Shown: in pieces, positions 1 through 64,000 of the stretch | Position numbering within the stretch: the first letter of the stretch is position 1 | Layout of the letters: the number at the start of each line of letters is the position of its first letter | NCBI GenBank assembly: GCA_017882455.1 | Contig: JADGPL010000013.1 | Span: forward strand, 25,116-89,115 | DNA length: 64,000 nucleotides | Reading direction: 5' to 3' | Source of the DNA: Solirubrobacteraceae bacterium | GTDB taxonomy: Bacteria; Actinomycetota; Thermoleophilia; Solirubrobacterales; Solirubrobacteraceae | Position numbers and translations under genes: made by a program | Notes under the pieces: model-generated | Databases searched by the model: none | Told to the model about the DNA's origin: nothing | The model's input: the letters and a program-made list of their open reading frames with translations, nothing else

Positions 1-338
1 TTGTAGCCCCCGCCTTCGCCGAACTTGCCTCCGGAGTGAAGGACGGTGAGCACGACCTGGACGGCCGGCAGGCCCTCCTTGTCCATCTTGGCCACGGGGA
101 TGCCGCGGCCGTTGTCCACGACCGTGACGGAGTTGTCGGGGTGGATCGTCACCGATACGGCTGTGCAGAAGCCGGCCAGGGCCTCGTCGACGGAGTTGTC
201 CACGACCTCGTAGACGAGGTGGTGGAGGCCCATGACCCCGGTCGAGCCGATGTACATGCCGGGGCGCTTGCGAACCGCCTGGAGGCCCTCGAGGACAGTG
301 ATGTCCTGGGCGTCGTAGCTCGAGGATCCGCCCGTCAT
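1..338 (-). CDS. gyrB: DNA gyrase subunit B, N-terminal part (gene continues past the left edge)
   Basis: Reverse translation from the ATG at 338 reads [57 protein letters not shown]..., the canonical GyrB N-terminus. Synteny is gyrB-DUF721-recF-dnaN-dnaA. It is absent from the ORF track because it is open at the edge. An in-frame GTG at 353 is an alternative start. Confidence 0.9.
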
Positions 339-596
339 CGACGGGTTGTTCACGCCGCTTTCGACGACGCTCTCTTCAGAGCTGTTGCTACCTGTTGCCA
401 ATGGCCCTCCGATGACGTGAGAACGCCCCGGATTCCGGGGCGCGAAGTCCACGGCCGGGGCGGGTTTCGTATGTCCCAAATCATAGCAGGCGAGGGGTTC
501 TCCCACCGCCGTAAAACACCCCTAAATCCCTGCAAACTGCCGGGAAACTGGGTGCTCACGAGGACGCGGCGGGTGGGCGTGGGAGCGGGGAGTCCG

Positions 597-887
597 TCAG
601 CCGGTCCGGCAACGCAGCTCGCGGATGAGCTCCCGGCCGAGAGCCTCGTTGACGCGGGGGATGAGCTCCCCGGCCATCAGGTCGAGCTCCTGGGCCCACA
701 CGGCCGCCTCGCATGTCACCGTGAGCACGCCGTCGCGCTCGGCCGTGGGTCTGGCGGAGGAGGATATGGCGGGGCCGGCCACGCGCCCCCAGACCTCCTG
801 GACACGAGCGAGGGTGGTCGCCGGCGCGATCGCCGAGGTCAGGTTCCCCAGCGCCGTCGAGAGCGTTCGCGGGGCGGCTCTGCTCAA
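597..887 (-). CDS. DUF721 / DciA-like protein
   Basis: 96-aa ORF. RVQEVWGRVAGPAI...GVLTVTCEAAVWAQELDLMAGELIPRVNEALG follows the DUF721 pattern. It overlaps the recF stop by 4 nt and sits in the recF-DUF721-gyrB position typical of Actinobacteria. Confidence 0.75.
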   Translation of the reverse strand: MSRAAPRTLSTALGNLTSAIAPATTLARVQEVWGRVAGPAISSSARPTAERDGVLTVTCEAAVWAQELDLMAGELIPRVNEALGRELIRELRCRTG

Positions 888-2002
888 GCCGCGATCGCCT
901 CCTGGAGGATCGTTCCGGGGGAGATGCGCAGGCGGGTGACGTGGGCCTCGCCGGCGGTCGGGACGTGGCCGAGGTCGGTGGTGGCGATCACGCTCTGTCC
1001 GGCGGCCGAGAGCTCACCCACGAGCAACTCGCGACGCTCGCCGTCGAGCTCGCTCATCACGTCGTCGAGGAGCATCAGCGGGGTGCGTCCACGTTCGCGG
1101 GCGAGCACCGAGCGCTCGGCGAGGAGCAGCGCGAGGAGCGCCAGCCGCTGCTCGCCCTGTGAGCCGTAGACGCGCAGCTCGCGGCCGTCGCGCACGATCG
1201 CGAGCTCGTCGCGGTGCGGGCCGTGACCGGAGAATCCGCGCTCGAGGTCGCCGTCGAGGCGCTCCTGCAGCTCGGCGACGAACTGATCCTCGTCGAGGGC
1301 CTTGGAACGGGGGCGGTACTCGATCGAGACCTCACCGTTGCAGCCGAGCTGGCCTGCTTTCAGCGCAAACGGCTCCGCCAGCAGGTTCACGGCTCCGGCT
1401 CGCTGCTCCCGCAGGGTCAGCGCCTTGCTCGCGAGCTCACGATCCCACGTGGCCATCGCGGCGTGCGAGGCGCGGCCGGCACGGATACGGGCGAGCAGGG
1501 CGTTGCGCTGGGCGAGCACCCGGGAGTACTCGCGACGCGCCTGCGCGCGCGCCGGCCAGATCGCCGCGACCACCTGGTCGAGATGCGCTCGGCGCAGCGC
1601 GGGTGGGCCTTTCAGCAACTCCAGGCGATCGGGCATGAAGACGCTGATCAGCGGCCTGCTGGGCACGTCGAGCAGGCGCTCCACCTCGGCGCCGTCGGCG
1701 CTCATCCGCTTGACCGCTTGGGCGCCGCCGGTCGCGGCTTCGTATCCAACGGTCAACTCATGCGGTTCCTCGCCGTCGAGCAGGCGCACGGCCACCCTGG
1801 TCGCCGGCGCGCCGAAGCGGATCAGCTCGCGGTCGCTGCGCGTGCGAGGCGACCGGCCCGTGCACCCGAAATAGATGCCCTCGAGCAGGTTCGACTTGCC
1901 GGCGCCATTGGGCCCGTGGACGACGGTGAGGCCCGCGCCGATCCGCGCCTCGGCGCGGGCGTAGGTGCGAAAGTCGCGCATCTCCACGCTGACGACGCGC
2001 AT
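884..2002 (-). CDS. recF: DNA replication and repair protein RecF
   Basis: 372 aa. Walker A GPNGAGKSNLLEGI near the N-terminus, LLLDDVMSELD near the C-terminus. Located directly downstream of dnaN. Confidence 0.95.
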   Translation of the reverse strand: MRVVSVEMRDFRTYARAEARIGAGLTVVHGPNGAGKSNLLEGIYFGCTGRSPRTRSDRELIRFGAPATRVAVRLLDGEEPHELTVGYEAATGGAQAVKRMSADGAEVERLLDVPSRPLISVFMPDRLELLKGPPALRRAHLDQVVAAIWPARAQARREYSRVLAQRNALLARIRAGRASHAAMATWDRELASKALTLREQRAGAVNLLAEPFALKAGQLGCNGEVSIEYRPRSKALDEDQFVAELQERLDGDLERGFSGHGPHRDELAIVRDGRELRVYGSQGEQRLALLALLLAERSVLARERGRTPLMLLDDVMSELDGERRELLVGELSAAGQSVIATTDLGHVPTAGEAHVTRLRISPGTILQEAIAA

Positions 2003-2009
2003 GCCACCG

Positions 2010-3122
2010 CTACACGTTCAGGCGGATCGGCATGATGAGGTAGACGAAGTCCCCGGTGTCGGGTGATTCGATCAGGCCGGGGCGCAGGGGGCTTATGAGC
2101 TTGAGGACCAGCTCATCGGAGTCGACGCTCTCGAGCCCGTCCCGCAGGAACTCCGGGTTGAAGCCGATCTCGAAGGGCTCGCCGTGAAAGGGCACCGGGA
2201 TCGCCTCGCTGGCCTCCCCCACGTCGGGAGTCTGGGCTGAGATGGTGAGCGTGCCCTCGGTGAAGCTCAGGCGCAGCGGAGCGTTCTTCTGAGCAAGGAG
2301 ACTGATGCGTCGCACCACGTCGGTCACCTCGGCGCTCGAGAGGCGCAGCTCATGCTCGACCGACTCGGGCAGAAGCTGACGATAGTTGGGGAACTGTCCG
2401 TCGATCAACCGCGATGAGAGCACGATGTCGCCGAGCTCGAAGATGACCTGGTTCTGCCCGACGCTGACCGCAAGCGACTCGCCGGGTGCCTGCTGGGCGA
2501 TCCGCACCAGCTCCTGCAGCGCCCGTGCCGGGACGTTGGCCTCGAGGCTTCCCTGCAGCGAGGACTCCAGCGCCGTCTCCTTCACGCTGAGGCGGTAGGA
2601 GTCCGTGGCCACCATCCTCAGCTCCTGGCCGGCGGCCGACATCAGGATCCCGGTCAGAACCGGGCGCGTCTCGTCACGCGACGCGGATCTCGCGACGCGG
2701 GCAACCGTCTGCACGAAGGCCTCTGTCGGCAGCGTCACCCGTGCCTCGGGTGACGGGAGGGGAAGCGTGGGGAAATCCTCGGCTCGTAGTGTGCGGAGGT
2801 GGAATGTGGTGGGACCGCAGATGAGCTCGACGTCCTGCTCGGCGGCTCGCAGCTCCATCGTGAGCTGCTCGGCCGACAGCGAGCGGGCGACGTCGAGGAG
2901 CAGGCGCGCCGGGAGAACGGCTGCGCCGGGCCGAGCCACCTCGGCGTCCAGCGGTACCCGGAGGCCGATCTCCATGTCGGTGGCAAGCAGCTCCGGTTTC
3001 GAGTCGGCAGGGGCCGAGATCATGATCCCGGAGAGAGCCTGAACGGCGCTGCGGGTCGAGGCCACACGAGCTGCGGTCTGCAGCTGGGTGATGAGGTGCG
3101 CGGAGGAGAGCGAGAGCTTCAT
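2010..3122 (-). CDS. dnaN: DNA polymerase III beta sliding clamp
   Basis: 370 aa. Typical clamp length and position between dnaA and recF. Ends ...GDFVYLIMPIRLNV. Confidence 0.95.
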   Translation of the reverse strand: MKLSLSSAHLITQLQTAARVASTRSAVQALSGIMISAPADSKPELLATDMEIGLRVPLDAEVARPGAAVLPARLLLDVARSLSAEQLTMELRAAEQDVELICGPTTFHLRTLRAEDFPTLPLPSPEARVTLPTEAFVQTVARVARSASRDETRPVLTGILMSAAGQELRMVATDSYRLSVKETALESSLQGSLEANVPARALQELVRIAQQAPGESLAVSVGQNQVIFELGDIVLSSRLIDGQFPNYRQLLPESVEHELRLSSAEVTDVVRRISLLAQKNAPLRLSFTEGTLTISAQTPDVGEASEAIPVPFHGEPFEIGFNPEFLRDGLESVDSDELVLKLISPLRPGLIESPDTGDFVYLIMPIRLNV

Positions 3123-3276
3123 GACGGTGCCATGAGAAAGGAATAAGGGTTAGTAGGGGCTGTGAAGGTGTGCATTCGGCGTGGACAGGGCAGGTTGCCC
3201 TGGTGTAGCGGTGGGCGTCCCTGTGGATAGGTCAAGGGAAGTCTCTCAGGCACGGCGGTCGGGCGCGTGGGATGGG
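3123..3276. promoter_or_regulatory. dnaA-dnaN spacer with two DnaA-box-like 9-mers and an AT-richer stretch; candidate oriC segment
   Basis: tgtggatag at 3222-3230 is the reverse complement of CTATCCACA (8/9 to TTATCCACA). cgtggacag at 3180-3188 is the reverse complement of CTGTCCACG (7/9 to TTGTCCACA). A locally AT-richer run gagaaaggaataagggttagtagg lies at about 3133-3158. Confidence 0.35.
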
Positions 3277-4662
3277 TCATGGCAGCGGGCAGTCAAGGGT
3301 CCGGCACAGCTTTTCCACAGCCGCGCGGGACTCCTCGTCGGAGTCGATTCGGGCCGAGGTGCGTCTGCAGGCGTGCAGGACTGTGGTGTGGTCGCGTCCA
3401 CCGAAGTGCCTTCCGATGGCGGGCAGCGATTCGCCGGTGAGCTCGCGTGTGAGGTACATGGCGAGTTGGCGCGGCCATGCGATTCGCGGGGTGCGGGCGC
3501 TGGAGGTGAGCTCCTCGGGCGAGAGGTCGAAGAGCTCACAGGTGGCGCGCTGGATGTCGGCGACGGTGCGGGTGCGCCGCCCAGGTTGGGCTGACCGGGG
3601 GTAGAGGCTCGCCAGGACCTCCTCGGTGAGCTCAGCGGTGAGCTCGCGGCCGGTCAACGAGCTGAATGCGACGACGCGGATCAATGCCCCCTCGAGCGCA
3701 CGGACGTTGGTGTGGACGCGCTCTGCGATGACCGTCAGGGCGCTCTCGTCGGCAAGGGGAATCCGATCGTGGCTGGCGCGCTTGCGCAGGATCGCCATAC
3801 GGGTCGACAGGTCGGGGGCCTTGATGTCGGCGACGAGCCCGGCCTGGAAGCGCTCGCGCAGGCGTTCCTCGAGTGCTTGGAGGTCGTGAGGCGGCCGGTC
3901 GGAGCTGAGAACGATCTGACGGCCGCCGTCATGGAGCGCGTTGAACGTGTGGAAGAACTCCTCCTCCGTCTTTGTCTTGCGCTCAAGGAACTGGACGTCA
4001 TCCATGAGCAGGACGTCGATGTGGCGGAAGCGTGCCTTGAAGGTTTCGGTATCCCCGTCGCCGAGGGCACCGAGGAACTCGTTGGTGAAGGCCTCGCCGG
4101 TGGTTGCACGGACGGTCAGTGCGGGATTGTGGGTTAGCAGGAGGTTCGCTATCGAGCTGAGCAGGTGCGTCTTGCCGACGCCCGGGGGACCACAGATGAA
4201 CAGCGGGTTGTAGGCGTGGGATGGCATCTCGGCGACGGTCAGGGCCGCGGCGTGGGCGAGGCGGTTGGAGTCGCCGATCACGAACTGGTCGAATGTGAGC
4301 TTGGGATTGCCAAGGGGGCTGGCGTGGGGTGTGAGCTCCGGGCCGCCACCGTGTAGCGGACGCTCTCGGGCGCTGGAGGAGCGGCTGACCCTGGCGATCG
4401 CGGCCGGCTCCGCAGGCTGGGGGCCGACGAGTTCGACGGCGACGTGCTCACCGAGCACGAGCTCGACGCTGCCCTGGATGATCCGGCCGAATCGATCCTG
4501 AACCCACCGGCGTGCGTGGGGCGGGGCTTCGATGAGCAGGCGTTCCCCCTCGAGCTCGACGGGTCGAAGGGGTCCCAACCAGATGCGGTAGGTGGGCTCG
4601 TCGACGGCGAGTGCGAGTTGGGCTTGCACCCGCGACCATATGTGCTCGAGCTCGACGCTCAC
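3277..4662 (-). CDS. dnaA: Chromosomal replication initiator protein DnaA
   Basis: 461 aa with a GTG start. Walker A GPPGVGKTHLL, Walker B LLMDDVQFL, and the C-terminal DNA-binding signature LAMYLTRELTGESLPAIGRHFGGRDHTTVLHA. Confidence 0.97.
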   Translation of the reverse strand: MSVELEHIWSRVQAQLALAVDEPTYRIWLGPLRPVELEGERLLIEAPPHARRWVQDRFGRIIQGSVELVLGEHVAVELVGPQPAEPAAIARVSRSSSARERPLHGGGPELTPHASPLGNPKLTFDQFVIGDSNRLAHAAALTVAEMPSHAYNPLFICGPPGVGKTHLLSSIANLLLTHNPALTVRATTGEAFTNEFLGALGDGDTETFKARFRHIDVLLMDDVQFLERKTKTEEEFFHTFNALHDGGRQIVLSSDRPPHDLQALEERLRERFQAGLVADIKAPDLSTRMAILRKRASHDRIPLADESALTVIAERVHTNVRALEGALIRVVAFSSLTGRELTAELTEEVLASLYPRSAQPGRRTRTVADIQRATCELFDLSPEELTSSARTPRIAWPRQLAMYLTRELTGESLPAIGRHFGGRDHTTVLHACRRTSARIDSDEESRAAVEKLCRTLDCPLP

Positions 4663-4906
4663 GGCAGCGCTGTCCAGCTCCTCTCCCAGAGGCAGATGAC
4701 GAGAACTATTCGAAGGAGGACCCGCTGGGGGCCCGGTCGGGCGACTATATCCAACGACCTGACGGGGTCCACGTGGGTGCTCGCATTTGGCGGGAAAAAT
4801 CAGCGGGGGCCGATCGGTCCTATACTTCGGGTCCGATCGCCGCCGGGTTGCGGTGGGATATCTGCGGCCGCTGAAGGAGTACGGCGGTCATTGGAGAACA
4901 GAGACC
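4663..4906. promoter_or_regulatory. Divergent dnaA / rpmH spacer; point where gene orientation switches
   Basis: Genes to the left are all on the minus strand and genes to the right (up to parB) are all on the plus strand. Only weak DnaA-box-like words are present (6/9 matches, e.g. ctgtccag, tatatccaa, ggtccacg). Confidence 0.3.
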
Positions 4907-5041
4907 ATGAAGCGCACCTACCAGCCAAAGAAGCGCAAGCGTGCCCGCGCACACGGGTTTCGCGCTCGCATGAGCTCGCGAGCCGGCCGGCTCACGCTCA
5001 AGCGCCGTCGCGACAAGGGCCGCAAGCGCCTCTCCGCCTAG
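4907..5041 (+). CDS. rpmH: 50S ribosomal protein L34
   Basis: Internal ATG of ORF 4787..5041 gives the 44-aa [44 protein letters not shown]. Confidence 0.97.
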
Positions 5042-5079
5042 GTCGGAGGGGTGAGCCCGCGCTCGTGGACGGACGCGCG

Positions 5080-5493
5080 ATGAGGCCGCGGACTCCGGGG
5101 CGCGGTGGTCGCCTGTCACGCAGCGCGGAGTTCGAGCGCGTCTATCGCCATGGCCGATCGACGGCCAACCGGCACCTGGTCCTGTACGCGTTTCCCAACG
5201 AGTCTTCCCGTCGGCCGCGACTGGGGCTGTCGGTATCGCGGAAGGTCGGCGGAGCGGTCGAGCGCAACCGCGTCAAGCGCCTGCTGCGCGAGGCGTTTGC
5301 GGGAGTCGAGCGTGACATTGCGGCCGGACACGACATCGTCGTGGTGGCCCGTCCGTCCGCGCGCGAGCTGGCCGAGCGCGACGGTCTGGCGGGTGTGGAG
5401 GGGTCGTTGGGAGAGCTGCTCGTCAAGGCCGGCCTGTGCACGGGCGGGGGCGCGCCGCCGCCGGAGGAGCCCGGTGAGCGCCTCCCGACCTGA
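5080..5493 (+). CDS. rnpA: Ribonuclease P protein component
   Basis: Tail of ORF 4444..5493 from ATG 5080. FERVYRHGRS..NRHLVLY...RLGLSVSRKVGGAVERNRVKRLLREAF. Located downstream of rpmH. Confidence 0.9.
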   Translation: MRPRTPGRGGRLSRSAEFERVYRHGRSTANRHLVLYAFPNESSRRPRLGLSVSRKVGGAVERNRVKRLLREAFAGVERDIAAGHDIVVVARPSARELAERDGLAGVEGSLGELLVKAGLCTGGGAPPPEEPGERLPT

Positions 5494-5782
5494 GCAAGAC
5501 GCGAGCCCGAGCGCTCATCGTCTATCGCGCGCCACGCGCATGTTCGTGAGCGCCCCGATCACCGTCTATCAGCACCTGGTATCGCCGGCGATACCAAGGC
5601 GTTGCAAGTACGAGCCCACGTGCTCGCGCTACGCGGTCGACGCGATCCGGGAGTACGGCATACTTAGGGGCCTGGTGCTCGCGGGGTGGCGGCTGCTCAG
5701 GTGCAATCCGTGGAGCCACGGCGGATACGATCCGGTTGAGGCTCAGCGAGTGTTCAGCGTGGACTCCGGCGCCGGCGGCTGA
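5474..5782 (+). CDS. yidD: Membrane protein insertion efficiency factor YidD
   Basis: Tail of ORF 5105..5782: ITVYQHLVSP..PRRCKYEPTCSRYAVDAIREYG...WRLLRCNPWSHGGYDPV. GTG 5474 has GGAGGAG a few nt upstream and overlaps the rnpA stop. ATG 5540 is an alternative start. Confidence 0.85.
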   Translation: MSASRPEQDASPSAHRLSRATRMFVSAPITVYQHLVSPAIPRRCKYEPTCSRYAVDAIREYGILRGLVLAGWRLLRCNPWSHGGYDPVEAQRVFSVDSGAGG

Positions 5783-5878
5783 GCCGCGCCCGGTGAGCCA
5801 TCCCCCGGCGGCCAAACCCGCATCTCACCAGCCCACAGTCAACTGACGACGACCGAGACCACCGAGAACCCTTAGAGC

Positions 5879-6853
5879 ATGCCCATCCTCGCCAATGTGA
5901 TCCAGGACGCGTTCTCGCCGCTGATCAGCCTCTTCGAACACGTCATGGTGTTCATCCACGCGCACCTCGTGGGGGGCAGTTGGGGCCTGGCGATAGTGGG
6001 GCTGACCGTGTTGATCAGGGCGGTCCTCGTGCCCCTGACCTTCAAGCAACTGAAGTCGATGCAGGAGATGCAGCGCCTCGCGCCCCAGATCAATGCGCTG
6101 AAAGAGAAGTACAAAGAGGACAAACAGCGCCAGCAACAGGAGCTGATGAAGTTCTACCAGGAGAACAAGATCAACCCGCTGGCCTCGTGTCTGCCGCTGC
6201 TCATGCAGTTGCCCGTGTTCATCTCGCTCTTCTACATGTTGCGGACCGATCTGAAGAAGCACATCTGCGGGTCGAGTCTCGTGTCGCATTACAACACGCT
6301 GCATCCCACCGCCACCGTCAAGAGCATCGCGCACCTGCCCGCGAAATACCTCGAAAAGACGAGTTGCGACCTGGTTCAGCCGCACTCGGCGAAGTTCCTG
6401 TTCCTTCCGGACATCACAAACAAGGCGACGGGCGTGGCCCTGATCGTCCTGATCGTCCTGTACGTGGGCTCGCAGCTGGCCTCCACGCTGATCGCCACCG
6501 CCACCGCCGATCCCAATCAGCGCCGTCTGATGCTGCTCCTGCCCCTGGTGTTCGTTGTCATCCTCTATCGGTATCCCGCCGGCCTGCTCGTGTACTGGAT
6601 CACCACGAACCTGTGGACGATCGGCCAGCAGTCGCTGATCCGCCGCCGCATGCCGCCGCCGCCGAAGGTGGAGACGCCGGCGGGGGCGGCTAACGGCAAA
6701 CCCACACGCTCGCTGCGCGAGGCGTTCGCCAGCGCCGCCGCCGGCGCTGGGGGCCGCGCTGCCCCGGCTGCCGCACCGAGCCCCAGCGCCCCGGCCGCAA
6801 CGCCACCCCGACCCCCGCGGAAGAAGAAGAAGCGTTCGGGCAGGCGGCGATGA
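5879..6853 (+). CDS. yidC: Membrane protein insertase YidC (short, Gram-positive type)
   Basis: 324 aa. LIRAVLVPLTFKQLKSMQEMQRLAPQINALKEKYKEDKQRQQQELMKFYQENKINPLASCLPLLMQLPVFISLFY, with a basic C-terminal tail RKKKKRSGRRR. Confidence 0.95.
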   Translation: MPILANVIQDAFSPLISLFEHVMVFIHAHLVGGSWGLAIVGLTVLIRAVLVPLTFKQLKSMQEMQRLAPQINALKEKYKEDKQRQQQELMKFYQENKINPLASCLPLLMQLPVFISLFYMLRTDLKKHICGSSLVSHYNTLHPTATVKSIAHLPAKYLEKTSCDLVQPHSAKFLFLPDITNKATGVALIVLIVLYVGSQLASTLIATATADPNQRRLMLLLPLVFVVILYRYPAGLLVYWITTNLWTIGQQSLIRRRMPPPPKVETPAGAANGKPTRSLREAFASAAAGAGGRAAPAAAPSPSAPAATPPRPPRKKKKRSGRRR

Positions 6854-7344
6854 CCGACCAGGGAGACGAGGGTGAGGGCATCGCGGCGGAGGACCTCGAC
6901 CCCGCAGAGGCGCTGGAGGAGTTGCTGGAGGAGATCGTCGAGAGCCTGGGTCTGGGGGGCGAGGTCGAGGTCGAGGAAGCCGATGGGATTCTGACGGGGC
7001 GACTCGAGGGCGAGGACGTGGGCCTGTTCATCGGGCGCCACGGCCAGACGATCGACGCGGTGCAGCACCTGGCCCAACGGATCGTCTTCCCGGAAGGACC
7101 GTCGTCGGTGAGGGTCGTGATCGACGCGAACGGTTATCGACAGCGCCGCGCCGAGGCGCTGTGTGCCGAGGCGGACGATGCCGCGGACGATGCCGTGAGC
7201 TCCGGCAAACCTGTCGAGCTGGACCCACTTCCTCCATTCGAGCGGCGGATCGTCCACGAGTATCTGCGCGAGCGCGGCGACGTCGATACCCACAGCGAGG
7301 GCAACGAGCCCGAGCGGTATCTCGTCATTTCTCCGCTGCCATAG
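6850..7344 (+). CDS. jag: Jag/KhpB-like RNA-binding protein (KH + R3H domains)
   Basis: 164 aa. KH-like GLFIGRHGQTIDAVQHL and R3H-like PFERRIVHEYL. Overlaps the yidC stop by 4 nt, in conserved yidC-jag synteny. Confidence 0.85.
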   Translation: MTDQGDEGEGIAAEDLDPAEALEELLEEIVESLGLGGEVEVEEADGILTGRLEGEDVGLFIGRHGQTIDAVQHLAQRIVFPEGPSSVRVVIDANGYRQRRAEALCAEADDAADDAVSSGKPVELDPLPPFERRIVHEYLRERGDVDTHSEGNEPERYLVISPLP

Positions 7345-7352
7345 GCAGCGGG

Positions 7353-7381
7353 CGTTTCACGTTTTTCTTGACGGTGAAACA
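7353..7381. repeat. Split parS-like inverted repeat (cGTTTCAC - 13 nt - GTGAAACA)
   Basis: Half-sites at 7353-7360 and 7374-7381 would form CGTTTCACGTGAAACA (15/16 to parS TGTTTCACGTGAAACA) if the 13 nt gtttttcttgacg at 7361-7373 were removed. It lies between the jag stop and the LAGLIDADG-like ORF start. Confidence 0.4.
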
Positions 7382-7390
7382 ATCCCAGAC

Positions 7391-7753
7391 ATGTCCGCGC
7401 CGACGCAAACACCGCTGAGCGACGTCGAGCGGGGTCTCGTAGCGGGGATCCTCATCGGCGAGGGCAGTTTTGGTGGGGATGGGAAGTATCCGCAGATAAC
7501 GCTGCGGATGCACACGCGCCACGAGACCTTGTTCCACTGGCTGCAGGCCCGCTTCCCGCGCTCGCGGCTGTATGGGCCCTACGACCACGGCGGTCGCAGC
7601 TACTACCAATGGATGGCCCGCGGCCCCGTGCTGGCGGAGGACGTCCTGCCCGTGGTGGAGTCGGTCCTCAGCGAGGAGGTTGACGCCCACGTGCTGGGAA
7701 GGATCCACGAGATGCGGGCGAAGTACGCTGGATTCTTCGCGCAATATGGATGA
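7391..7753 (+). CDS. Small free-standing LAGLIDADG-like (homing-endonuclease fold) protein
   Basis: 120 aa. ERGLVAGILIGEGSFGG aligns to the LAGLIDADG motif with E at the catalytic acidic position. It is followed by an alternating pattern compatible with the core beta-sheet (PQITLRMH..ETLFHWLQARFP..SYYQWMARG..VLAEDVLPVVE). Its last 8 nt overlap the rsmG start. Confidence 0.55.
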   Translation: MSAPTQTPLSDVERGLVAGILIGEGSFGGDGKYPQITLRMHTRHETLFHWLQARFPRSRLYGPYDHGGRSYYQWMARGPVLAEDVLPVVESVLSEEVDAHVLGRIHEMRAKYAGFFAQYG

Positions 7754-8450
7754 TCTGCTGCCTGAGATCGACGTGGGGGAGCCGGCGTCTGGATTGACCT
7801 TGCAGCAACGACGCAGGCTGGCGACGCTGCTGGAGGTCATCGCCGCGGATGCGCATTCGCCGACGACGATCCGGGAGCCCGAGCGGGCTGCGCGCCTGCA
7901 CCTGGCAGATTCCCTGGCCGCCCTGGAGCTGGGGCAGGTGCGCAACGCCAGCCGGATCGCCGATCTCGGCAGCGGCGCGGGCTTCCCGGGCCTGCCGCTG
8001 GCGGTGGCGCTGCCGACGGCTGAGGTCAGCCTGGTGGAGAGCCAGCGGCGCAAGTGCGAGTTCCTCGAGAGGATCCGGGCGGCCGCCGGCGTCGAGAATG
8101 CCGAGGTGGTGTGTGCCCGGGCGGAGGATTGGGACGACGGTGCCGCCCGGAACGACCTGGTCGTCGCGCGCGCCCTCGCGCCACAGGCGGTCGTGCTCGA
8201 GTACGCGGCGCCGCTGCTGCGTATCGGCGGCTCGCTGGTCGACTGGCGCGGCAGGCGCTCATCGGAGGAGGAGGCGGCAGGCGAGCGGGCTGCCGAGATA
8301 TTGGGCATGCAGCGCACCGAGGTGCTGCGGGTGAGCTCCGTCGCGGGTGTGACCGATCACCACCTCCACGTCTTCGAGAAGCTCCGGGAGACCCCGCCGC
8401 GATTTCCGAGACGGGCAGGCATGGCACGCAAGCGGCCCCTCGCCGTGTGA
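7746..8450 (+). CDS. rsmG: 16S rRNA (guanine527-N7)-methyltransferase RsmG (GidB)
   Basis: Tail of ORF 7572..8450 from ATG 7746. SAM motif IADLGSGAGFPGLPLAVA, then VESQRRKCEFL and GGSLVDWRG. Sits in the jag-rsmG-parA-parB block. Confidence 0.9.
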   Translation: MDDLLPEIDVGEPASGLTLQQRRRLATLLEVIAADAHSPTTIREPERAARLHLADSLAALELGQVRNASRIADLGSGAGFPGLPLAVALPTAEVSLVESQRRKCEFLERIRAAAGVENAEVVCARAEDWDDGAARNDLVVARALAPQAVVLEYAAPLLRIGGSLVDWRGRRSSEEEAAGERAAEILGMQRTEVLRVSSVAGVTDHHLHVFEKLRETPPRFPRRAGMARKRPLAV

Positions 8451-8524
8451 GCGCTGCGGCGGCGGGGTGCCGTGCGGAGCTTCAACCGGCGTCGGGGTGC
8501 TGCTGAACGGCGATCGGCGCTAGC

Positions 8525-9292
8525 TTGCAGCGCATGGGCACCATCTATGCGGTCGCCAACCAGAAGGGCGGCGTTGGTAAGACGACGACGGCGGTCAACG
8601 TGGCCGCGTGCATCGCCGAGGCTGGGTACACGACGCTGCTCGTGGATGCCGACCCTCAGGCCAACGCCACCGTGGGGCTCGGAATCCCGCGCACCCAGTC
8701 GCCGGGGCTCTACGAGGTTCTCACCGGTGAGGCGAGCGCCGAGGAGGCGCTCACGGACTCGGCGGTGGAGGGGCTGCGCGCCCTGCCGGCGGGGGCGGGC
8801 CTGGCGGGGGCCAACGTCGAGCTCCCGCGGATGGAGGGCTTCGAGTATCGCCTGCGCGACTGCCTGGCGCCGCTGAAGGACAGCTTCCAGTACATCCTGT
8901 TGGACTGCCCGCCATCGCTCGGCCCGTTGACAGTCTGTGCGCTGGTGGCCGCCGACCGTGTGATCGTGCCGGTGCAGACCGAGTACTTCGCGCTCGAGGG
9001 CCTCGCCGGGCTGCTCGAGACCCTGGCGCTGGTCCAGCGAGAGCTCAACCCCCGCCTCACGGTCGCGGGGATGCTGTTGACGATGCACGACAGCCGCACG
9101 CGTCTCGGCCAGGACGTGGAGCGCGAGGTGCGGGCACACTTTCCCGACCTGGTCTTCGACACCGTGATACCCCGCAACGTCCGAGTCGGGGAGGCTCCCA
9201 GCTACGGTCTGCCGGTGACCCACCACGACCCTCACAGCGCCGGTGCAGAGGCCTACTTCGAGCTCGCCAAGGAGGTGGCTGCGCGTGGCTAA
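8525..9292 (+). CDS. parA: Chromosome partitioning ATPase ParA/Soj
   Basis: 255 aa. Deviant Walker A NQKGGVGKTTTAVN, then LLVDADPQANAT. ATG 8534 is an alternative start. Confidence 0.95.
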   Translation: MQRMGTIYAVANQKGGVGKTTTAVNVAACIAEAGYTTLLVDADPQANATVGLGIPRTQSPGLYEVLTGEASAEEALTDSAVEGLRALPAGAGLAGANVELPRMEGFEYRLRDCLAPLKDSFQYILLDCPPSLGPLTVCALVAADRVIVPVQTEYFALEGLAGLLETLALVQRELNPRLTVAGMLLTMHDSRTRLGQDVEREVRAHFPDLVFDTVIPRNVRVGEAPSYGLPVTHHDPHSAGAEAYFELAKEVAARG

Positions 9293-10193
9293 GCCAAGAC
9301 CCGGGATGGGCAGGGGACTCGATGCGATCCTGTCGGTATCCGCTCGCGGAGGCACCGAGGCGCGCGAGGAGGAGTTGCGGGATCTGCCGGTTGAGCTGAT
9401 CTCGCCCAGCCCCCATCAGCCGCGCCGGGCGTTCGACGAGCAGGCGCTCGCGGCGCTCGCGGGGTCGCTGGGGGAGCGCGGCGTGCTGCAGCCGGTGCTC
9501 GTCCGTCCCAGGCCTGGCGGGAAGTACGAGCTCGTGGCCGGTGAGCGGCGCTGGCGAGCCGCGCGCCTGGCGGGCCTCGAGACCATCCCGGCCCTGGTCC
9601 GCGATCGCGAGGACGCCGCCGCCTTGGAGGTGGCCCTGATCGAGAACATGGCTCGCGAGGACCTCAACCCGATCGAGGAGGCGCGCGCCTGCGCGGCGCT
9701 CGTCGAGGAGCTGGGCCTGACGCGTGAGGAGGTGGGCCTGCGCGTGGGCCGCAGTCGCGTGGCCGTCAGCAACCTGGTGAGGCTCCTGGACCTGCCGGAT
9801 GCGGTGATCGAGCTGCTCGAGCAGGGTGCCCTCAGCGAGGGGCACGGACGCGCGCTGCTGCTGGCCGAGGATCACGAGGCCCGCCGCGCCCTCGCCCGCT
9901 CGGCCGTCGAGCAGGGATGGTCCGTTCGGGTCGTGGAGGAGCGCGCCCGCGACAGCAACGCCGCGCCGGCCCCGCGCAAGGTTGGATCGCGCAGCGGCGC
10001 CGCTGCTCGCCGCTTGCACCCCGACCAGGAGCAGGCCGCCCGCGAGATCGCCGAGACGCTCTCGGGCGCGCTGGGGGCGGAGGTCCAGGTGAAGCCCACG
10101 CGCGACGGGCGCTACCGCGCCGAGCTGTCGCTCTCGAGCCTCCAGGAGGCCGTGGAGCTCGCACGTCGCGTGGGCCCCCGCGCGGTGGCCTGA
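9285..10193 (+). CDS. parB: Chromosome partitioning protein ParB/Spo0J
   Basis: Tail of ORF 9243..10193. [10 protein letters not shown], ParB box [50 protein letters not shown] 9285 overlaps the parA stop; ATG 9306 is an alternative start. Confidence 0.93.
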
Positions 10194-10247
10194 GCCGGGG
10201 TCGGCGATAAGATGGCGGGCGAAGACGAGCGACGGGGCAGCGGGCGA

Positions 10248-11477
10248 TCACTGATGCGAACGCAACTGCGAGAGCTGGCCCCGTACCGTCGCGTAAAGCT
10301 CGCGCGGTAGACGGGCTGTCTGCTTGCGCGCAGCAGACATCGCCGCCGGGGCGCGATCAAGAATGTCGTTGATAGTGGCCGCCGCGCGCTCGCGTGACAT
10401 GCCCCAGCTCACCGCCTCATTCGCAATCCGCTCGGCTGTGACTCGGTCGGTGCGTTGCACGGTGTCGATACACATCGCCAGTCGGTTGTCGCCGTAGTGC
10501 AGGGTGCACATGAGGTCGTATAGCGGCGTTAGCGTCAACGCACCCGACGCGTGGTGCAGCAACGAGAAGTTCTTGGCGTGGGCGTCGCCGTTGCCAATCA
10601 AGACATTCAACGTCACGGCCTGCAAGAGCCGCTCCAAGGAGTTGGTAGCGGCCACTGACTGCAGGATGCCGGCGATGCGCTGTAGCGAGGGGCCACCGTC
10701 CTCCTCGTACTTGGTCTCGGGGGACACACCCGTCGCTTGGCAGAAGTCCTCCTGGTGGATGCGCTCGACGGCGCCGTCGGGGCTAACGGTGCGGTCGAAC
10801 CGCCCGACGACGATCAACTTGCGTTTCGCGATCTCGGTCGTCTCGACGGCGGCAACGGCGAGGCCGAGGTTCCGCGCGATCCTCATGCAAAACGCCTCGT
10901 TCTCCACCGTCTTCGGGTAGGCGGCGATCTCGGGCTTGAGGATGTGCGTCGAAGGCGTGCCGTCCACGGGTCGGCCCCACTTGCCATCCGGCATGCGCGT
11001 CAGCAGAAGCTTCTCCTGCACGCCCGCTAGCGAGATGCGCACCCTGCCGCCTGCACCCAGCGGTGCGCTCCGCAGGTTGCCCACGAGAGTCGCAACGTCA
11101 TCCGGAGTCAGCGCTTCGGCGGTGACCGTGGTGGGCGTCGGGGGCGGAGGCTCGTCGGCCGGTTGAATCACGACTGCGCCTGCGCAGTCGCGCCCGAGCT
11201 CGCGGATTAGGCCGTATGTGTCGTCCGCGCGCACGCTGACGTCTCGGGCAATCGACTTGCGCGACTCGCCCTCGGGAAGGAGGCCATCGATGAACGGCCG
11301 CACGACACCCTGCGTGTATCGACGCTCACTCAACGGCAGCGACAAAGACAGCAGCGGTGTGCCCAGCTCGTAGCGACCCAGGGCATCCTCCGTGTAGACC
11401 AGGCGCGGTCGACCCCGGTCGCGGTCGATGGTGGCGACCCGGTCGCCGTACAACCAGACGGCTAGCTCGTCGGCCAC
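10248..11477 (-). CDS. hipA: Type II toxin HipA-family serine/threonine kinase
   Basis: 409 aa with a GTG start. P-loop-like RISLAGVQEKLLL and the catalytic motif LIGNGDAHAKNFSLL. The start overlaps the hipB stop by 1 nt (TAGTG). Confidence 0.9.
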   Translation of the reverse strand: MADELAVWLYGDRVATIDRDRGRPRLVYTEDALGRYELGTPLLSLSLPLSERRYTQGVVRPFIDGLLPEGESRKSIARDVSVRADDTYGLIRELGRDCAGAVVIQPADEPPPPTPTTVTAEALTPDDVATLVGNLRSAPLGAGGRVRISLAGVQEKLLLTRMPDGKWGRPVDGTPSTHILKPEIAAYPKTVENEAFCMRIARNLGLAVAAVETTEIAKRKLIVVGRFDRTVSPDGAVERIHQEDFCQATGVSPETKYEEDGGPSLQRIAGILQSVAATNSLERLLQAVTLNVLIGNGDAHAKNFSLLHHASGALTLTPLYDLMCTLHYGDNRLAMCIDTVQRTDRVTAERIANEAVSWGMSRERAAATINDILDRAPAAMSAARKQTARLPRELYATVRGQLSQLRSHQ

Positions 11478-11731
11478 TACCAGTCAGCCTCATCGAGCGT
11501 CATGCGGACCCCAAGCTGTCTCAGGACGCGGAGAATCCGCTTGAGCTGCTCGGTCTCCTTGCCGCTCTCAAGTTCGGATAGGTAGCTGCGCTGCAGCCCA
11601 GCCATCTCGGCGAGTTGAGCCTGGGTCAACCCAGCAGCGGTTCGATAGTGGCGGATAGCATCTCCCAGCGAGGCGGGCGAATAGACCCGAAAGGGTCCCT
11701 TCGAGCCTTTGTGCGTGTCTTCTGTCGGCAT
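11477..11731 (-). CDS. hipB: HipB-like XRE-family HTH antitoxin
   Basis: 84 aa from the internal ATG 11731 of ORF 11477..11977. LGDAIRHYRTAAGLTQAQLAEMAGLQRSYLSELESGK is a classical Cro/C1 HTH. Located directly upstream of hipA. Confidence 0.85.
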   Translation of the reverse strand: MPTEDTHKGSKGPFRVYSPASLGDAIRHYRTAAGLTQAQLAEMAGLQRSYLSELESGKETEQLKRILRVLRQLGVRMTLDEADW

Positions 11732-11850
11732 AATCCGACATTGTAGCAATGTCAGGATACCCCGACAAGCATGCCATGTCGAGATATCACGACATACGGC
11801 CTGTGTCTGGATATCCCGACGCCTCTCGGGTGTGTCGCGGGATCCGGACC
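11723..11850. promoter_or_regulatory. Array of five about-18-bp palindromic operator-like sites at 27-28 bp spacing (putative HipB operators)
   Basis: TGTCGGCATAATCCGACA at 11723, TGTCAGGATACCCCGACA at 11750, TGTCGAGATATCACGACA at 11777, TGTCTGGATATCCCGACG at 11805, TGTCGCGGGATCCGGACC at 11833. The first covers the hipB start codon. Confidence 0.65.
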
Positions 11851-12086
11851 GCTGAACCCAACGCGGCCACTCTGCGTGAGCAGCGAGCCGCCTGCTTCGT
11901 GCGGGTGAGCCGCCACGGTCTGTCCGAGCACGTCCGGTCGCTTCGCTGGCGTGCGCGTGCCGTCGGTAAGATGGCACGCAATGCGTCGCGCAACAGAGCC
12001 TAAGCGCGAGCCACGTGCCATGGATGTGCCATTTTCGGGCGCACGTAGCTTCTCGTTTTCCGGCAAAGTGCGCGGTTGCAGGTAAA

Positions 12087-12160
<74 letters not shown>

Positions 12161-12198
12161 TCATCGCAGTCGGGCCAAAGTCCTCGCCATTCGTGCAG

Positions 12199-13698
12199 CT
12201 ACGCCATATGCGCCGTGGCATCTAGCGTGACCGCCGTCCCATCGCCGTACAAACGCCGATGCAACTCCACGGCCGTCTCCTCCGTAAGCCCGGCGATGAG
12301 GTCTACGACGACGCGCGCGCGACGGGCTGGTTCGTTTCCACCCTCGTCTAGGGTGCGCTTCGCGCCGGGCGGGAATATACGTCGATCGCCGTCTTTGCCC
12401 TCCCCACTTGCTGCGTAGTAGGCCTCGAACAGCTCCCGAACGACGCGCTGTTGCCCGTGCTGTACCACGGCAAGGCCTGGCCTCCGGATCACATACACGC
12501 GCACTAGCATCTTGAGCGCCTCGACCTCCCGGACGATGTCCGGATTGACAAAAACGCGCATCTTGCCGGAGGCGACCACGTCCTCCACTCTGAAGGCGCT
12601 CATGTAACGCGTGATCAGGTCGGAGTCAAAGCGCCGCATCAGTCGGCGATCATCCCTTCCGTGGCGATAGCCGCCAGTCGGAGCGAATGCAGCCGCCACA
12701 GTGCCTATAGCGTCGAGCAGTTGGTCCACGGTATATCGGGGCCAAGACGTGAGGTCTGCCTGCTTTGCGTCCTCGAGGAGCTCGTGCAGGCGCTTGAACT
12801 CATCATCGGTCGGCTCGCCGAGGCGATGGAGCGGAATCAGGCCAGCGCGGAAGAAGTCATCAGTATCGTGGACTGCATAGGTGAGGTCGTCTGCCCACTC
12901 CATGATGAGCGCCTCCAGACTGCGCTCGGGCAAATGTTCGTCGTCATCGACCCGTCCGCTGAACGCCCGAGCAAAAGCATAAGCTTCGTCGTCCTCCTTG
13001 TAAAAGCCCCACTTGCGCTCGCGTGCTCGAGCCTGGAGTGGGTCTTGGCGCCACCAGCGCCACGGGTACTTCAAGATGCCGTCCAGTGTCTGACGGGTGA
13101 GATTGAGGCCGCTACCGCCCGACCGCTGCGCGAGCCACGTCACGATCCGAAAGCTCTGGGCATTCCCCTCGAAGACGCCATCGTCCTGGATGTAGTCATT
13201 AGCGATCTCGTTGAGTTCGGCCTCAGCGATGTGGCCGAACGGAGGATGCCCGAGGTCGTGGGCGAGACAGCTTGCCTCAACCGCTCCCGGGTCGAGCGAC
13301 CGCACGGTTGCCTGTGCCCGTCCCGATATCCCGTCTTGCGCGGCGATCTCCAGGAGTCGCTCGGCGTTGCGTCGCCCGACTTGGGCCACCTTGAGGGAGT
13401 GGCTTAGGCGGTTATGGAACGCGTGCCCGGCCTCGGGTGCCGTAACTTGCGTAACGTAAGCGAGTCGCCGGAAGGCTGAGCAGTAGAGGACCCGATCGCG
13501 ATCACGCTCTCCGGGACCTCGATAGTCCTGTCCCCATTTGTCGCGGGCGTCGGATGAGGCTGTACTTTGGCCTGCGCGTTTCTGAAGCTCGCCTATAGCC
13601 TCGTCACTGCGCGGAGTGAGGAGTTCGTCCACACACGGCAGATTAGGCGCGAGGGCGGATGCGCAAGTCCTCGCCTTGTTCCAACCTTCCGTCGTCAA
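12199..13698 (-). CDS. dGTPase-family HD-domain dNTP triphosphohydrolase
   Basis: Up to 499 aa. HD motifs HNRLSHSLKVAQVGRR, CLAHDLGHPPFGH and EWADDLTYAVHDTDD. The likely real start is GTG 13632, 11 nt after the upstream ORF's stop. The first 22 codons of the track ORF overlap that ORF. Confidence 0.85.
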   Translation of the reverse strand: MTTEGWNKARTCASALAPNLPCVDELLTPRSDEAIGELQKRAGQSTASSDARDKWGQDYRGPGERDRDRVLYCSAFRRLAYVTQVTAPEAGHAFHNRLSHSLKVAQVGRRNAERLLEIAAQDGISGRAQATVRSLDPGAVEASCLAHDLGHPPFGHIAEAELNEIANDYIQDDGVFEGNAQSFRIVTWLAQRSGGSGLNLTRQTLDGILKYPWRWWRQDPLQARARERKWGFYKEDDEAYAFARAFSGRVDDDEHLPERSLEALIMEWADDLTYAVHDTDDFFRAGLIPLHRLGEPTDDEFKRLHELLEDAKQADLTSWPRYTVDQLLDAIGTVAAAFAPTGGYRHGRDDRRLMRRFDSDLITRYMSAFRVEDVVASGKMRVFVNPDIVREVEALKMLVRVYVIRRPGLAVVQHGQQRVVRELFEAYYAASGEGKDGDRRIFPPGAKRTLDEGGNEPARRARVVVDLIAGLTEETAVELHRRLYGDGTAVTLDATAHMA

Positions 13699-13885
13699 GG
13701 AGGCTTCTCAAGGCAAGCCCCATCACCGCGCTGCTCCAGCCATTGCGTGCCCGCGTTAGCAGATCACGCGCGGTCCACCCCTCTTCTGGCTGCTCGCCGG
13801 CGAGCGAAAGCAGCGCTTGCCCCGCTGCGGCGATCTCCTCGCTGATCACTTGGTCTGTGGTGTCGATCGCCATCGTCATCTCCAC
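13643..13885 (-). CDS. Small hypothetical protein, winged-helix-like, upstream of the dGTPase
   Basis: 80 aa. ...GWTARDLLTRARNGWSSAVMGLALRSLLDDGRLEQGEDLRIRP resembles a wHTH recognition helix plus wing. Same strand as the dGTPase and nearly abutting it. Confidence 0.5.
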   Translation of the reverse strand: MEMTMAIDTTDQVISEEIAAAGQALLSLAGEQPEEGWTARDLLTRARNGWSSAVMGLALRSLLDDGRLEQGEDLRIRPRA

Positions 13886-14065
13886 GTCGGTCGGGACCTT
13901 AGGTCATTTCTATACCCCGCGCCGGCCACAACACGCACCGACCGGGCGTTCGTTCTACTTCTTGGTGGACTACGAAATTATGCTTTGGCGTTCGGACGTC
14001 CCTAAACTGAGTTTCATGGGGGCAAAATCTCCAACCTGGGTTGGCAGTCAATATGGTGTCCCACC

Positions 14066-14698
14066 ATGATCTCCGGGACGGCGGAAGACTCGGGATGGAC
14101 TGCATCCGAGTTGCGTGTAGCGATTGGCCGGGCTCTGCTCGCGAGCGACGTGACGATGACGGCGGCGGACCTAGCAGCCGTCGTATCTTCGCACCAGTCG
14201 AACATCAAGAAGGAAGCAGAGCGGATGGCTCTCGCCGGGCTGATCCAGCGCGGTGCGCGCCGCCAGGCAAGCCCAAGTAAGCGCGGCCCGAAGCCCGAAG
14301 GCTTCGGCATGTCGCCGGCACAGCGCAAGCGCGCTTCTCGAGACTTGACCGCATACGTACCACCAGGCGTTCTCCGGCAAGGGCAGGAGGTAGTCAGGGC
14401 GTCTGCCGGTCCTGGGCATGCCGTCGACCTTCTTGGGGCTCTAACCGATGCCGAAGCGACGGTCAAGGCGGCCTGGGTCGCACTCGTCGGGGATGATCTG
14501 TTCGTTGCGTACAGTGGGCCGAGTGCCGCCAAGCCCGCTGTCGAGTTGCAGGCAGTCCTTGAAGCGGCCAACGTTCCGAGTCGGAGGGCAACGGTTGCGC
14601 GCGTCGCACCGGCCCACGAGTGGGTGCGGGACGGGCGTGAGGTCGTACGTGCGGTCGATCGCACGCAGGCCTCGCGCCGTAAGCCCCCTGTCGTGTAG
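14066..14698 (+). CDS. Hypothetical protein, N-terminal wHTH-like domain plus unknown C-terminal domain
   Basis: 210 aa, divergent from the wHTH/dGTPase pair. GWTASELRVAIGRALLASDVTMTAADLAAVVSSHQSNIKKEAERMALAGLIQRG looks MarR/wHTH-like. I recognise no family for the C-terminal half. Confidence 0.5.
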   Translation: MISGTAEDSGWTASELRVAIGRALLASDVTMTAADLAAVVSSHQSNIKKEAERMALAGLIQRGARRQASPSKRGPKPEGFGMSPAQRKRASRDLTAYVPPGVLRQGQEVVRASAGPGHAVDLLGALTDAEATVKAAWVALVGDDLFVAYSGPSAAKPAVELQAVLEAANVPSRRATVARVAPAHEWVRDGREVVRAVDRTQASRRKPPVV

Positions 14699-14730
14699 TC
14701 GTCGCTATTCGGCACGTCTGCGCCACGGCC

Positions 14731-14752
14731 TGATAAGGAAGAGGTCCCGGGA
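14731..14752 (+). repeat. Partial direct repeat of tRNA-Ile (anticodon loop to variable region); relic att site
   Basis: ctgataaggaagaggtccc (19/19) is identical to tRNA positions 12118-12136. One mismatch follows, then gg. Confidence 0.7.
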
Positions 14753-14775
14753 GAGGTGAGGCTTATGGTCGTGGC

Positions 14776-15042
14776 TTACGCCGTGGCGGCCGCACGCCGC
14801 TGAGCGTGCGCGTACAGCGTCTCGGGCGCTATGTCTGCCCCGTTGGGCCAGACGATCGTGCCGGCCTCAGGGTCTGCGGTGAGGCGAGCGAAGTAGGAGC
14901 GCTCGCGTAGCGGCTCGAACACGCCGCCGTACTCGAGCAGATAGGAGAGGTCAACGTCGGCTGTCGTGCCGTCATCGAAGCGAACGTGGACAGCGTAGCC
15001 GTCTATCGCCTGAGCGTCGGCGAGAAGGGGCGTGCTGCGCAT
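14776..15042 (-). CDS. DUF2442-family protein
   Basis: 88 aa. AVHVRFDDGTTADVDLSYLLEYGGVFEPLRERSYFARLTADPEAGTIVWPNGADIAPETLY matches the DUF2442 pattern. Paired with a DUF4160 gene immediately upstream. Confidence 0.7.
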   Translation of the reverse strand: MRSTPLLADAQAIDGYAVHVRFDDGTTADVDLSYLLEYGGVFEPLRERSYFARLTADPEAGTIVWPNGADIAPETLYAHAQRRAAATA

Positions 15043-15061
15043 AGCAGGAATGTTAGAGCGC

Positions 15062-15331
15062 TCAGCGCAGCGGGTCGACTGGCAGCAGCGGCTCGTTGGC
15101 GCGCGCTCGCGACCAGTTTTCGCGCAGCTCGGCTTGGTGCGCTTGCCCCCACTCGGTCACGAGGCGCCGACCACGAGGTGGCAACTCCCCGGCGAGGATC
15201 GCCAGGCTCTCGATGTCGATCGTGGCCTCGTCCTCGCCATAGGTGGCGTGGAAGTGCGGCCGACCGCGGTGGTGAACCTCGTCGTAGTACATCCAGATCA
15301 CGATCCCGTAGAACGCGCTGATCCTCGGCAT
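15062..15331 (-). CDS. DUF4160-family protein
   Basis: 89 aa. MPRISAFYGIVIWMYYDEVHHRGRPHFHATYGEDEATIDIESL is the characteristic DUF4160 N-terminus. Confidence 0.75.
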   Translation of the reverse strand: MPRISAFYGIVIWMYYDEVHHRGRPHFHATYGEDEATIDIESLAILAGELPPRGRRLVTEWGQAHQAELRENWSRARANEPLLPVDPLR

Positions 15332-15579
15332 GGGCTACCCGCTCCAATGAGCAGCCGTCGTTGCGGCCGCGACGGCCGCGAGCGCTGAGTCCGAGCGATC
15401 TCGATGCCACATGGCGAACGCAGGCTATCCGGGCGTCCGGGGCAGCAGGCACGTTCCGCTGCCCAAACCCAACCGAATCGGACCCAATCCCGCCGTATCC
15501 GCGCGGTACACCGGCCACGAGAATCTCTCGCAAACACTGGCGATCAGGCGCTTTCAGCGCCTCTGCATCGAGTCATGAC

Positions 15580-15616
15580 AAGGAAGAGGTCCCAGGTTCG
15601 AATCCTGGATCGCCCA
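15580..15616 (+). repeat. 37-nt exact direct repeat of the tRNA-Ile 3' half (attR-like)
   Basis: aaggaagaggtcccaggttcgaatcctggatcgccca is identical to 12124-12160. The 5' half of a tRNA is absent, so this is not a gene. Confidence 0.85.
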
Positions 15617-15657
15617 CTCTCGCCCCGCGTTCTGGTGGGCGGCCAGAATATTCGCCG

Positions 15658-17562
15658 TCAGCCGGCCAGCGGCTGCGCGGGCAGCTCAGAGGGCGCGCTC
15701 TGGCCCTGCTTCCAATTCTCCAGGAATGCCGCTGTGTCGGCGGCGTCGAGAGGTCGCGCGAACAGAAAGCCCTGCCCACTGTCGCATAGCTGACCACGCA
15801 GCAGCGAGAGCTCGTGTGCCTGCTCGATCCCCTCGGCCAGCGTCTCGATGGACAGCGCCTTGCCGAGCTGCACGAGCGTGTTGAGGATCGTCTCGCCCTC
15901 CCGGTTGTGCGTCATCTGTGTGATGAAGGACCGGTCGATCTTCAGGGCGTCGACGGGAAAATGCTGCAGGTGCGCCATCGAGGAGTAGCCGGTGCCGAAA
16001 TCGTCGATGGCGATTCGCACCCTGAGCTCCTTGACCGCCTGAAGTCGAGCGGTCGTCGCAACGGTGTCGCGCATCAGCGCCGTCTCGGTGATCTCGATCG
16101 TCAGGGACTCCGGCTCGAGTCCGGACTCGAGCAGGCAGCGGCGCACGTCCTCCACGAAGTCGTCGCTGTCGAGCTGGCGGGCGGAGACATTCACGGCGAT
16201 GCCGATCGGGTGGCCCGCTTCGCGCCAGCGCACGCCCTGGCAACATGCCTCCTGAAGCACCCACCGGCCGATCTCCACGATCAGGCCGGTCTCCTCGAGC
16301 AGCCCGATGAAGTCGTCCGGCTGGACGAGCTCGCGGGTGGGGCTGTCCCAGCGGATCAGGGCCTCCATCCCCGTGGGCGTCATGTCCCGCAGGTTGAAGG
16401 TCGGCTGGTAGACGAGGAAGAACTCATCGTTCTCCAGTGCCATCCGCAGGTCCATCTCGAGCTCCATCCGCGATTGGACGGCCGTCTGCATTCCCGACTC
16501 GAACACGGCGTATCTATGACGCCCATCCCACTTGGCCTGGTACATCGCGATGTCCGCGTCGCGGAGCAGATCGCCGGCTGTCTCGCGCTCACCGGCGGCG
16601 ATCCCGATGCTCGCGGTGACCTTCAGCTGCGGCTGGGCGGAGCTCTCGAGCTTGAACGGCTGATCCAACGCCGCAAGCAGGCGCTCGGCGATGAGCTCGG
16701 GCCCAGAGGCCAGCGAGAGCTCGCTCGCCACCACAACGAACTCGTCACCTCCGAGCCGCCCGACCGCATCGGTCTCCCGGACCACGGCCGTCAGCCTCGA
16801 GGCGACCGATTGCAGGAGCTCGTCGCCGGTCGCGTGGCCGAGAGTGTCGTTGATGGCCTTGAAGTTGTCGAGATCGATGAACAGGGCCGCGAGTGGCGTG
16901 TGATCGCGCCGTGAGCGCATCAGCATCTGCTCGACTCGATCGAGGATGAGCGTGCGATTCGGCAGGCCCGTCAAGGCATCGTGGGTCGCCAGGAATGCGA
17001 GCTCGTGCTGGCGCCGCGACAGCTCCTCGTCGGCCCGTCGCCGCTCGGTCTCAAACGACTCACACATCCGCACCAGCGTCACATTCAGGCTTCGCTGCAG
17101 CATCGCGAGTGCTTGCGAGAGCACGGCCGGGTGGATCTCGAGCTCATGCGCGCACTCGACTAGAACCTCCCCGGCGGCATCGCACCAGCGAAGGCAGCGC
17201 TTGGTGACCTCGTTCAACGGCGCCGCGCGTTGCGAGGCGAGCTGTCCGAAGATCTGCCAGGACTCCTGCCCGACCTCGCGCGCCACGTCGGCCCCCTCTC
17301 CGGACATCCACCGGGCGACCGCCACGGTCGAGACCGTTCCCACCCGCGCGAAACGCTCCTCGACCTGCGCGTCGAGCTCGAATCCGGAGCTCTTCGTGCG
17401 GCGGAGCATCGCCTCGACCACCTGCTCGGTTCGCCCATTCAACGCCCCTCCTAGACGATGAAGGTCATCCGCCTCTCCCATTGACATGGGCGAGAGATCG
17501 GCAGTGCGGCCACCGAGCATAATCGGTGGCCGACTGGGCGCTTGCTGTCTACCAAAGCACAA
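15658..17562 (-). CDS. GGDEF-EAL c-di-GMP turnover protein with an N-terminal helical sensor region
   Basis: 634 aa. HDALTGLPNR, RLGGDEFVVV, EALIRW, DDFGTGYSS. Several in-frame Met within the first about 28 codons are possible starts. Confidence 0.9.
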   Translation of the reverse strand: MCFGRQQAPSRPPIMLGGRTADLSPMSMGEADDLHRLGGALNGRTEQVVEAMLRRTKSSGFELDAQVEERFARVGTVSTVAVARWMSGEGADVAREVGQESWQIFGQLASQRAAPLNEVTKRCLRWCDAAGEVLVECAHELEIHPAVLSQALAMLQRSLNVTLVRMCESFETERRRADEELSRRQHELAFLATHDALTGLPNRTLILDRVEQMLMRSRRDHTPLAALFIDLDNFKAINDTLGHATGDELLQSVASRLTAVVRETDAVGRLGGDEFVVVASELSLASGPELIAERLLAALDQPFKLESSAQPQLKVTASIGIAAGERETAGDLLRDADIAMYQAKWDGRHRYAVFESGMQTAVQSRMELEMDLRMALENDEFFLVYQPTFNLRDMTPTGMEALIRWDSPTRELVQPDDFIGLLEETGLIVEIGRWVLQEACCQGVRWREAGHPIGIAVNVSARQLDSDDFVEDVRRCLLESGLEPESLTIEITETALMRDTVATTARLQAVKELRVRIAIDDFGTGYSSMAHLQHFPVDALKIDRSFITQMTHNREGETILNTLVQLGKALSIETLAEGIEQAHELSLLRGQLCDSGQGFLFARPLDAADTAAFLENWKQGQSAPSELPAQPLAG

Positions 17563-17616
17563 GTGGTGCGAGGATGTGGCTGCGGCCAGCCCCGTTTAGA
17601 TGCCGAGGCCGGGAGC

Positions 17617-18723
17617 TCACACGCCCTCGCGCCGCGCAGGGACCTGCTGGGTGATGCAGTGGATGTTGCCGCCCCCGAGCAGGATCTCGCGAGCGGGGAC
17701 GCCGATCACCTCGCGCTCGGGAAAGCAGCCCCGAAGGATCTCGCCGGCCCGCTCGTCGCAGCGCTCGTCGAGCAGCGGGAAGACGACCCGGGTCGTACCG
17801 AGATAGAAGTTTGCGTAGGACGCCGCCAAGCGATCACCGTCGCGGCGGGGAAGGGTCCCGGCGACCGCGTCGACGCCGCTGGCCTCCTCCGCGGTGATCG
17901 TGATCGGCCCCGGCGAGGGCAGGCGCACGACCTCGATCGATCGGCCGCGGGCATCCCGTGCACGCTGCAGGCGCTCCTCGGCGTCGCGGGAGATCGCGTG
18001 CTGGGGGTCCGACTCGTCCTCCGCGTAGGTCAGCAGGACGACGCCCGGACGGGCGAAGCAGGCGAGGTTGTCCACGTGCCCATCCGTCTCGTCGTTGTAG
18101 ACGCCGCGCCTGAGCCAGATCATCTTCTCCGCGCCGAGGTATTCGAACAGCGCCTGCTCGATCTGCTCGCGGGAGAGATCGGGGTTGCGGTTCGCGTTCA
18201 AGAGGCACTCTTCGGTCGCCATCACGGTGCCCTCGCCGTCCACGTGGATCGAGCCGCCCTCGAGCACGATCGGCGCGCGGTAGCGATCGGCGCCTTCCAC
18301 CTCCAGGACCTTGCGTGCGACACGCTCGTCCCGATCCCAGGGAAAGTAGAGGCCGCCGTCCAGGCCGCCCCATGCGTTGAAGTGCCAGTCGACGCCGCGC
18401 CTGCCGCCACTGCCATCGACCACGAAGCTCGGCCCCATATCGCGTATCCACGCGTCATCCGTGGAGATCTCGACCACGCGAATGGAGGGCGAGAGCACGG
18501 TGCGGCAATGCTCGAACTGCCTGTCGGACACCGCCACCGTCACCGGCTCGGAGAGGTTGATCGCCTCCGCCACCGCGGCGTAGGCCTCCTGCGCGGGCTT
18601 GGCTCCCAGCCGCCAGTTGTCGCTGCGCTCCGGCCACGCGATCCAACAGCCCTGATGCTCCTCGAACTCCCCGGGCATCCGGTAGCCGTCCGCCGCGGGG
18701 GTCGAGGCGAGCGTCGCGCTCAC
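17617..18723 (-). CDS. aguA: Agmatine deiminase
   Basis: Tail of ORF 17617..18873. MPGEFEEHQGCWIAWPER.DNW, DDAWIRDMGP, EGGSIHVDGEGT, DGHVDN, and C-terminal GGGNIHCITQQ with the catalytic Cys. GTG 18723 overlaps the upstream stop (GTGA). ATG 18678 is an alternative start. Confidence 0.88.
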   Translation of the reverse strand: MSATLASTPAADGYRMPGEFEEHQGCWIAWPERSDNWRLGAKPAQEAYAAVAEAINLSEPVTVAVSDRQFEHCRTVLSPSIRVVEISTDDAWIRDMGPSFVVDGSGGRRGVDWHFNAWGGLDGGLYFPWDRDERVARKVLEVEGADRYRAPIVLEGGSIHVDGEGTVMATEECLLNANRNPDLSREQIEQALFEYLGAEKMIWLRRGVYNDETDGHVDNLACFARPGVVLLTYAEDESDPQHAISRDAEERLQRARDARGRSIEVVRLPSPGPITITAEEASGVDAVAGTLPRRDGDRLAASYANFYLGTTRVVFPLLDERCDERAGEILRGCFPEREVIGVPAREILLGGGNIHCITQQVPARREGV

Positions 18724-19073
18724 AGCTGCCCGCCGGCGCTCTGCTGCGTGGCCTTCTGGATTGCCACCGGCGACGTCCGCGGCTGGCGCGGGTGGCTCAT
18801 CCGCCAGAGCATCACCTCGCCAGCGACGAGCGTCAATCCGACGATCCCGAGCAGCGGACCCGTGTATGACCATTCCCTCGGGGCGTTGGGGATCTCCGGC
18901 CAGAGGAACAGCACGACCCCGCCGAGGATGATCACGCTGGGGATCGCGGCTAGGGCCACGACGAGCCTGTCTCCGCCGGGGATCTTGAACGGCCGTGGCC
19001 GGTCGGGGTCCTTGTAGCGGAGGATCGCCACCGCGGGATACGCGTTTCCGCCGAGGGCCACCACGACGAGCAC
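18720..19073 (-). pseudogene. 3' remnant of an APC-family amino-acid/polyamine permease
   Basis: The 117-aa ORF matches only the last two TM helices and the LRYKDPDRPRPFKIPGG motif of APC permeases. An in-frame TGA lies 10 codons upstream, and only about 77 nt remain before the divergent aguB. Confidence 0.55.
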
Positions 19074-19149
19074 CTCACGGCCCCCAGCTTGGAACAGCGA
19101 CAGCGCTCATGGCCCCATCCTTGCCGAACTCGCCCTACAGTGCTCGTCG

Positions 19150-20109
19150 ATGGAGGAGATACAGGTGATTCGTGCGCCGGGTCCGCATGCCTCACCGGCC
19201 CGCAAGCGCCCGCCGCGGCGGCCAGCCTTCCGCATCGCTGCCCTGCAGCAGCGTTGGCACCCCGATCCCGCCGACCACGAGGCCGCACTGGAAGACGGGA
19301 TCGTGCTCGCGGGCGAGGAGGGCGCACAGCTCGTCTGCCTGCAGGAGCTCACGCTCAGCCGCTACTTCGCGGTCGACCCCGCCGGTCCGGAGGCCGGAGC
19401 GATCGAGCCCGAGCCGCTCCCGGGCGGCCCCACGCACCGCTTCGCCGCCCGCGCCGCCGCGCGGGCCGGGATCCACGTTCATGCCTCGCTGTACGAGCGC
19501 GCCGGCAGCGACGAGCTCGGCTACAACACCGCGATCGTCGTCGCCCCGGACGGAGAGCTCCTCGCGCGAACCCGAAAGCTGCACATCCCGGTCACCGCCG
19601 GCTACCACGAGGACCGCTACTTCCAGCCGGGCCCCGGCGAATCCGATCCCTTCCCCGTCCTCGCTCTCGATCAGGCCCGTTTCGGCCTGCCGACCTGCTG
19701 GGACCAGTGGTTCCCGGAGGTGGCCCGTGCCTACAGCCTCGAGGGAGCCGAGGTGCTCGTGTATCCCACCGCGATCGGCTCCGAGCCCGAGCACCCCGAC
19801 TTCGACACCCAGCCGCTGTGGGAGCGGGTGATCGTCGGCAATGCCATAGCCAACGGCGTATTCATGGTCGCCGTCAACCGCATCGGCGTGGAGCCGCCCC
19901 TGCGCTTCTATGGCTCCTCCTTCATCTGCGATCCCTACGGGCGCATCCTCGCCCAGGCGCCCCGCGACGAGCCGGCCCTGCTGGTCGCCGACCTCGACCT
20001 CGACCAGCGGGGCGACTGGCTCGAGCTCTTCCCCTTCCTCGCCACCCGCCGCCCCGCGGCCTACGCGCGCCTCGCGCAGGAGGCGGCTGACCCGATGAAC
20101 GAGGGCTGA
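19150..20109 (+). CDS. aguB: N-carbamoylputrescine amidase (CN-hydrolase family)
   Basis: 319 aa. FRIAALQ, LVCLQEL, RKLHIP, and the catalytic-Cys context GLPTCWDQWFPE. Divergent from aguA. Confidence 0.85.
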   Translation: MEEIQVIRAPGPHASPARKRPPRRPAFRIAALQQRWHPDPADHEAALEDGIVLAGEEGAQLVCLQELTLSRYFAVDPAGPEAGAIEPEPLPGGPTHRFAARAAARAGIHVHASLYERAGSDELGYNTAIVVAPDGELLARTRKLHIPVTAGYHEDRYFQPGPGESDPFPVLALDQARFGLPTCWDQWFPEVARAYSLEGAEVLVYPTAIGSEPEHPDFDTQPLWERVIVGNAIANGVFMVAVNRIGVEPPLRFYGSSFICDPYGRILAQAPRDEPALLVADLDLDQRGDWLELFPFLATRRPAAYARLAQEAADPMNEG

Positions 20110-20330
20110 CCAGCCCAGCCCAGCCCAGCCCAGCGCGGCGCTCAATGCGCCATCAGTGCCGGCTCGGCGGCCTTCGCCCCGACCGCCGCCGGCCCTCGCC
20201 GATGCCCTGCGCCGCGCTCGACGACGAGCAGATCGTCTGCTCGATGCCGGACTGGGGCTCGCGGCGGAGGCGCTGAGACGGCCCCCGTCCGCGTCCGCGG
20301 AGACGCGCTCTCCTTCGCGCGAGTCCATGC

Positions 20331-22784
20331 CTAGCCCCTGACCCGCGCGCCCTTGGGATCGAGCAACGGCTCGCGTGCGAGGACGCCCGGCACCCACACC
20401 CCGAAGATGTCGACCTCGACGGCGGTCTCGAGCTCGACCTCGGTGGGGAGGTAGGCATAGGCGATCGAACGCTCCACCGAGTAGCCGTAGCCGCCGCTGG
20501 TCACGCGTCCGATCACCTCGCCGTTCACCCTCACCGGCTCGTTGCCCAGCGCGACCGAGCGTGGATCCTCGAGCACAAGGCAGCGCAGGCGCTTCTCCGC
20601 GGCGGGCCGTCCCTGGGGCGAGCCGATCCCCAGGGCTGCCGAGCCGACGAACGTGCCCTCCTTCTTCACGCAGAAGCCGAGGCCGGCCTCATAAGGGGTC
20701 TCGTCGGGGGTGATGTCTGTCGCCCATACGCGGTAGCCCTTCTCCAACCGCAGCGAGTCGATCGCGCGGTAGCCGCCCGCCACGAGCCCGTGCTCGCGCC
20801 CGGACTCCCACAGGGTCCGCCACAATCCCGCCCCGTACTCCGTCGGGCAGTAGAGCTCCCAACCGAACTCGCCCACGAAGGTCACGCGCAGGGCGCGCAC
20901 GGGCGCGTCCCCTACGGCCAGCTCCCGCATGCGCATGTAGGCGAACTCCAGCGGGTCGTCGGTCAGCGGGGCGAGGATCTCGCGGGCGCGCGGGCCCCAC
21001 AGCGCAAAGCACGCCCAGCGGGCCGTCACGTCGGCGCAGCGGACGCTGCCGTCGCGGGGGGCGTGGCGGCGGATCCAGCTGAGGTCGTGGTTGCCGAACG
21101 CCGTCCCGGTCACGATCGAGAAGAGCTCCTCCTCCACGCGCGTGACCGTGAAGTCGCACTCGATCCCGCCGCGGCTGTTGAGCATCTGCGTGTAGGTGAT
21201 CGCACCGACCTCGCCCGCCACGCGGTTGTCGCAGAGCCCTTCCAGGAAGGCGGCCGCGCCGGGCCCGGCGATCTCGAGCTTGGCGAACGAGGACTCGTCG
21301 AAGACACCAGCGCGCTCGCGTGTGGCCAGATGCTCGGCGCCGATCGCCGGCGACCAGTGCATGCCGGCCCAGCCGCGCGGGCGCAGCGACTCATCCCCCG
21401 CCGATGCGTTGCTCTCATACCAGTTGACCCGCTCCCACCCGGACTTCTCGCCGAAGGCCGCGCCGTGCTCCGAATGCCACGGATATGCGCTCGACGTCCT
21501 CAGCGGCCGCCCCGCCTGGCGCTCGTGCCCCGGGTAGCGGATGTCGTAGTAGGTCTCATAGACCTCCTTGGTGCGCTTCAGCGTGTAGCTGGGCGAGCGA
21601 AAGTGCGGGCCAAAGCGGCGGATGTCCATCTCCCACACGTCCATCGCCGGCTCGCCCGCCAGGATCCACTCGGCCATCACGCGCCCGATCCCGCCCGCGC
21701 CGGCCAGGCCGTGCGCGCAGAAGCCGGCAGCCACGAAGAAGCCCGACACCTCGCTCTCACCGAGACAGAACTCGTTGTCGGGGGTGAAGGCCTCGGGCCC
21801 GTTGATCAGGCGGGTGACCGTGATCTCGTCCATCACCGGCACGCGCCGGCGGGAGTTCGTGGCGATCTCCTCGAAGCGGGGCCAGTCCTCTTCGAGCAGT
21901 CGTCCGTTGAAGTCCGCCGGGATCGCGTCCACCAGGTGCTCGTCCAGCGCCCACGGCGCCGAGTCGCGCTCGTAGCCACCCATCACCAGCCCGCCGCCCT
22001 CCTCGCGGAAGTAGATCAGCAGGTCGGGGTCGCGCAGCGTGGGCAGGTGCTCGCCGGCCGTGCGCTCGCGGAAGGGCTGCGTGACCAGGTACTCGTGGGC
22101 GAAGGGGACGATCGGCACGCGCACGTCGGCCAGGCGGGCGATCTCCGCGGCGAACATGCCGCCGGCGTTGACCACCACCTCGGCCTCGATCGGGCCCCAC
22201 TCGGTCTGCACGCCCCGCACGCGCGGGTGCCCGGGCACCGCCTCCTCGACGTCGATGCCGGTCACACGGGTGTGGGTGAACACGCGGCAGCCGCCCCCGC
22301 GCGCTCCGTCGATGAGCGCGGTGGTCAGAAGCGAGGGATCGAGGTAGCCGTCGCTCGGCAGGTAGGAGGCGCAGCGCACTCCCTCTGTGCTCATCAAGGG
22401 GAACAGCTCGCGCGCCTGCTCCGCGGAGATCAGCTCCAGCGGGAGGCCGAACGTCTTGGCCCACGCCACCTGGCGCAGCACCTCCTGCTCGCGCTCGGGC
22501 GTGCATGCAAGGCGGATGCCTCCGCATCCCACCCAGCCACAGTCGAGCGTGCGGTAGAGCTCCACCGAGTCCATCATCATGCGCGTCAGCGACACGCTCG
22601 AGCGCAGCTGTCCCACCAGTCCGGCCGAGTGGAAGGTGGACCCGCTGGTCAGCTCGTTACGGTCGAGCAGGACCACGTCGCGCTCACCGAGCTTGGCCAG
22701 GTGGTGTGCGATCGAGGCTCCGCCCACGCCGCCGCCGATGATGACCACGCGGGCGCGGTCGGGGATCTCACGGGGTCTGACCAC
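20331..22784 (-). CDS. FAD-dependent oxidoreductase fused to a GcvT-like aminomethyltransferase domain (dimethylglycine/sarcosine dehydrogenase family)
   Basis: 817 aa. N-terminal VVIIGGGVGGASIAHHLAK dinucleotide fold, then a C-terminal folate-binding GcvT-like region (..GYRAIDSLRLEKGY..). Confidence 0.85.
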   Translation of the reverse strand: MVRPREIPDRARVVIIGGGVGGASIAHHLAKLGERDVVLLDRNELTSGSTFHSAGLVGQLRSSVSLTRMMMDSVELYRTLDCGWVGCGGIRLACTPEREQEVLRQVAWAKTFGLPLELISAEQARELFPLMSTEGVRCASYLPSDGYLDPSLLTTALIDGARGGGCRVFTHTRVTGIDVEEAVPGHPRVRGVQTEWGPIEAEVVVNAGGMFAAEIARLADVRVPIVPFAHEYLVTQPFRERTAGEHLPTLRDPDLLIYFREEGGGLVMGGYERDSAPWALDEHLVDAIPADFNGRLLEEDWPRFEEIATNSRRRVPVMDEITVTRLINGPEAFTPDNEFCLGESEVSGFFVAAGFCAHGLAGAGGIGRVMAEWILAGEPAMDVWEMDIRRFGPHFRSPSYTLKRTKEVYETYYDIRYPGHERQAGRPLRTSSAYPWHSEHGAAFGEKSGWERVNWYESNASAGDESLRPRGWAGMHWSPAIGAEHLATRERAGVFDESSFAKLEIAGPGAAAFLEGLCDNRVAGEVGAITYTQMLNSRGGIECDFTVTRVEEELFSIVTGTAFGNHDLSWIRRHAPRDGSVRCADVTARWACFALWGPRAREILAPLTDDPLEFAYMRMRELAVGDAPVRALRVTFVGEFGWELYCPTEYGAGLWRTLWESGREHGLVAGGYRAIDSLRLEKGYRVWATDITPDETPYEAGLGFCVKKEGTFVGSAALGIGSPQGRPAAEKRLRCLVLEDPRSVALGNEPVRVNGEVIGRVTSGGYGYSVERSIAYAYLPTEVELETAVEVDIFGVWVPGVLAREPLLDPKGARVRG

Positions 22785-22797
22785 GGCTGTGCCCTCC

Positions 22798-23694
22798 TCA
22801 CGCCCGCGCTGTCGCGAGCCACTCGTCGAAGTCCGGCTGGGCCACCGCCTCGCGCAGGCGCTCGAAGTGCTCGCGCGTGTAGGCCTTGAAGTCGAAGTCG
22901 AGCTCCGAGACCACCGACTGCACCATTCCCCACGCCGCCTCGCGGGCGTCGGAGAGGACCCGCATCAGCTTCAGCGCAGCGCGCTGGCCGTCGGTGGGCG
23001 TTTGGCCGTGATAGGCGCTCAGGAGTCGCTCGTTCTCCTCGGCGTCGAAGTCGTTGTTGACCGACAGGTTGCCGAGATCGAAGCGGGGATCGCCCATGCC
23101 CGCGTACTCCCAGTCCACGATCATGATGCGCCCGCTGTCCTCGGCGCGGATGATGTTCCCGGGCAGCAGGTCGTTGTGGCACGGCCGCACGTGGTCACGC
23201 GAGAGGGCTGCTTCGATGCGCGAGGCGCTGCCGAGCGCGGCCTCGTATGCACTAGGCAGCGCGCCGCCGCGCCGGGCGACGATCTCCGCGTAGGCGCTCA
23301 GCAGGTCCCCCACCCAGAAGCCTCTGGGGAGCCCGGCCCCCGAGTCGTGAAAGGCGCGCAGCAGGCGGGCGATCTCCTCCACGCCGTCCGCCACCTCGCC
23401 CGCGCCGAGCGAGCGGCAGGCCACGAAGCGCGTAACCAGACAACCCCCCACGACCGCTGCGACGGTCGGCGCGAGGCCGAGGCCGGCGGCGGCATCGGTT
23501 GCCAGGCGCTCGGTCTCACGGTCGATCCCGAGCAGCTCCGTGTCCTTGCCGGGGCGGCGCACTACGTACTCGCCACCGCCGAGCGTGACGCGGTAGTTGC
23601 GGTTGGTGATGCCGCCGTCGAGGGCCACAGGCACACCGCTCAGGGGCCCCAGCGAGGACTCGAGGCCCTGCATGATGTCGTTCAGCTCGCCCAC
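22798..23694 (-). CDS. Choline/ethanolamine kinase-like phosphotransferase (APH fold)
   Basis: 298 aa. GGITNRNYRV, Brenner motif PCHNDLLPGNII, IVDWEYAGMGDPRFDLGN. Upstream of the dehydrogenase and in the same orientation. Confidence 0.8.
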   Translation of the reverse strand: MGELNDIMQGLESSLGPLSGVPVALDGGITNRNYRVTLGGGEYVVRRPGKDTELLGIDRETERLATDAAAGLGLAPTVAAVVGGCLVTRFVACRSLGAGEVADGVEEIARLLRAFHDSGAGLPRGFWVGDLLSAYAEIVARRGGALPSAYEAALGSASRIEAALSRDHVRPCHNDLLPGNIIRAEDSGRIMIVDWEYAGMGDPRFDLGNLSVNNDFDAEENERLLSAYHGQTPTDGQRAALKLMRVLSDAREAAWGMVQSVVSELDFDFKAYTREHFERLREAVAQPDFDEWLATARA

Positions 23695-23753
23695 CGCTCC
23701 CAGCCAACCGTTGCGCGATAAGGCGCGCAGCCTATACCTTCAAGTCATGCCCT

Positions 23754-25034
23754 GTGAGGACTGGACTGCCGGCGGGCGACGCCGTGAATGAGCAGGCGTC
23801 GATCCCTCCCGCGAGCGAGCTGATCGAGCGCGTCGACCCGTGGGCGGCGCGTGCCGCGATCGCAACCGCCATCGTGCGCACCCCCACGATCGACTGCGAC
23901 GAGATCGGGCAGGCCGTGGGGGGCGTCGTCGCCCTCAAGGCCGAGTGCCTGCAGAGAACAGGCTCGTTCAAGCTCCGCGGAGCGCTCAACAAGGTCTCCG
24001 CGCTCGGCGAGCGGGCGGCCGCCGGCCTCATCACCGCGAGCGCCGGAAACCACGGCCGCGCCGTCGCCCAGGCCGCGCGGCTGCGGGGCGTGGAGTGCGA
24101 TGTGTTCATGCCGCGCGACGCAGCCGTCTCCAAGGTCGCGGCTGTGGAGCGGCTGGGGGCCCGCGCCCACCTCGGGGGCGGATCCGTCGAGGACGCCGTC
24201 GAGCTGGCCCTCGAGCGCGCGGCCGAGACGGGCGCGGCCTTCGTCCACCCCTTCGACGACCTCGACGTGATCGCCGGACAGGGAACGCTCGGCGTCGAGC
24301 TGCTCGAGGACGTCGAGGACCTCGCCCGCGTGATCGTGCCGGTCGGCGGCGGCGGCCTCGCGTCCGGCGTTGGGGTGGCGCTGCGCCGCGCGCGCCCGGA
24401 GGTCGAGATCATCGGCGTGCAGGCGCGTGCCTGTGCTCCCGTCGCCGCGGCCCTGGCCTCCCCGGGCTCGGCCACCGGCGTCGAGGCCCCGGCCGGCTTC
24501 ACGATCGCCGACGGCATCGCGCTCAAGCGCCCCGGCACCCTGACGCTGCCGCTGCTGCGCGAGCTCCTCACGGCCGTCGAGACGGTCGCTGAGGATGAGA
24601 TCGCCGATGCGATGGTGTTCCTCGCAGATCGCGCCAAGCTCGTGGCCGAGGGAGCCGGGGCCGTCTCGGTGGCCGCCCTGCTGAGCGGACGTGTCAGCCC
24701 GGCTCCGTGGGGCAGGACCGTCGCGATCGTCTCGGGCGGAAACGTCGACAGCGGCCTGCTCGCCGGACTGCTGCGGCGCCGCGAAACCGAGGAGGGGCGC
24801 CGCGTGCGGATCTTCACCCGCGTGCCCGACCGACCGGGTGGCCTCGCCGAGCTCCTGGGTCTCGTCGCCGACGCGCGCGCCAACCTGGTCAGCCTCGAGC
24901 ACGTGCGCGAGGCGGTGTCGCTGCGTGTGCGCGAGACCGGCGTCGAGCTCACGCTCGAGACGCGTGGGCGGGGGCATACGAAGGAGGTCGTGCAGGCCCT
25001 CGAGGGCGCCGGCTACGAGGTGGTCGTCGAGTAG
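23754..25034 (+). CDS. ilvA: Threonine ammonia-lyase (PLP-dependent, with a C-terminal ACT-like domain)
   Basis: 426 aa. KAECLQRTGSFKLRGA contains the PLP lysine; also SAGNHGRAVA and VGGGGLASG. GTG 23754 or GTG 23784 could be the start. Confidence 0.85.
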   Translation: MRTGLPAGDAVNEQASIPPASELIERVDPWAARAAIATAIVRTPTIDCDEIGQAVGGVVALKAECLQRTGSFKLRGALNKVSALGERAAAGLITASAGNHGRAVAQAARLRGVECDVFMPRDAAVSKVAAVERLGARAHLGGGSVEDAVELALERAAETGAAFVHPFDDLDVIAGQGTLGVELLEDVEDLARVIVPVGGGGLASGVGVALRRARPEVEIIGVQARACAPVAAALASPGSATGVEAPAGFTIADGIALKRPGTLTLPLLRELLTAVETVAEDEIADAMVFLADRAKLVAEGAGAVSVAALLSGRVSPAPWGRTVAIVSGGNVDSGLLAGLLRRRETEEGRRVRIFTRVPDRPGGLAELLGLVADARANLVSLEHVREAVSLRVRETGVELTLETRGRGHTKEVVQALEGAGYEVVVE

Positions 25035-25037
25035 CGC

Positions 25038-25205
25038 TCAGGCGAACTGCGCGGCACCCTGCACGAAGGTCCGCCAGCGCTCGTATCGACTCCGGCGCTC
25101 GACCTCGTCGAGGCGCGGCTCGACCACGCGACCGGGCGCCAGCAGTCCGGCCGCCTCGGCCAGGCTCGAGAAGGCGCCGGCTCCCACGCGCCGTTTGACC
25201 TCATA
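25038..25205 (-). pseudogene. 3' remnant of an FGGY-family carbohydrate kinase
   Basis: The last about 55 codons of the artificial 416-aa ORF read VGAGAFSSLAEAAGLLAPGRVVEPRLDEVERRSRYERWRTFVQ. That is the typical xylulokinase/glycerol-kinase C-terminal pattern. There is no room for the rest of the gene. Confidence 0.45.
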
Positions 25206-25216
25206 GCATCGCCTCC

Positions 25217-25841
25217 GTGGACACCCGCCCCTTTGCACTCGAGCGCTTCTACGAGCGATGGGAGTTCCGTGCGGAGCTGATGCTGTCGAGCAGCGACTGC
25301 GAGTCGCTCTCCGTCGGGGACCTGCTCGCGCTCGAGCCCGACGCGCGCGAGCGCCTTGAAGGCATGCGCCTCGGCTACACTGAGGTCGCCGGCTCGGCCG
25401 AGCTGCGCGCGGCCGTGGCGAGCCGCTACGAGCTCGCACAGCCCCGATGACGTCCTCACGCTCGCGGCTGCCGAGGAGGGGATCTTCACCGCCTACCACG
25501 CGCTGCTGGGCCCGGGCGATCACGTGGTGGTCGAGGCTCCCTCCTACGGCGTCGCGGTCGAGGTCGCGAGAAGCACCGGCGCCGAGGTGAGCCTGTGGAA
25601 GCGTCGCTACGAGGACGGCTGGGCGCACGATCTCGCCGAGCTCGAGCGGCTGTTGCGGCCCGATACCAAGCTCGTCTACATCAACTCTCCCCACAACCCC
25701 ACGGGCACGCCGATGGCGCCGGCCACATATGAGCGACTCCTCGACATCGTCCGCGAGCACGCGCTGGTGCTCTTCAGCGACGAGGTCTACCGTGGCCTCG
25801 AGCACGACCCCGGCGAGCGTCTTCCCGCGGCCTGCGATCTT
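25217..25841 (+). pseudogene. Class I/II aminotransferase, frameshifted and 3'-truncated
   Basis: Frame 1 (25217-25450) reads ...LGYTEVAGSAELRAAVASRYELAQP. After a C4 run at 25442-25445, frame 2 continues DDVLTLAAAEEGIFTAYHALLGPGDHVVVEAPSYG...INSPHNPTG...FSDEVYRGLEH...LPAACDL. Homology stops before the expected PLP-lysine segment. Confidence 0.7.
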
Positions 25842-26318
25842 CGAGAGGAACGTCCTGGTGCGCTCGTGGCGCGGGTTGACGAGCACCTCTGACGGGGGGC
25901 CCGACTCGACCACCACGCCGCCGTCCATGAACACGACAGTGTCGGCCACCTCGCGCGCGAAGCCGATCTCATGGGTGGCCACGATCATCGTCATCCCGTC
26001 CCGGGCGAGCTGCTGCATGGTGCGAGCACCTCGCTCCATCGCGAGCGAGCGCCACGCGCTGTTGCTGGCCGCCGGAGAGATGTGCGGGATAGGAGTCGAG
26101 CTTGTCGGCCAGGCCGACCGATCTCGGCGCGCTTGGGGGCGACCTCCGACTCGCGCAGCTTGTCGCCCACCTGGCGGTAGCCCACGAGCTCGCCGTCCAC
26201 CGACAACCGTCCCGCGTTGATCTTCTCGAGGTGATTGATGCAGCGCAGGAACGTCGACTTGCCCGACCCGGACGGTCCGAGCAGGCACATCACCGCGTGT
26301 CCCTCGGGAGGGCGAGAA
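25836..26318 (-). pseudogene. Polar-amino-acid-type ABC transporter ATPase remnant (5'-truncated, frameshifted, internally deleted)
   Basis: One frame gives PEGHAVMCLLGPSGSGKSTFLRCINHLEKINAGRLSVDGELVGY. Another gives GMTMIVATHEIGFAREVADTVVFMDGGVVVESGPPSEVLVNPRHERTRTFLSKI. The Q-loop-to-Walker-B segment is missing. The first about 20 codons are replaced by the 3' end of the neighbouring GGDEF-EAL gene. Confidence 0.7.
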
Positions 26319-26319
26319 A

Positions 26320-28758
26320 TCAGACGGTCGGGGTGCTGAGCGTGTCGGGCGCGCGTCGGCCCAGCATGCGCTCGATGACCTCGGCGGGTCCCGGCTTACC
26401 CATCAGGAATCCCTGGGCCATCTCGCAGCCCATCTCTTCGAGCGTCGCCATCTGGCCGCGCTCCTCGATGCCCTCGGCCACGACCGACAGCGACAACGCC
26501 TCGCCCACGCCGAGGATCGCCTGCAGCAGGTCGCGGCTCTGCCCGCCGTCGCCCAGCGCGGCCACGAAGCTTCGGTCGATCTTGAGGATGTCCACGGGCA
26601 TGCGCTGCAGCTGGGAGAGCGAGGCATAGCCGGTGCCGAAGTCATCGATTGCGATGCGCACCCCGAGCTCCTTGATCGACTTGAGCGCCTCGGCGGCGGC
26701 GGACACGTCGCGCATCAGCGTCGTCTCGGTCAGCTCGAGGGTCAACAGCGACGGGCGGATCCGAGAGCGCTCGAGGGCGAGGCGGACATCGTCCGCGAAG
26801 CCTCTGCGGCTGAGCTGGTGCGCTGAGACGTTGACCGCGATCCCGAGCTCGAGGCCTTCGGCCGCCCACGCCGCCGCCTGGCTGCAGGCCTCCTCGAGCA
26901 CCCAGCGCCCGATCTGGACGATCATCCCGCTCTCCTCGGCCAGGGGGATGAAGCTGTCCGGCGCCACGAGGCCCCGCTGCGGGTGCTGCCAGCGAATCAA
27001 GGCCTCGACGCCCACGATGCCCTGGCTCGGAAGGTCGAAGATCGGTTGATAGAGAAGGAAGAACTGGTTCTGCTGCAGAGCCGTGCCCAGGTCGTTCTCC
27101 AGTTCCATGCGCCCTTCGGCGCCGGCGTACATGCTCGAGTCGAAGAGCACGTAGCGGTCCTTGCCGGCGGCCTTGGCCGAATACAGCGCGAGATCGGCGT
27201 CACGCAGCAGGCTGTCGGGCGTCGTGTACTGGCCCATCGCGACGCCGATGCTCGCAGTCACCGAGAAGACCTTACGTCCGTCCTCGAGCGTGACCGGCTC
27301 GCGCAGCACCTCGGTCAGCCGGTCGGCGAGCAGGTCGAGCGCGGCCTCGTCGGCGGTGGAATCGACCAGCACGACGAACTCGTCGCCGCCGAGGCGCCCG
27401 ACGGTGTCGTGGTCGCGGACAGCGCCCTGGAGGCGTTCGCCGACGGTCTTGAGCAACTGGTCTCCGGCGGCATGCCCGAGATTGTCGTTGACGTGCTTGA
27501 AGCCGTCGATGTCGATGAACAGGGCGCCGGCGAGCGTCCCCGGCTGGCGGGCCGCGCGGGCGAGCAGCTGCTCGGCGCGGTCGAGCACGAGGGCGCGGTT
27601 GGGCAGCCCTGTGAGAGTGTCGTGCAGCGCCTGGTGGGAGAGCTCGCGGGTCTTCTCGTGCACGAGCGCCAGCGCACGCCTGCGCCCCGTGCCCAGGACC
27701 AGGCCGAGCAGGCCGAACATGAGGCTCACGAGCGTTCCGCCGATCAGGAGCGTGAGCGCGTGCCAGTTACCGGCCACGCCCGCGGCGATCTTCGGGCCGA
27801 AGCTCTGCACGCTCCAGCCGTTGCGGACGTTGATCCGCGAGCTCTGCTCACCGCGCTTGACCGCGCCGCTGGTGAAGGCCACGTGTGACTGCGGGGAGTC
27901 GAAGTGGAACGTGACCGCGAGGTTGGTGTGGCCTTCGAGCGCCCTTGCGAGCACGACCTTCGGGACGAGCAGCTCGCCCAGCCAGCCGAGGAACGCGTGC
28001 CGGCGGGCGGCGACGGTGGCCGGAGCGGTACCGCCGCGGTAGACGGGCGTCTCGACCGCGAGGGCGGCGTTGCCGCCGACCACGAAGGGGGCGTAGCTGG
28101 AGAGCCCGGTGTCGCGGGTTGCAACGAGGCTGGGAGCCAGCGCGCAGTAGTCGAGGTCTCCCGGGAGGTAGGTCTTGGCGTTGCGTGCCAGCCCGGCGAC
28201 CGCCAGGCAGTAGAAGGTACGCTCGCCCGCCGGCAGGACGCCGGGCGCTTCCGCCGGCGCCTGCGACAGGGGGCCCAGGGGGCGCAGGGGATGAACGGCC
28301 ATGCCCGTCTGGAACGAGGCGAGGCGGGCCGCGGGAACCACCGTCACGAGGCCGATGTTCTGGAGCTCCTTGTAGCGCTGCATGGCGTGAACCGATTCCG
28401 CCCACACGTCGAATTCGGCAGCCGAGGCATACGGCTTGCCCGTCACGAAGGCGCTGGCGCTCACCACCAGATCTTCCTCGTGCTGGATCGCGAGCTTCAG
28501 CGTGGAGGCGATCTCGGCCGAGGCCAGGTGGAAGCTGAGGCGTGCTTTGTCGGCGTCCGATCGTGCGACGGCCTTGGCGCCGAGCACCGAGGCGACGATG
28601 CCCGCGATCACCAGCAGCGCGGTGGCCGCCGCCCAGATGCTCGTGCGGTCCCTGACCACGGGACGGAAGCCTGCCAGCCTGCCAACGCGGGCCCCGGACG
28701 TCGAGAAGGCGTTGATTGGGGGGCGTGGATTTGGGCTGCTGGTAGCGATTGCAGACAC
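26320..28758 (-). CDS. CHASE-domain sensor GGDEF-EAL protein
   Basis: 812 aa. TM helix, about 250-aa extracytoplasmic CHASE-like region, second TM helix, then HDTLTGLPNR, RLGGDEFVVLV, EALIRW and DDFGTGYAS. Confidence 0.9.
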   Translation of the reverse strand: MSAIATSSPNPRPPINAFSTSGARVGRLAGFRPVVRDRTSIWAAATALLVIAGIVASVLGAKAVARSDADKARLSFHLASAEIASTLKLAIQHEEDLVVSASAFVTGKPYASAAEFDVWAESVHAMQRYKELQNIGLVTVVPAARLASFQTGMAVHPLRPLGPLSQAPAEAPGVLPAGERTFYCLAVAGLARNAKTYLPGDLDYCALAPSLVATRDTGLSSYAPFVVGGNAALAVETPVYRGGTAPATVAARRHAFLGWLGELLVPKVVLARALEGHTNLAVTFHFDSPQSHVAFTSGAVKRGEQSSRINVRNGWSVQSFGPKIAAGVAGNWHALTLLIGGTLVSLMFGLLGLVLGTGRRRALALVHEKTRELSHQALHDTLTGLPNRALVLDRAEQLLARAARQPGTLAGALFIDIDGFKHVNDNLGHAAGDQLLKTVGERLQGAVRDHDTVGRLGGDEFVVLVDSTADEAALDLLADRLTEVLREPVTLEDGRKVFSVTASIGVAMGQYTTPDSLLRDADLALYSAKAAGKDRYVLFDSSMYAGAEGRMELENDLGTALQQNQFFLLYQPIFDLPSQGIVGVEALIRWQHPQRGLVAPDSFIPLAEESGMIVQIGRWVLEEACSQAAAWAAEGLELGIAVNVSAHQLSRRGFADDVRLALERSRIRPSLLTLELTETTLMRDVSAAAEALKSIKELGVRIAIDDFGTGYASLSQLQRMPVDILKIDRSFVAALGDGGQSRDLLQAILGVGEALSLSVVAEGIEERGQMATLEEMGCEMAQGFLMGKPGPAEVIERMLGRRAPDTLSTPTV

Positions 28759-28931
28759 GCGATCTCTTATTCACTTACGGGATGCTGCGCGAAGATCGGG
28801 CCGGGACGACCCGAGCTGTCGAAGCCTCAACCTCACGTGGACGGATATACGGCAGGAGCGTCCTCGACTGTTCCTGGGACACATGCCAGCAGGCTTCGTT
28901 CGAGGGCAGCCACGCGGGCTAACATCGGCTG

Positions 28932-29819
28932 ATGCTCACGAGAGGCGCTCTCGGCCGGGTGGCCTGCGGCTGCGTGCTGGCGCTCGCGCTGGTGGGTTGC
29001 GGCAAGGCGGAAGTACCGGGGCGCCCGGAACGCACGGCGAAGCCGGGCTCGGCGGGCGGCCTCGCCGCCGGATCGCAGCCCTCCGCCGCTGCGTCGAGGA
29101 GCGGCCATCCGTCGGGGAGCAAAGCGCTGCCGCTGCCGCCGAGCGCTCCTGCGAGCGAGCTCGACAAACGCGAGGTCTCGGGCAAGGTCGGGAGAGCCGA
29201 TTCGCTCCCCGCATCCGCGGGCGCGGGTAGCTATGTCGCGCCGGGCGCCCCCTCGGACGCCCAGATTCGCGCCGAAGTCGCGCAGGCGCGCAAGGCCGGG
29301 ATCATCCTCCCGAAGGGCAACAGCGCCCAGTCCTTCGAACAGGGCGCCACGTATGTGGGCGGGGGTGGGGGCGCCAGCTGGGTCTTCCCGATCCAACCGC
29401 ACACGCTCGCCCTCGGCCCACAGACCTGGAGCGAAGACCAGGGCGTCGACATCGCGACTGCGGGCGCGGCCTGCGGCAACGCCGCTGTCGAGGTGGCGAT
29501 CACGGCGGGGACCGTCGTGCGCGAGGGGATTCCCGGCTTCGGGCCGGACGCGCCGGTCGAGCGAATCGACAGCGGCCCCTATGCCGGATGGTTCGTCTAC
29601 TACGGCCACGCCGCGCCTGCCCTTGTCAGTGTGGGCACCCACGTGAGCGCCGGTCAGCCGGTTGCCGAGGTCGGCTGCGGAGACGTGGGCCTCTCCTCCG
29701 GCCCGCACCTGGAGATCGGCCTCACGCCGCCGGGTGGCGGGACCTGCTGCCCGGCTTTCGGCGAGACCTCGGCGGTGGTCGAGGGCCTCATGCGCCAGCT
29801 CTACCTCGGCTCCGCATGA
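28932..29819 (+). CDS. Lipoprotein with a C-terminal LytM/M23-like domain (non-canonical metal ligands)
   Basis: 295 aa. Lipobox LALVGCGK. The C-terminus DQGVDI...[41 protein letters not shown] resembles M23, but DxxxD replaces HxxxD and HLE replaces HLH. Confidence 0.55.
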
Positions 29820-29864
29820 CCCGCGGTCGCTGTGCGAGTGCTTCCGCCGCTCGCTTGCGCTAGG

Positions 29865-29990
29865 CTTCCGCACGCCTAATCGCGGACCGGTGTTCGCGAG
29901 CGGGGGAACCGAGTTGTTGGGGCGAGTTCCGCGGTAATCCACGGAAGGCGCAGGTCGCTAGCCCGTCAGCTAACCCCGTCGGCCGACGAA
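29865..29990 (+). ncRNA. ydaO-type (c-di-AMP) riboswitch-like leader
   Basis: TAATCGCGG at 29877-29885, GAGCGGGGGAACC at 29898-29910, GGGGCGAGTTCC at 29919-29930, GTAATCCACGG at 29934-29944, GCCCGTCAGCTAACCCCGTCGGC at 29961-29983. These match my recollection of the conserved ydaO blocks (AAUCGC, GAGCGGGGGACCCA, GGGGUGAAUCC, CCGACAGCUAACCUCGUAAGC). It ends just before the RBS and TTG start of the next gene. Confidence 0.65.
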
Positions 29991-30002
29991 GAGAGGCAAG
30001 CT

Positions 30003-30743
30003 TTGCGACGGACGTATTCGGCCGTGCTCGCGCTCGTGCTGCTCGTGGCGCTCGGAACCGTGGCCCAGGACGCCCTGGCCGCCAGCACGGGCGGCACCGC
30101 GGTCGCCCCACCGGCCGCCGCGCCCACGCCGCCGCCGACGATTCCGGCTGCGCCGGGAGGCACCGGGGGGACGAGCGTCGTCTCCGCGCCGGTCTTTTCG
30201 GGTAGCCCCTACCCGCTGAGCCCCAGCGGCTGGGTCTTTCCCCTGTATCCGGTCTCGCACGTCGCCCCGACCAGCTGGTGGTCGCTGGACCAGGGCGTGG
30301 ATCTCGGGGGCAACGCGAACCAGTGCGGCTCCCACCTGCGCGAGCTCGCCGTGGCGAGCGGAACGATCGTCCGTGAGGGGCTGGAAGGCTTCGGTCCGTC
30401 CGCGCCAGTGCTGCTGGTGGACAGCGGGCCCGACCTGGGCCGCTACGTCTACTACGGGCACGCCGCGCCGGCGCTCGTGCCGGTGGGCACCCACGTGAGC
30501 GCGGGTCAGCCGATCGCCGAGGTCGGCTGCGGGGACGTGGGAATCTCCTCGGCACCCCATCTGGAGATCGGGATGCTCCCGGCAGGCTCGAAGAACCCGC
30601 TTGACATGCCCGCCGTCGGGGAAACCTCGCACGAAACGATGTCCAACCTGAGCTCCGCATACAGGACCGCGCTCGCCGCCTACCGTGCCCAGCGCGCGGC
30701 GGTCGCCAGGGCCAGGAAGCTGGCCACCACCCGCAAGGGCTAG
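30003..30743 (+). CDS. Secreted LytM/M23-like protein, paralog of 28932..29819
   Basis: 246 aa with a TTG start and a signal peptide ending AQDALA. The C-terminus is near-colinear with the upstream paralog (LDQGVDLGG...[41 protein letters not shown]). Confidence 0.6.
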
Positions 30744-30872
30744 CAGAGCCCTCCGCGCGCGCCGCAAGGCGCTTCCGTCCCACACGCGGCCCCGACCGGC
30801 CCCGGGCGGGCGCTGTCCTGCAACTCGTCCACCGCCCTAAGGCAACGGGCCTCCCCTGCCGATGAGGGGCTC

Positions 30873-33071
30873 GTGACCATCTTCGCTCGCCTTCTCTCCC
30901 TCCCGGCCGCATCGCGGCGCACAGTCGCCGCTCGAGGCGCCATCCTCGTAGCCGGCATTCTCACGATCGGCCTGCTTCTCGTCGCGCCCGCCGGTGCGAT
31001 GGTGAGCACCGTGGGCAGCACGACGGTGGGGCTGCAGCCGCGCAATGTGGTGTCGCACACTGAGGGAGTCTCCGGCCCAACCTTCGCCAACCCTGCCGGC
31101 AACCCGGTGGTACACGGCAGCAACCTCTACGCGATCTACTGGGACCCCACTGACGCCTACCATCCGGAATGGCAGCGTCTCGTCGATGCTTTCATGCAAC
31201 AGCTTGGAAGCGAAAGCGGAACGCTCGGCAACGTCTTCGCGGTCGCCTCGCAGTACACGGACAAGACCAACACGCCGGCATCTTACAACGCGACGTTTCG
31301 CGTTTCCTATACGGACACACACAAATACCCCGGCTCGGGCTGCGTGGACCCGCACCCGCTGCAAGCGCCGAACGCGATCGCCTGCCTGACCGACGCGCAG
31401 ATTCAGGAAGAGCTCCAGGGCTTCATCGCGCAGCACGGCCTACCGAAGGGGATGAGCTCGATCTTCTACCTCCTCACTCCTCCGGGAGTGACTATCTGTC
31501 TTGACGGTGCAGCGACGAGATGCTCCGACTACACGAGATCGACAAAAGAAGAAGAAGAATCCAAGTTCGAAAGTGAAAGCTACACCCAGAGCTTTTGCAG
31601 TTATCACTCGGACATAAACCCGGACAATGTGTCGGCCGGGAACGGCAACACCGTTCTCTATGCCGCCATCCCGTGGATCGCCGGTGGCGCTGGCAACTAT
31701 CACCTGCAGCCCGTCGATCAGACGCAGGGTTACGAATGCCAGGACGGAGGATTCGACCCCAGCACCAAGCCGCCCGAGAAGAAGGAGACTCCGAAGGAAA
31801 AAACGGAAGCGGAAACCAAAGAATTCGAAAAACTACCCATCGAAAGCAAACTCAAGGCCCTCGAACTCGAAGAGCGCGAACGTCCTCACGAGCAGGAGCC
31901 GAACCAGGTCGGCCTCGGCGAAGACGGCTCTTATGACACGGGCCTGGCAGATCTGATCATCAACCAGATTGCCGTTGAGCAGCAGAACACGGTGACCGAT
32001 CCTCTACTGAACGCGTGGCAGGACGCCGGACATCGCGAGGCGACGGACGAGTGCCGCAACTTCTTTGCGTCAGGCACTCTCGGCGGGGCATCGCTGGCCA
32101 ACGAATCGACACTCGCTGGGACACTCTCGAATCAGATCATCGGTGGCACGCCCTATTACCTCAACAATGCGTTCAACGTCGCCGCCTACAAGCTCACAGG
32201 CTACGGAGTGCCCTGTGTAGCAGGCGTCAATCTCAACCCGAAATTCACTGCTCCCAATCCGGTGCGTGCCGGCGACACGGTCGGATTCGATGGCATGGAG
32301 TCCGACGTGATGCTCAATGCTGGGACGGCATACTCCAACCAGGGCGTCGCCCAGAGCACATATGCGAAATTCTCATGGGACTTCGGTGATGGCACTCCGG
32401 TCGTTTCCGGATACGCACCGGGCGCCCCGGCATGCGAAGCGCCATGGCTGAGTCCTTGCGCGGCAAGCGCATTCCACTCCTACCAGTACGGCGGGACCTA
32501 TGAAGTGACGCTGACGGTGACCGACGTTGGCGGGAATGTCGCAAGCGTCACCCACCCGGTCACGGTCTCCGGTTCCCCGCGACCGTCGAGCGAACCGTCC
32601 TCCGGTGGTTCGACGGGCTCGGGCCAGGCCGTTCCGAGCGGATCGCCCTCCACGACAAACTCTGCGACGAGCATTCCTGCTCCGCGTGTCACCGCAGCCT
32701 TCGTGTCCCGCTCGCTGAAGAGCGCGTTGGGCAAGGCCGGGCTGGTCGTGCGCTACTCGGTCAACGAGCAGGTCGCCGGACACTTCGAAGTGCTGTTGAG
32801 CAGCGCCATCGCACGGCGGCTCGGCATCACCGGCGCGGCGGCCAGCGGCCTGGCGCCGGGGACCCCCGCGCAGACGGTGATAGCCAAAGCCATCCTGGTG
32901 ACGCAGAAGGGTGGCTCGAGCGTCGTGCACATCCAGCTCTCCAAGCGGACGGCCGCCCGTATGCACAGGCTGGGCAAGGTCTCGCTGATGCTCCGCCTGA
33001 GCGTGCGCAACGCCGCCTCGCACCTTCCGACGGTCACAACGGTGCTCAGCACGGCGACGCTCTCGCACTGA
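30873..33071 (+). CDS. Large secreted/membrane-anchored hypothetical protein with a PKD domain
   Basis: 732 aa. N-terminal hydrophobic anchor and a PKD-like segment FSWDFGDGTP...HSYQYGGTYEVTLTVTDVGGNVASVTHPVTV. I do not recognise a family for the rest. Confidence 0.7.
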   Translation: MTIFARLLSLPAASRRTVAARGAILVAGILTIGLLLVAPAGAMVSTVGSTTVGLQPRNVVSHTEGVSGPTFANPAGNPVVHGSNLYAIYWDPTDAYHPEWQRLVDAFMQQLGSESGTLGNVFAVASQYTDKTNTPASYNATFRVSYTDTHKYPGSGCVDPHPLQAPNAIACLTDAQIQEELQGFIAQHGLPKGMSSIFYLLTPPGVTICLDGAATRCSDYTRSTKEEEESKFESESYTQSFCSYHSDINPDNVSAGNGNTVLYAAIPWIAGGAGNYHLQPVDQTQGYECQDGGFDPSTKPPEKKETPKEKTEAETKEFEKLPIESKLKALELEERERPHEQEPNQVGLGEDGSYDTGLADLIINQIAVEQQNTVTDPLLNAWQDAGHREATDECRNFFASGTLGGASLANESTLAGTLSNQIIGGTPYYLNNAFNVAAYKLTGYGVPCVAGVNLNPKFTAPNPVRAGDTVGFDGMESDVMLNAGTAYSNQGVAQSTYAKFSWDFGDGTPVVSGYAPGAPACEAPWLSPCAASAFHSYQYGGTYEVTLTVTDVGGNVASVTHPVTVSGSPRPSSEPSSGGSTGSGQAVPSGSPSTTNSATSIPAPRVTAAFVSRSLKSALGKAGLVVRYSVNEQVAGHFEVLLSSAIARRLGITGAAASGLAPGTPAQTVIAKAILVTQKGGSSVVHIQLSKRTAARMHRLGKVSLMLRLSVRNAASHLPTVTTVLSTATLSH

Positions 33072-33081
33072 CCCAAGGCGG

Positions 33082-33273
33082 TCAGTCCGGGGAGTCCCCC
33101 TTGCGTTTGGAGCGGGCCTTCTCGCGGAACACGAAGTACCAGAGGGCGAACAGCAGCACGTAGCCGCAGGCCATCGAGACGACGGCGATGATCGCTATGC
33201 CCGTGTTGTTCCCGGTCACCGATTCGCCGTCGAGGGCCAGCGGGACGGAGGAGATCAGGCTCGCTGAGTGCAT
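33082..33273 (-). CDS. Small single-pass membrane protein (hypothetical)
   Basis: 63 aa. TM segment IAIIAVVSMACGYVLLFALWYFVF followed by a basic tail. Lies 18 nt downstream of the NlpC/P60 gene on the same strand. Confidence 0.4.
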   Translation of the reverse strand: MHSASLISSVPLALDGESVTGNNTGIAIIAVVSMACGYVLLFALWYFVFREKARSKRKGDSPD

Positions 33274-33291
33274 CGTGGATCGCCCGCTTCG

Positions 33292-34110
33292 CTAGAGGCC
33301 CGGCCAATGCCGGACCACGTAGCCGGAGTTGTCGGTGGCGCCGACCTGCCAGCGAGAGGCGTACACGCCGCTGCGCCCGGCCGTGTCATAGAGAACGCCG
33401 TCCACGTACATGTAGGTGTGCCCGGCATTGGCATACACGGTGATGTAGCGGCCCGGTCCGGGAGCGCCCCAGCTCTCGAGTTCGCCGGAGGTCTCCGGTG
33501 CGCCCAGCAGCCCGCCGGCGGCCAGCGCGTAGCTGACCGATCCGGAGCAGTCGTAGGCGTTGTCCACGAAGGAGGCGTGGCCGCCGCCGAAGACATAGGG
33601 AAAGTTGGCGATCTCGTTGGCGCCGGCGATCACCTTCTGGATCACTTCCGGCAGACCCGCGGGAATCGGAAGGGCGCCGCTGCCGCCGATCGACTCGCCG
33701 CCCGGCACAGGCGTGAGACGGTGCTTCTGCGCCTGCTTGGCGCTGCGTTCGACGGCCTGCATCTGGGAGAGCTCGGCGCGCACTTCGGCATCCGATTGGG
33801 CGCCCGCCGCAACCACCGCTTCGCCGGCCTTCCTCGGCGTCGCCGCCGAGGCATGCTGGACGGATGCCGGAGCTGGGAAGCTGGCGGCTTCCTGCGGGTC
33901 GGCCACCTCCTTGGCGGTGGCCGAGGCGCTCGACGGATCGGCCGGTTTCACGGCGGCAGCGGGAGCGACGGCGCCGCCCGTGCCCTTCGCGGCGCCGCCC
34001 GCCTTCGCGCCACCCCCGCCCGAGACCACGCCGGCCTGCCCGCAGGCAGCGACGCTGGTGGCCGCCAGCAGACAGCACAGTGCCGCTGACGCCTTGCGTG
34101 TAGAGCCCAT
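33292..34110 (-). CDS. NlpC/P60 (C40) family peptidoglycan hydrolase lipoprotein
   Basis: 272 aa. Lipobox-like VAACGQ. C-terminal FPYVFGGGH....AYDCSGSVSYAL ... AGHTYMYVDG provides the Cys/His catalytic context. Confidence 0.8.
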   Translation of the reverse strand: MGSTRKASAALCCLLAATSVAACGQAGVVSGGGGAKAGGAAKGTGGAVAPAAAVKPADPSSASATAKEVADPQEAASFPAPASVQHASAATPRKAGEAVVAAGAQSDAEVRAELSQMQAVERSAKQAQKHRLTPVPGGESIGGSGALPIPAGLPEVIQKVIAGANEIANFPYVFGGGHASFVDNAYDCSGSVSYALAAGGLLGAPETSGELESWGAPGPGRYITVYANAGHTYMYVDGVLYDTAGRSGVYASRWQVGATDNSGYVVRHWPGL

Positions 34111-34161
34111 GCACCAAGGCTAGCGGCAGCGTCCGCCTGGAAGTGTCGCTACCCTGGTGCG

Positions 34162-34614
34162 ATGCGCGAGGATGCAACCGCCGTGGAACTGCGGCCGCAC
34201 GTTCGTCTGCTCCACGGGATGCGCAGGCCGGCCAACTGGCTGCAGCTGGTTCGCTTCGGTCTCGTGGGCGCGGTCGGCTTCGTGGTCAACCTGGCCGTGT
34301 ACGCGCTGTTCGTCCACTCCGTGGGCGTCGACTATCGCGTGGCTGCCGTGGTGGCATGGATCGTGGCGGTGCTCAACAACTTTGTCCTCAACCGCCATTG
34401 GACCTTCGACGCGCGGGGCGGTCAGGTCCACTTCCAGGCGCTGCGCTTCGTCGCCGTGAGCCTCGTGGCGTTCGGCTGCAGCCTGCTGCTGCTGACCGTG
34501 CTCGTGGAGAGCGCGGGGATGGCCAAGGTGCCGGCCCAGGCGCTCGCCGTGGCGGCCTCGACCCCGCTCAACTTCCTCGGCAACAAGCTCTGGAGCTTCC
34601 GGGCATCGGCGTGA
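34162..34614 (+). CDS. GtrA-family membrane protein
   Basis: 150 aa. LVRFGLVGAVGFVVNLAVY...VLNNFVLNRHWTF...NFLGNKLWSF. Confidence 0.85.
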   Translation: MREDATAVELRPHVRLLHGMRRPANWLQLVRFGLVGAVGFVVNLAVYALFVHSVGVDYRVAAVVAWIVAVLNNFVLNRHWTFDARGGQVHFQALRFVAVSLVAFGCSLLLLTVLVESAGMAKVPAQALAVAASTPLNFLGNKLWSFRASA

Positions 34615-34714
34615 GCGCAGCGGCCCGCTGAGCCTGGCGTTCGTACGTCCAACGGGTCTCTCGGAGCCCAGTCCGGTACCTATACTCTGACATCCCCCCT
34701 CCCGGAGGATTCCT

Positions 34715-35206
34715 GTGCAGGAGATGGTGATTTACGGCGTCAGCTTCGACATGGTTGGCAAGCAGCCGATCGTGCTCCTGAAGACCGTCGAGGGCAACAA
34801 GTTCCTGCCGATCTGGATCGGACACCCCGAGGCGGCCTCGATCCTGATGAAGCTCCAGGGCGCCGGCACCCCCCGCCCGATGACCCACGACCTACTCTGT
34901 GACATCCTCGGGGAGCTCGACGTCAAATGCACCCAGGTTTCCGTCACGGAGCTGCGCGAGAACACGTTCTTCGCCTCCATCACCCTCAGCGTCAACGGCC
35001 GAGAGCTTGAAATCGACTCGCGCCCGAGCGACGCGATCGCGCTGGCCGTCCGCTCGGGCGCTCCGATCTATGCCGCCGAGGAGGTCATCTCCGAGTCCGC
35101 CATCGAGTTCGAGCACGACGTCGAGGAGTCCGAGGACGTGGTCGAGAAGTTCAAGGAGTTCCTCGATCAGGTATCCCCCGAGGACTTCGCCGCAGGCGAC
35201 TCCTGA
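34715..35206 (+). CDS. Bifunctional nuclease (BFN/DUF151) family protein
   Basis: 163 aa. PIVLLK...FLPIWIG..EA.SI.......PRPMTHDL......L......V.V..L...TF.A.I......E.DSRPSDAIALAVR..APIY. ATG 34724 is an alternative start. Confidence 0.8.
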   Translation: MQEMVIYGVSFDMVGKQPIVLLKTVEGNKFLPIWIGHPEAASILMKLQGAGTPRPMTHDLLCDILGELDVKCTQVSVTELRENTFFASITLSVNGRELEIDSRPSDAIALAVRSGAPIYAAEEVISESAIEFEHDVEESEDVVEKFKEFLDQVSPEDFAAGDS

Positions 35207-35230
35207 GTCTTATGTGTCGCCCTGAAGAGA

Positions 35231-35252
35231 CTGTATAACCATCGTTATACAG
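35231..35252 (+). terminator. AT-rich perfect hairpin in the convergent spacer between the BFN gene and ddl
   Basis: ctgtataac-catc-gttatacag forms a 9-bp stem with a 4-nt loop, followed by ccctcttt. It could act as a terminator or as a protein-binding palindrome. Confidence 0.4.
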
Positions 35253-35328
35253 CCCTCTTTGGGAGACACTTTCGCCAGTGCTCCGTACAGCGTTGGCGGC
35301 GCCGGTCACCACACTCCGTGTTGCCCCG

Positions 35329-36291
35329 TCAGCGATTGAAGGCGCTCGCGAGAATCCGCTCGACGAGCTCGTCGAAACCGATCCCGGCGGCGTCTGAGGC
35401 CAGTGGCAGCAGGCTGGTTTCGGTCAATCCGGGGCCGACGTTGGTCTCCAGCACGGACAGCTCCCCGGTGTCGGCGTCGAGCATCAGATCGACGCGGGCG
35501 ACGCCGTGGCAGCCGAGCAGCTTGTACGTCTCGAGCGCCAGCTTCTGAGCCAGCCTGGTCGTCTCTGGTGGCAGCTCGGCGGGGCACACGAACGTGGTCA
35601 TGCCGATCTCGTAGCGCGACTCGTAGTTGTAGAACTCCTCTTCCCGCGGGATCGCCTCGACCACGGGCAACGCGAGCGGCTCGCCGGTGCCGGTCTCCGC
35701 GTCGAGCACTGACACCGCCAGGTCGCGGCCCTTGACGTAACGCTCGATCACGACCTTGCGGTCGTAGGAGAGGGCGCCGACGATCGCCCCGGGCAGCTCC
35801 TCGCTCGAGCGCGCGAACTTCACACCGAGCGCGGAACCCTGGCTGGCGGGCTTTACGACCAGCGGGAGCCCGAGCTTACGCTCGATGTCTCCGAGCGCCG
35901 CGGCCACCCCCAGCTCCTTGATGGCGCTCTCCTTGATGGCGGTGAAGTCCGGAGTCGGGATGCCAGCCTCGCGCATCAGGTACTTCGCCAGCGCCTTGTC
36001 GGTGCAGCGCATGCAGGCTGCCGGCCCCGAGCCCGTGTAGGGCACGCCGATCACCTCCAGCAGCCCCTGCACCGTGCCGTCCTCGCCGTCGCCGCCGTGC
36101 AGCGCCACGAAGGCCGCGTCGGGCTTGCAATCGTGCAATTGCGCCACGAGGTCTTGGCCGGCGTCGATCGCGATCACCTCGTGGCCCAGCCGGCTCAACG
36201 CCTGCTGTACGCGTGCGCCCGAGCGCAGCGACACGGTCCGCTCCAGCGAACCCCCGCCCTTGAGCACGGCGACCTTGCTCGCGGCGCTCAT
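35329..36291 (-). CDS. ddl: D-alanine--D-alanine ligase
   Basis: 320 aa. VAVLKGGGSLERTVSLRSG, FVALHGGDGEDGTVQGLLE, and an ATP-grasp C-terminus ...ETNVGPGLTETS. Confidence 0.93.
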   Translation of the reverse strand: MSAASKVAVLKGGGSLERTVSLRSGARVQQALSRLGHEVIAIDAGQDLVAQLHDCKPDAAFVALHGGDGEDGTVQGLLEVIGVPYTGSGPAACMRCTDKALAKYLMREAGIPTPDFTAIKESAIKELGVAAALGDIERKLGLPLVVKPASQGSALGVKFARSSEELPGAIVGALSYDRKVVIERYVKGRDLAVSVLDAETGTGEPLALPVVEAIPREEEFYNYESRYEIGMTTFVCPAELPPETTRLAQKLALETYKLLGCHGVARVDLMLDADTGELSVLETNVGPGLTETSLLPLASDAAGIGFDELVERILASAFNR

Positions 36292-37838
36292 CGATCCCGT
36301 CGCCGGCGTGCCGGGCGGGCGGGGTCCTGCGCATCGCGACGAGGCAGGGCGACGATGTCGGCCAGGGGTGTGAGATCGTCGTCGTTCGGCTCGCGCTTGG
36401 AGGCGGCGGGCGAGGTCGGGGCGGGTGGGGAACCGGTCAAGGTCCCCAGCAGGCCTGTGTCGCCGCCCATGATCCTGCCGACCCGCCGGATGCCCTCGCG
36501 GATGTGATCGTCAGGGACCCCGGCGAAGTTCAAGCGCATCGAGGAGCTTCCGCGCCGACCGTCCATGTATGCGGCGCGCCCCGGCACGAACGCCACGCCT
36601 TCGCTGCGCGCCAGCAGGTCGGTCGTGTCGACGTCGTCGTCCAGGGTCGCCCAGATGAACAGCCCGCCCTCCGGCCGTGTCCAGCTGGCGCGCCCGCCGA
36701 AATGCTCCTCCAGTGATTCCAGCATCACGTCGCGCCTGCGTCGATAGAGGTTCTTCAAGCGCTCCACATACTCGACCCACGCCGGCCCGGGGAGGGGGGC
36801 TTCGGTTCCCCGCTCCGCGAAGTACGCCGCCACGAACATCTGCGTCACCGGCGAGGAGCACAGGTCCGAGCCCTGTTTGCCCAGGTTGAGCTTCTCGAGA
36901 ACCGGACGCGGCGCGACAGCCCATCCCAGGCGCAGTCCCGGTGAGAGGATCTTGGAGAAGGTGCCGAGGTAGATGACCAGATCGGATGCTCCCCCGCGAC
37001 CGACCGCGGCGGCGTCGAGCGAGTAGAGCGTCGGCAGCGGCTCGCCCTCGTAGCGCAACAGGCCGTAGGGGTTGTCCTCGAGCACCAGCAGCTCGCGCTC
37101 ACGCGCGACCTCGATCAGGCGCCGCCTGCGCGCCAGCGACATCGTCACCCCGCCCGGGTTCTGGAAGTTGGGGATCGTGTAGATGAACTTCGGGCGTCTG
37201 CCCTGCGCCTGCAGGCGGTCGAGCGTGCTCTCGAGCGCGTCGATCGGCATGCCCTCGGCATCGATGTCGATCTGCTCGACGTCGGCCTGGTAGGCGCTGA
37301 ACGTCGGAATCGCGCCCGGATATGTGGGCGCCTCGGTCACGATCACATCGCCGGGGTCGATCAGCGTCTTGCACACGAGGTCGATCACCTGCTGTCCGCC
37401 CGTGGTCACGATCACCTCGGCGGGGTCCACGATCGTTCCCTCGGCGGCCATCACCTCGACGATGCAGCCGACCGTGGCGGCCATGCCTTCGGTGGGTCCG
37501 TACTGGAGTGCCCGCGCTGTCGACTCTGCGGCCACGTCGGCCATCAGGCGCGCGTAGAGCTCTGGTGCGAAGGTGCTCGTGTCGGGCAGTCCGCCGGCGA
37601 GCGAGATCACGTCGGGACGCTCGGTCAGAGCCATCATCTCGCGCATCGCCGAGCTTTTCATGCCGCGCGTGCGCGCAGCGAACAGAGCCTCGTAGCGCGC
37701 GAGCTCATGCGCCGTGGGTCGCGCCCCGCGCCCGTCGCCGCCTCCGCTGGTCGATCGCTCCATCCGCTCGTCACCTCTATTCGCCGCCGCCGCCATCCGC
37801 CCTGGCCGCGAGACAGCATGGCCTGGGTGCGGGTCCAC
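36288..37838 (-). CDS. PLP-dependent aminotransferase, class I/II (2-aminoadipate/MocR-like catalytic domain) with a basic, low-complexity C-terminal tail
   Basis: ISLAGGLPD, YGPTEG, TTGGQQ, NFQNPGGVTMS, GTFSKILSPGLRLGW (PLP lysine). The real start is probably an internal Met (about 37763). The stop overlaps the ddl start by 4 nt. Confidence 0.8.
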   Translation of the reverse strand: MDPHPGHAVSRPGRMAAAANRGDERMERSTSGGGDGRGARPTAHELARYEALFAARTRGMKSSAMREMMALTERPDVISLAGGLPDTSTFAPELYARLMADVAAESTARALQYGPTEGMAATVGCIVEVMAAEGTIVDPAEVIVTTGGQQVIDLVCKTLIDPGDVIVTEAPTYPGAIPTFSAYQADVEQIDIDAEGMPIDALESTLDRLQAQGRRPKFIYTIPNFQNPGGVTMSLARRRRLIEVARERELLVLEDNPYGLLRYEGEPLPTLYSLDAAAVGRGGASDLVIYLGTFSKILSPGLRLGWAVAPRPVLEKLNLGKQGSDLCSSPVTQMFVAAYFAERGTEAPLPGPAWVEYVERLKNLYRRRRDVMLESLEEHFGGRASWTRPEGGLFIWATLDDDVDTTDLLARSEGVAFVPGRAAYMDGRRGSSSMRLNFAGVPDDHIREGIRRVGRIMGGDTGLLGTLTGSPPAPTSPAASKREPNDDDLTPLADIVALPRRDAQDPARPARRRRDR

Positions 37839-37890
37839 TATCGTGCTGGCCCGTTACCGCACGGTATCGCACCCCTCTGGCCCATTCTGC

Positions 37891-38520
37891 ATGCACGGTC
37901 TCTTCTTCTACATCGGTCTCGGCGCCGGCCTGGCGGCCGCCTGCGGCCTGCGACCGTTCCTGCCCGTGCTGCTCGCCGGCGCGCTCGGGTCGGCCAAGGC
38001 GCTCGGCGTCGGCTTCCCGCACGCTCCCTACCACTTCCTGCAGGCAGGCTGGTGGCTGCTGGTCGTGGTGGTCGTGCTCGCGCTGGCCTACGCTGCACAG
38101 CTGCTGGCGGGTCTCACGCCGTTCATGGACACCCGCTCACAGGACGGGAAGGGCGGCTCCTCGCTCGCCGCCGCGATCGCCGGTCTCTCGGTCGGTGCCG
38201 GTGCCCTCCTGTTCGCGGGGACGCTCTGCGCGCACGAAGACGCTTGGTGGCCGGGGCTGATCGGCGGCATCATCGTGGCCACCCTCGCCCAGCGGGCATC
38301 GGGCCCGGTCATGCTCCGCGCAAGGACCAGGCTGTCGGACCGCGGCGCGCGCGAGGCGTTGAGCCTGTATCTGGACGCCGCCGCGCTCCTGGCCGCAGCG
38401 CTCGTCGCGCTGTTGCACCCCCTCGGCTACGTGCTCGTGGTGGCGCTCGCGTGGTTTGCCTGGCGCGGGCGCGACCGCGGTGAGGAGAAGTACGCGGGGC
38501 TGCGCATCCTGCGCCGCTGA
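37891..38520 (+). CDS. DUF4126-like integral membrane protein
   Basis: Tail of ORF 37714..38520 from ATG 37891. GLRPFLPVLLAGALG and multiple hydrophobic helices. Confidence 0.6.
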   Translation: MHGLFFYIGLGAGLAAACGLRPFLPVLLAGALGSAKALGVGFPHAPYHFLQAGWWLLVVVVVLALAYAAQLLAGLTPFMDTRSQDGKGGSSLAAAIAGLSVGAGALLFAGTLCAHEDAWWPGLIGGIIVATLAQRASGPVMLRARTRLSDRGAREALSLYLDAAALLAAALVALLHPLGYVLVVALAWFAWRGRDRGEEKYAGLRILRR

Positions 38521-40031
38521 TGGATCGGCGACGCCCGAGCCCGAGCCCGGCCAAGCTCGTTCTGTGCGTGATCGATGCGATGGCTCCCGCCATGCTCGAG
38601 CGGGCCGTGGCAGCGGGAGCGGCGCCGGTGCTGGAGCGGTTGATGCAGGGCGGCCGATACGTGCCTGACTGCGTGGCGGCGTTTCCATCCGTGACGCCCG
38701 TCTGCGCAGCGTCGATCGTCACGGGCCTGGCTCAGGACGAGCACAGGATCCCGGCGATGAACTGGTTTCACCGCGAGGAGGACCGCTACATCGAATATGG
38801 CTCGAGCTTTCGCTCGGCGCAGCGCTTCGGCATCGCCCGGCAGCTGACCGACACCGTCTACAACATGAATCGCGCCCACCTCGCCGAGGAGACGCTAACG
38901 GTGTTCGAGAGCCTGGACGACGCGGACGTGCGCACCGCCGGCACGACCTATCTGATGTACCGCGGCCGCTACCGACACGAGCCCCAGCGCGACACCGCGC
39001 TCACGCGCGTGGCCGCCACGCTGATGCGCCACCCGGTGATGGGTCCGCGCGAGCTGTTCTACGCGGACATCTTCGCCTCCCGGCGCACCGGCTGCCGCTC
39101 GGGCCTGGGCATGCCCGGCGTGCGCGATCGTCACTCCGGCTGCGTCTCCTCCTACCTGGTCGAGCACGACCTGTTCGACTTCCTGTTGCTCTCGCTTCCA
39201 GACAACGACTGGTACTCGCACAAGCGCGGGCCCGACGCCCAGGTGCAGTCGATCGCCCAGGCCGACCTGCAGCTCGCGCGTGTGATGAACGCGGCCGGAG
39301 GCGTGGAGGAGTTCCTCTCCGAGCACGCCGTGATCGTCATGGCCGACCACTCCCAGGCCCCGGTGCTCGGTGCGATCGCCCTCCAGGACGATCTGGCGGA
39401 GCTGGGCGTCCTCGGCCCGGGAGAGCGTCCCTCGGACGGGCCGCGGGAGGACGAGCCGCGGATCGCGGTCTGTCCCTCTCAGCGCGCCGCGATGGTCTAT
39501 GCGCTGCACGAGTCCGAGCGCGACGCCATGCGCGCCTCGGTCGTGGCCCTGGCGCTCGGCATTGCGGGGATAGACCTCGTCCTGTGGCTCGAGCGAGACG
39601 CCCACGACGCCCCCCGCGAAGGCGTCATCTCGAGCCTGCTGCGAGGCGAGCTGCGCTTCGCCCCGGGCGGCTCGGTGCTCGACTCGCGCGGGCGTGACTG
39701 GAGCGTGGAAGGCGAGCTCGCAGCGATCGAGGCGCGAATCGAGGACGGGAGGCTGCTGAGCGAGGCCTATCCGGACGCGCTCTCGCGCGCCTGGTCGGCG
39801 CTCGCCTGCCCCACCTCGGGAGAGGTCCTGCTCTCGGCCGCACCCGGCCAGGAGTTCATGGACTGGGGGCGACAGGCCCACGTCGGAGGCGGCAGCCACG
39901 GCTCGCTGCACGCCAGCGACTCGCTCGGCGCCCTGATCCTCCACGGCGTGGAGCTCCCCGACCCCGAGCCCGCCCAGTGGGCGATCCGCGACATCGCTCC
40001 GCTCGTGCTCGCGCACTTCGCTGCTGCGTGA
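38520..40031 (+). CDS. Alkaline-phosphatase superfamily protein (type I phosphodiesterase / nucleotide pyrophosphatase-like)
   Basis: 503 aa. LCVIDAMAP, then AAFPSVTPVCAASIVTG with the nucleophile context, then MADHSQ. Confidence 0.65.
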   Translation: MDRRRPSPSPAKLVLCVIDAMAPAMLERAVAAGAAPVLERLMQGGRYVPDCVAAFPSVTPVCAASIVTGLAQDEHRIPAMNWFHREEDRYIEYGSSFRSAQRFGIARQLTDTVYNMNRAHLAEETLTVFESLDDADVRTAGTTYLMYRGRYRHEPQRDTALTRVAATLMRHPVMGPRELFYADIFASRRTGCRSGLGMPGVRDRHSGCVSSYLVEHDLFDFLLLSLPDNDWYSHKRGPDAQVQSIAQADLQLARVMNAAGGVEEFLSEHAVIVMADHSQAPVLGAIALQDDLAELGVLGPGERPSDGPREDEPRIAVCPSQRAAMVYALHESERDAMRASVVALALGIAGIDLVLWLERDAHDAPREGVISSLLRGELRFAPGGSVLDSRGRDWSVEGELAAIEARIEDGRLLSEAYPDALSRAWSALACPTSGEVLLSAAPGQEFMDWGRQAHVGGGSHGSLHASDSLGALILHGVELPDPEPAQWAIRDIAPLVLAHFAAA

Positions 40032-41812
40032 TGCGCGCCCTATCGGCCATTATCGCCTGCTCGGCGGCCCTCCTGGCGCCGTCCCTCGCGAGCGCCGACA
40101 CGGGCCTCTCGGCAGGCGTCTCGCGCACGTCGCTGGCCGGCGCCACGGACACGGCGGCGGCCTCCGCGGCCGCCTCGTCGAAATCGAGCAACCCCGAAGC
40201 TCCGATCCCTGTCGCGCCCTCGAGCGTGCCACCGGCGGGACGGCGCCTCTCGCCCGATCAGGTCCTGGCGATCGCCGAAAAGCTGCCCAGGATGCGGGCC
40301 GTCCGGCGCAAGTATCCCGGCTCCTATGGCGGCGCCTATCTCAAGCAGCCATTTCGCTGGCAGGTCAGCTTCTTCTCCCGCACCGGCAAGAAGGAGATAG
40401 GGCAGGTCCTCATCGAGGACCTCTCCGGTCGCGTGGTCGAACAGTGGACCGGCTTTCAGGTGGCCTGGACGATGGCCCGCGGCTACCCTGGCGCGTTCGG
40501 CAGGCACGTCAGCGCGCTCTACATCTGGCTGCCTCTGTGCGTCCTGTTCATCCTGCCGTTCCTCGACTTCCGCAGGCCGCTGTCGCTGCTGCACCTCGAC
40601 CTGCTCGTGCTCCTGTCCTTCTCGGTGTCGCTGGCCTTCTTCAACCACGCCGAGATCTACGGCTCGGTCCCGCTCGCCTACCCGCCGCTGCTGTATCTGC
40701 TCGCGCGCATGCTGGCGATGCTGCGTCGTGGGCGCCGCGGCGCACGTGCCCTGCCCCCGCTGCGCCTGCTCGTCCCGACTCCGTGGCTGGCGATCGGCGT
40801 CGTCTTCCTGCTCGGCTTTCGCGTCGGCCTGAACGTCACCGACTCCAACGTCATCGACGTTGGCTATGCGGGCGTGATCGGCGCGCAGCGGATCGTCCAC
40901 GACAGGCCCCTGTACGGCGCCTATCCGGTCGACAACGAACACGGCGACACCTACGGGCCGTTCAACTACGAGGCCTACGTGCCCTTCGAGCAGATCTTCG
41001 GCTGGAGCGGGCGCTGGGACGATCTGCCGGCGGCTCACGGCGCGGCGATCTTCTTCGATCTGCTGGCCGTCGGCCTGCTGTTCCTGCTCGGACGGCGAAT
41101 GCGCGGCCCGACGCTCGGCGTGGCGCTGGCCTACGCATGGGTCTCCTATCCGTTCACCCTGTTCGCCCTGGAGAGCAACTCCAACGACACCCTCGTGGCC
41201 GCGCTCGTGCTCGCTGCGCTGCTCGCGGCGAGCTACCGCTCGAGACTGGCCCCGGCCGCTCGCGGCGGGCTTGCGGCGCTCGCGGGGCTGACCAAGCTCG
41301 CCCCGCTCGCGCTCGCCCCGATCCTGGCGGCCCATGGCCTGCGCGGGCTCTCACCGCGGCGCCGCGCGCGCACCCTCGCCGTCTACCTGCTCGCGTTCGC
41401 CGCCGTGGGGGCGCTCGCGGCCATACCGGCCCTCGACCACGACTCTCTGCACACGATCTATGAGCGCACGTTCGTCTACCAGGCCAACCGCGGCTCGCCG
41501 TTCTCTGTCTGGGGCCTGTACGGCTGGCACGGGGCCGAGCGGGTCGTCGAGGTCGCGGCTGTCGTGCTCGTGCTGGCGCTCGCCGTCGTCCCGCGCCGCT
41601 CAGACGTGGTGGGCCTGGCCGCCGCCTGCGCCGCGGCGCTGATCGCGGTGGAGCTCGGCATCGAACACTGGTTCTACCTGTATATACCCTGGTTCTTCCC
41701 GCTGGTGATGATCGCGCTGCTCGGGCGCTTCAGCCATCCGTCGAGCGCGCCTGTGGGCGCGGCATCAGCACCTGCTCGATCGAGTCGGCCCGAAGCGCTC
41801 CTGAGCACCTGA
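40031..41812 (+). CDS. Polytopic membrane protein, GT-C-like glycosyltransferase candidate (DUF2029-like)
   Basis: Tail of ORF 39977..41812 from ATG 40031, in a GTGATG overlap with the upstream stop. Signal peptide, a soluble N-domain, then at least 9 hydrophobic helices. The family assignment is tentative. Confidence 0.5.
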   Translation: MRALSAIIACSAALLAPSLASADTGLSAGVSRTSLAGATDTAAASAAASSKSSNPEAPIPVAPSSVPPAGRRLSPDQVLAIAEKLPRMRAVRRKYPGSYGGAYLKQPFRWQVSFFSRTGKKEIGQVLIEDLSGRVVEQWTGFQVAWTMARGYPGAFGRHVSALYIWLPLCVLFILPFLDFRRPLSLLHLDLLVLLSFSVSLAFFNHAEIYGSVPLAYPPLLYLLARMLAMLRRGRRGARALPPLRLLVPTPWLAIGVVFLLGFRVGLNVTDSNVIDVGYAGVIGAQRIVHDRPLYGAYPVDNEHGDTYGPFNYEAYVPFEQIFGWSGRWDDLPAAHGAAIFFDLLAVGLLFLLGRRMRGPTLGVALAYAWVSYPFTLFALESNSNDTLVAALVLAALLAASYRSRLAPAARGGLAALAGLTKLAPLALAPILAAHGLRGLSPRRRARTLAVYLLAFAAVGALAAIPALDHDSLHTIYERTFVYQANRGSPFSVWGLYGWHGAERVVEVAAVVLVLALAVVPRRSDVVGLAAACAAALIAVELGIEHWFYLYIPWFFPLVMIALLGRFSHPSSAPVGAASAPARSSRPEALLST

Positions 41813-42575
41813 TCAGAGCCCCCATCAGCCACGGGTCCTCTTCGGATGTCTCGAAGCGGACGGGCATCTGCGTCAGCAGCGACTCGATCGCCTGCTCGCG
41901 CTTGACGCCGATCACCCCGCCCCGCGGGCCGGTCATCCCGACGTCGGTGATGTACGCGGTGCCCTTGGGCAGCACGCGCGCGTCGGCGGTGGGGACGTGC
42001 GTGTGCGTTCCCACGACCGCCGTGACCCGGCCGTCGAGGTGCCAGCCCATCGCGACCTTCTCCGAGGTCGCCTCTGCGTGAACGTCCACGAGGATGTGAT
42101 CCACCGCCCCGACTTCGCCGAGCGCCACCTCGATCTCGGTGAAGGCCGAGCGTCCCGCGCGCAGGTAGAGGTTGCCGCTGAGGTTGATCACGCCGAGGCG
42201 CACCCCGTCGCGCTCCACGACGCAGACGCCGCGGCCGGGCTGGCTGCGAAGGAAGTTGGCCGGGCGCACGATCGGGTGCTCGCCCTCGAGATAGGGGTAG
42301 ATCTCGCGACGGTGGTAGGTGTGGTTGCCGAGCGTGATCGCGTCGACACCCGCCGCGAACATCTGCTCGGCGATCTTGGGGGTGATCCCGAGGCCGCCGG
42401 CGGCGTTCTCGCCGTTGACCACGACGAACGTGGGCGCGTGGAGCTCGCGCAGGACGGGTAGGCAGTCGAGCAGCGTGTGCTTGCCGAGTCCACCGACGAC
42501 GTCGCCGACGAACAGGATGCTCACCGCCTTCGCTGAGTCCGGCACAGCCGCGGTGGCCGCCTCGGACTCAGCCAT
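41730..42575 (-). CDS. YmdB-like metallophosphoesterase (TIGR00282 family)
   Basis: Tail of ORF 41730..42704 from the internal ATG. ILFVGDVVG, VVNGENAAGGLGIT, GNHTY, DVHAEATSEK, GTHTHVPTAD, DVGMTG. Confidence 0.85.
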   Translation of the reverse strand: MAESEAATAAVPDSAKAVSILFVGDVVGGLGKHTLLDCLPVLRELHAPTFVVVNGENAAGGLGITPKIAEQMFAAGVDAITLGNHTYHRREIYPYLEGEHPIVRPANFLRSQPGRGVCVVERDGVRLGVINLSGNLYLRAGRSAFTEIEVALGEVGAVDHILVDVHAEATSEKVAMGWHLDGRVTAVVGTHTHVPTADARVLPKGTAYITDVGMTGPRGGVIGVKREQAIESLLTQMPVRFETSEEDPWLMGALIRCSGALRADSIEQVLMPRPQARSTDG

Positions 42576-42598
42576 ACTCTGGCGATGGGAGCAGGGCT

Positions 42599-43816
42599 GT
42601 GAACGGAGTCTCCGAGAAAGCCCCCGAGGCTGATGCTGGCCGATCTCCGAGCGGTCCTCCGAGCGAGGAGGAGCGCGAGCTGACGGACTCGCCCGAGCGC
42701 GCACGCTCGGAGCCGCCGCGCGCCGTGGTCCCGCGCTGGGTGCAGCTGACCCTGCTGCCGCTGACGCTGCTCGCGGTGTGGGCTGTGGCGAAAGCCGCCG
42801 GGAAAGTGCTGGTCATCTTCATCGTCGCGGCGCTGATCGCGCTGATCCTCAACCCGGCTGTGGCCTTCCTCCAGCGCACGAAGCTTCCCCGTGGCCTGGC
42901 GGTGCTCGCCGTGTATCTCGCATTCTTCCTCATGCTGAGCGGAATCGGGGTGCTACTTGCCAACCCTATCTCCAACCAGGTCGAATCGTTCAGCCGCAAC
43001 GTGCCGAACCTGGTCAAGAAAGCCAATAAATCCCTCGCCAGCGCGCAGTCAACGCTCAACAACAGCGGTCTGCACGTGCAGTTCATCAAGCAGGGCAAGA
43101 CCGCGCTGCAGAGCCTGCAGGAGAAACTCATCAAGGGCTCCAGCTCGATCGTCTCCTCCGCCGGCGGGGTGCTGACGGAAGTGGTGAGCGCGGGGTTCGA
43201 CTTCGTGCTCGTGTTCGTGCTGTCCGTCTACATGCTGCTGTACGGGCCGCGCATCGGAAAGCTGATGCGCACCTACATGCCTGAAGGGGACGGCACGCCC
43301 GCGGACGACTACCCCCACCTCGTGCAGAGCGCAGTGGCGCGCTACGTCGGCGGGCAGCTGCTGTTCAGCCTGATCATGGGCACCACCGCCGGCGTTGCGC
43401 TGTATGTGCTCGGGGTCGTCGGGATCTTTCCCGACGGGCGCAAATACGCGGTCGCCTTCGCCGTCTTCTACGCGCTGATGGAGCTGGTCCCCTACATAGG
43501 CCCGATCGTCGGAGCGCTGCCGGCGGTGCTGATCGCGCTGTTCAGCGACCCGATCTCGGCGCTGTGGGTGGTCCTGATGTTCGTCGCGCTGCAGCAGCTC
43601 GAGGGCCACATCGTGGCCCCCCAGATCTTTGGGCACACGCTGCGCATCAACCCGCTGCTCGTGATCTTCGCACTGCTGCTCGGACTCCAGCTGCACGGGA
43701 TCGTGGGCGCGCTGATCGCGCTGCCGATCCTGTCGATCCTGCGTGAGACAGCCGTCTACCTGGGTCGCCACATCGAGTTCGAACCGTGGGATCGCCAGTC
43801 CCGCCGGCTCCTGTGA
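42599..43816 (+). CDS. AI-2E family transporter (PerM/UPF0118)
   Basis: 405 aa. VPYIGPIVGALPAVLIAL...LQQLEGHIVAPQIFGHTLRINPLLVIFALL. Confidence 0.85.
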   Translation: MNGVSEKAPEADAGRSPSGPPSEEERELTDSPERARSEPPRAVVPRWVQLTLLPLTLLAVWAVAKAAGKVLVIFIVAALIALILNPAVAFLQRTKLPRGLAVLAVYLAFFLMLSGIGVLLANPISNQVESFSRNVPNLVKKANKSLASAQSTLNNSGLHVQFIKQGKTALQSLQEKLIKGSSSIVSSAGGVLTEVVSAGFDFVLVFVLSVYMLLYGPRIGKLMRTYMPEGDGTPADDYPHLVQSAVARYVGGQLLFSLIMGTTAGVALYVLGVVGIFPDGRKYAVAFAVFYALMELVPYIGPIVGALPAVLIALFSDPISALWVVLMFVALQQLEGHIVAPQIFGHTLRINPLLVIFALLLGLQLHGIVGALIALPILSILRETAVYLGRHIEFEPWDRQSRRLL

Positions 43817-44532
43817 GCGCGGTTCTCAGCGTCAGCTCCCTCGGCAAGCGCTACGGAGACCTGCAGGCGCTTGCAGACGTGGGCTTCGAGGTGTGCGCCG
43901 GCGAGCTCGTGGCGGTCGTGGGTCCCAATGGCGCCGGCAAGACCACCCTGCTGTCGATCGTCGCCGGGATCCAGCCGCCGAGCTCGGGATCGGTCAGCCG
44001 CTCCCCCCGCGAGGTCGGCTGGGCGCCCCAGCAGCCGGCGCTCTACTCCAAGCTCTCGGTGGCTGAGAACCTCGAGCTTTTCGCCCACCTGGAGAAGGTC
44101 TCCGATCCGCGCGCGGCGGTCGCGCGCATGCTCGATCAGACAGGGCTCACGGCGCGTGCGGGCGAGGCCGTAGGGCGCCTGTCGGGCGGCAATCGCCAGC
44201 GGGTCAACGTGGCCCTGGGGTTGATCGCCGACCCGCCCGTGCTCGCGCTCGACGAGCCCACGGCATCGCTTGACCCGGGCCAGCGCGAGCGGTTGTGGCA
44301 GTTCATCGCCTCGCTCGCGCGGGCGGGCACGGCCGTGCTGTTCTCGACCCACAACGTCAGCGAGGCTCAACGCCATGCCGACCGCGTGCTCGTGCTCGCC
44401 GACGGGCGCCTGCTCTTCGACGGGCCGCCGCGAAGCCTGCTGCTGGAGGCCGGGGAGGATGAGCGCGGCGACCTCGAGCGGGCGCTCGTGCGCTTCCTGG
44501 CGATGCGTGCGCCGCAGGACGTCTCCGCATGA
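43813..44532 (+). CDS. ABC transporter ATP-binding protein (ABC-2 type)
   Basis: Tail of ORF 43786..44532. GPNGAGKTT, LSGGNRQRV, LALDEPTASLD. GTG 43813 overlaps the upstream stop (GTGA). Confidence 0.9.
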   Translation: MSAVLSVSSLGKRYGDLQALADVGFEVCAGELVAVVGPNGAGKTTLLSIVAGIQPPSSGSVSRSPREVGWAPQQPALYSKLSVAENLELFAHLEKVSDPRAAVARMLDQTGLTARAGEAVGRLSGGNRQRVNVALGLIADPPVLALDEPTASLDPGQRERLWQFIASLARAGTAVLFSTHNVSEAQRHADRVLVLADGRLLFDGPPRSLLLEAGEDERGDLERALVRFLAMRAPQDVSA

Positions 44533-45860
44533 TCTGGCTGCTGCGCAAGGACCTGCTGATCCTGCGCCGCTCGCGGCTGCTGGTGGCGCTGCTGGTCTTC
44601 TACCCGATCGCCATCGCCCTGCTGATCGGCTTCGCCATCTCGCGCAGCCCGTCGCGCCCACGGGTGGCGATCGTCGACGAGACCCCCGCCGGCGAGACCA
44701 TCCAGGTGGGCGGCCAGCGCGTGGAGGTGAGCCAATACGCCCGCCAGCTCTTCAGCCAGGTCCAGTCGGTCGGTGTGAGCTCCCGGGCCCAGGCGGTCGA
44801 AGAGGTCAAGTCCGCCGACGTGCTCGCGGCCGTGGTCATCCCCGCCGACATCGCCGCTCGCATCTCCTCCGGGACGGCACAGGGGCAGCTCGAAGTGATC
44901 TACAACGGGGACGCGCTGGAGCAATCGCTCGTGCAGTCGCAGATCGGCTCCGCGCTCGCCCAGGCGAATCTGGGCTTCTCCGAACAGCTGCAGCGAGCCG
45001 CTGCCAAGGCGATCGATGGGCTGCTGCGCGGCGGCAATCTCGGCTCGCTGGGCGCCCCGAGCGATCTGATCGGGCTCGAACAGATCCCGGCGGTGTTGCA
45101 GCGCGTGCTCGCGCACGTGCCCGCCGGCAGCGACCGCGCGGCGCTCGAGCGGGTGGCGAGCTTCGCCGACTTCGCCGCGCAGAACCTGAGCGTGAGCAAG
45201 AAGGTGCTCTCGACGGTGGGCCAGCCGATCCGCGTCCACAGCACGCTGCTCCACGGCCGCCGCACGCCGCTGAACACCTTTGCGGTCGTGGTTGCCGTCA
45301 GCGTCTCGCTGATGTTCGTGTGCGTCCTGCTCGCTGCGGGGGGGGTCGCGCTCGAGCGCGAAGAGCGGGCGCTGGGGCGCCTCATCCGCGGGCTGGTCTC
45401 GCGTGAGGCGCTGCTCGTGGAGAAGGGGATGCTGGCGGCGGGCTGCTCCTTCGTGCTCGCCCTGGCGATGCTCGCCGGGGTCGGCGCGTTCGTCTCGCTC
45501 GACTGGAGTCGCGCCGGACTGTGGGTGGTGGCGCTCGCGTTCGGTGCGCTCTCGTTCGGAGCGCTCGGGGTCGCCATCGGTGCGCTCGCCCGCGAGGTGC
45601 GCGCCGCCTCGCTGCTCGCGTTCCTGATGTCGCTGCCGTTGGCCTTCCTGGCCCTTGTCCCGAGCGGCTCGGTCTCGCACGGCTTCTACGAGGTGATCGG
45701 GGCGGTGTCGTTCCTCTTCCCCTTCAAGGCGGCCCTCCAGGCCCTCGACGCCGCCGTCAACGGCGCCGCGCCGTCGATCGGCGGATCGCTCGCGCACCTG
45801 GCCGGCCTTTGCGTCATCTTCGGCGCGCTCGCCCGCTTCGGCCTGCGCCGGGCCGATTGA
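44529..45860 (+). CDS. ABC-2 type transporter permease
   Basis: 443 aa. N-terminal TM helix, a large extracytoplasmic loop, and a C-terminal block of hydrophobic helices. Overlaps the ATPase stop by 4 nt. Confidence 0.8.
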   Translation: MIWLLRKDLLILRRSRLLVALLVFYPIAIALLIGFAISRSPSRPRVAIVDETPAGETIQVGGQRVEVSQYARQLFSQVQSVGVSSRAQAVEEVKSADVLAAVVIPADIAARISSGTAQGQLEVIYNGDALEQSLVQSQIGSALAQANLGFSEQLQRAAAKAIDGLLRGGNLGSLGAPSDLIGLEQIPAVLQRVLAHVPAGSDRAALERVASFADFAAQNLSVSKKVLSTVGQPIRVHSTLLHGRRTPLNTFAVVVAVSVSLMFVCVLLAAGGVALEREERALGRLIRGLVSREALLVEKGMLAAGCSFVLALAMLAGVGAFVSLDWSRAGLWVVALAFGALSFGALGVAIGALAREVRAASLLAFLMSLPLAFLALVPSGSVSHGFYEVIGAVSFLFPFKAALQALDAAVNGAAPSIGGSLAHLAGLCVIFGALARFGLRRAD

Positions 45861-45893
45861 GCCACGCTGAGCCGGCGAGGCTCTAACCTGGAA

Positions 45894-46886
45894 ATGGCCA
45901 TGGCCTTTCCACAGACGCGCATGCGCAGACTGCGGGCGAGCGCCCCGCTGCGCGGGCTCGTGCGCGAGACAGACCTGCGCGCGGGACAGCTGATGCTGCC
46001 GCTGTTCGTCGCCGAGGCGTCCAGCGGCGATCGCGAGCCGATCGCGACGATGCCCGGCGTCGAGCGGCTCTCGCTCGCGGCGGTGGTGGCCGAGGCGCGC
46101 GAGGCCGCGGCGGTGGGGATCGCGGCGGTGATGCTCTTCGGCGTGCCCGCGGCCAAGGATGAGGAGGGGTCGGGTGCGTGGGATGAGGAGGGCGTCGTGC
46201 AGCTGGCCGTGCGCGCGATCAAGCAGGCCGTGCCGGAGCTGCTCGTGGCCACCGACGTGTGCCTGTGCGAGTACACCGCCCACGGGCACTGCGGAGTGCT
46301 GCGCGGGGACGGCTCCGTGGACAATGACGCCTCGCTCGAGCTGCTCGCGCGCACGGCGGTCAGCCACGCCCGCGCCGGCGCCGACCTGGTGGCTCCCTCG
46401 GACATGATGGACGGGCGCGTGGGCGCGATCAGGGAGGAGCTCGACGGCGAGGGCTTCGCCGACACGCCGATCCTCGCCTACTCGGCCAAGTTCGCCTCGG
46501 CCTTCTATGGCCCCTTCCGCGAGGCGGCCGACTCGACCCCGGCGTTCGGCGACAGGCGCGGCTACCAGATGGATCCCGCCAACGGCCGCGAGGCCGTGCG
46601 CGAGGCGCTGCTCGACGTGCAGGAGGGCGCGGACATGGTGATGGTCAAGCCGGCGCTCGCCTACGGCGACCTGATCAGCGCGGTCAGGCAGGCGACGCGA
46701 CTGCCGGTGGCGGCCTACAACGTGAGCGGCGAGTATGCGATGGTCAAGGCAGCCGCCGCGGCCGGCTACATCGACGAGCGGGCTGCGGTGCTGGAGATCC
46801 TGACCTCCCTGCGCCGCGCGGGCGCCGACACGATCGTCACCTACCACGCAAAGGACGCAGCCAGATGGCTAGCAGAGCAGACCTGA
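45894..46886 (+). CDS. hemB: Porphobilinogen synthase (delta-aminolevulinate dehydratase)
   Basis: 330 aa. [21 protein letters not shown] (zinc-type Cys cluster), [17 protein letters not shown]. Confidence 0.95.
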
Positions 46887-47983
46887 TCACCGACAGCGCG
46901 GACGCCGAGCGCGCGGCCGCCGCCACGCCGAAGCTCCGCAGCCGCAAGGACGGCGCGGCGGTGGCGCTCGACGACGTCGACCGCAAGCTCTTGAACCTGA
47001 TGCAGGGAAGCTTCCCGATCGCCCCCCGGCCCTACCTGCGCGTCGCCGAGCTGGGTGGCGTGAGCGAGTCCGAGGTGATGAGCCGGGTGCAGCGGCTGCT
47101 GGACAAGCGGATCATCCGTCAGGTCACGCCGATCTTCGACACGCGCGCGCTCGGCTACTCCTCGATGCTGGTGGCGGCCAAGGTCGACCCCGAGCATCCC
47201 CACCGGGCGGCCCAGATCATCAACGAGCACCCCGGCGTGTCCCACAACTACCTGCGCAACCACGAGTTCAACCTGTGGTTCACGATCGCCACCGAGCCCG
47301 ACTCCAAGCTCGGCTTGGACGGCACCCTGGCGCTTCTCGCACGCGAGTCCGGCGCCGAGTCGGTCCGTCAGCTGCCGACCCTCAGGCTGTTCAAGATCCG
47401 CATGGACCTCGAAATGGAGGGCGACACGAAGGCGCTTTCGAGCTCGGCCGAGATCAAGGAGCCGATCGAGCTCGAGCCACAGCCCTACGACGAGGCCGAC
47501 ATCGCCGTGATCCGCGCGCTGCAGGGCGACATGCCCGTCGTGGAGGAGCCGTATGCGCCAGCCGCCGCCGAGCTCGGAATGGACCAGGAGCGCTTTCTGG
47601 ACCATCTCGCGGGCATGCAGGAGCGCGGGCTGCTGCGACGGGTCGCGGCCATCCTCTACCACCGCCGGGCGGGCTTCTCGGCCAACGGCATGGGCGTCTG
47701 GAAGGTGCCTGACGAGCAGATCTTCGACATCGGCTGCCGCATGGCGGCGGTGCGGGGCATCTCCCACTGCTACCAGCGGCCCACCTACGAGGACTGGCCG
47801 TACTCCGTCTTCACGATGGCCCACGGCCGCTCCAAGGAGGAGTGCGACGCCGTGCTGGACGCCATCGCCGAGCAGACCGGCATCCACGAGCGCGCCACGC
47901 TGTACTCCTCCACCGAGTTCAAGAAGATCCGCCTCACCTACTTCACCGAGGACTTCAAGAACTGGGAGTCGAGGCACGCCTGA
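46865..47983 (+). CDS. Fused AhbA/AhbB-like (NirDL-like) siroheme decarboxylase, two Lrp/AsnC-like modules
   Basis: 372 aa. Module 1: [23 protein letters not shown]...[17 protein letters not shown]...[19 protein letters not shown]. Module 2: [15 protein letters not shown]...GMGVWKVP...[23 protein letters not shown]. Confidence 0.75.
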
Positions 47984-47993
47984 GCGTGGACTC

Positions 47994-49295
47994 GTGACGG
48001 CGTCGCTCACGGACACGCGCTCGGCGGAGATCTACCGGCGCGCCCTGCAGCGGATCCCGGGCGGGGTCAACTCGCCCGTGCGCGCGATGCGCGCGATCGG
48101 TCGCGACCCGATCTTCATCGACCGCGGCGAAGGGGCGGAGATCGTCGACGTGGACGGCAACCGCTACGTGGACTACGTCTGCTCGTGGGGACCGTTGATC
48201 CACGGGCACGCCCACCCCGAGGTGCTCGCCGCGATCGGCGCGGCCGCGGCCAAGGGCACGAGCTTCGGGGCGCCCACCCCCGGCGAGGTGCAGCTGGCCG
48301 AGGAGGTGGCCGCGCGCATGGACGGCGTGGAGATGCTGCGCATGACCTCCTCGGGCACCGAGGCGACGATGACGGCCATCCGCCTCGCGCGGGCGGCGAC
48401 GGGGCGCGAGCTGGTGCTCAAGTTCGCGGGCGCCTACCACGGCCATCTGGACGTGCTGCTTGCAGAGGCAGGCTCGGGCCTTGCCACGCAGGCGCTGCCG
48501 GCGAGCCCCGGCGTCCCGCGCAGCGCCGCCGCTGAGACGATCGTGATCCCCTGGAACGATCCCGACGCGCTGCTCGGGGCCACCGAGGGTCGCGAGCTCG
48601 CAGCCATCATCGCCGAGCCGCTTCCGGCCAACATGGGCCTCGTGGCCCCCAGCACGGGCTTCCTGGAGCTGCTGCGAGAACGCGCCGATGAGAACGGTGC
48701 GCTGCTGGTGCTCGACGAGGTCATCAGCGGCTTTCGCGTCGCCCGCGGCGGCGCACAGGAGCTGGCCGGAGTGACAGGCGACCTGACGATCCTGGGCAAG
48801 GTCATCGGCGGCGGGCTGCCCGCGGCGGCGCTCGGCGGCAGCGTCGAGCTGATGGGCCGCCTGGCGCCAGCCGGCGAGGTCTACCAGGCCGGCACGCTGT
48901 CGGGGAACCCCCTGGCCGTCGCCGCCGGACTGGCGAGCTTGGAGCTGCTCGACGAGGAGGCATACCTGCGCTTGGCGGCCATCACCGAGCAGCTCGCCGA
49001 GGGCCTGCGCGAGGCCGGCAGCGCTCATCCGATCCAGGTCGTGAGCGCACCGGGCCTGTTGACCGTCTTCTTCAGCGAGCGGCCCGTGTCCTGCTTTGCC
49101 GAGGCTCGGGAATGCGATTTGGAGAGCTATGCGAGCTGGTGTCGTGAGCTGCTCGGGCGCGGCGTGTATCCGCCGCCCTCGCAGTTCGAGGCCTGGTTTC
49201 CCTCGCTGGCCCACACCGGCGAGCAGATCGGGCGCACGCTCGAAGCCGCCGCGGCGGCCTTCGCCGCTCTGCCCGAGGGGAGCGCGGGCCGGTGA
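47994..49295 (+). CDS. hemL: Glutamate-1-semialdehyde 2,1-aminomutase
   Basis: Tail of ORF 47553..49295 from GTG 47994. IPGGVNSPVRA, DYVCSWGPLIHGHAHP, SGTEATM, DEVISGFR, LGKVIGGGLP (PLP lysine). Confidence 0.95.
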   Translation: MTASLTDTRSAEIYRRALQRIPGGVNSPVRAMRAIGRDPIFIDRGEGAEIVDVDGNRYVDYVCSWGPLIHGHAHPEVLAAIGAAAAKGTSFGAPTPGEVQLAEEVAARMDGVEMLRMTSSGTEATMTAIRLARAATGRELVLKFAGAYHGHLDVLLAEAGSGLATQALPASPGVPRSAAAETIVIPWNDPDALLGATEGRELAAIIAEPLPANMGLVAPSTGFLELLRERADENGALLVLDEVISGFRVARGGAQELAGVTGDLTILGKVIGGGLPAAALGGSVELMGRLAPAGEVYQAGTLSGNPLAVAAGLASLELLDEEAYLRLAAITEQLAEGLREAGSAHPIQVVSAPGLLTVFFSERPVSCFAEARECDLESYASWCRELLGRGVYPPPSQFEAWFPSLAHTGEQIGRTLEAAAAAFAALPEGSAGR

Positions 49296-49849
49296 GCGCC
49301 GCGACCCGGACCGGCGCCCATGGCGGCGTCGAGCGCCTGCGCACGCTGCTCCAAGCCGAAGGCGGCCTGATCGCCACGCTCGTGGGCTCCGGGGCGAGCA
49401 AGGAGGAGGAGCGCCCTCCCTCCCCGGCGATCCTGGCGGCCGATGGGCCACGCGCCGCGGGAAGGCGCGAGGAGTATGAGCTGCTGGTCGAGGCCATCTA
49501 CGAGGGCTACCTGCTCCACTATGGGACCCCGCGCGTGGTACGCGTACCCGAGGCCGATCTCAGGCTGCTCGCCGGCGACCAGCTCTACGCGATCGGCCTC
49601 GCTCGCCTGGTCGCGCTGGGAGACATCCTGGCGGTGGCCGAGCTGGCTGACACGATCACGCTCAGCGCGCTCGCGCAGGGAGCGGGGAGCGGGGAGCTCG
49701 CGGAGGCGGTCTGGGCGGCCGGCGCCCGCGCGGTCGGCTGGGGTCCAAGCGAGGAGCACAGGCTCGCCAAGCAGCTCGTATGCGAGGGCTCCTCCTCGGC
49801 GCTCGAGGCGATGCGCACAAGCGCTACGGCGGTCCCGGCGTCGCCCTGA
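49292..49849 (+). CDS. Hypothetical protein coupled to hemL
   Basis: 185 aa. The GTG start overlaps the hemL stop (GTGA). LLAGDQLYAIGLARLVALGDILAVAELADTI vaguely recalls polyprenyl-synthase-like helices, but no DDxxD motif is present. Confidence 0.45.
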   Translation: MSAATRTGAHGGVERLRTLLQAEGGLIATLVGSGASKEEERPPSPAILAADGPRAAGRREEYELLVEAIYEGYLLHYGTPRVVRVPEADLRLLAGDQLYAIGLARLVALGDILAVAELADTITLSALAQGAGSGELAEAVWAAGARAVGWGPSEEHRLAKQLVCEGSSSALEAMRTSATAVPASP

Positions 49850-49877
49850 ATCGCGCCTCGATATTGTTTGCGCCCCG

Positions 49878-50543
49878 GTGTCCGACAAGCGCTCCAAACA
49901 GAAGTCCAAGTACACGCTCGACCGCAACATCCCCGGAGCATTCGAGGGTGAGACGGTCACACGTCGCCGGTTCATGACCGGCACCGCCCACACCGCCGGC
50001 GCGATCGCGGCGAGCGCGTTCGCGCTTCCGGCGCTCGGCTTCGCGATCGGACCGATCTTCAAAAGCACGCCACACCACTGGGAAGTGGTGGGCACGGAAG
50101 GGATGTTCACGGACACCAACTACGTACCTGTGGTCCTGACCGTCGCACCGAACATCGGCGAGGCCGGAAAGACGACGGTCTACGTCCGCAAGTTCAACCC
50201 CGAGCTCGACACGGATCCCTACGACAAGGGCACTCCCTACATCGCGATCTCCAGCCGCTGCGCGCACCTCGGCTGCCCTGTGCGCTGGGTGGACGCGGCC
50301 GAGCGCTTCATCTGCCCATGCCACGGCGGTGTCTACGACCTCCTCGGCCGTCGCGTGGGCGGCCCCCCCGTGCGACCCCTGGACCGCTTCTACACCCGTG
50401 TCGCGGGAGAAAGCGTCGAAGTGGGGCCACGCTTCAGCGTGAACAGCGAGCTCAAACGCTTCTCGCCGCGCGACCCGGGTGAGCCGCTGGACGGCATCGG
50501 GCAGTACCTCTACCCCTCTCGACCCGGCGCCCAGAAACTCTAG
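49878..50543 (+). CDS. qcrA: Rieske [2Fe-2S] subunit of menaquinol-cytochrome c reductase
   Basis: Tail of ORF 49443..50543 from GTG 49878. Tat motif TRRRFMTG, and cluster ligands CAHLGCP...CPCHGG. Confidence 0.88.
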   Translation: MSDKRSKQKSKYTLDRNIPGAFEGETVTRRRFMTGTAHTAGAIAASAFALPALGFAIGPIFKSTPHHWEVVGTEGMFTDTNYVPVVLTVAPNIGEAGKTTVYVRKFNPELDTDPYDKGTPYIAISSRCAHLGCPVRWVDAAERFICPCHGGVYDLLGRRVGGPPVRPLDRFYTRVAGESVEVGPRFSVNSELKRFSPRDPGEPLDGIGQYLYPSRPGAQKL

Positions 50544-50570
50544 CCCGCCGCCGGCGAACGACGACCCAAG

Positions 50571-51383
50571 TTGCCCAAGCTCCCCAAGCTCCCCGCCCCT
50601 CCGCTCCCCCCGCCGCTGCGGGAACCGCCTCCGCGGCCGGGCGAGGCCAATGGCGAGGGCGGGCCGATCGAGGATGCCAGGCAGGCCGGGATCACGGTCG
50701 TCGACTGGGTCGACGAGCGCACCTCGCTGAGCGGGGCCGCCCGCTGGATGATGTTCCGCAAGGTGCCCAAGGGCACCAACTGGTTCTACACGCTCGGCTC
50801 GGCCACGATGTTCGCCTTCCTCTCCCAGGCCGTCACAGGGGTGTTCCTGGCGATGTACTACCGCCCCGATCCGGCCGGGGGTGCCTATGAATCGATCCGC
50901 TACGTGACCAACGACGTCTTCCTCGGCCAGTTCGTGCGTGGGATGCACAAGTGGGGCTCGAGCGTGATGGTGATCCTCGTGTTCCTGCACATGGGCCGCA
51001 CGTTCTTCTTCGGCGCCTACAAGTACCCCCGCGAGCTCAACTGGGTGATCGGCGTGGTCCTGCTGATCCTCACCATGACGATGTCGTTCACCGGCTACCT
51101 GCTGCCCTTCGACCAGCGCGCCTACTGGGCGACGATCGTGGGCGTGAACATCAATGGCACGGGTCCGCTGATCGGCCCCTACCTGAGCGACTTCCTGCGC
51201 GGCGGCTCGGAATTCGGGGCGACGACGCTGTCGCGCTTCTATGCCATCCACATGCTGCTCGTCCCCGGTCTGCTCGCCGCGCTGATCGGCGCGCACCTCT
51301 ACCTGGTGGCCAAGCTCGGCACCACGGCGCCTCCGTGGCAGAAGGCCGAGACGCGCCCCGAGCTGCGCGAGACGGAGGTCTAG
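50571..51383 (+). CDS. qcrB: Cytochrome b6-type subunit of menaquinol-cytochrome c reductase
   Basis: 270 aa. FVRGMHKWGSSVMVILVFLHM, FTGYLLPFDQRAYWAT, FYAIHMLLVP (heme His ligands). The track start is TTG, giving a Pro-rich roughly 40-aa leader, so the true start is uncertain. Confidence 0.88.
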   Translation: MPKLPKLPAPPLPPPLREPPPRPGEANGEGGPIEDARQAGITVVDWVDERTSLSGAARWMMFRKVPKGTNWFYTLGSATMFAFLSQAVTGVFLAMYYRPDPAGGAYESIRYVTNDVFLGQFVRGMHKWGSSVMVILVFLHMGRTFFFGAYKYPRELNWVIGVVLLILTMTMSFTGYLLPFDQRAYWATIVGVNINGTGPLIGPYLSDFLRGGSEFGATTLSRFYAIHMLLVPGLLAALIGAHLYLVAKLGTTAPPWQKAETRPELRETEV

Positions 51384-52118
51384 ATGAATCAGCGCGAGAA
51401 GGAGGAGTACCTCCGCGAGTACGCGACCCTGAAGGCCAAGGGCAAGCCGTTCTTCCCCTACGCGGTCGCAAAGGACAGCGCGATGGCGGTCGTGGTGATG
51501 GCGATCATCATCGCGATGTCACTCGTGCTCGGAGCCGAGCTCGGCTCCAAGGCCAACCCGACGACGACCACCTATGTGCCGCGTCCCGAGTGGTACTTCT
51601 TCTTCCTGTTCGAGGTCCTCCGTGTGGTCAAGCCTCCGAGCCTGGTGGGGCTGGCCACGATCGGAGTGCCCACGATCGGCATGATCCTGCTGTTCCTGCT
51701 GCCGTTCTACGACCGTGGGCCCGAGCGCCGGCCCGAGCGGCGCCCGGTGGCGACGATCACCGGGATCGTGGTGATCTGCGCGATGGCCTTCCTCACCTAC
51801 GAGGGCGCCAACGCCGGCTCCCCCACGGCGATCGAAACGACCACGCCCGCGGCTGTGAAGCAGGCCGGTGGCAGCACGCTCGCCGAATACGAAGCCGGCA
51901 AGAAGGTGGTGGCGCAGTCGGGCTGCCTTGCATGCCACAAGATCGGCGACAACGGCAACGCCGGACCGGGACCGAACCTCACGCACATCGCCTCGCGACT
52001 GCCGCGGCAGGGGATCGCTCGCACGCTCGTGAACCCGACGGCGCCGATGCCCTCGTTCAAGAACCTGCCACCGAAGAAGTTCACAGCGATCGTCAATTTC
52101 CTCGCGCTGAGCAAGTAG
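51384..52118 (+). CDS. qcrC: Subunit-IV-like domain fused to monoheme cytochrome c (Bacillus QcrC-type)
   Basis: 244 aa. PEWYFFFLFEVLR (subunit IV motif), three TM helices, and a C-terminal CLACHKIG c-type heme site with a distal MPSF. Confidence 0.85.
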   Translation: MNQREKEEYLREYATLKAKGKPFFPYAVAKDSAMAVVVMAIIIAMSLVLGAELGSKANPTTTTYVPRPEWYFFFLFEVLRVVKPPSLVGLATIGVPTIGMILLFLLPFYDRGPERRPERRPVATITGIVVICAMAFLTYEGANAGSPTAIETTTPAAVKQAGGSTLAEYEAGKKVVAQSGCLACHKIGDNGNAGPGPNLTHIASRLPRQGIARTLVNPTAPMPSFKNLPPKKFTAIVNFLALSK

Positions 52119-52125
52119 CCGGCCC

Positions 52126-52959
52126 ATGCCCGCTCGCCACCGAGCCGGCGCACCCCGGGGGGCACCCTCCACGTCGGAGGGCAGGCAGGTCGGAAAGCTG
52201 CAGGCGGGGCAGGTGCGTGCGATGTTCGATCGCATCGCGGGCGTCTACGACCCGCTCAACACCGTGATGACGGCAGGGCTGCACCATCGCTGGCGCGCCC
52301 GCGCGGCGCAGGAAGCGCAGGTGGGCCCGGGCAGCCGGGTGCTCGACGTGGCCACGGGCACAGGCGACATGGCGATCGAGCTCGCCCGCCGCGTGGCGCC
52401 GGGCGGAGAGGTCATCGGCAGCGACTTTGCCGAGGGCATGCTCGACCGCGCGCGCGCCAAGGCAGCGACGGTGGGCGATGCCGGGGTGCGCCCGCGCTTC
52501 GAATGGGCCGACGCGATGGAGCTGCCCTACACAGACGGCTCCTTCGACGCCGCCACGGTCGGCTTCGGCGCTCGCAACTTCGACGATCTCGGTCGCGGCC
52601 TGGCCGAGATGGCCCGCGTGGTGCGCCCCGGGGGGCGTGTGGTGGTGCTCGAGATCACCAACCCCACCCGCCCTCCCCTGTCGCTCTTCTACGGTCTCTG
52701 GTTCGATCGCTTCGTCCCCGTGCTCGGCCACCTGGCCGGCGCTCTGGGCGGGCTCTCGGCGCGGATGCGTGGCGGTGCCGCTGGGTCCTCGATCGCCGAT
52801 GCCTACACCTACCTGCCGAGCTCGGTCAAGCGCTTCCCGGGCCCTCGGGCGCTGGCCGGGGAGATGGAGCGCGCGGGCCTCACGCAGATCCACTACCTGA
52901 TCACGGCCGGGGGGATCGTGGCGATCCATGCGGGCACCGTCCCGGCGCAGGGGGCATGA
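52126..52959 (+). CDS. ubiE: Demethylmenaquinone / ubiquinone methyltransferase UbiE/MenG
   Basis: 277 aa. MFDRIAGVYDPLN, VLDVATGTGD, GFGARN, and VVVLE within GGRVVVLEIT. Confidence 0.88.
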   Translation: MPARHRAGAPRGAPSTSEGRQVGKLQAGQVRAMFDRIAGVYDPLNTVMTAGLHHRWRARAAQEAQVGPGSRVLDVATGTGDMAIELARRVAPGGEVIGSDFAEGMLDRARAKAATVGDAGVRPRFEWADAMELPYTDGSFDAATVGFGARNFDDLGRGLAEMARVVRPGGRVVVLEITNPTRPPLSLFYGLWFDRFVPVLGHLAGALGGLSARMRGGAAGSSIADAYTYLPSSVKRFPGPRALAGEMERAGLTQIHYLITAGGIVAIHAGTVPAQGA

Positions 52960-53999
52960 TGAGCGCGGTGGGCGGCACACGGACACCAGACACCACGCAG
53001 GAGCTGGACGGACTCGACGCGATCATCCGTCGCGGCGGCGCGGGCCTGCGTGAGCGGATGGCGCGCACCGAGCGCCACCTCGAGCGGGTCACCGCCGAGG
53101 CCGGGGTTCCGCTGGCATCCCATGCCAACGCCACGGTCATCCCAGCCGGCAAGCGCCTGCGCCCGCTGCTCGTGGTGCTGGCCTCGGAGTCCGCTGGTGG
53201 GCCTCCCGACAGCGGCGATGGTGAGGAGCGCCTGGTGCGCGCCGCGGTCGCGGTGGAGCTCGTGCACTCAGCCACGCTCGTCCACGACGACCTGATCGAC
53301 GGCGCGCAGCTGCGCCGGGGTCGTCCGACGGTGGCGGCCGTCGCCGGGCGTCAGGTGGCGGTGGCCACGGGCGATCTGCTGTTCTCGCGCGCGTTTGCGG
53401 AGCTCGCGCGCAACCAGGACACGGCTCAGCTGCGCGCGCTCTCGGAAGCGAGCTCGGCGCTGGCCGAAGGCGAGCTGCTCCAGCGCGAGGACGCCTATGC
53501 GGCGCACGTGGCGGTCGAGCGCTATCTGCGCCGCTGCGAGCTGAAGACGGCGGCGCTGTTCGAGGCCGCGTGCCGCCTGGGAGCCCTCACGGCGGTCGAG
53601 GGATCGGGCGAGCTCGCGGACGCGCTCGGGGTGTTCGCCCGTCGCATCGGCCTGGCCTTCCAGATGCTCGACGACGTGCTCGACGTATCCGGCCCGGTCG
53701 AGCGCACGGGCAAGTCGCGCGGAACAGACCTGCTCGACGGCACCGTAACGCTGCCCTTCATCCTCGCGCGCGAACGCGAGCCGGAGCTCGCCACGTTCGA
53801 GCTCGCCGCGCTCGCCGGGCCGCGCCAGGCGGAGGAGCTGTGCGAGCGGATAGCAGCCACGGGCGCGCTCGATGAGGCCAGGGAGCAGGCGCTGGCGGTG
53901 GTGGCGGATGCCAAGGCCGCGCTCCCGGCCGTCCTGCCGGAAGGGCGCTCCCAGCTGCTCGAGCTGGTCGCCGACGCGGTCGTCGAGCGCTATCGCTGA
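52956..53999 (+). CDS. Long-chain polyprenyl diphosphate synthase (HepT/IspB-like)
   Basis: Tail of ORF 52503..53999 from ATG 52956 (ATGA overlap with the ubiE stop). GKRLRP, first DDxxD in LVHDDLIDG, second in FQMLDDVLD. Confidence 0.88.
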   Translation: MMSAVGGTRTPDTTQELDGLDAIIRRGGAGLRERMARTERHLERVTAEAGVPLASHANATVIPAGKRLRPLLVVLASESAGGPPDSGDGEERLVRAAVAVELVHSATLVHDDLIDGAQLRRGRPTVAAVAGRQVAVATGDLLFSRAFAELARNQDTAQLRALSEASSALAEGELLQREDAYAAHVAVERYLRRCELKTAALFEAACRLGALTAVEGSGELADALGVFARRIGLAFQMLDDVLDVSGPVERTGKSRGTDLLDGTVTLPFILAREREPELATFELAALAGPRQAEELCERIAATGALDEAREQALAVVADAKAALPAVLPEGRSQLLELVADAVVERYR

Positions 54000-54017
54000 G
54001 GTCGTAGCGTCCTGAGA

Positions 54018-54419
54018 CTAGAAGTCGCCCGGCGTGATGAGGTCAGCCTCGAGCGCGCGCACGAAGAACTCGATCTCCTCGGACATGTTGGCGTGGGTCA
54101 TGCGCCGCAGGTCTCCGAGCAGGGCGCTCGAGCCGCGGTCGAGCTCGTCGTCGAGGCGTTCCACGGCGGCCTGGTCGAAGACGCCCTCGCGGCGGGACTC
54201 GCACTCGGGGCAGCGCAGGATCACGCGCCAGTGACGCGGGCCCTCCTCGGACCAGTCGAGCGGGTAGACCAGCTCTCCGGCGCAGTGGAAGCAGATGTGC
54301 AAGTGCTCGGGGGCGGCGACGCCGTCGCCAGAGCGAGATTGATCGCTGTAGACGACGTCGATCTGTTCGCCGCCGGGAAGCGGCTTGCCCGGCGTCTTGG
54401 GGTCTTTTTCGGTGTCCAT
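54018..54419 (-). CDS. Hypothetical zinc-ribbon protein
   Basis: 133 aa. CFHCAGELVYP...LRCPECES provides two CxxC pairs, followed by an acidic helical C-terminal half. It stands alone between convergent and divergent neighbours. Confidence 0.5.
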   Translation of the reverse strand: MDTEKDPKTPGKPLPGGEQIDVVYSDQSRSGDGVAAPEHLHICFHCAGELVYPLDWSEEGPRHWRVILRCPECESRREGVFDQAAVERLDDELDRGSSALLGDLRRMTHANMSEEIEFFVRALEADLITPGDF

Positions 54420-54478
54420 GGGGTGTCTCTGTCCACATCGACGCTCCGGGCCGGGGCCTTTAGCGTGATGGTAGGTTC

Positions 54479-55567
54479 ATGAGTCCAATGGTCCGCGCGA
54501 TCCGCACGGTCGACCACGAAGAGCGCCTCAGCCTCGTGGACCACCTCGAGGAGCTCCGTGCCCGCCTGATCATCAGCGGCGCCGTGCTCGCGGTGGTGTT
54601 CGGCGTCTGCCTGTGGCAGAACCACGCGCTGCTGGAAATCGTCAACAAGCCCCTCACCAGCCAGACCAAGAAGCAGGTGGAAAAGGGGCAGGGGACCGTG
54701 GGGCAGGCGGTGGTCGCCCAGAAAGGGCTCTTGAAGATCGCCGTCGACACCCAGTCGGCGCTCGGCGTGCTGGTCAAGCCGGGGAGCGGCATATCGCCTG
54801 GAGCCCGCGCCGAGCTGACGCCGCTGCTCGCGGCCCTGAAGGCGGACGCGGGCAAGCTGCCGCGCAAGGCCGAAGGCGACAAGCCGGTGACGCTCGGTGT
54901 CGGCGAGCCGTTCACGACCACGATCACGGTCACGCTGTACTTCGCCCTGATCATCTCGCTGCCGGTGATCCTGTACGAGCTCTACGGCTTCATCATGCCT
55001 GCGCTCTCCCCCAGTGAGAGACGCGCCGCCGCGCCGCTCTTGACGGCCGTGCCGTTCCTGTTCGCGGCCGGAGTGCTGTTCGGCTACTTCGTGGTGCTCC
55101 CGGCCGCCATACGCTTCTTCGTGAACTTCAACTCGGGCGAGTTCAACGTGCTGGTCCAGGCCAACCAGTTCTACGGATTCGCCGCCACCGTGCTGCTGGC
55201 GATGGGGGTCGTCTTCCAGATTCCGGTCCTGATCCTGGGGGCGACGCGCCTCGGCCTCGTGACCCCACGCCAGCTGCGCAAGAACCGCCGCTACGCCATC
55301 CTGGCGTGCGCGGCCGTCGCGGCGTTCCTGCCGGGCGACGCGATCACGCTGGTGCTCGAGACGGTGCCGCTGTACGTGCTCTATGAGGCGAGTATCCTTG
55401 TCGCATCGTTCGTCAAGCCGCTGGGCGGCGAGGCGCGCGATGAGGAGAGCGGCGGAGCTCGAGGTGCCCCTCCACCGACTGGCGAGCCGGCACCGACACC
55501 CGATGATCCACCGGAACCAAGCGTGCAGCAGATAATCGACCACGTCGACCGAAAACTCTCGGACTGA
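54479..55567 (+). CDS. tatC: Twin-arginine translocase subunit TatC, with an enlarged first extracytoplasmic loop
   Basis: 362 aa. SLVDHLEELRARL, then a long loop, then GEPFTTTITVTLYFALIISLPVILYELYGFIMPAL...ERR...FVNF. Confidence 0.88.
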   Translation: MSPMVRAIRTVDHEERLSLVDHLEELRARLIISGAVLAVVFGVCLWQNHALLEIVNKPLTSQTKKQVEKGQGTVGQAVVAQKGLLKIAVDTQSALGVLVKPGSGISPGARAELTPLLAALKADAGKLPRKAEGDKPVTLGVGEPFTTTITVTLYFALIISLPVILYELYGFIMPALSPSERRAAAPLLTAVPFLFAAGVLFGYFVVLPAAIRFFVNFNSGEFNVLVQANQFYGFAATVLLAMGVVFQIPVLILGATRLGLVTPRQLRKNRRYAILACAAVAAFLPGDAITLVLETVPLYVLYEASILVASFVKPLGGEARDEESGGARGAPPPTGEPAPTPDDPPEPSVQQIIDHVDRKLSD

Positions 55568-56346
55568 TGCTCTTCGATCTCAGGGGTCGTGGCCGTCGTC
55601 GTACGGTCCGGGTCATCTACATCGGCCTGGCGGTGCTGATGGGCTCGGGTCTCGTCCTGTTCGGGGTCGGCAGCTTTGGCGGCGGCGGCATCCTCAACAA
55701 CATCTCCGGCAACGAAGGCTCGAACAGCGCGAGCTTCTCCAACCAGATCAAGAAGTACCAGAAGATCACCAAGCAGCAGCCGAGCAACGCGAGCGCGTGG
55801 GAACACCTGACGGAAAACCTGCTCCACGAAGCGGGCGGCGAAGCGTATGTGACGAGCACGGGCGTCACGAGCAAGGGCAAGGAACTCTTCTCTCAGGCCA
55901 GTCAGGCATGGGGCAGCTACCTCGCGCTGAACCCGCCGAAGCCGAGCGTAAGACTGGCGCAGCTCGTGCTCCCCGTCTATGCGGAAGGCGGCCTCAACGA
56001 ACCGGCGAAGGCGGTGGAAGCGCTGCAGATCGTGGTCGCTGCCAAACCGGACAACGCGGCGTACTACGCCCAGTTGGCCCAGTATGCATACAAAGCCAAG
56101 AACGTCCGCGTCGGCGACCTCGCCTCCGCGAAGGCCGTCAGCCTCTCCCCGGCTGCGCAGAAGGCCCGCGTGAAGAGCGAGCTGGCAGAAATCAAGGCCA
56201 ACCCCAGTGGCGAAAAGACGTATACGACCACCACCAACGGCAAAACCTACGTGGGCAAGCTCAACGCCAAAAAAGAACTCAAGGCGACCGAAGTCAAAAC
56301 CGCGCCCACGAAGACGAGCACCACGACGAGCACCAAGAAGAAATAG
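55567..56346 (+). CDS. Membrane-anchored hypothetical protein (helical-repeat-like, Lys/Thr-rich tail)
   Basis: 259 aa. The ATG overlaps the tatC stop (TGATG). One N-terminal TM helix, a TPR-like helical middle region, and a tail ending ...[12 protein letters not shown]. Confidence 0.5.
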
Positions 56347-56359
56347 CCGCGAGGGCGCC

Positions 56360-57271
56360 ATGGAGGCATCTGGGGAGAGCTTCAGCCATGCGTCGCGGTC
56401 CGAGGTCGCGCAGGAGGCTCCGCGCTACACGGCGCGCCTGCTGATCGGCTGTCCGGATCGCCCCGGGATCGTGGCTGCGGTCTCGGGCTTCCTGTTCGCC
56501 CACTCGGCCAACATCGTCGACTCCCACCAGTACTCCTCCGACCCCAGCGGCGGGCGCTTCTTCCTGCGCACCGAGTTCTTCCTCGAGGAGCCGTTCGACC
56601 GCGAGGATTTCCAGCAGGGCTTTCAGGCCGAGGTGGCCGCGGACTTCGGCATGGACTGGGAGATCCGCTGGTGGGGGCAGCGCCGGCGCCTGGCGATCCT
56701 GGTCTCCCGCCACGATCATTGCCTGCTCGATTTGCTGTGGCGCGCCCGCCGCGGAGAGCTCGATGCGGAGATCGTCTCGGTGATCTCGAACCATCGCGAT
56801 CTCGCCCGCGAGACCGAGGCCGCGGGCGTGCCGTTCGCGCATGTGCCCGTGGAGAGGGAGCGCAAGCAGGAGGCCGAGGAGGAGATGCTGGACCGGCTGC
56901 ACGGCCAAGCCGATCTGCTCGTGCTGGCTCGCTACATGCAGATCCTGAGCGGCGAGTTCCTCGAGCGGGTGGGGATGCCCGTGATCAACATCCACCACTC
57001 CTTCCTCCCGGCCTTCGCCGGGGCCGATCCCTACCGTCGCGCTCGCGAGCGCGGCGTAAAGCTGATCGGCGCGACCGCCCACTACGTCACCGAGCAGCTC
57101 GACGACGGGCCGATCATCGACCAGGACGTGGTGCGCGTGGATCACCGCCAGAGCGCCCGCGACCTCGAGCGGGTCGGCCGTGACGTCGAGCGGATGGTCC
57201 TGGCGCGCGCCGTCTCGCTGCACCTGGATGACCGCGTGATCATCGACGGCCGGCGCACGGTTGTCTTCTGA
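56360..57271 (+). CDS. purU: Formyltetrahydrofolate deformylase
   Basis: Tail of ORF 56207..57271 from ATG 56360. ACT-like [51 protein letters not shown]. Confidence 0.92.
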
Positions 57272-57340
57272 GCCGGTGCCCGCGACGGCCGCTTGGGTAG
57301 AATCGAGGCTCGAGCCGGCCGATCTCGCCGGCGCCCGTAC

Positions 57341-57413
57341 GGGCCGTTAGCTCAACCGGCAGAGCAGGGGCCTCTTAAGCCCAAGGTTGCAGGTTCGATT
57401 CCTGCACGGCCCA
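57341..57413 (+). tRNA. tRNA-Lys (anticodon CTT)
   Basis: GGGCCGT TA GCTC AACCGGCA GAGC A GGGGC CTCTTAA GCCCA AGGTT GCAGG TTCGATT CCTGC ACGGCCC A. The acceptor, D and T arms all pair. CCA is not encoded. Confidence 0.9.
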
Positions 57414-57491
57414 CTTCGAGGAGCTCATTGATGGCGAGCAACGGATTCCACCGCGAGAGCCCTCCAGCCCGCAGGTCCGCCCGCGGCCGGC

Positions 57492-58355
57492 TCACCCGCC
57501 GCCGCTGGCCCCGGGGAGCGTGGGTGGCGCGCTGCGTTCGCCCTGCACCGCCTGCTCCTGCCACCTGACGGCAAAGGCGCCTTCGGGTCCAGCGGCCGAC
57601 GAGGGGGAAGCCTCGATCAGGCTGCTCGAGGGGACCCCGACGGCCGCCGTGCCGCGACGGCCACCCGTGAGCGAGCTCTGGCGCAGTTCCAGCGCCGTGG
57701 TCGACCATTCGGGGTCCGCGATCGGTCCGGTGTGCCCGTGGGCGGTGGCGCTCGTGGCACTGAACTCGACCGCCCCGAAGTCGGTGAGCGCGTCCGTCCT
57801 GCAGGCGCCTGTGCCGAGGCAGATGGAGGGCGCCTCCACGATCCACTCCGCGGTGGAGACGTCCACTTTCGCCATGCGGCGGGTGATGGTGAAGCGTCCG
57901 CCGCTGCTGAGGTCGCGCAGGCGCAGGGTGGCATCGTGACCCCTGACCGTGACCGAGGCGGTCATCCGGTCGCCCGGATGCACCGCCAGGCGCACGCCCA
58001 CGGCTTCTGCCGGCAGCAGCTCGAACCAGCTCGAGTAGACGGGCCGTCCGGCCGAGCTGCAGTCGGCATCGGTGCCCACCTGCTCGAGCGAGGTGGCGCT
58101 TTCACGGGCGCCGCCGAGCCCGACCCACACGGCCGAGTAGCTTTCGCGGCCCATGGTGCACGTGGCCGTGGGCTCGGTCCACGAGCCCGAGACGCTGGCG
58201 AAGGGCGAGCCTACGCTCGAGGCGGGTACGGCCACATATCCGGCCCAGTTGCTGCTCACGTCGGCCGCCTGTGCGGATCCCGCCGCTAGCGCGAACGTGA
58301 GGACCGCTGACGCGAGCAGGCAGAGGCGGCGGATGATCTGCGATGAGCTCACCAT
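57492..58355 (-). CDS. Secreted peptidase G1 (eqolisin / scytalidoglutamic, former A4) family protein
   Basis: Tail of ORF 57492..58700 from ATG 58355. Signal peptide ending SAQAADV, then SSNWAGYV, SAVWVGLGG and TAEWIVEAP (the Gln/Glu dyad contexts). Confidence 0.7.
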   Translation of the reverse strand: MVSSSQIIRRLCLLASAVLTFALAAGSAQAADVSSNWAGYVAVPASSVGSPFASVSGSWTEPTATCTMGRESYSAVWVGLGGARESATSLEQVGTDADCSSAGRPVYSSWFELLPAEAVGVRLAVHPGDRMTASVTVRGHDATLRLRDLSSGGRFTITRRMAKVDVSTAEWIVEAPSICLGTGACRTDALTDFGAVEFSATSATAHGHTGPIADPEWSTTALELRQSSLTGGRRGTAAVGVPSSSLIEASPSSAAGPEGAFAVRWQEQAVQGERSAPPTLPGASGGG

Positions 58356-58408
58356 GGAAGTATCGGCATCTCGCCTTAGGATGCGCGTCGATTCCGTGTA
58401 AGAGATGG

Positions 58409-59737
<1,329 letters not shown>

Positions 59738-59758
59738 TTAGGGGGGCTCGGGTCGCTC

Positions 59759-60556
59759 TCAGCCGGCGCGCTCGGCGAAGGTGGCGCGCTCGGCGCGGAA
59801 CTCGCGCCGCTTGTCCTCGCCGTAGAGCGGGATCAGGTCGCCGCATATCTCCACCAGGCGCGAGACCGTCCGCTCTCCCAGCCTCTCGGAGAGCTCGTCG
59901 GGCATCAGGTTGGTGGTGGCCACGACCGCCCGCTCGGCCTCGTAGCGCGCGTTCACGATCGAGTACAGCTGCTCGAGCACCCAGTCCGTGCGGTTCTCCG
60001 CGCCGAGGTCGTCGATGTGGAGCAGGTCAACCGCCGTGAGCCTGTCCATGAAGTCGAGCTTGCCCTCGGCCGAGTCCATCGACTCGCGCAGCAGGTTGAG
60101 CAGTCGCGGCAGCGAGTAGATCGCCACGGAGTGGCCCGCGTCGAGCGCCGCCTTGGACACGAGCATCGCGAGGGTGGTCTTACCCGTGCCCACGTCCCCC
60201 TGGATCCACAGGCCGCGTCCGCTGCGGAGGTTCTCCTCGATCGCCCCCACGTAGCGACGGACCGAGCGAATCTGGTCGGGGGCCGTCCTCGCGAGGTCGC
60301 TCACGGGCGGGCGATCGAAGGAGACGCCCAGGTAGCGGCGGGGGATCCGTCCGGCGAGGCTCTTCGTGCGAGCGCCAGCGATCCGAGCCGCCCGGCAGGC
60401 GCAGTCGGATGCGGTGTTGGTGGCCTCGTCGATCACGAAGCCGCTTCCATCGCAGATCCCCAACGGGCAGGAGTCCGTGGCCGCGGCGCCCGTGATGCGT
60501 CGCGAGATCAGCTCGGGCAGCTCAGGCGGCCCGGCGGCGGGGTTCTCGGCGCTCAT
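59759..60556 (-). CDS. DnaC/DnaI/IstB-like AAA+ ATPase (putative helicase loader) with an N-terminal Cys-rich module
   Basis: 265 aa from the internal ATG 60556 of ORF 59759..61243, in an ATGA overlap with the dnaB stop. CPLGICDGSGF...SDCAC, IPRRYLGVSFD, Walker A GDVGTGKTTLA, Walker B LLHIDDLGAE, sensor VATTNL. Confidence 0.8.
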   Translation of the reverse strand: MSAENPAAGPPELPELISRRITGAAATDSCPLGICDGSGFVIDEATNTASDCACRAARIAGARTKSLAGRIPRRYLGVSFDRPPVSDLARTAPDQIRSVRRYVGAIEENLRSGRGLWIQGDVGTGKTTLAMLVSKAALDAGHSVAIYSLPRLLNLLRESMDSAEGKLDFMDRLTAVDLLHIDDLGAENRTDWVLEQLYSIVNARYEAERAVVATTNLMPDELSERLGERTVSRLVEICGDLIPLYGEDKRREFRAERATFAERAG

Positions 60557-61944
60557 TCGGCGTAGCGCTCGCCCGCGTAGTTCATGAACTTGGGGTACTC
60601 CTTCTGGAAGGTGAGCGTCACTTTGCCCACAGCTCCGTTGCGATGCTTGGCGATCAGCAGGTCGGCCTCGCCGGGGCGCTCGGAGTCCTCGTTGTAGTAC
60701 TCGTCGCGGTAGATGAACATCACCAGGTCGGAGTCCTGCTCGAGGTTTCCGCTCTCGCGCAGGTCTGACAGCTGCGGTTTCTTGTCCGGCCGGGACTCGA
60801 CCGCGCGGCTCAGCTGCGAGAGCGCGATCACAGGCACGCCCAGCTCGCGCGCCAGGATCTTCAGGCCACGGCTGAGCTCGCCCACGGCGGTCACGCGGCT
60901 GTCGTAGCGGCTGTCGGTGCGCATCAGCTGCAGGTAGTCGATGATGATCAGCCCCAGGCCCCCCTCGCACTGGCTGTGCAGGCGCCTGGCCTTGGCGCGG
61001 ATCTCGAGCATGCCCACGTCGCTGGAGTCGTCCACCCACAGTGGCGATGCGGCCAGGCGCTGACTGGCGTTCAGGATCTTGGGCCAGCGTTGCTCGGAGA
61101 CCCGCCCCTTGCGCAGCTCCTCGCCCTTGATGCGCGCCTGCGAGGCGACGAAGCGCTGGGCGAGCTCGGCCTCGGCCATCTCCAGCGAGAACAGCGCCAC
61201 GGCCCTGCCGTGCTCGACCGAGGCGTTCTCCGCGATGTTGCACACGAGCGCGCTCTTGCCCATCGCGGGACGGGCAGCGATGATGATCAGGTTGCCGGGC
61301 TGGAATCCCCCGGTGATCTCGTCGAGGTCCTTGAAGCCCGACGGCGTGCCCGTGAGCGAGGTGCCCTCCAGCGACAGCCGGTGGAGCTTGTCGAGCTCCT
61401 CGTGCAGCACCTCCTCGATCGCGCGGAAGTCCTGCTGGCGATCATCGCGCGCGACCTCGAGCATCGCCTTCTCGGCCTGCTCCACGAGCTCACGCGGGGC
61501 AGCGTCGTGCCCGAGCACGCTCTCCTGGATCTCATAGGTGCTCTTCAGCAGGCGCCGCAGGAGCGCGTTCTCGCGCACGATCTGCGCGTAGCGGCGCGCG
61601 TGCCCGGCGGCCGGCACCACCCCGGTGAGCTCATCCACGGTGGCCGGTCCGCCCACGTCCTCGAGCTTGCCCGACTGGCGCAGCCGGTCTGTGACCGTCA
61701 GCACGTCCACGGGCTCGCTTTCGTTGTACAGGGCGAGCATCGCCTCGTAGACCAGCGCGTGGCGCTCGCGGTAGAAGTCCTCGGGCCGCAGGCCCTCTTC
61801 GATCACGAGCGCATACAGCGAGCGATCCGACAGCAGGATCGCCCCGAGCACCGACTGCTCGGCGTCGAGGTTGTGCGGCGGCGTGATCACGCCCGCGGAT
61901 GCGCCGTTGGCGCCGTTGGCTGTCGGGACGGCGCTCATTGCCAT
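60553..61944 (-). CDS. dnaB: Replicative DNA helicase DnaB
   Basis: 463 aa. PPHNLDAEQSVLGAILL, Walker A AARPAMGKSAL, IIIDYLQLM, ALSQLSR. No intein. Confidence 0.97.
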   Translation of the reverse strand: MAMSAVPTANGANGASAGVITPPHNLDAEQSVLGAILLSDRSLYALVIEEGLRPEDFYRERHALVYEAMLALYNESEPVDVLTVTDRLRQSGKLEDVGGPATVDELTGVVPAAGHARRYAQIVRENALLRRLLKSTYEIQESVLGHDAAPRELVEQAEKAMLEVARDDRQQDFRAIEEVLHEELDKLHRLSLEGTSLTGTPSGFKDLDEITGGFQPGNLIIIAARPAMGKSALVCNIAENASVEHGRAVALFSLEMAEAELAQRFVASQARIKGEELRKGRVSEQRWPKILNASQRLAASPLWVDDSSDVGMLEIRAKARRLHSQCEGGLGLIIIDYLQLMRTDSRYDSRVTAVGELSRGLKILARELGVPVIALSQLSRAVESRPDKKPQLSDLRESGNLEQDSDLVMFIYRDEYYNEDSERPGEADLLIAKHRNGAVGKVTLTFQKEYPKFMNYAGERYAE

Positions 61945-62020
61945 GGTCTGGCCGAGTCTAGATCGCCGCCGTCCGGCGTCCGGGAGGGCTCCCCGCTATC
62001 TGGGAGGAAATCGGATCTCA

Positions 62021-62034
62021 CGAACAGATGTTCG
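62021..62034. promoter_or_regulatory. Cheo-box-type LexA operator candidate (CGAAC-N4-GTTCG) upstream of dnaB
   Basis: cgaacagatgttcg is a perfect GAAC-N4-GTTC palindrome with flanking C/G. It lies 77 nt upstream of the dnaB start and 48 nt downstream of the rplI stop. Confidence 0.45.
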
Positions 62035-62081
62035 CAGATGGGTATGACGGCGACGGTGGGCGAGCGCAGCGGCGCGGCGCG

Positions 62082-62534
62082 CTATTTCTTGGCGACGATC
62101 ATCGTCTTGATCGTCGCCTGCACGCCGTCGACCACGTCGACCACCACCATGTAGGTGCCCACGTTCTTGATCGGCTCCGGCAGGTGGACGTTGCGTTTGT
62201 CGATGCGCAGGCCGCGCGCTTCGCGGATCGCCGAGGCGATGTCCTGCGCGGTGACCGAGCCGAACAGGCGCCCGTCCGCGCCGGCCTGCTGCGGGATCGT
62301 GAGCACCGTGCGGTTGAGCAGGTTGACGTTCTCCTGCGCTTTCTCGACGGCCTCGCGGGCCGCCCTCTCGGCGGCGGCCTGACGTTGGCGGATCGTTTCG
62401 ATCGCGCCCTTGGTGGCCGGCTGGGCGAGCTTGCGCGGCATCAGGTAGTTGCGCAGGTAGCCCTTGGAGACGTCCACCACGTTGCCCTGCTCGCCGAGCG
62501 TCTCGACGTCCTTGAGAAGAATCGCTTCGGGCAT
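62082..62534 (-). CDS. rplI: 50S ribosomal protein L9
   Basis: 150 aa from the internal ATG 62534 of ORF 62082..62903. ILLKDVETLGEQGNVVDVSKGYLRNYLMPRKLA. Confidence 0.95.
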   Translation of the reverse strand: MPEAILLKDVETLGEQGNVVDVSKGYLRNYLMPRKLAQPATKGAIETIRQRQAAAERAAREAVEKAQENVNLLNRTVLTIPQQAGADGRLFGSVTAQDIASAIREARGLRIDKRNVHLPEPIKNVGTYMVVVDVVDGVQATIKTMIVAKK

Positions 62535-62545
62535 CGCTGAGCCGC

Positions 62546-62869
62546 CTAGCGCTCGCCGCGGTCGCGGCGCTCGCCGCGGGGGTTGTCGTCGCGGCCGCCC
62601 TCGTTGACGTAGGGCAGCAGCGCGAGCTCGCGGGCACGCTTGACCGCGCGGGCGATCTGCACCTGATGGCGCCGGCAGGAGCCCGTGATCCTCCGCGAGC
62701 GGATCTTGCCCTTCTCGGAGATGAACTTGCGCAGGGAGGCCACGTCCTTGTAGTCGACCTGGTCGATCTTGTCGCGACAGTGCTGGCAGGGCTTGCGCCG
62801 CCCGCTGCCGGGGCCGCCCTTCTTGTCCCTGCGGCGAACCGGCTTGCCGCGACCGCGTGCCTTGGCCAT
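62546..62869 (-). CDS. rpsR: 30S ribosomal protein S18 (with a basic C-terminal extension)
   Basis: 107 aa. [50 protein letters not shown]. Confidence 0.95.
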
Positions 62870-62945
62870 CAGTGTCCTCCGCCGCTGCTGCGGTCGCGCT
62901 CATGCATGGCTACGGTGGAAAACACTAAAGACCTCGCTGTCTGGC

Positions 62946-63416
62946 TTAGAACGGAATATCGTCGTCGCCGGCCCCGCCGGCGACCGGTGCGGGCTGGAAA
63001 TCCCCTTCGTCTACCGGGATGTCGCTGCCCTTGGATGCCCCGTTACCGGCAAAGCCGCCTCCGCCGGAGGGGTCTTCGCGCGAGCCCAGGAACTGCACCG
63101 AGTCGGCAATGATATCGATTGCCTGGCGTTTTGCGCCCTCTTGGGTCTCCCACTCCCGCCATTCGAGCCTCCCGTCGATCGCCACGGGGCGTCCCTTGGC
63201 GAGGTATCGGGCGGCGTTCTCGCCCTGCGCGCCCCAGACGGTGACGTCGAAGTAGTTGGGCTTGTCCTCCCATTCACCGGTGCTGCCGTTCTTGCGGCGG
63301 GTGTTGCAGGCGACGCGCAGCTTGCAGACCGAGGTGCCGCTGGGCAGCGAGCGCAGCTCGGGATCGGCGGTCAGGTTTCCGGTCAGCACGACCCGGTTGA
63401 TGTTGGTGGCGGCCAT
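62946..63416 (-). CDS. ssb: Single-stranded DNA-binding protein
   Basis: 156 aa. NRVVLTGNLTADPELR OB fold, a Gly-rich linker, and the acidic tip DDDIPF. Confidence 0.96.
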   Translation of the reverse strand: MAATNINRVVLTGNLTADPELRSLPSGTSVCKLRVACNTRRKNGSTGEWEDKPNYFDVTVWGAQGENAARYLAKGRPVAIDGRLEWREWETQEGAKRQAIDIIADSVQFLGSREDPSGGGGFAGNGASKGSDIPVDEGDFQPAPVAGGAGDDDIPF

Positions 63417-63505
63417 GGGCTCTATTCCTTTCAGCTTGTTCCTCCAACGGTCCTCGGAGGAGAGCGAGATCGCTCGTCGAGCGCGAGCTTCGAGTCTAGA
63501 GAGAG

Positions 63506-63529
63506 CTTCGGGCGCGACTGCTCCCGAAG
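63506..63529 (-). terminator. Hairpin downstream of the hydroxylase gene
   Basis: cttcggg-(10 nt)-cccgaag forms a 7-bp stem. On the minus strand it is followed by CUCUCUCUA. It lies 17 nt after the stop at 63546. Confidence 0.35.
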
Positions 63530-63545
63530 GGGCGCCCGATCCCGC

Positions 63546-64000
63546 TCATTGCGGAGATCGTTTGGCCCGCGGCGAGGTGCGGAACACCTCGTCCCAGTAC
63601 GGGGCGCTGATCCCGAAGCCGCGCGTGTCGTCCTGGAAGTGATGGCGCATGTGGCGCTCGCGCAGCATCCGCCCGAGCCGCCCGCGCGGGGCGAAGTGGT
63701 GCAGGTAGTAGTGCATCATGTCGTAGATCAGATAGCCCGTGAAGAAGCCCGCGCCGATCGCCGGTGCCAGGTCCGCGCCGAAGATCAGGTAGAGGATCCC
63801 GAAGACCGCCGCCGCCAGCGGCACGCTCACAGCCGGGGGCATCACCAGGCGCATCGGGTCGTTGGGGTGGTCGTGGTGGACGCCGTGGATGATCCAGTGC
63901 ATCCGCGCTCCCAGCCCATCCTCGGGCTCGAAGTGGAACACGATCCTGTGCAGCCAGTACTCGAACAGCGTCCACAGCGCATAGCCTGCGATCGCCAGGC
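63546..64000 (-). CDS. Fatty acid hydroxylase / sterol desaturase superfamily membrane protein (5' end beyond the right edge)
   Basis: His boxes HGVHHDHP and HYYLHH/HMRHH. The frame stays open to the window edge, where it reads ...EYWLHRIVFHF (first His box). The track's Met at 63941 is therefore not the start. Confidence 0.8.
   Translation of the reverse strand, partial: LAIAGYALWTLFEYWLHRIVFHFEPEDGLGARMHWIIHGVHHDHPNDPMRLVMPPAVSVPLAAAVFGILYLIFGADLAPAIGAGFFTGYLIYDMMHYYLHHFAPRGRLGRMLRERHMRHHFQDDTRGFGISAPYWDEVFRTSPRAKRSPQ

Follow-up and report, generated by a model that had tools for sequence, protein, structure and literature searches.

A mobile winged-helix and dGTPase gene pair in tRNA-Ile islets of Solirubrobacterales as a candidate two-part dNTP-depletion system

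The 64,000-nucleotide stretch of a Solirubrobacteraceae contig analysed here (the window) encodes a predicted dGTPase-family hydrolase preceded on the same strand by a small open reading frame, raising the question of whether the enzyme belongs to the housekeeping complement or, as the initial annotation proposed, to an accessory defence module, and what the small partner contributes. Stand-alone dGTPases defend bacteria from phage infection through depletion of dGTP (Tal et al., bioRxiv 10.1101/2021.04.26.441389). We favour, with a probability of roughly one half, the reading that the small winged-helix (WH) protein and the 477-aa dGTPase constitute a mobile two-gene operon, in which the WH protein would regulate the enzyme at the protein level and the enzyme would act against invaders through dNTP depletion. 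The genes concerned and the region from which they are presumably transcribed are as follows.

12199 to 13632, minus strand: predicted dGTP/dNTP triphosphohydrolase of 477 aa with a GTG start, carrying HD and HD_assoc domains
13643 to 13873, minus strand: WH, a small acidic winged-helix protein of 76 aa, its ATG at 13873 set from a conserved Met
13874 to 14065, no strand assigned: divergent intergenic region of 192 bp, presumed to hold promoters and operators, with the conserved blocks GGTGnnnCACCA and CATAATTTCGT in a five-locus alignment
14066 to 14698, plus strand: orf210, a putative ligand-responsive regulator with an ArsR/MarR-type wHTH and a C-terminal ferredoxin-like domain

The dGTPase HD signature reported earlier is present in full in the minus-strand reading frame 12199-13698 (FHNRLSHSLKV, CLAHDLGHPPFGH and EWADDLTYAVHDTDD), and both the metal motif H...HD...D and the H-x-x-E dyad are intact. 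The motifs HNRLSHS, AHDLGHPPFGHIAE and AVHDTDD align to solved dGTPases and are invariant across the clade alignment (38 sequences), and the HD, H-x-x-E and final Asp residues align with those of Sp-dGTPase (9P8W) and Vdg (9VWA). The GTG at 13632, previously named as the most plausible start, is confirmed by a GTG/ATG opening, V/M-D/N-E-x-L-T-P-R, kept 10-16 nt past the WH stop in every related locus, and by an in-frame stop that excludes an upstream start in L003, L010 and L011. As the start is fixed by this comparison of related loci, the protein is 477 aa in length and not 499, and the earlier range of 478-499 aa is corrected accordingly.

Family membership is clear from TIGR01353 (Bitscore: 245.5; cut-off: 152.35) and from the C-terminal HD_assoc domain PF13286 (Bitscore: 57.2; cut-off: 22.2). 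The PADLOC dGTPase HMM PDLC02374, which models a single-gene system and makes no distinction between defensive and housekeeping enzymes, is matched over profile positions 26-377 of 395 (Bitscore: 300; e-value: 7.4e-90). By contrast, the enzyme falls below the cut-offs of the anti-phage models NF041026 (antiphage_dGTPase; Bitscore: 228.7; cut-off: 400) and NF003701 (Bitscore: 189.9; cut-off: 383). This calls for caution in annotation, as HMMs of the PADLOC type label as a ‘dGTPase’ system the same enzyme that the curated anti-phage models reject. Comparison with 9P8W by phmmer (e-value: 1.8e-30) gives a good alignment only for residues 30-193, with the C-terminal half barely alignable, and the identity to Sp-dGTPase is judged from this alignment to be well below 45%. 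Enrichment in defence islands was reported only for the clade at least 45% identical to Sp-dGTPase, while more distant homologues adjoin defence genes only ~10% of the time (Tal et al., bioRxiv 10.1101/2021.04.26.441389). The window enzyme falls far from that clade.

The best equivalog match of the enzyme is the actinobacterial Dgt model NF002829/PRK03007 (Bitscore: 242.5), covering nearly the full length, and the gene recurs beside dnaA...parAB in several genomes. Both observations would suit a housekeeping-type Dgt paralogue that serves the dNTP pool or replication fidelity, merely lies near the origin and plays no part in conflict with mobile elements, and Tal et al. call distant Sp-dGTPase homologues possibly housekeeping. 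This reading is nevertheless highly improbable, as the score is far under the NF002829 cut-off of 385 and the distribution and surroundings of the gene argue against it. Accessory status was judged from 30 relatives anchored on ParB, not on the dGTPase. A tRNA-Ile gene follows parB in 28/30 of these relatives, while the pair is present in only two of the 30 loci. The survey thus identifies the tRNA-Ile gene after parB as the conserved feature and the pair as a rare insertion there, and site-specific insertion into this tRNA gene accounts for the recurrent position. A core synteny implying a housekeeping role, which loci found through the dGTPase near parB and dnaA had seemed to display, was rejected as ascertainment bias on the basis of the same survey. 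The absence of the pair from a strain with 98% identical flanks and from 28 of the 30 relatives, its linkage to integrases and its signature of horizontal transfer further oppose a housekeeping role. These features become apparent from the structure of the insertion, which is delimited by repeats of the 3′ end of tRNA-Ile.

12087 to 12160, plus strand: tRNA-Ile(GAT), predicted with ARAGORN, of which the 3′ 41 nt (12120-12160) form the left attachment-site copy of direct-repeat family D2
14729 to 14751, plus strand: incomplete repeat of the tRNA-Ile 3′ half (CTGATAAGGAAGAGGTCCCgGG), where islet A ends on the right and islet B adjoins it
14776 to 15331, minus strand: cargo of islet B, DUF2442 (14776-15042) and DUF4160 (15062-15331) proteins, identified with Pfam and NCBIfam
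15576 to 15616, plus strand: repeat of the tRNA-Ile 3′ end (40/41 nt), the right attachment-site copy of the tandem array

Because the tRNA-Ile 3′ end is repeated at 15576-15616 and in part at 14729-14751, the insertion resolves into two tandem integrase-less islets, with islet A (12161-14751; 2.6 kb), which adjoins the parAB/origin region, followed by islet B (0.87 kb). None of the five genes inside the islets matches an integrase. The tRNA-flanked island of the initial annotation is therefore correct in kind, given the tRNA-Ile 3′-end repeats, and wrong in size, since what lies there are one islet of 2.6 kb and another of 0.87 kb. An exact empty site is found in L015, whose flanks are 98.2% identical to the window: the alignment stops at 12160 and resumes at 15576, such that 12161-15575 is missing. 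Islet B, which is absent together with islet A from this strain, carries a DUF2442/DUF4160 pair resembling the DhiA/DhiT toxin-antitoxin system. Islet A shares 94.7-95.2% nucleotide identity with its counterparts in L001 and L002, whereas their flanks share only 75-77%, and L001 is common with the window only as far as 14706. L001, L004 and L034 carry this islet too, with the same repeats, and L012, L019 and L007 have larger islands bounded by repeats. A tyrosine integrase adjoins the pair in L019 and L011, the L019 island being located at tRNA-Ile. The earlier description of a lower-GC segment also holds, as the GC content of 12161-14751 is 63.4% against 68.9% for the window (fifth lowest among 308 equal-sized windows), and GC3 of the islet is low as well.

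The pair is thus accessory and mobile, and it does not represent a housekeeping Dgt conserved among related genomes, being missing in L015 and confined to two of the ParB-anchored loci. The accessory half of the interpretation first put forward stands on these grounds; its defence half is not upheld by the NF041026 score or by an alignment to Sp-dGTPase that is restricted to the N-terminal HD region. Attachment site-flanked, integrase-less mini-islets of 0.9-2.6 kb stack at tRNA-Ile beside parAB in Solirubrobacterales, and may be regarded as a little-studied route of cargo exchange in uncultured soil Actinomycetota. Carriage of the pair by phages was also considered and rejected, as no close relatives of the pair were found on IMG/VR viral contigs, and a profile scan recovered only dGTPases with at most 41% identity, all of them without WH.

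The small open reading frame, first described as an 80-aa ORF, proves to be a gene under purifying selection (dN/dS = 0.17-0.31), with homologues in 27 clusters in one search and, in an exhaustive profile search, in 93 clusters defined at 50% identity. Its start is moved to the ATG at 13873, giving 76 aa, although the frame can be extended to a GTG at 13885 (80 aa). WH is located directly upstream of the dGTPase in all sixteen loci of the clade, while it adjoins none of the 42 distant dGTPases (at most 41% identity), so that the small ORF is indeed conserved next to homologues of its partner. Neither of the two refuting conditions attached to the initial annotation, a housekeeping Dgt of related genomes and an unconserved small ORF, thus overturns the proposal. 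Among 136 loci WH is never found without the dGTPase or its remnant. In an independent look-up, two distant WH homologues proved to lie immediately before a 43%-identical dGTPase (in L140) and before a truncated remnant of it (in L139), and the association holds down to 30% WH identity. The pairwise identities of the two proteins are correlated (r = 0.91), and the gap between the genes is 10-16 nt in all loci. In the window, 10 nt separate the WH stop from the dGTPase start and a Shine-Dalgarno sequence is absent between them, suggesting that the two genes are probably translationally coupled. An 867-nt contig in one soil metatranscriptome dataset (93% identity; 13275-14141) covers the 5′ part of the dGTPase gene, WH, the intergenic region and the start of orf210; as it crosses the divergent promoter region, and DNA carry-over is possible, it constitutes weak evidence of expression.

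The AlphaFold2 model of WH (pLDDT: 93.2; pTM: 0.81) comprises a single long helix at the N-terminus and, after it, a winged helix of H-H-H-beta-beta topology. The winged-helix prediction of the initial annotation is thereby supported, with the difference that the fold spans the whole protein rather than its C-terminal half. Foldseek comparison of the model with the PDB and viral structures recovered generic winged helices, led by the protein-binding winged helices of cullin WHB (TM: 0.84) and Rpa2 (TM: 0.79) and including MarR, GntR and SelB-type proteins. With e-values reaching only ~0.01 the subfamily is not assignable, and on the same grounds the assignment of WH to a specific family or to T7 Gp1.2-like proteins was rejected. 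WH matches no family in Pfam, NCBIfam or PADLOC. The exhaustive profile search (93 clusters) yielded no WH-HD fusion proteins, which would have demonstrated a physical link: essentially all homologues are stand-alone proteins of 66-137 aa, and two long matches were due to short repeats. The window protein has a pI of 4.4, and the homologues have a median net charge of -4 and a median pI of 4.8. The third helix, NGWSSAVMGLALR, is invariant, hydrophobic and rich in small residues.

As no bacterial DNA-binding fold is commoner than the winged helix and first-gene autoregulators are common, WH could alternatively be an ordinary operon autorepressor, with a stand-alone dGTPase, defensive or not, that has no protein partner. 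The MarR, GntR and SelB-type fold matches agree with this, as do the islets of L008 and L014, which lack orf210 and otherwise have no obvious regulator. We nevertheless consider an autorepressor unlikely. The net charge of -4 and pI of 4.4-4.8 speak against it, although acidic wHTH proteins that bind DNA exist and charge alone does not decide the matter, and the invariant, hydrophobic third helix lacks the polar and basic side chains typical of a recognition helix. Furthermore, an inverted-repeat scan found no clear palindromic operator upstream of WH. WH is strictly linked to one enzyme clade, even at 30% WH identity, a closer tie than one normally sees with an exchangeable regulator; the divergent regulator, by contrast, does get swapped between islets, its place being taken by orf210, an HTH_17 protein or proteins of 111-117 aa. 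As regards the intergenic region itself, a promoter scan of 13874-14065 gave weak consensus matches only, and the promoter, terminator and inverted-repeat scans were uninformative as a whole.

The orf210 gene is present in many but not all islets. The AlphaFold2 model of its product (pLDDT: 85) matches AbfR2, CadC, MarR and Lrp/AsnC-type proteins in Foldseek, and the sequence has a weak HTH_20 match. The possibility that orf210 is a hidden recombinase was discarded, as the model shows a wHTH and a ferredoxin-like domain arranged as in Lrp/AsnC or ArsR regulators and other islets carry unrelated small HTH proteins in its place. Given this separate divergent wHTH regulator, together with the acidic charge, the hydrophobic third helix and the protein-binding fold matches, we interpret WH as most likely a protein binder, which would regulate the enzyme at the protein level or inhibit it in the way of an antitoxin.

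The same gene arrangement, in which the gene of a small acidic protein precedes that of a larger effector by 10 nt, is that of a type II toxin-antitoxin system, and the neighbours at this hotspot are hipBA and DUF4160/DUF2442 pairs. The pair might accordingly be an addiction module that stabilises the islet, with the dGTPase as toxin and WH as labile antitoxin, and without a dedicated antiviral role. An integrase-less islet would profit from post-segregational stabilisation, and an unrestrained dGTPase is toxic in Clover (PMC12265719). Such a module is rather doubtful as the full account, since the islets were lost from, or never reached, a near-identical strain, and any addiction is therefore not absolute; dGTPase toxicity is moreover only putative here. 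Many toxin-antitoxin systems are themselves abortive-infection defences, and to this extent the addiction module overlaps in mechanism with the regulated dGTPase operon that we prefer.

As regards a regulated operon with a defence role, no restriction-modification or other canonical defence system lies beside the pair in the window, where the neighbours are toxin-antitoxin pairs. Genes of toxin-antitoxin or defence type do occupy the same sites, namely hipBA and the DhiT-like pair in the window, MNT/HEPN in L012 and PIN and GmrSD in L014. Since the dGTPase is always paired with a small undescribed partner gene, the pair probably represents a known antiviral defence in a new, two-part form, and by analogy with the characterized enzymes a dNTP-depletion defence is plausible. 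In the mechanism that we propose, the WH-dGTPase operon would move as one unit as cargo of integrative elements, with islet A (12161-14751) as its CIME-like carrier. The enzyme is predicted to convert dGTP, and perhaps other dNTPs, into deoxynucleoside and triphosphate, and translational coupling would supply WH in fixed proportion to it. We infer that WH contacts the enzyme, whether to inhibit or to activate it; most likely it would bind the enzyme and hold it inactive in the manner of an antitoxin, or else it may tune or sense. A phage or other invader that perturbs WH control would then cause the dNTP pool to be drained and its own replication to be blocked. The divergent orf210, where present, probably sets operon transcription independently of this. 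A more specific version, which we put forward only tentatively, holds that WH is a self-encoded dGTPase inhibitor or sensor, a host-side counterpart of T7 Gp1.2, the loss, displacement or phage capture of which would release dNTP depletion.

Among known mobile elements, the islets resemble cis-mobilizable elements (CIMEs; ICEberg 2.0, PMC6323972), with which they share attL/attR-like repeats of a tRNA 3′ end and the absence of integrase and transfer genes. Islet A likewise lies in tandem with a second islet and has an empty site in a related strain. It differs in measuring only 2.6 kb. Its putative mobilization by an integrase-bearing element with the same att site has indirect evidence in the empty site of L015, in the higher identity of the islet than of the flanks to L001 and L002, and in the integrase-bearing island at tRNA-Ile in L019.

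Type II toxin-antitoxin systems with large toxins, such as the hipBA genes 0.2 kb away, similarly combine a small upstream partner, tight coupling and an integration hotspot, while the small partner of the window pair has no family in PADLOC, Pfam or NCBIfam. We know of no toxin-antitoxin family that uses a dGTPase toxin or this WH protein.

Sp-dGTPase of Shewanella putrefaciens CN-32 (9P8W) and Vibrio Vdg (9VWA) have in common with the window enzyme the HD-domain fold, with intact metal and catalytic motifs (PMC13519002), and carriage on accessory DNA. They are, however, single-gene systems of Proteobacteria, whereas the window enzyme always occurs with a dedicated 76-aa WH gene, falls under the NCBIfam anti-phage cut-offs and aligns well with Sp-dGTPase only in the N-terminal HD region. 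The T7 protein Gp1.2, an inhibitor of E. coli Dgt cited in Tal et al. (bioRxiv 10.1101/2021.04.26.441389), demonstrates in its complex with that enzyme (7U65) that a protein of ~80-85 aa can bind and switch off a bacterial dGTPase. Unlike WH, Gp1.2 is a phage counter-defence protein and not encoded in a host operon, and it is absent from the WH fold-search matches.

A parallel in organization is Clover (PMC12265719), in which the toxic dGTPase CloA is restrained by its partner, the nucleotidyltransferase CloB; the two genes of the window are proposed here, by analogy, to include likewise a partner restraining a toxic nucleotide-depleting effector. CloA (9p8s-9p8v) is more distant from the window enzyme than Sp-dGTPase is. 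No Pol-beta-type nucleotidyltransferase of the CloB kind belongs to the conserved pair, NTP_transf_2/HEPN genes being found only in L012, and whereas CloB makes the inhibitory nucleotide p3diT, the window partner is a non-enzymatic WH protein of 76 aa. It is an open question how nucleotide-depleting defence enzymes stay harmless before infection; in the Clover study, which solved one case, that of a nucleotide signal, the regulation of defensive dNTPases was described as unknown (PMC12265719). A dGTPase clade that is never without a dedicated small WH protein points to a second, protein-based solution. If this is true, the pair, a compact and testable two-gene cassette of 1.7 kb, would represent a two-component defence of a new kind, acting by nucleotide depletion and borne by miniature islets that target tRNA genes in Actinomycetota.

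The window forms part of a Solirubrobacteraceae chromosome (Thermoleophilia, Actinomycetota) and spans the replication-origin region. The nearest database relatives of this region are Solirubrobacteraceae MAGs, and a permafrost metagenome run contains 100% of its sampled words. The gene order around the predicted dGTPase is as follows:

7572-8450, forward strand: rsmG
8525-9292, forward strand: parA
9243-10193, forward strand: parB
10248-11477, reverse strand: hipA
11477-11977, reverse strand: hipB-type HTH gene
12087-12160, forward strand: tRNA-Ile(GAT)
12199-13698, reverse strand: dGTPase ORF, start refined to GTG 13632
13643-13885, reverse strand: 80-aa ORF encoding a small winged-helix protein (WH), start refined to ATG 13873
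14066-14698, forward strand: orf210
14776-15331, reverse strand: DUF2442/DUF4160 gene pair
15658-17562, reverse strand: GGDEF-EAL protein gene

The initial annotation described an accessory, island-borne enzyme with a dedicated partner, and this is supported, with far more precise boundaries, by an empty site in the related 340-kb contig L015, whose two flanks share 98.2% identity with the window. Positions 1-11915 of L015 correspond to window 214-12160 and positions 11875-15340 to window 15576-19041; as the flanking alignments end at 12160 and restart at 15576, L015 lacks exactly window 12161-15575. The 41 nt common to both alignments represent the 3′ end of tRNA-Ile (12120-12160), further copies of which are found at 15576-15616 (40/41 nt) and, as a 22-nt partial copy, at 14729-14751. 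These repeats and the empty site therefore delimit two tandem islets:

12161-14751: islet A, with the dGTPase, WH and orf210 genes; no integrase
14752-15616: islet B (865 bp), with the DUF2442/DUF4160 pair, bounded by tRNA-Ile 3′-end copies; no integrase

Islet B is an unusually small att-flanked cargo unit in tandem with islet A, and its gene pair resembles DhiA/DhiT (DhiT model e-value: 1e-21). The same islet A, with the same bounding repeats, occurs in the related loci L001, L004 and L034, while the WH-dGTPase pair is also carried by larger repeat-bounded islands of 4.6 kb (L012), 8.7 kb (L019) and 10.5 kb (L007). A tyrosine integrase is encoded beside the pair in L019 and L011 (Pfam Phage_integrase; e-values: 1.3e-14 and 7.7e-26, respectively). 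Islet A of the window shares 94.7-95.2% nucleotide identity with those of L001 and L002, against only 75-77% for parAB and the other core genes on the flanks, and this disparity clearly marks a recent horizontal transfer of the islet. Its G+C content of 63.4%, against 68.9% for the window, is the fifth lowest among 308 equal-size windows, in agreement with the lower-GC segment noted initially, and its three genes have a low GC3 (0.70-0.76, versus 0.83-0.89 in neighbouring genes), as they do in the other genomes. The islet structure matches the published description of a cis-mobilizable element, which keeps attL and attR but lacks genes for integration and transfer (PMC6323972), although no excised form was observed. 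Elsewhere in the window, the kilobase of lowest GC (31001-32000; GC 0.592, AT skew +0.245) lies within a 732-aa ORF (30873-33071) whose GC3 is lowered to 0.76, and which may be a further acquired gene.

Loci retrieved by means of the dGTPase repeatedly placed the enzyme near dnaA...rsmG-parA-parB, as if it belonged to a conserved core synteny. This is attributed to ascertainment bias and is opposed by a ParB-anchored survey: among 80 metagenome loci retrieved via ParB, 30 continue for 3 kb or more downstream of parB, with tRNA-Ile following parB in 28/30 and the pair present in only two, L019 and L034. The hipA/hipB pair (10248-11977) between parB and tRNA-Ile is restricted to the window and the near-identical L015, the intervening distance in most relatives being 76-210 nt. 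In L002 a different HipA (36% identity) occupies the same spot on the opposite strand, and as such the gap looks like a second insertion hotspot.

All three HD-superfamily motifs quoted initially were found in the dGTPase, which matches the Pfam HD (e-value: 1.3e-06) and HD_assoc (e-value: 2.5e-15) domains, the NCBIfam dGTP triphosphohydrolase subfamily TIGR01353 (245.5 bits; cut-off: 152) and the PADLOC dGTPase model (300 bits; e-value: 7e-90). The GTG at 13632, already favoured as the start codon, proved correct, giving an enzyme of 477 aa: a conserved opening (V/M-D/N-E-x-L-T-P-R) occurs at a GTG or ATG 10-16 nt past the WH stop in all related loci, and an in-frame stop rules out a more upstream start in L003, L010 and L011. 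No Shine-Dalgarno-like sequence fits the 10-nt WH-dGTPase gap, which suggests that the two genes may be coupled by termination-reinitiation. Membership of the clade of Sp-dGTPase, the stand-alone anti-phage enzyme (PDB 9P8W; PMC12265719), was ruled out, as the NCBIfam antiphage_dGTPase score is 228.7 (cut-off: 400) and a good alignment to 9P8W is confined to the N-terminal HD region. The actinobacterial housekeeping Dgt equivalog was likewise ruled out (242.5; cut-off: 385), and together with the absence of the pair from L015 and its rarity in the ParB-anchored loci this runs against the housekeeping Dgt raised initially as the alternative. Solved dGTPase structures are all about equally distant (best: 7LWZ; e-value: 9e-39). 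In L006 (10001-11411) and L007 (10001-11318) tblastn shows the dGTPase broken across reading frames, which could reflect frameshifted pseudogenes or assembly errors; the L006 bin is assigned to the Trueperaceae (Deinococcota), pointing to inter-phylum transfer or mis-binning.

HMMs of the WH and dGTPase were run over every locus retrieved. The WH gene lies directly upstream of the dGTPase gene in 16/16 clade loci that include upstream DNA, with dGTPases 50-98% identical to that of the window and WH proteins as little as 34% identical, as against 0/42 loci with dGTPases of ≤41% identity. The conservation beside homologues expected of the small ORF is thus borne out, and no WH without a dGTPase occurred among the scanned loci. 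Distant WH family members were looked up independently, two of which (L137 and L138) end at contig edges and are uninformative on pairing. In L140 (1355-3231) WH paralogues flank a 444-aa dGTPase (43% identity) in the order WH1, dGTPase, WH2, while in L139 (3001-3577) only 110 aa from the N-terminus of the same dGTPase remain after the WH, a decayed cassette. Pairwise identities of the WH and dGTPase correlate at r = 0.91 (78 non-independent pairs), and this and the strict co-occurrence make the two a single evolutionary unit. An exhaustive profile search detected no WH-HD domain fusions.

Several neighbouring genes can be observed. In the two pair-bearing loci that diverge most (L019, 11847-12326; L140, 754-1260), the gene directly upstream of the WH encodes a conserved ~160-aa protein without a Pfam family, suggesting that the system also has a three-gene form. 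Two unrelated loci (L012, 8377-8865; L139, 2296-2820) have, beside the pair, a nucleoside 2-deoxyribosyltransferase-like gene (PF05014) that might act on the deoxyguanosine product or represent a further nucleotide-directed defence function. In L014 (9098-11333) the next genes after the pair encode a PIN-domain protein and a GmrSD_N (DUF262) protein, the latter typical of type IV restriction, making this the clearest defence-type neighbourhood among the loci examined. A soil metatranscriptome run (X8) yielded an 867-nt contig, 93% identical over window 13275-14141, comprising the dGTPase 5′ end, WH, intergenic region and orf210 start. This hints at expression of a cassette relative in soil, with DNA carry-over as an alternative.

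That the small ORF is a genuine gene is shown by its homologues, which form 27 clusters in one search and, at 50% identity, 93 in the exhaustive profile search (1.84 billion representatives), and by dN/dS values of 0.17-0.31; a conserved Met at ATG 13873 shortens its product to 76 aa. The winged helix surmised initially was upheld by an AlphaFold2 model (24-sequence alignment; pLDDT: 93.2), with a long N-terminal helix preceding the winged helix, and by Foldseek matches to the cullin WHB (TM 0.84) and Rpa2 WH (TM 0.79). As the e-values are ~0.01, the modelled fold is assignable to no specific winged-helix subfamily.

For orf210, fifteen homologues are detectable, several apparently on pair-carrying contigs. 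Its AlphaFold2 model (pLDDT: 85) comprises an ArsR/MarR-type wHTH and a ferredoxin-like α/β domain, matching AbfR2, CadC, MarR and Lrp/AsnC-type regulators in Foldseek. The gene diverges from the operon, from which it is separated by 192 bp containing conserved blocks, but is not universal, being replaced by genes for an HTH_17 protein (L034), unrelated 111-117-aa proteins (L013, L006) or the ~160-aa protein (L019, L140). It is read as a replaceable, probably ligand-responsive transcriptional regulator of the operon, which would leave the WH free for another role. The WH could itself be a classical DNA-binding repressor, as its fold might imply, but the homologues are acidic (median net charge -4 and pI 4.8 among 28; window pI 4.4), the third helix (NGWSSAVMGLALR) is invariant and hydrophobic, the top fold matches are protein-binding winged helices, the islet already encodes a separate wHTH regulator, and the WH keeps to a single clade of enzymes, unlike the neighbouring regulator, which is exchanged. 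On these grounds a protein partner of the dGTPase is favoured.

Phage T7 Gp1.2 (~85 aa) can inhibit a dGTPase, although Foldseek revealed no specific resemblance of the WH to it. The arrangement of the WH-dGTPase pair, in which a small acidic gene lies upstream of a large, potentially toxic effector and is tightly coupled to it, is that of a type II toxin-antitoxin pair. Depletion of dGTP by stand-alone dGTPases such as Sp-dGTPase protects E. coli; its homologues of at least 45% identity lie next to defence genes in 53% of cases, an enrichment, while remoter ones do so in 10%, without enrichment, and may be housekeeping (bioRxiv 10.1101/2021.04.26.441389). For the pair in the window, both an antiviral defence function and the role proposed for the WH are putative. 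No dGTPase with a small winged-helix partner is described in the literature searched, which is absence of evidence only. The nucleotide-depleting dGTPase is the known part, and the obligate two-gene cassette on tRNA-targeting miniature islets the new part, of a small family confined to uncultured soil Actinomycetota. The Clover system shows that a dGTPase effector may depend on a dedicated partner to hold its toxicity in check, there a nucleotidyltransferase making p3diT (PMC12265719), whereas here the partner is a small winged-helix protein, and the cassette provides a small, testable solution to the question of how nucleotide-depleting enzymes are controlled.

Follow-up and report, generated by a model that had tools for sequence, protein, structure and literature searches.

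Bacterial helicase loading is commonly pictured as a replacement, in which the ancestral DciA is lost once a phage-derived DnaC/DnaI gene turns resident, and this prevailing picture rests on one observation. According to the founding DciA study (Brezellec et al.), dciA and a resident dna[CI] never occur together in one genome. The stretch of DNA analysed here (64,000 nucleotides from a soil actinobacterium of the Solirubrobacteraceae, hereafter the window) carries a dciA-like gene as well as a gene for a DnaC-like AAA+ protein that overlaps dnaB, and it raises the question of what each of the two proteins does beside the other. The reading that we favour, with moderate confidence, is that the AAA+ protein is a domesticated phage-type DnaC-like loader, that the DUF721 protein is a genuine DciA KH domain without a lasso, and that both are stably co-maintained in the Solirubrobacterales. 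The features on which the argument draws are collected in Table 1.

Table 1. Replication-related features of the window, with positions counted from its first nucleotide.
Feature	Position	Strand	Basis or remark
gyrB, 5' part (partial, leaves the window)	1..419 (33..~419)	minus	tblastn
dciA-like gene, 96-aa DUF721/KH-domain protein without lasso	597..887	minus	PF05258; TTG start
recF	884..2002	minus	ORF; stop overlaps the dciA TTG start (TTGA)
dnaN	2010-3122	minus	ORF
dnaA	3277-4662	minus	ORF
purA, conserved downstream neighbour of the AAA+ gene	58409..59725	minus	ORF
AAA+ gene, 265-aa protein with predicted zinc ribbon, DnaC-like helicase loader candidate	59759..60556	minus	PF01695, phrog_50, AlphaFold2 and Foldseek
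AAA+ core, residues about 105-252	59801..60244	minus	motifs and conservation
N-terminal four-cysteine module, C30/C35/C52/C54, CPxGxCDGSG...CxC, predicted zinc ribbon	60395..60469	minus	conservation and model
ATGA overlap, dnaB stop and AAA+ start	60553..60556	minus	read from sequence; geometry for translational coupling
dnaB, replicative DNA helicase, 463 aa, without intein	60553..61944	minus	TIGR00665 DnaB

The window dnaB lies within the canonical ssb-rpsR-rplI-dnaB order, beside which rpsF, a gene present in relatives, does not appear in the ORF list of the window. Its product scored 514.9 bits against TIGR00665 (cut-off 385) and is matched by both Pfam DnaB and DnaB_C, and its best matches among solved structures are the DnaB proteins of Geobacillus, Thermus, and Vibrio. 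On the minus strand, the junction between dnaB and the AAA+ gene reads TACGCCGAATGAGCGCC, in which the TGA stop of dnaB (60555-60553) and the ATG start of the AAA+ gene (60556-60554) have ATGA in common, exactly as described in the initial annotation of this DNA. A four-base ATGA or GTGA overlap is also present in 54 of 80 related loci, as well as in the relative loci L086 and L180. Because its start codon overlaps the dnaB stop, the AAA+ protein is probably co-made with DnaB via translational coupling.

A residue within DnaB itself was also considered as an indicator of the loader type. According to a previous study (PMC8216460), the 'determinant residue' of DnaB, which is S296 in V. cholerae, is serine in species with dciA and glycine or asparagine in species with dnaC. 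The equivalent residue in the window DnaB is N292. Across 83 related sequences this position is variously K, S, G, E, A, N, T, D, or R; in Thermus DnaB it is D. The indicator was rejected, being variable and uninformative outside Gammaproteobacteria.

All of the motifs first reported for the 265-aa AAA+ protein are present in its translation, including an N-terminal cysteine cluster (CPLGICDGSGF...SDCAC, with C30, C35, C52, and C54), IPRRY at residues 71-75, Walker A GTGKTT at 123-128, Walker B IDDLG at 181-185, and the TTN sensor at 214-216. Among 60 members of the family of this protein, reaching down to 33% identity, C30, C52, and C54 never vary and conservation of C35 is at least 90%, and in a set of 87 aligned sequences a cysteine stands at the four module positions in 68-71 of them, the remainder being mostly gaps. 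The AlphaFold2 model of the protein, which was built from a diverse 60-sequence alignment and reached a pLDDT of 86.6, shows a beta hairpin (residues 40-43 and 48-51) followed by a helix (residues 53-64); another model, built from 52 close homologues, reached 54.7 and was discarded. From this conservation and the model, the four-cysteine module is predicted to be a zinc ribbon, and we infer that it probably binds zinc. Pfam DnaI_N (PF07319) gave no match to the protein at E <= 0.01.

The linker of the AAA+ protein carries an IPxxY motif, and the core comprises Walker A (G120-T128), Walker B (D182/D183), a GAExxTxW motif (residues 185-192), sensor I (T214-N216), box VII (R229/R233), and a C-terminal, sensor II arginine (R250). 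In the 60 family members, K126, R204, and R233 are invariant, and conservation reaches at least 90% at R157, D183, T214, R229, and R250; sensor I N216 is less fixed, being N in 56 of the 87 sequences and D in 18. The set of ATPase motifs is complete and aligns with those of E. coli DnaC, B. subtilis DnaI, and Aquifex DnaC. As judged from its sequence, the AAA+ protein represents a family of its own, in which a module of four cysteines at the N-terminus is combined with an intact AAA+ core.

The membership of this protein in the DnaC/DnaI/IstB superfamily, which had been proposed from its motifs, was confirmed by PF01695 (44.5 bits against a threshold of 24.1, residues 118-231). Its best family-level match is phrog_50, 'DnaC-like helicase loader' (164.6 bits, E = 9.4e-48, residues 52-252), from the PHROG library, which has no curated cut-off. 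Every curated NCBIfam loader cut-off, as well as that of the IstB helper, lies above the score of the AAA+ protein, namely 47.3 bits versus 357 for the DnaC equivalog NF005931, 55.3 versus 228 for the DnaI equivalog NF006505, 62.2 versus 200 for the IstB equivalog NF038214, 139 versus 189 for PRK08116, and 99.9 versus 215 for PRK06835; in 59 of 60 family members the closest curated family is one of the last two (best member, E = 5.8e-50). The term DnaC/DnaI-like is thus appropriate at the level of the superfamily, but not in the sense of membership in the curated DnaC or DnaI families.

Similar to the DnaC proteins of Aquifex aeolicus (PDB 3ECC/3EC2) and E. coli (PDB 6QEL/6QEM), the AAA+ protein has the fold of the initiator clade, and its model returned these two as the top Foldseek matches (3ECC, E = 3e-11, target TM-score 0.83; 6QEM_G, E = 2e-10). 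Walker A and B, sensor I, and the box VII arginine align with both, and a GxExxSxW-type motif is found in Aquifex DnaC, although identity to the two proteins is only 22-28%. The N-terminus of E. coli DnaC, which forms a helical lasso, is without a cysteine cluster, unlike that of the window protein, and the gene context is dnaT-dnaC in E. coli K-12, whereas it is dnaB-AAA+-purA in the window. Among solved structures, the best sequence match is B. subtilis DnaI (4M4W_J, E = 1e-11), a protein whose N-terminal helicase-interaction domain binds zinc. A further likeness is offered by the C. difficile loader CD3654, whose gene shares a region with that of its helicase, CD3657. The two proteins associate in an ATP-dependent manner, and the size of their complex agrees with six monomers of each (PMC5204125). 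In contrast to DnaI and CD3654, the window gene directly overlaps dnaB and has no DnaD/DnaB_2-type co-loader gene near it, and the Bacilli are scored as being without dciA, whereas the window has it.

Phage proteins resemble the AAA+ protein as well. Mycobacterium phage ChaylaJr gp199 (PHROG 50) aligns over residues 26-236 with the same CxxC-GxG...CxC N-terminal motif, and its gene adjoins a DnaB-like helicase gene. However, phage DnaC-like loaders share only 28-35% identity with the AAA+ protein, and in the phage order the loader gene precedes the helicase gene, whereas the AAA+ gene is located 3' of a cellular dnaB.

It might be supposed that the AAA+ gene lies beside dnaB by chance, either as an IS21-type IstB helper or as the remnant of a prophage, since PF01695 bears the name IstB_IS21 and IstB structures, which have the same AAA+ clade fold, are also among the top Foldseek matches, a structure search being unable to separate DnaC from IstB. 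This identity is so improbable as to be effectively refuted by scores, gene context, tree, and motif. The IstB equivalog score falls far short (62 versus 200 bits), the loop after Walker B differs, and the GAExxTxW motif, which is common to the AAA+ protein, DnaI, and Aquifex DnaC, is lacking in IstB (one IstB sequence has GMLP there). No istA, other transposase, or phage gene is located beside the AAA+ gene, whose neighbours are dnaB and purA, in keeping with the initial annotation, which had seen no istA in the window; a second copy was not found within the window either, and the gene, whose position is identical in 80 species, is not mobile. When 72,556 plasmids were searched, a lone match among the 30 listed was annotated as IstB (E = 6e-7). 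A neighbour-joining tree of 137 columns, which included DnaC, DnaI, phage loaders, and IstB, places IstB apart from the loaders and the window protein with its own family, rather than with the IstB helpers, a grouping that would have refuted the initial proposal. As bootstrap values at the deep nodes are only 5-45%, the tree does not single out a sister among the known loaders.

The AAA+ gene is far from being an isolated occurrence, since dnaB is directly upstream of it in 80 of 80 related GTDB species loci, so that the dnaB-linked gene, whose absence from relatives would have spoken against the initial proposal, is conserved in them. In the same loci, purA is found downstream in 79 (tblastn) and rplI was detected in 75, and the AAA+ proteins are 69-94% identical. 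The gene order is kept in five more divergent relatives (51-66% identity), and Adenylsucc_synt matches were obtained in the relative loci L086, L087, L179, and L180. The linkage to dnaB is specific to this clade, because in family members of 49% identity or less, plus one at 51%, the gene lies apart from dnaB. The ORFs beside two of these unlinked relatives (a Sumerlaeota locus and the P0262 locus) gave no informative Pfam match and included no DnaD-like co-loader. The closest phage and plasmid relatives share 28-38% identity with the AAA+ protein, and the closest viral relatives in IMG/VR 26-43%. According to Brezellec et al. (2016), a resident dna[CI] is recognised by short branches, congruence with the species tree, and a strictly conserved context. 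Judged on identities and gene context, the AAA+ gene is a 'domesticated' dna[CI] in their sense.

Protein and cluster searches for AAA+ orthologues from cultured Conexibacter and Rubrobacter returned metagenome-derived proteins only (30 clusters). In one run of a soil metatranscriptome, the assembled contigs span dnaB and purA piecewise, and none extends over the AAA+ gene; this gap is uninformative, because zero depth in assembled contigs does not equal absent RNA.

At the other end of the window, the DUF721 ORF that had been noticed between recF and gyrB does carry DciA features, as PF05258 (DciA) matches residues 9-92 of the 96-aa protein with 69 bits (threshold 24, E = 4.2e-19). A profile of 27 orthologues also matches PDB 7YKM, 'DciA DUF721 domain' (E = 5.6e-6). 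Similar to the DciA proteins of Vibrio cholerae, M. tuberculosis (Rv0004), and Caulobacter crescentus, the window protein possesses the DUF721/KH domain, the slot between recF and gyrB, and the tryptophans, of which W33 and W64 are invariant in the orthologue alignment. The overlap of recF with dciA is also present in the relative locus L089, whose GyrB N-terminus matches the window with 82% identity at 33-407 (tblastn). Together with recF-dciA-gyrB, dnaA and dnaN (the part at 2010..4662) constitute one origin-region operon, and Pfam DnaA, DNA_pol3_beta, SMC_N (RecF), DciA, and GyrB follow in identical order in L089. The recF-gyrB slot for dciA has been described in 15 phyla.

The short, lasso-less form of this protein, which is absent from the initial annotation, bears on whether DciA is still able to load. 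The studied DciA proteins carry a lasso, whereas the window protein has none at either its N- or C-terminus, the domain filling the protein, and its gene shares the genome with a resident AAA+ gene of loader-like type. No longer ORF is possible for the window dciA than these 96 aa, the products of the best 120 homologues are 95-99 aa in size, and the M. tuberculosis-type DciA model aligns to the window protein only at model positions 97-162 of 187. By published group definitions, it belongs to the lasso-less 'Group 4'. Since phyla that have no AAA+ loader at all typically possess Group 4 proteins, the absent lasso is no proof of an inactive DciA.

A nearly bare KH domain (residues 9-92) would also be expected if the AAA+ protein had functionally replaced DciA and the DUF721 protein had been repurposed, in which case exclusivity would hold for function. 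The Vibrio and Mycobacterium proteins bind the LH-DH element of DnaB via their lassos, which are absent here (PMC13501899). Moreover, Brezellec et al. list Rubrobacter xylanophilus in their supplementary table with a single PF01695 protein (Q1B006_RUBXD) and without dciA, a family-level match that hints that such an ATPase can suffice. However, we regard a replacement as somewhat unlikely, as the DUF721-containing C-terminal half of the M. tuberculosis protein also binds DnaB (PMC5720831), and a Caulobacter study describes the DUF-721 domain of DciA and its N-terminal extension as binding ssDNA to promote DnaB loading (PMC12547741). The invariant tryptophans and the retained replication-operon position and recF coupling of dciA likewise argue against it.

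The co-occurrence of the AAA+ and DUF721 genes, which had first drawn attention to this DNA, is real in the window and recurs in relatives, where it was checked on a handful of contigs. A complete relative chromosome of 3,853,943 bp carries both genes about 60 kb apart, as in the window, and three further contigs (513,683, 482,815, and 67,496 bp) pair the match lists of the AAA+ gene and dciA by equal size. The window and the 3.85-Mb chromosome contradict the published mutual exclusivity of dciA and dna[CI]. In B. subtilis, RemB/YaaB may presumably be a mini-DUF721 protein that coexists with DnaI. No literature link of RemB/YaaB to DUF721 was found, and, according to Brezellec et al., B. subtilis has no dciA. 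A dual-gene case may already sit undiscussed in the data of these authors, because their supplementary table lists Conexibacter woesei, a member of the Solirubrobacterales, with one PF01695 protein (D3FDX3_CONWI) and one dciA.

Both genes are under purifying selection, with dN/dS values of about 0.16 (0.156 for dciA and 0.155 for the AAA+ gene, as compared with 0.160 for recF and 0.244 for dnaA). Initially, a transitional state, a division of labour, and a loader-like protein with another function had been put forward to explain the pair. The first, in which one gene would be in the course of being lost after a recent acquisition, is the least likely of the three and in our view highly improbable, because both genes are conserved across the order at a dN/dS similar to that of recF. 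A possible precedent is provided by a few Vibrionaceae genomes, in which DciA likewise stands beside a second, virus-derived candidate loader, vdhL2, and which were operationally scored as vdhL for acquisition counts (PMC11087808). That case, however, concerns three genomes and a non-AAA+ loader, whereas here an AAA+ DnaC-type gene follows an order-wide pattern, as far as the handful of contigs checked extends. Also, both genes are intact and constant in length, the dnaB-linked gene retains its position in relatives with as little as 51-66% identity, and no close phage or plasmid donor was found. The other two options, a division of labour and a non-loader function, are not separable by sequence data for either protein.

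Within the stable co-maintenance that we favour, the N-terminal module of the AAA+ protein would dock onto DnaB, by analogy with DnaC, DnaI, and C. difficile CD3654, and its AAA+ domains, once ATP-bound, would assemble into an oligomer on DnaB and contact single-stranded DNA. Hydrolysis of the ATP via box VII R229 and R250 might then free the loaded helicase, and the 96-aa DciA KH domain would be retained in its ancestral recF-gyrB slot. In the division of labour that we infer, the AAA+ protein would be the main ring loader, for which its coupling to dnaB, motifs, and homology make it a candidate, and the lasso-less DciA would be an accessory, such as an adaptor on the side of ssDNA or DnaA.

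The roles could also be reversed, with DciA still being the loader at oriC and the dnaB-coupled AAA+ protein being a restart-only loader, a brake or chaperone of DnaB, or a helper of hexamer assembly. The canonical slot of dciA, its coupling to recF, and its purifying selection would be consistent with such an arrangement, and domain-only DciA proteins are presumed to be sufficient in several phyla. Nevertheless, it appears unlikely, as none of the typical loader motifs for ATPase activity and ssDNA contact is missing from the AAA+ protein, and its tight 1:1 coupling to dnaB fits a stoichiometric loader at least equally well as a regulator. Another point against it is that, in all systems studied so far, initiation and restart are both known to depend on the same DnaC/DnaI-type protein. 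A DnaC-like protein is able to act as a brake, because in vitro the C. difficile helicase is inhibited by wild-type CD3654, and E. coli DnaC in its ATP-bound form is able to inhibit DnaB (PMC5204125).

A stable two-factor mode of loading in the Solirubrobacterales may be entertained tentatively, although we consider it doubtful; the lasso-less DciA and the zinc-ribbon ATPase would work jointly on the same DnaB, for example with DciA on the ssDNA or DnaA side and the ATPase opening or assembling the ring. If this were true, no intrinsic incompatibility would exist between DciA and DnaC-type loaders, and the displacement of DciA by the latter elsewhere would have passed through an intermediate similar to this hybrid.

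For the prevailing picture of helicase loading, a natural counter-example would be provided by a whole order in which selection maintains both genes and the ATPase gene is physically coupled to dnaB, and a domestication event would be added in a phylum outside the five listed with resident loaders. Two small proteins and one helicase would make the question of incompatibility testable, and with it the role of a bare DUF721 domain.

The replication-origin neighbourhood represented by the window has a G+C content of 68.9%, and the nearest relatives of its proteins come from metagenome-assembled Solirubrobacteraceae genomes (class Thermoleophilia, Actinomycetota), while the DNA itself occurs in metagenomes from permafrost, peat and soil. 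At the dnaB/AAA+ junction, which reads ...GCCGAATGAGCGCC... on the minus strand, the stop of dnaB (TGA) overlaps the ATG start of the following ORF by four bases, as the initial annotation had described (ATGA). The stop of recF and the TTG start of the dciA-like ORF overlap in a similar manner (TTGA), so that this pair has the geometry for translational coupling seen at dnaB/AAA+; the overlap recurs in a relative (locus L089, 4001-4004). No intein was found in the window dnaB and no second copy of the AAA+ gene within the 64-kb window, and the flanks of the AAA+ gene carry neither a phage gene nor a transposase such as the istA that had been suggested as a check.

Positions of the replication genes and other features in the window
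Feature	Position	Strand	Length	Family evidence
dnaA-dnaN-recF-DUF721-gyrB	1-4.7 kb	minus		
DUF721 ORF (dciA)	597-887	minus	96 aa	Pfam DciA (PF05258), 69 bits vs cut-off 24
recF/dciA overlap (TTGA)	884-887	minus		
c-di-AMP (ydaO-type) riboswitch	29863-30000	plus		60.9 bits vs gathering score 38
Peptidase_M23 gene	30003/30039-30743	plus		
tRNA-Lys	57341-57414			
Peptidase_A4 protein gene	57492-58700	minus	402 aa	E = 1.4e-27
ssb-rpsR-rplI-dnaB-AAA+-purA	58-63.4 kb	minus		
AAA+ ORF	59759-60556	minus	265 aa	
dnaB	60553-61944	minus	463 aa	above TIGR00665 DnaB cut-off

Outside the replication genes, the riboswitch lies directly 5' of the Peptidase_M23 gene, whose product is likely a cell-wall hydrolase. 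The gene of the Peptidase_A4 domain protein adjoins the tRNA-Lys gene, and this domain is presumably of the eqolisin/scytalidoglutamic type, which is more familiar in fungi.

All motifs previously noted in the AAA+ protein are present in its translation, including the N-terminal cysteine cluster (C30, C35, C52 and C54), IPRRY (71-75), Walker A GTGKTT (123-128), Walker B IDDLG (181-185) and TTN (214-216). The DnaC/DnaI/IstB architecture assigned to it held at the superfamily level, as PF01695 was the sole curated model passed (44.5 vs 24.1 bits), but the protein fell below the curated cut-offs for DnaC (47 vs 357 bits), DnaI (55 vs 228) and IstB (62 vs 200), as well as those for PRK08116 (139 vs 189) and PRK06835 (100 vs 215). 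Its top family match was PHROG 50, "DnaC-like helicase loader" (165 bits, E = 9e-48), and when 1.84 billion representatives were searched exhaustively, only 136 clusters of its family were recovered at E < 1e-30. In the full-length members, a four-cysteine module and an IPxxY/F linker are combined with a complete AAA+ core; among 60 members with identity down to 33%, C30, C52, C54, K126, R204 and R233 are invariant, and conservation reaches at least 90% for C35, P72, R157, D183, T214, R229 and R250. A confident AlphaFold2 model (pLDDT 86.6), built from the diverse alignment of these members, places a cysteine module of a beta hairpin plus a helix before a canonical AAA+ domain. Foldseek ranked Aquifex DnaC (3ECC) and E. 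coli DnaC of the DnaB-DnaC complex (6QEM_G) at the top, followed by IstB, DnaA and DnaI, a ranking in which DnaC and IstB are not separable by structure alone.

Among the database homologues, P0274 (827 aa) and P0373 (792 aa) carry one N-terminal cysteine module and, after it, three to four DnaC-like AAA+ modules in tandem, an arrangement resembling a loader oligomer whose subunits are covalently joined. As well, the N-terminus of homologue P0311 (409 aa) is a DnaB C-terminal segment and the rest a scrambled version of the AAA+ protein; a frameshift or a gene-calling error over a dnaB/AAA+ junction in another lineage is the most likely cause, and the protein is no true fusion.

Alignment with reference proteins showed that the post-Walker B loop of the AAA+ protein, LGAENRTDW, resembles IGAESMTSW of Bacillus subtilis DnaI and LGSERLSDW of Aquifex DnaC, unlike IGMLPCGQA of Streptomyces IstB. 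A grouping with IstB, the outcome named in the initial annotation as counting against its reading, was not found in the neighbor-joining (NJ) tree, where all loader-like sequences exclude IstB and the window protein joins its own family; the deep nodes of this tree are weakly supported. An origin of the AAA+ gene from IstB or a prophage is very unlikely, given the IstB score and the lack of a flanking transposase or phage gene. Only 93 of 72,556 plasmids carry a match to the AAA+ protein at E <= 1e-6; the best are Firmicutes genes annotated "DNA replication protein DnaC" (35-38% identity), and the single IstB-annotated match among 30 sampled rows reached merely E = 6e-7. Among phages, the widest alignment was with a Bixzunavirus mycobacteriophage "DnaC-like helicase loader" (28% identity over residues 26-236). 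This loader, as seen in gp199 of Mycobacterium phage ChaylaJr (locus L094, 1429-3469, gp199-gp200), shares the CxxC-GxG...CxC N-terminus of the window protein, and its gene adjoins that of a DnaB-like helicase, which it directly precedes, opposite to the order in the window. The nearest viral relatives in IMG/VR are 26-43% identical, and therefore any phage origin is old.

The GTDB scan, with one genome per species, found relatives of the AAA+ protein in at least 491 species, the best 80 of which are all Solirubrobacterales. The conservation of dnaB linkage proposed as a check was evident in these 80 loci, all of which carry dnaB immediately upstream; purA follows in 79 (the lone exception reaches the contig end), rplI is seen upstream in 75, and the dnaB stop overlaps the AAA+ start as ATGA or GTGA in 54. 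The order dnaB-AAA+-purA is also kept in five more divergent members with 51-66% identity (L086, L087, L088, L179 and L180). In two of these five, dnaB contains an intein that carries a LAGLIDADG endonuclease (L087 2150-4960 and L179 1362-4001; 936 and 879 aa), and the AAA+ gene is still directly downstream. A 51%-identity member from a MAG labelled Solirubrobacteraceae (L081 8001-8786, L082 2090-2875) lies between murJ and a GNAT acetyltransferase/lepA, not after dnaB; it may represent a paralogue, or else an orthologue that has moved. Family members of 49% identity or less show no dnaB linkage. In Candidatus Sumerlaeota (L083 7291-8738), a 34%-identical member has a 4-base overlap with an upstream 237-aa ORF, which has no Pfam match and could be an unrecognised co-loader. 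According to Brezellec et al., a resident dna[CI] gene is recognised by short branches, congruent distribution and conserved context; the AAA+ gene qualifies as resident in this sense, with an informal reading of species-tree congruence. On sequence grounds, it can be counted as a new resident gene of the phage-type DnaC-like loader class.

The DUF721 ORF, correctly placed between recF and gyrB in the initial annotation, encodes an essentially bare domain, with DUF721/KH covering residues 9-92. Its 120 best homologues, the window's own protein excluded, have lengths of 95-99 aa and identities of 73-83%. The tryptophans W33 and W64 are invariant, and a profile of these homologues matches the solved "DciA DUF721 domain" 7YKM. 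One relative has a chromosome of 3,853,943 bp, with dnaA-dnaN-recF-dciA-gyrB at 1.975-1.983 Mb and, in a record of identical length, rplI-dnaB-AAA+-purA at 2.035-2.048 Mb, a dciA-to-AAA+ geometry of about 60 kb common to that chromosome and the window. Three further contigs, paired through identical length, occur in the match lists of both proteins; co-occurrence beyond this handful of contigs is read from the parallel conservation of both families in the same order. Between the window and the 3,853,943-bp relative, the dN/dS values were 0.156 (dciA) and 0.155 (AAA+ gene), compared with 0.160 for recF, 0.244 for dnaA and 0.050 for dnaB; neither dciA nor the AAA+ gene is decaying. A transitional state, one of the readings first offered for the co-occurrence, is very unlikely, since both genes are intact and under purifying selection; the observation itself was confirmed and its earlier interpretation partly supported.

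Brezellec et al. (2016) listed seven dna[CI] domestications, with none in Actinobacteria. In their Supplementary Data 1, Conexibacter woesei (Solirubrobacterales) has one PF01695 protein and one dciA, and Rubrobacter xylanophilus has one PF01695 protein and no dciA; these PF01695 proteins, D3FDX3_CONWI and Q1B006_RUBXD, are likely orthologous to the window AAA+ gene. Later work sorts DciA proteins by their extensions, with coexistence with AAA+ loaders outside its scope, and says of domain-only DciA that its mode of action "remains a mystery". In studied DciA proteins, the lassos (N- or C-terminal extensions) bind the LH-DH element of DnaB (PMC13501899), whereas the 96-aa DciA of the window is without a lasso; the DUF721 half of M. 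tuberculosis DciA binds DnaB too (PMC5720831). A few Vibrionaceae genomes carry dciA and a virus-derived, non-AAA+ loader (PMC11087808). In C. difficile, the gene of the DnaC-like loader CD3654 lies within the helicase gene region; this loader and the helicase associate in an ATP-dependent manner, and the complex has the size expected for six monomers of each (PMC5204125). No paper was found that describes, for Thermoleophilia, dciA together with an AAA+ gene coupled to dnaB.

Homology, intact motifs, coupling geometry, conservation and co-occurrence are direct observations, around which a working model may be outlined. The AAA+ protein would be co-translated with DnaB, could dock on it via the predicted zinc-ribbon plus helix module, and may oligomerise on the helicase in its ATP state, with the conserved R157 helix and the T190/W192 loop as its ssDNA contacts; hydrolysis, via R229 and R250, would then release DnaB. 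As for the bare DciA domain, it may serve as an accessory factor, load the helicase under other circumstances, or have been put to a new use. The order-wide coexistence of the AAA+ gene with a minimal DciA is new, and it contradicts the published rule that genomes never keep both dciA and a resident dna[CI].
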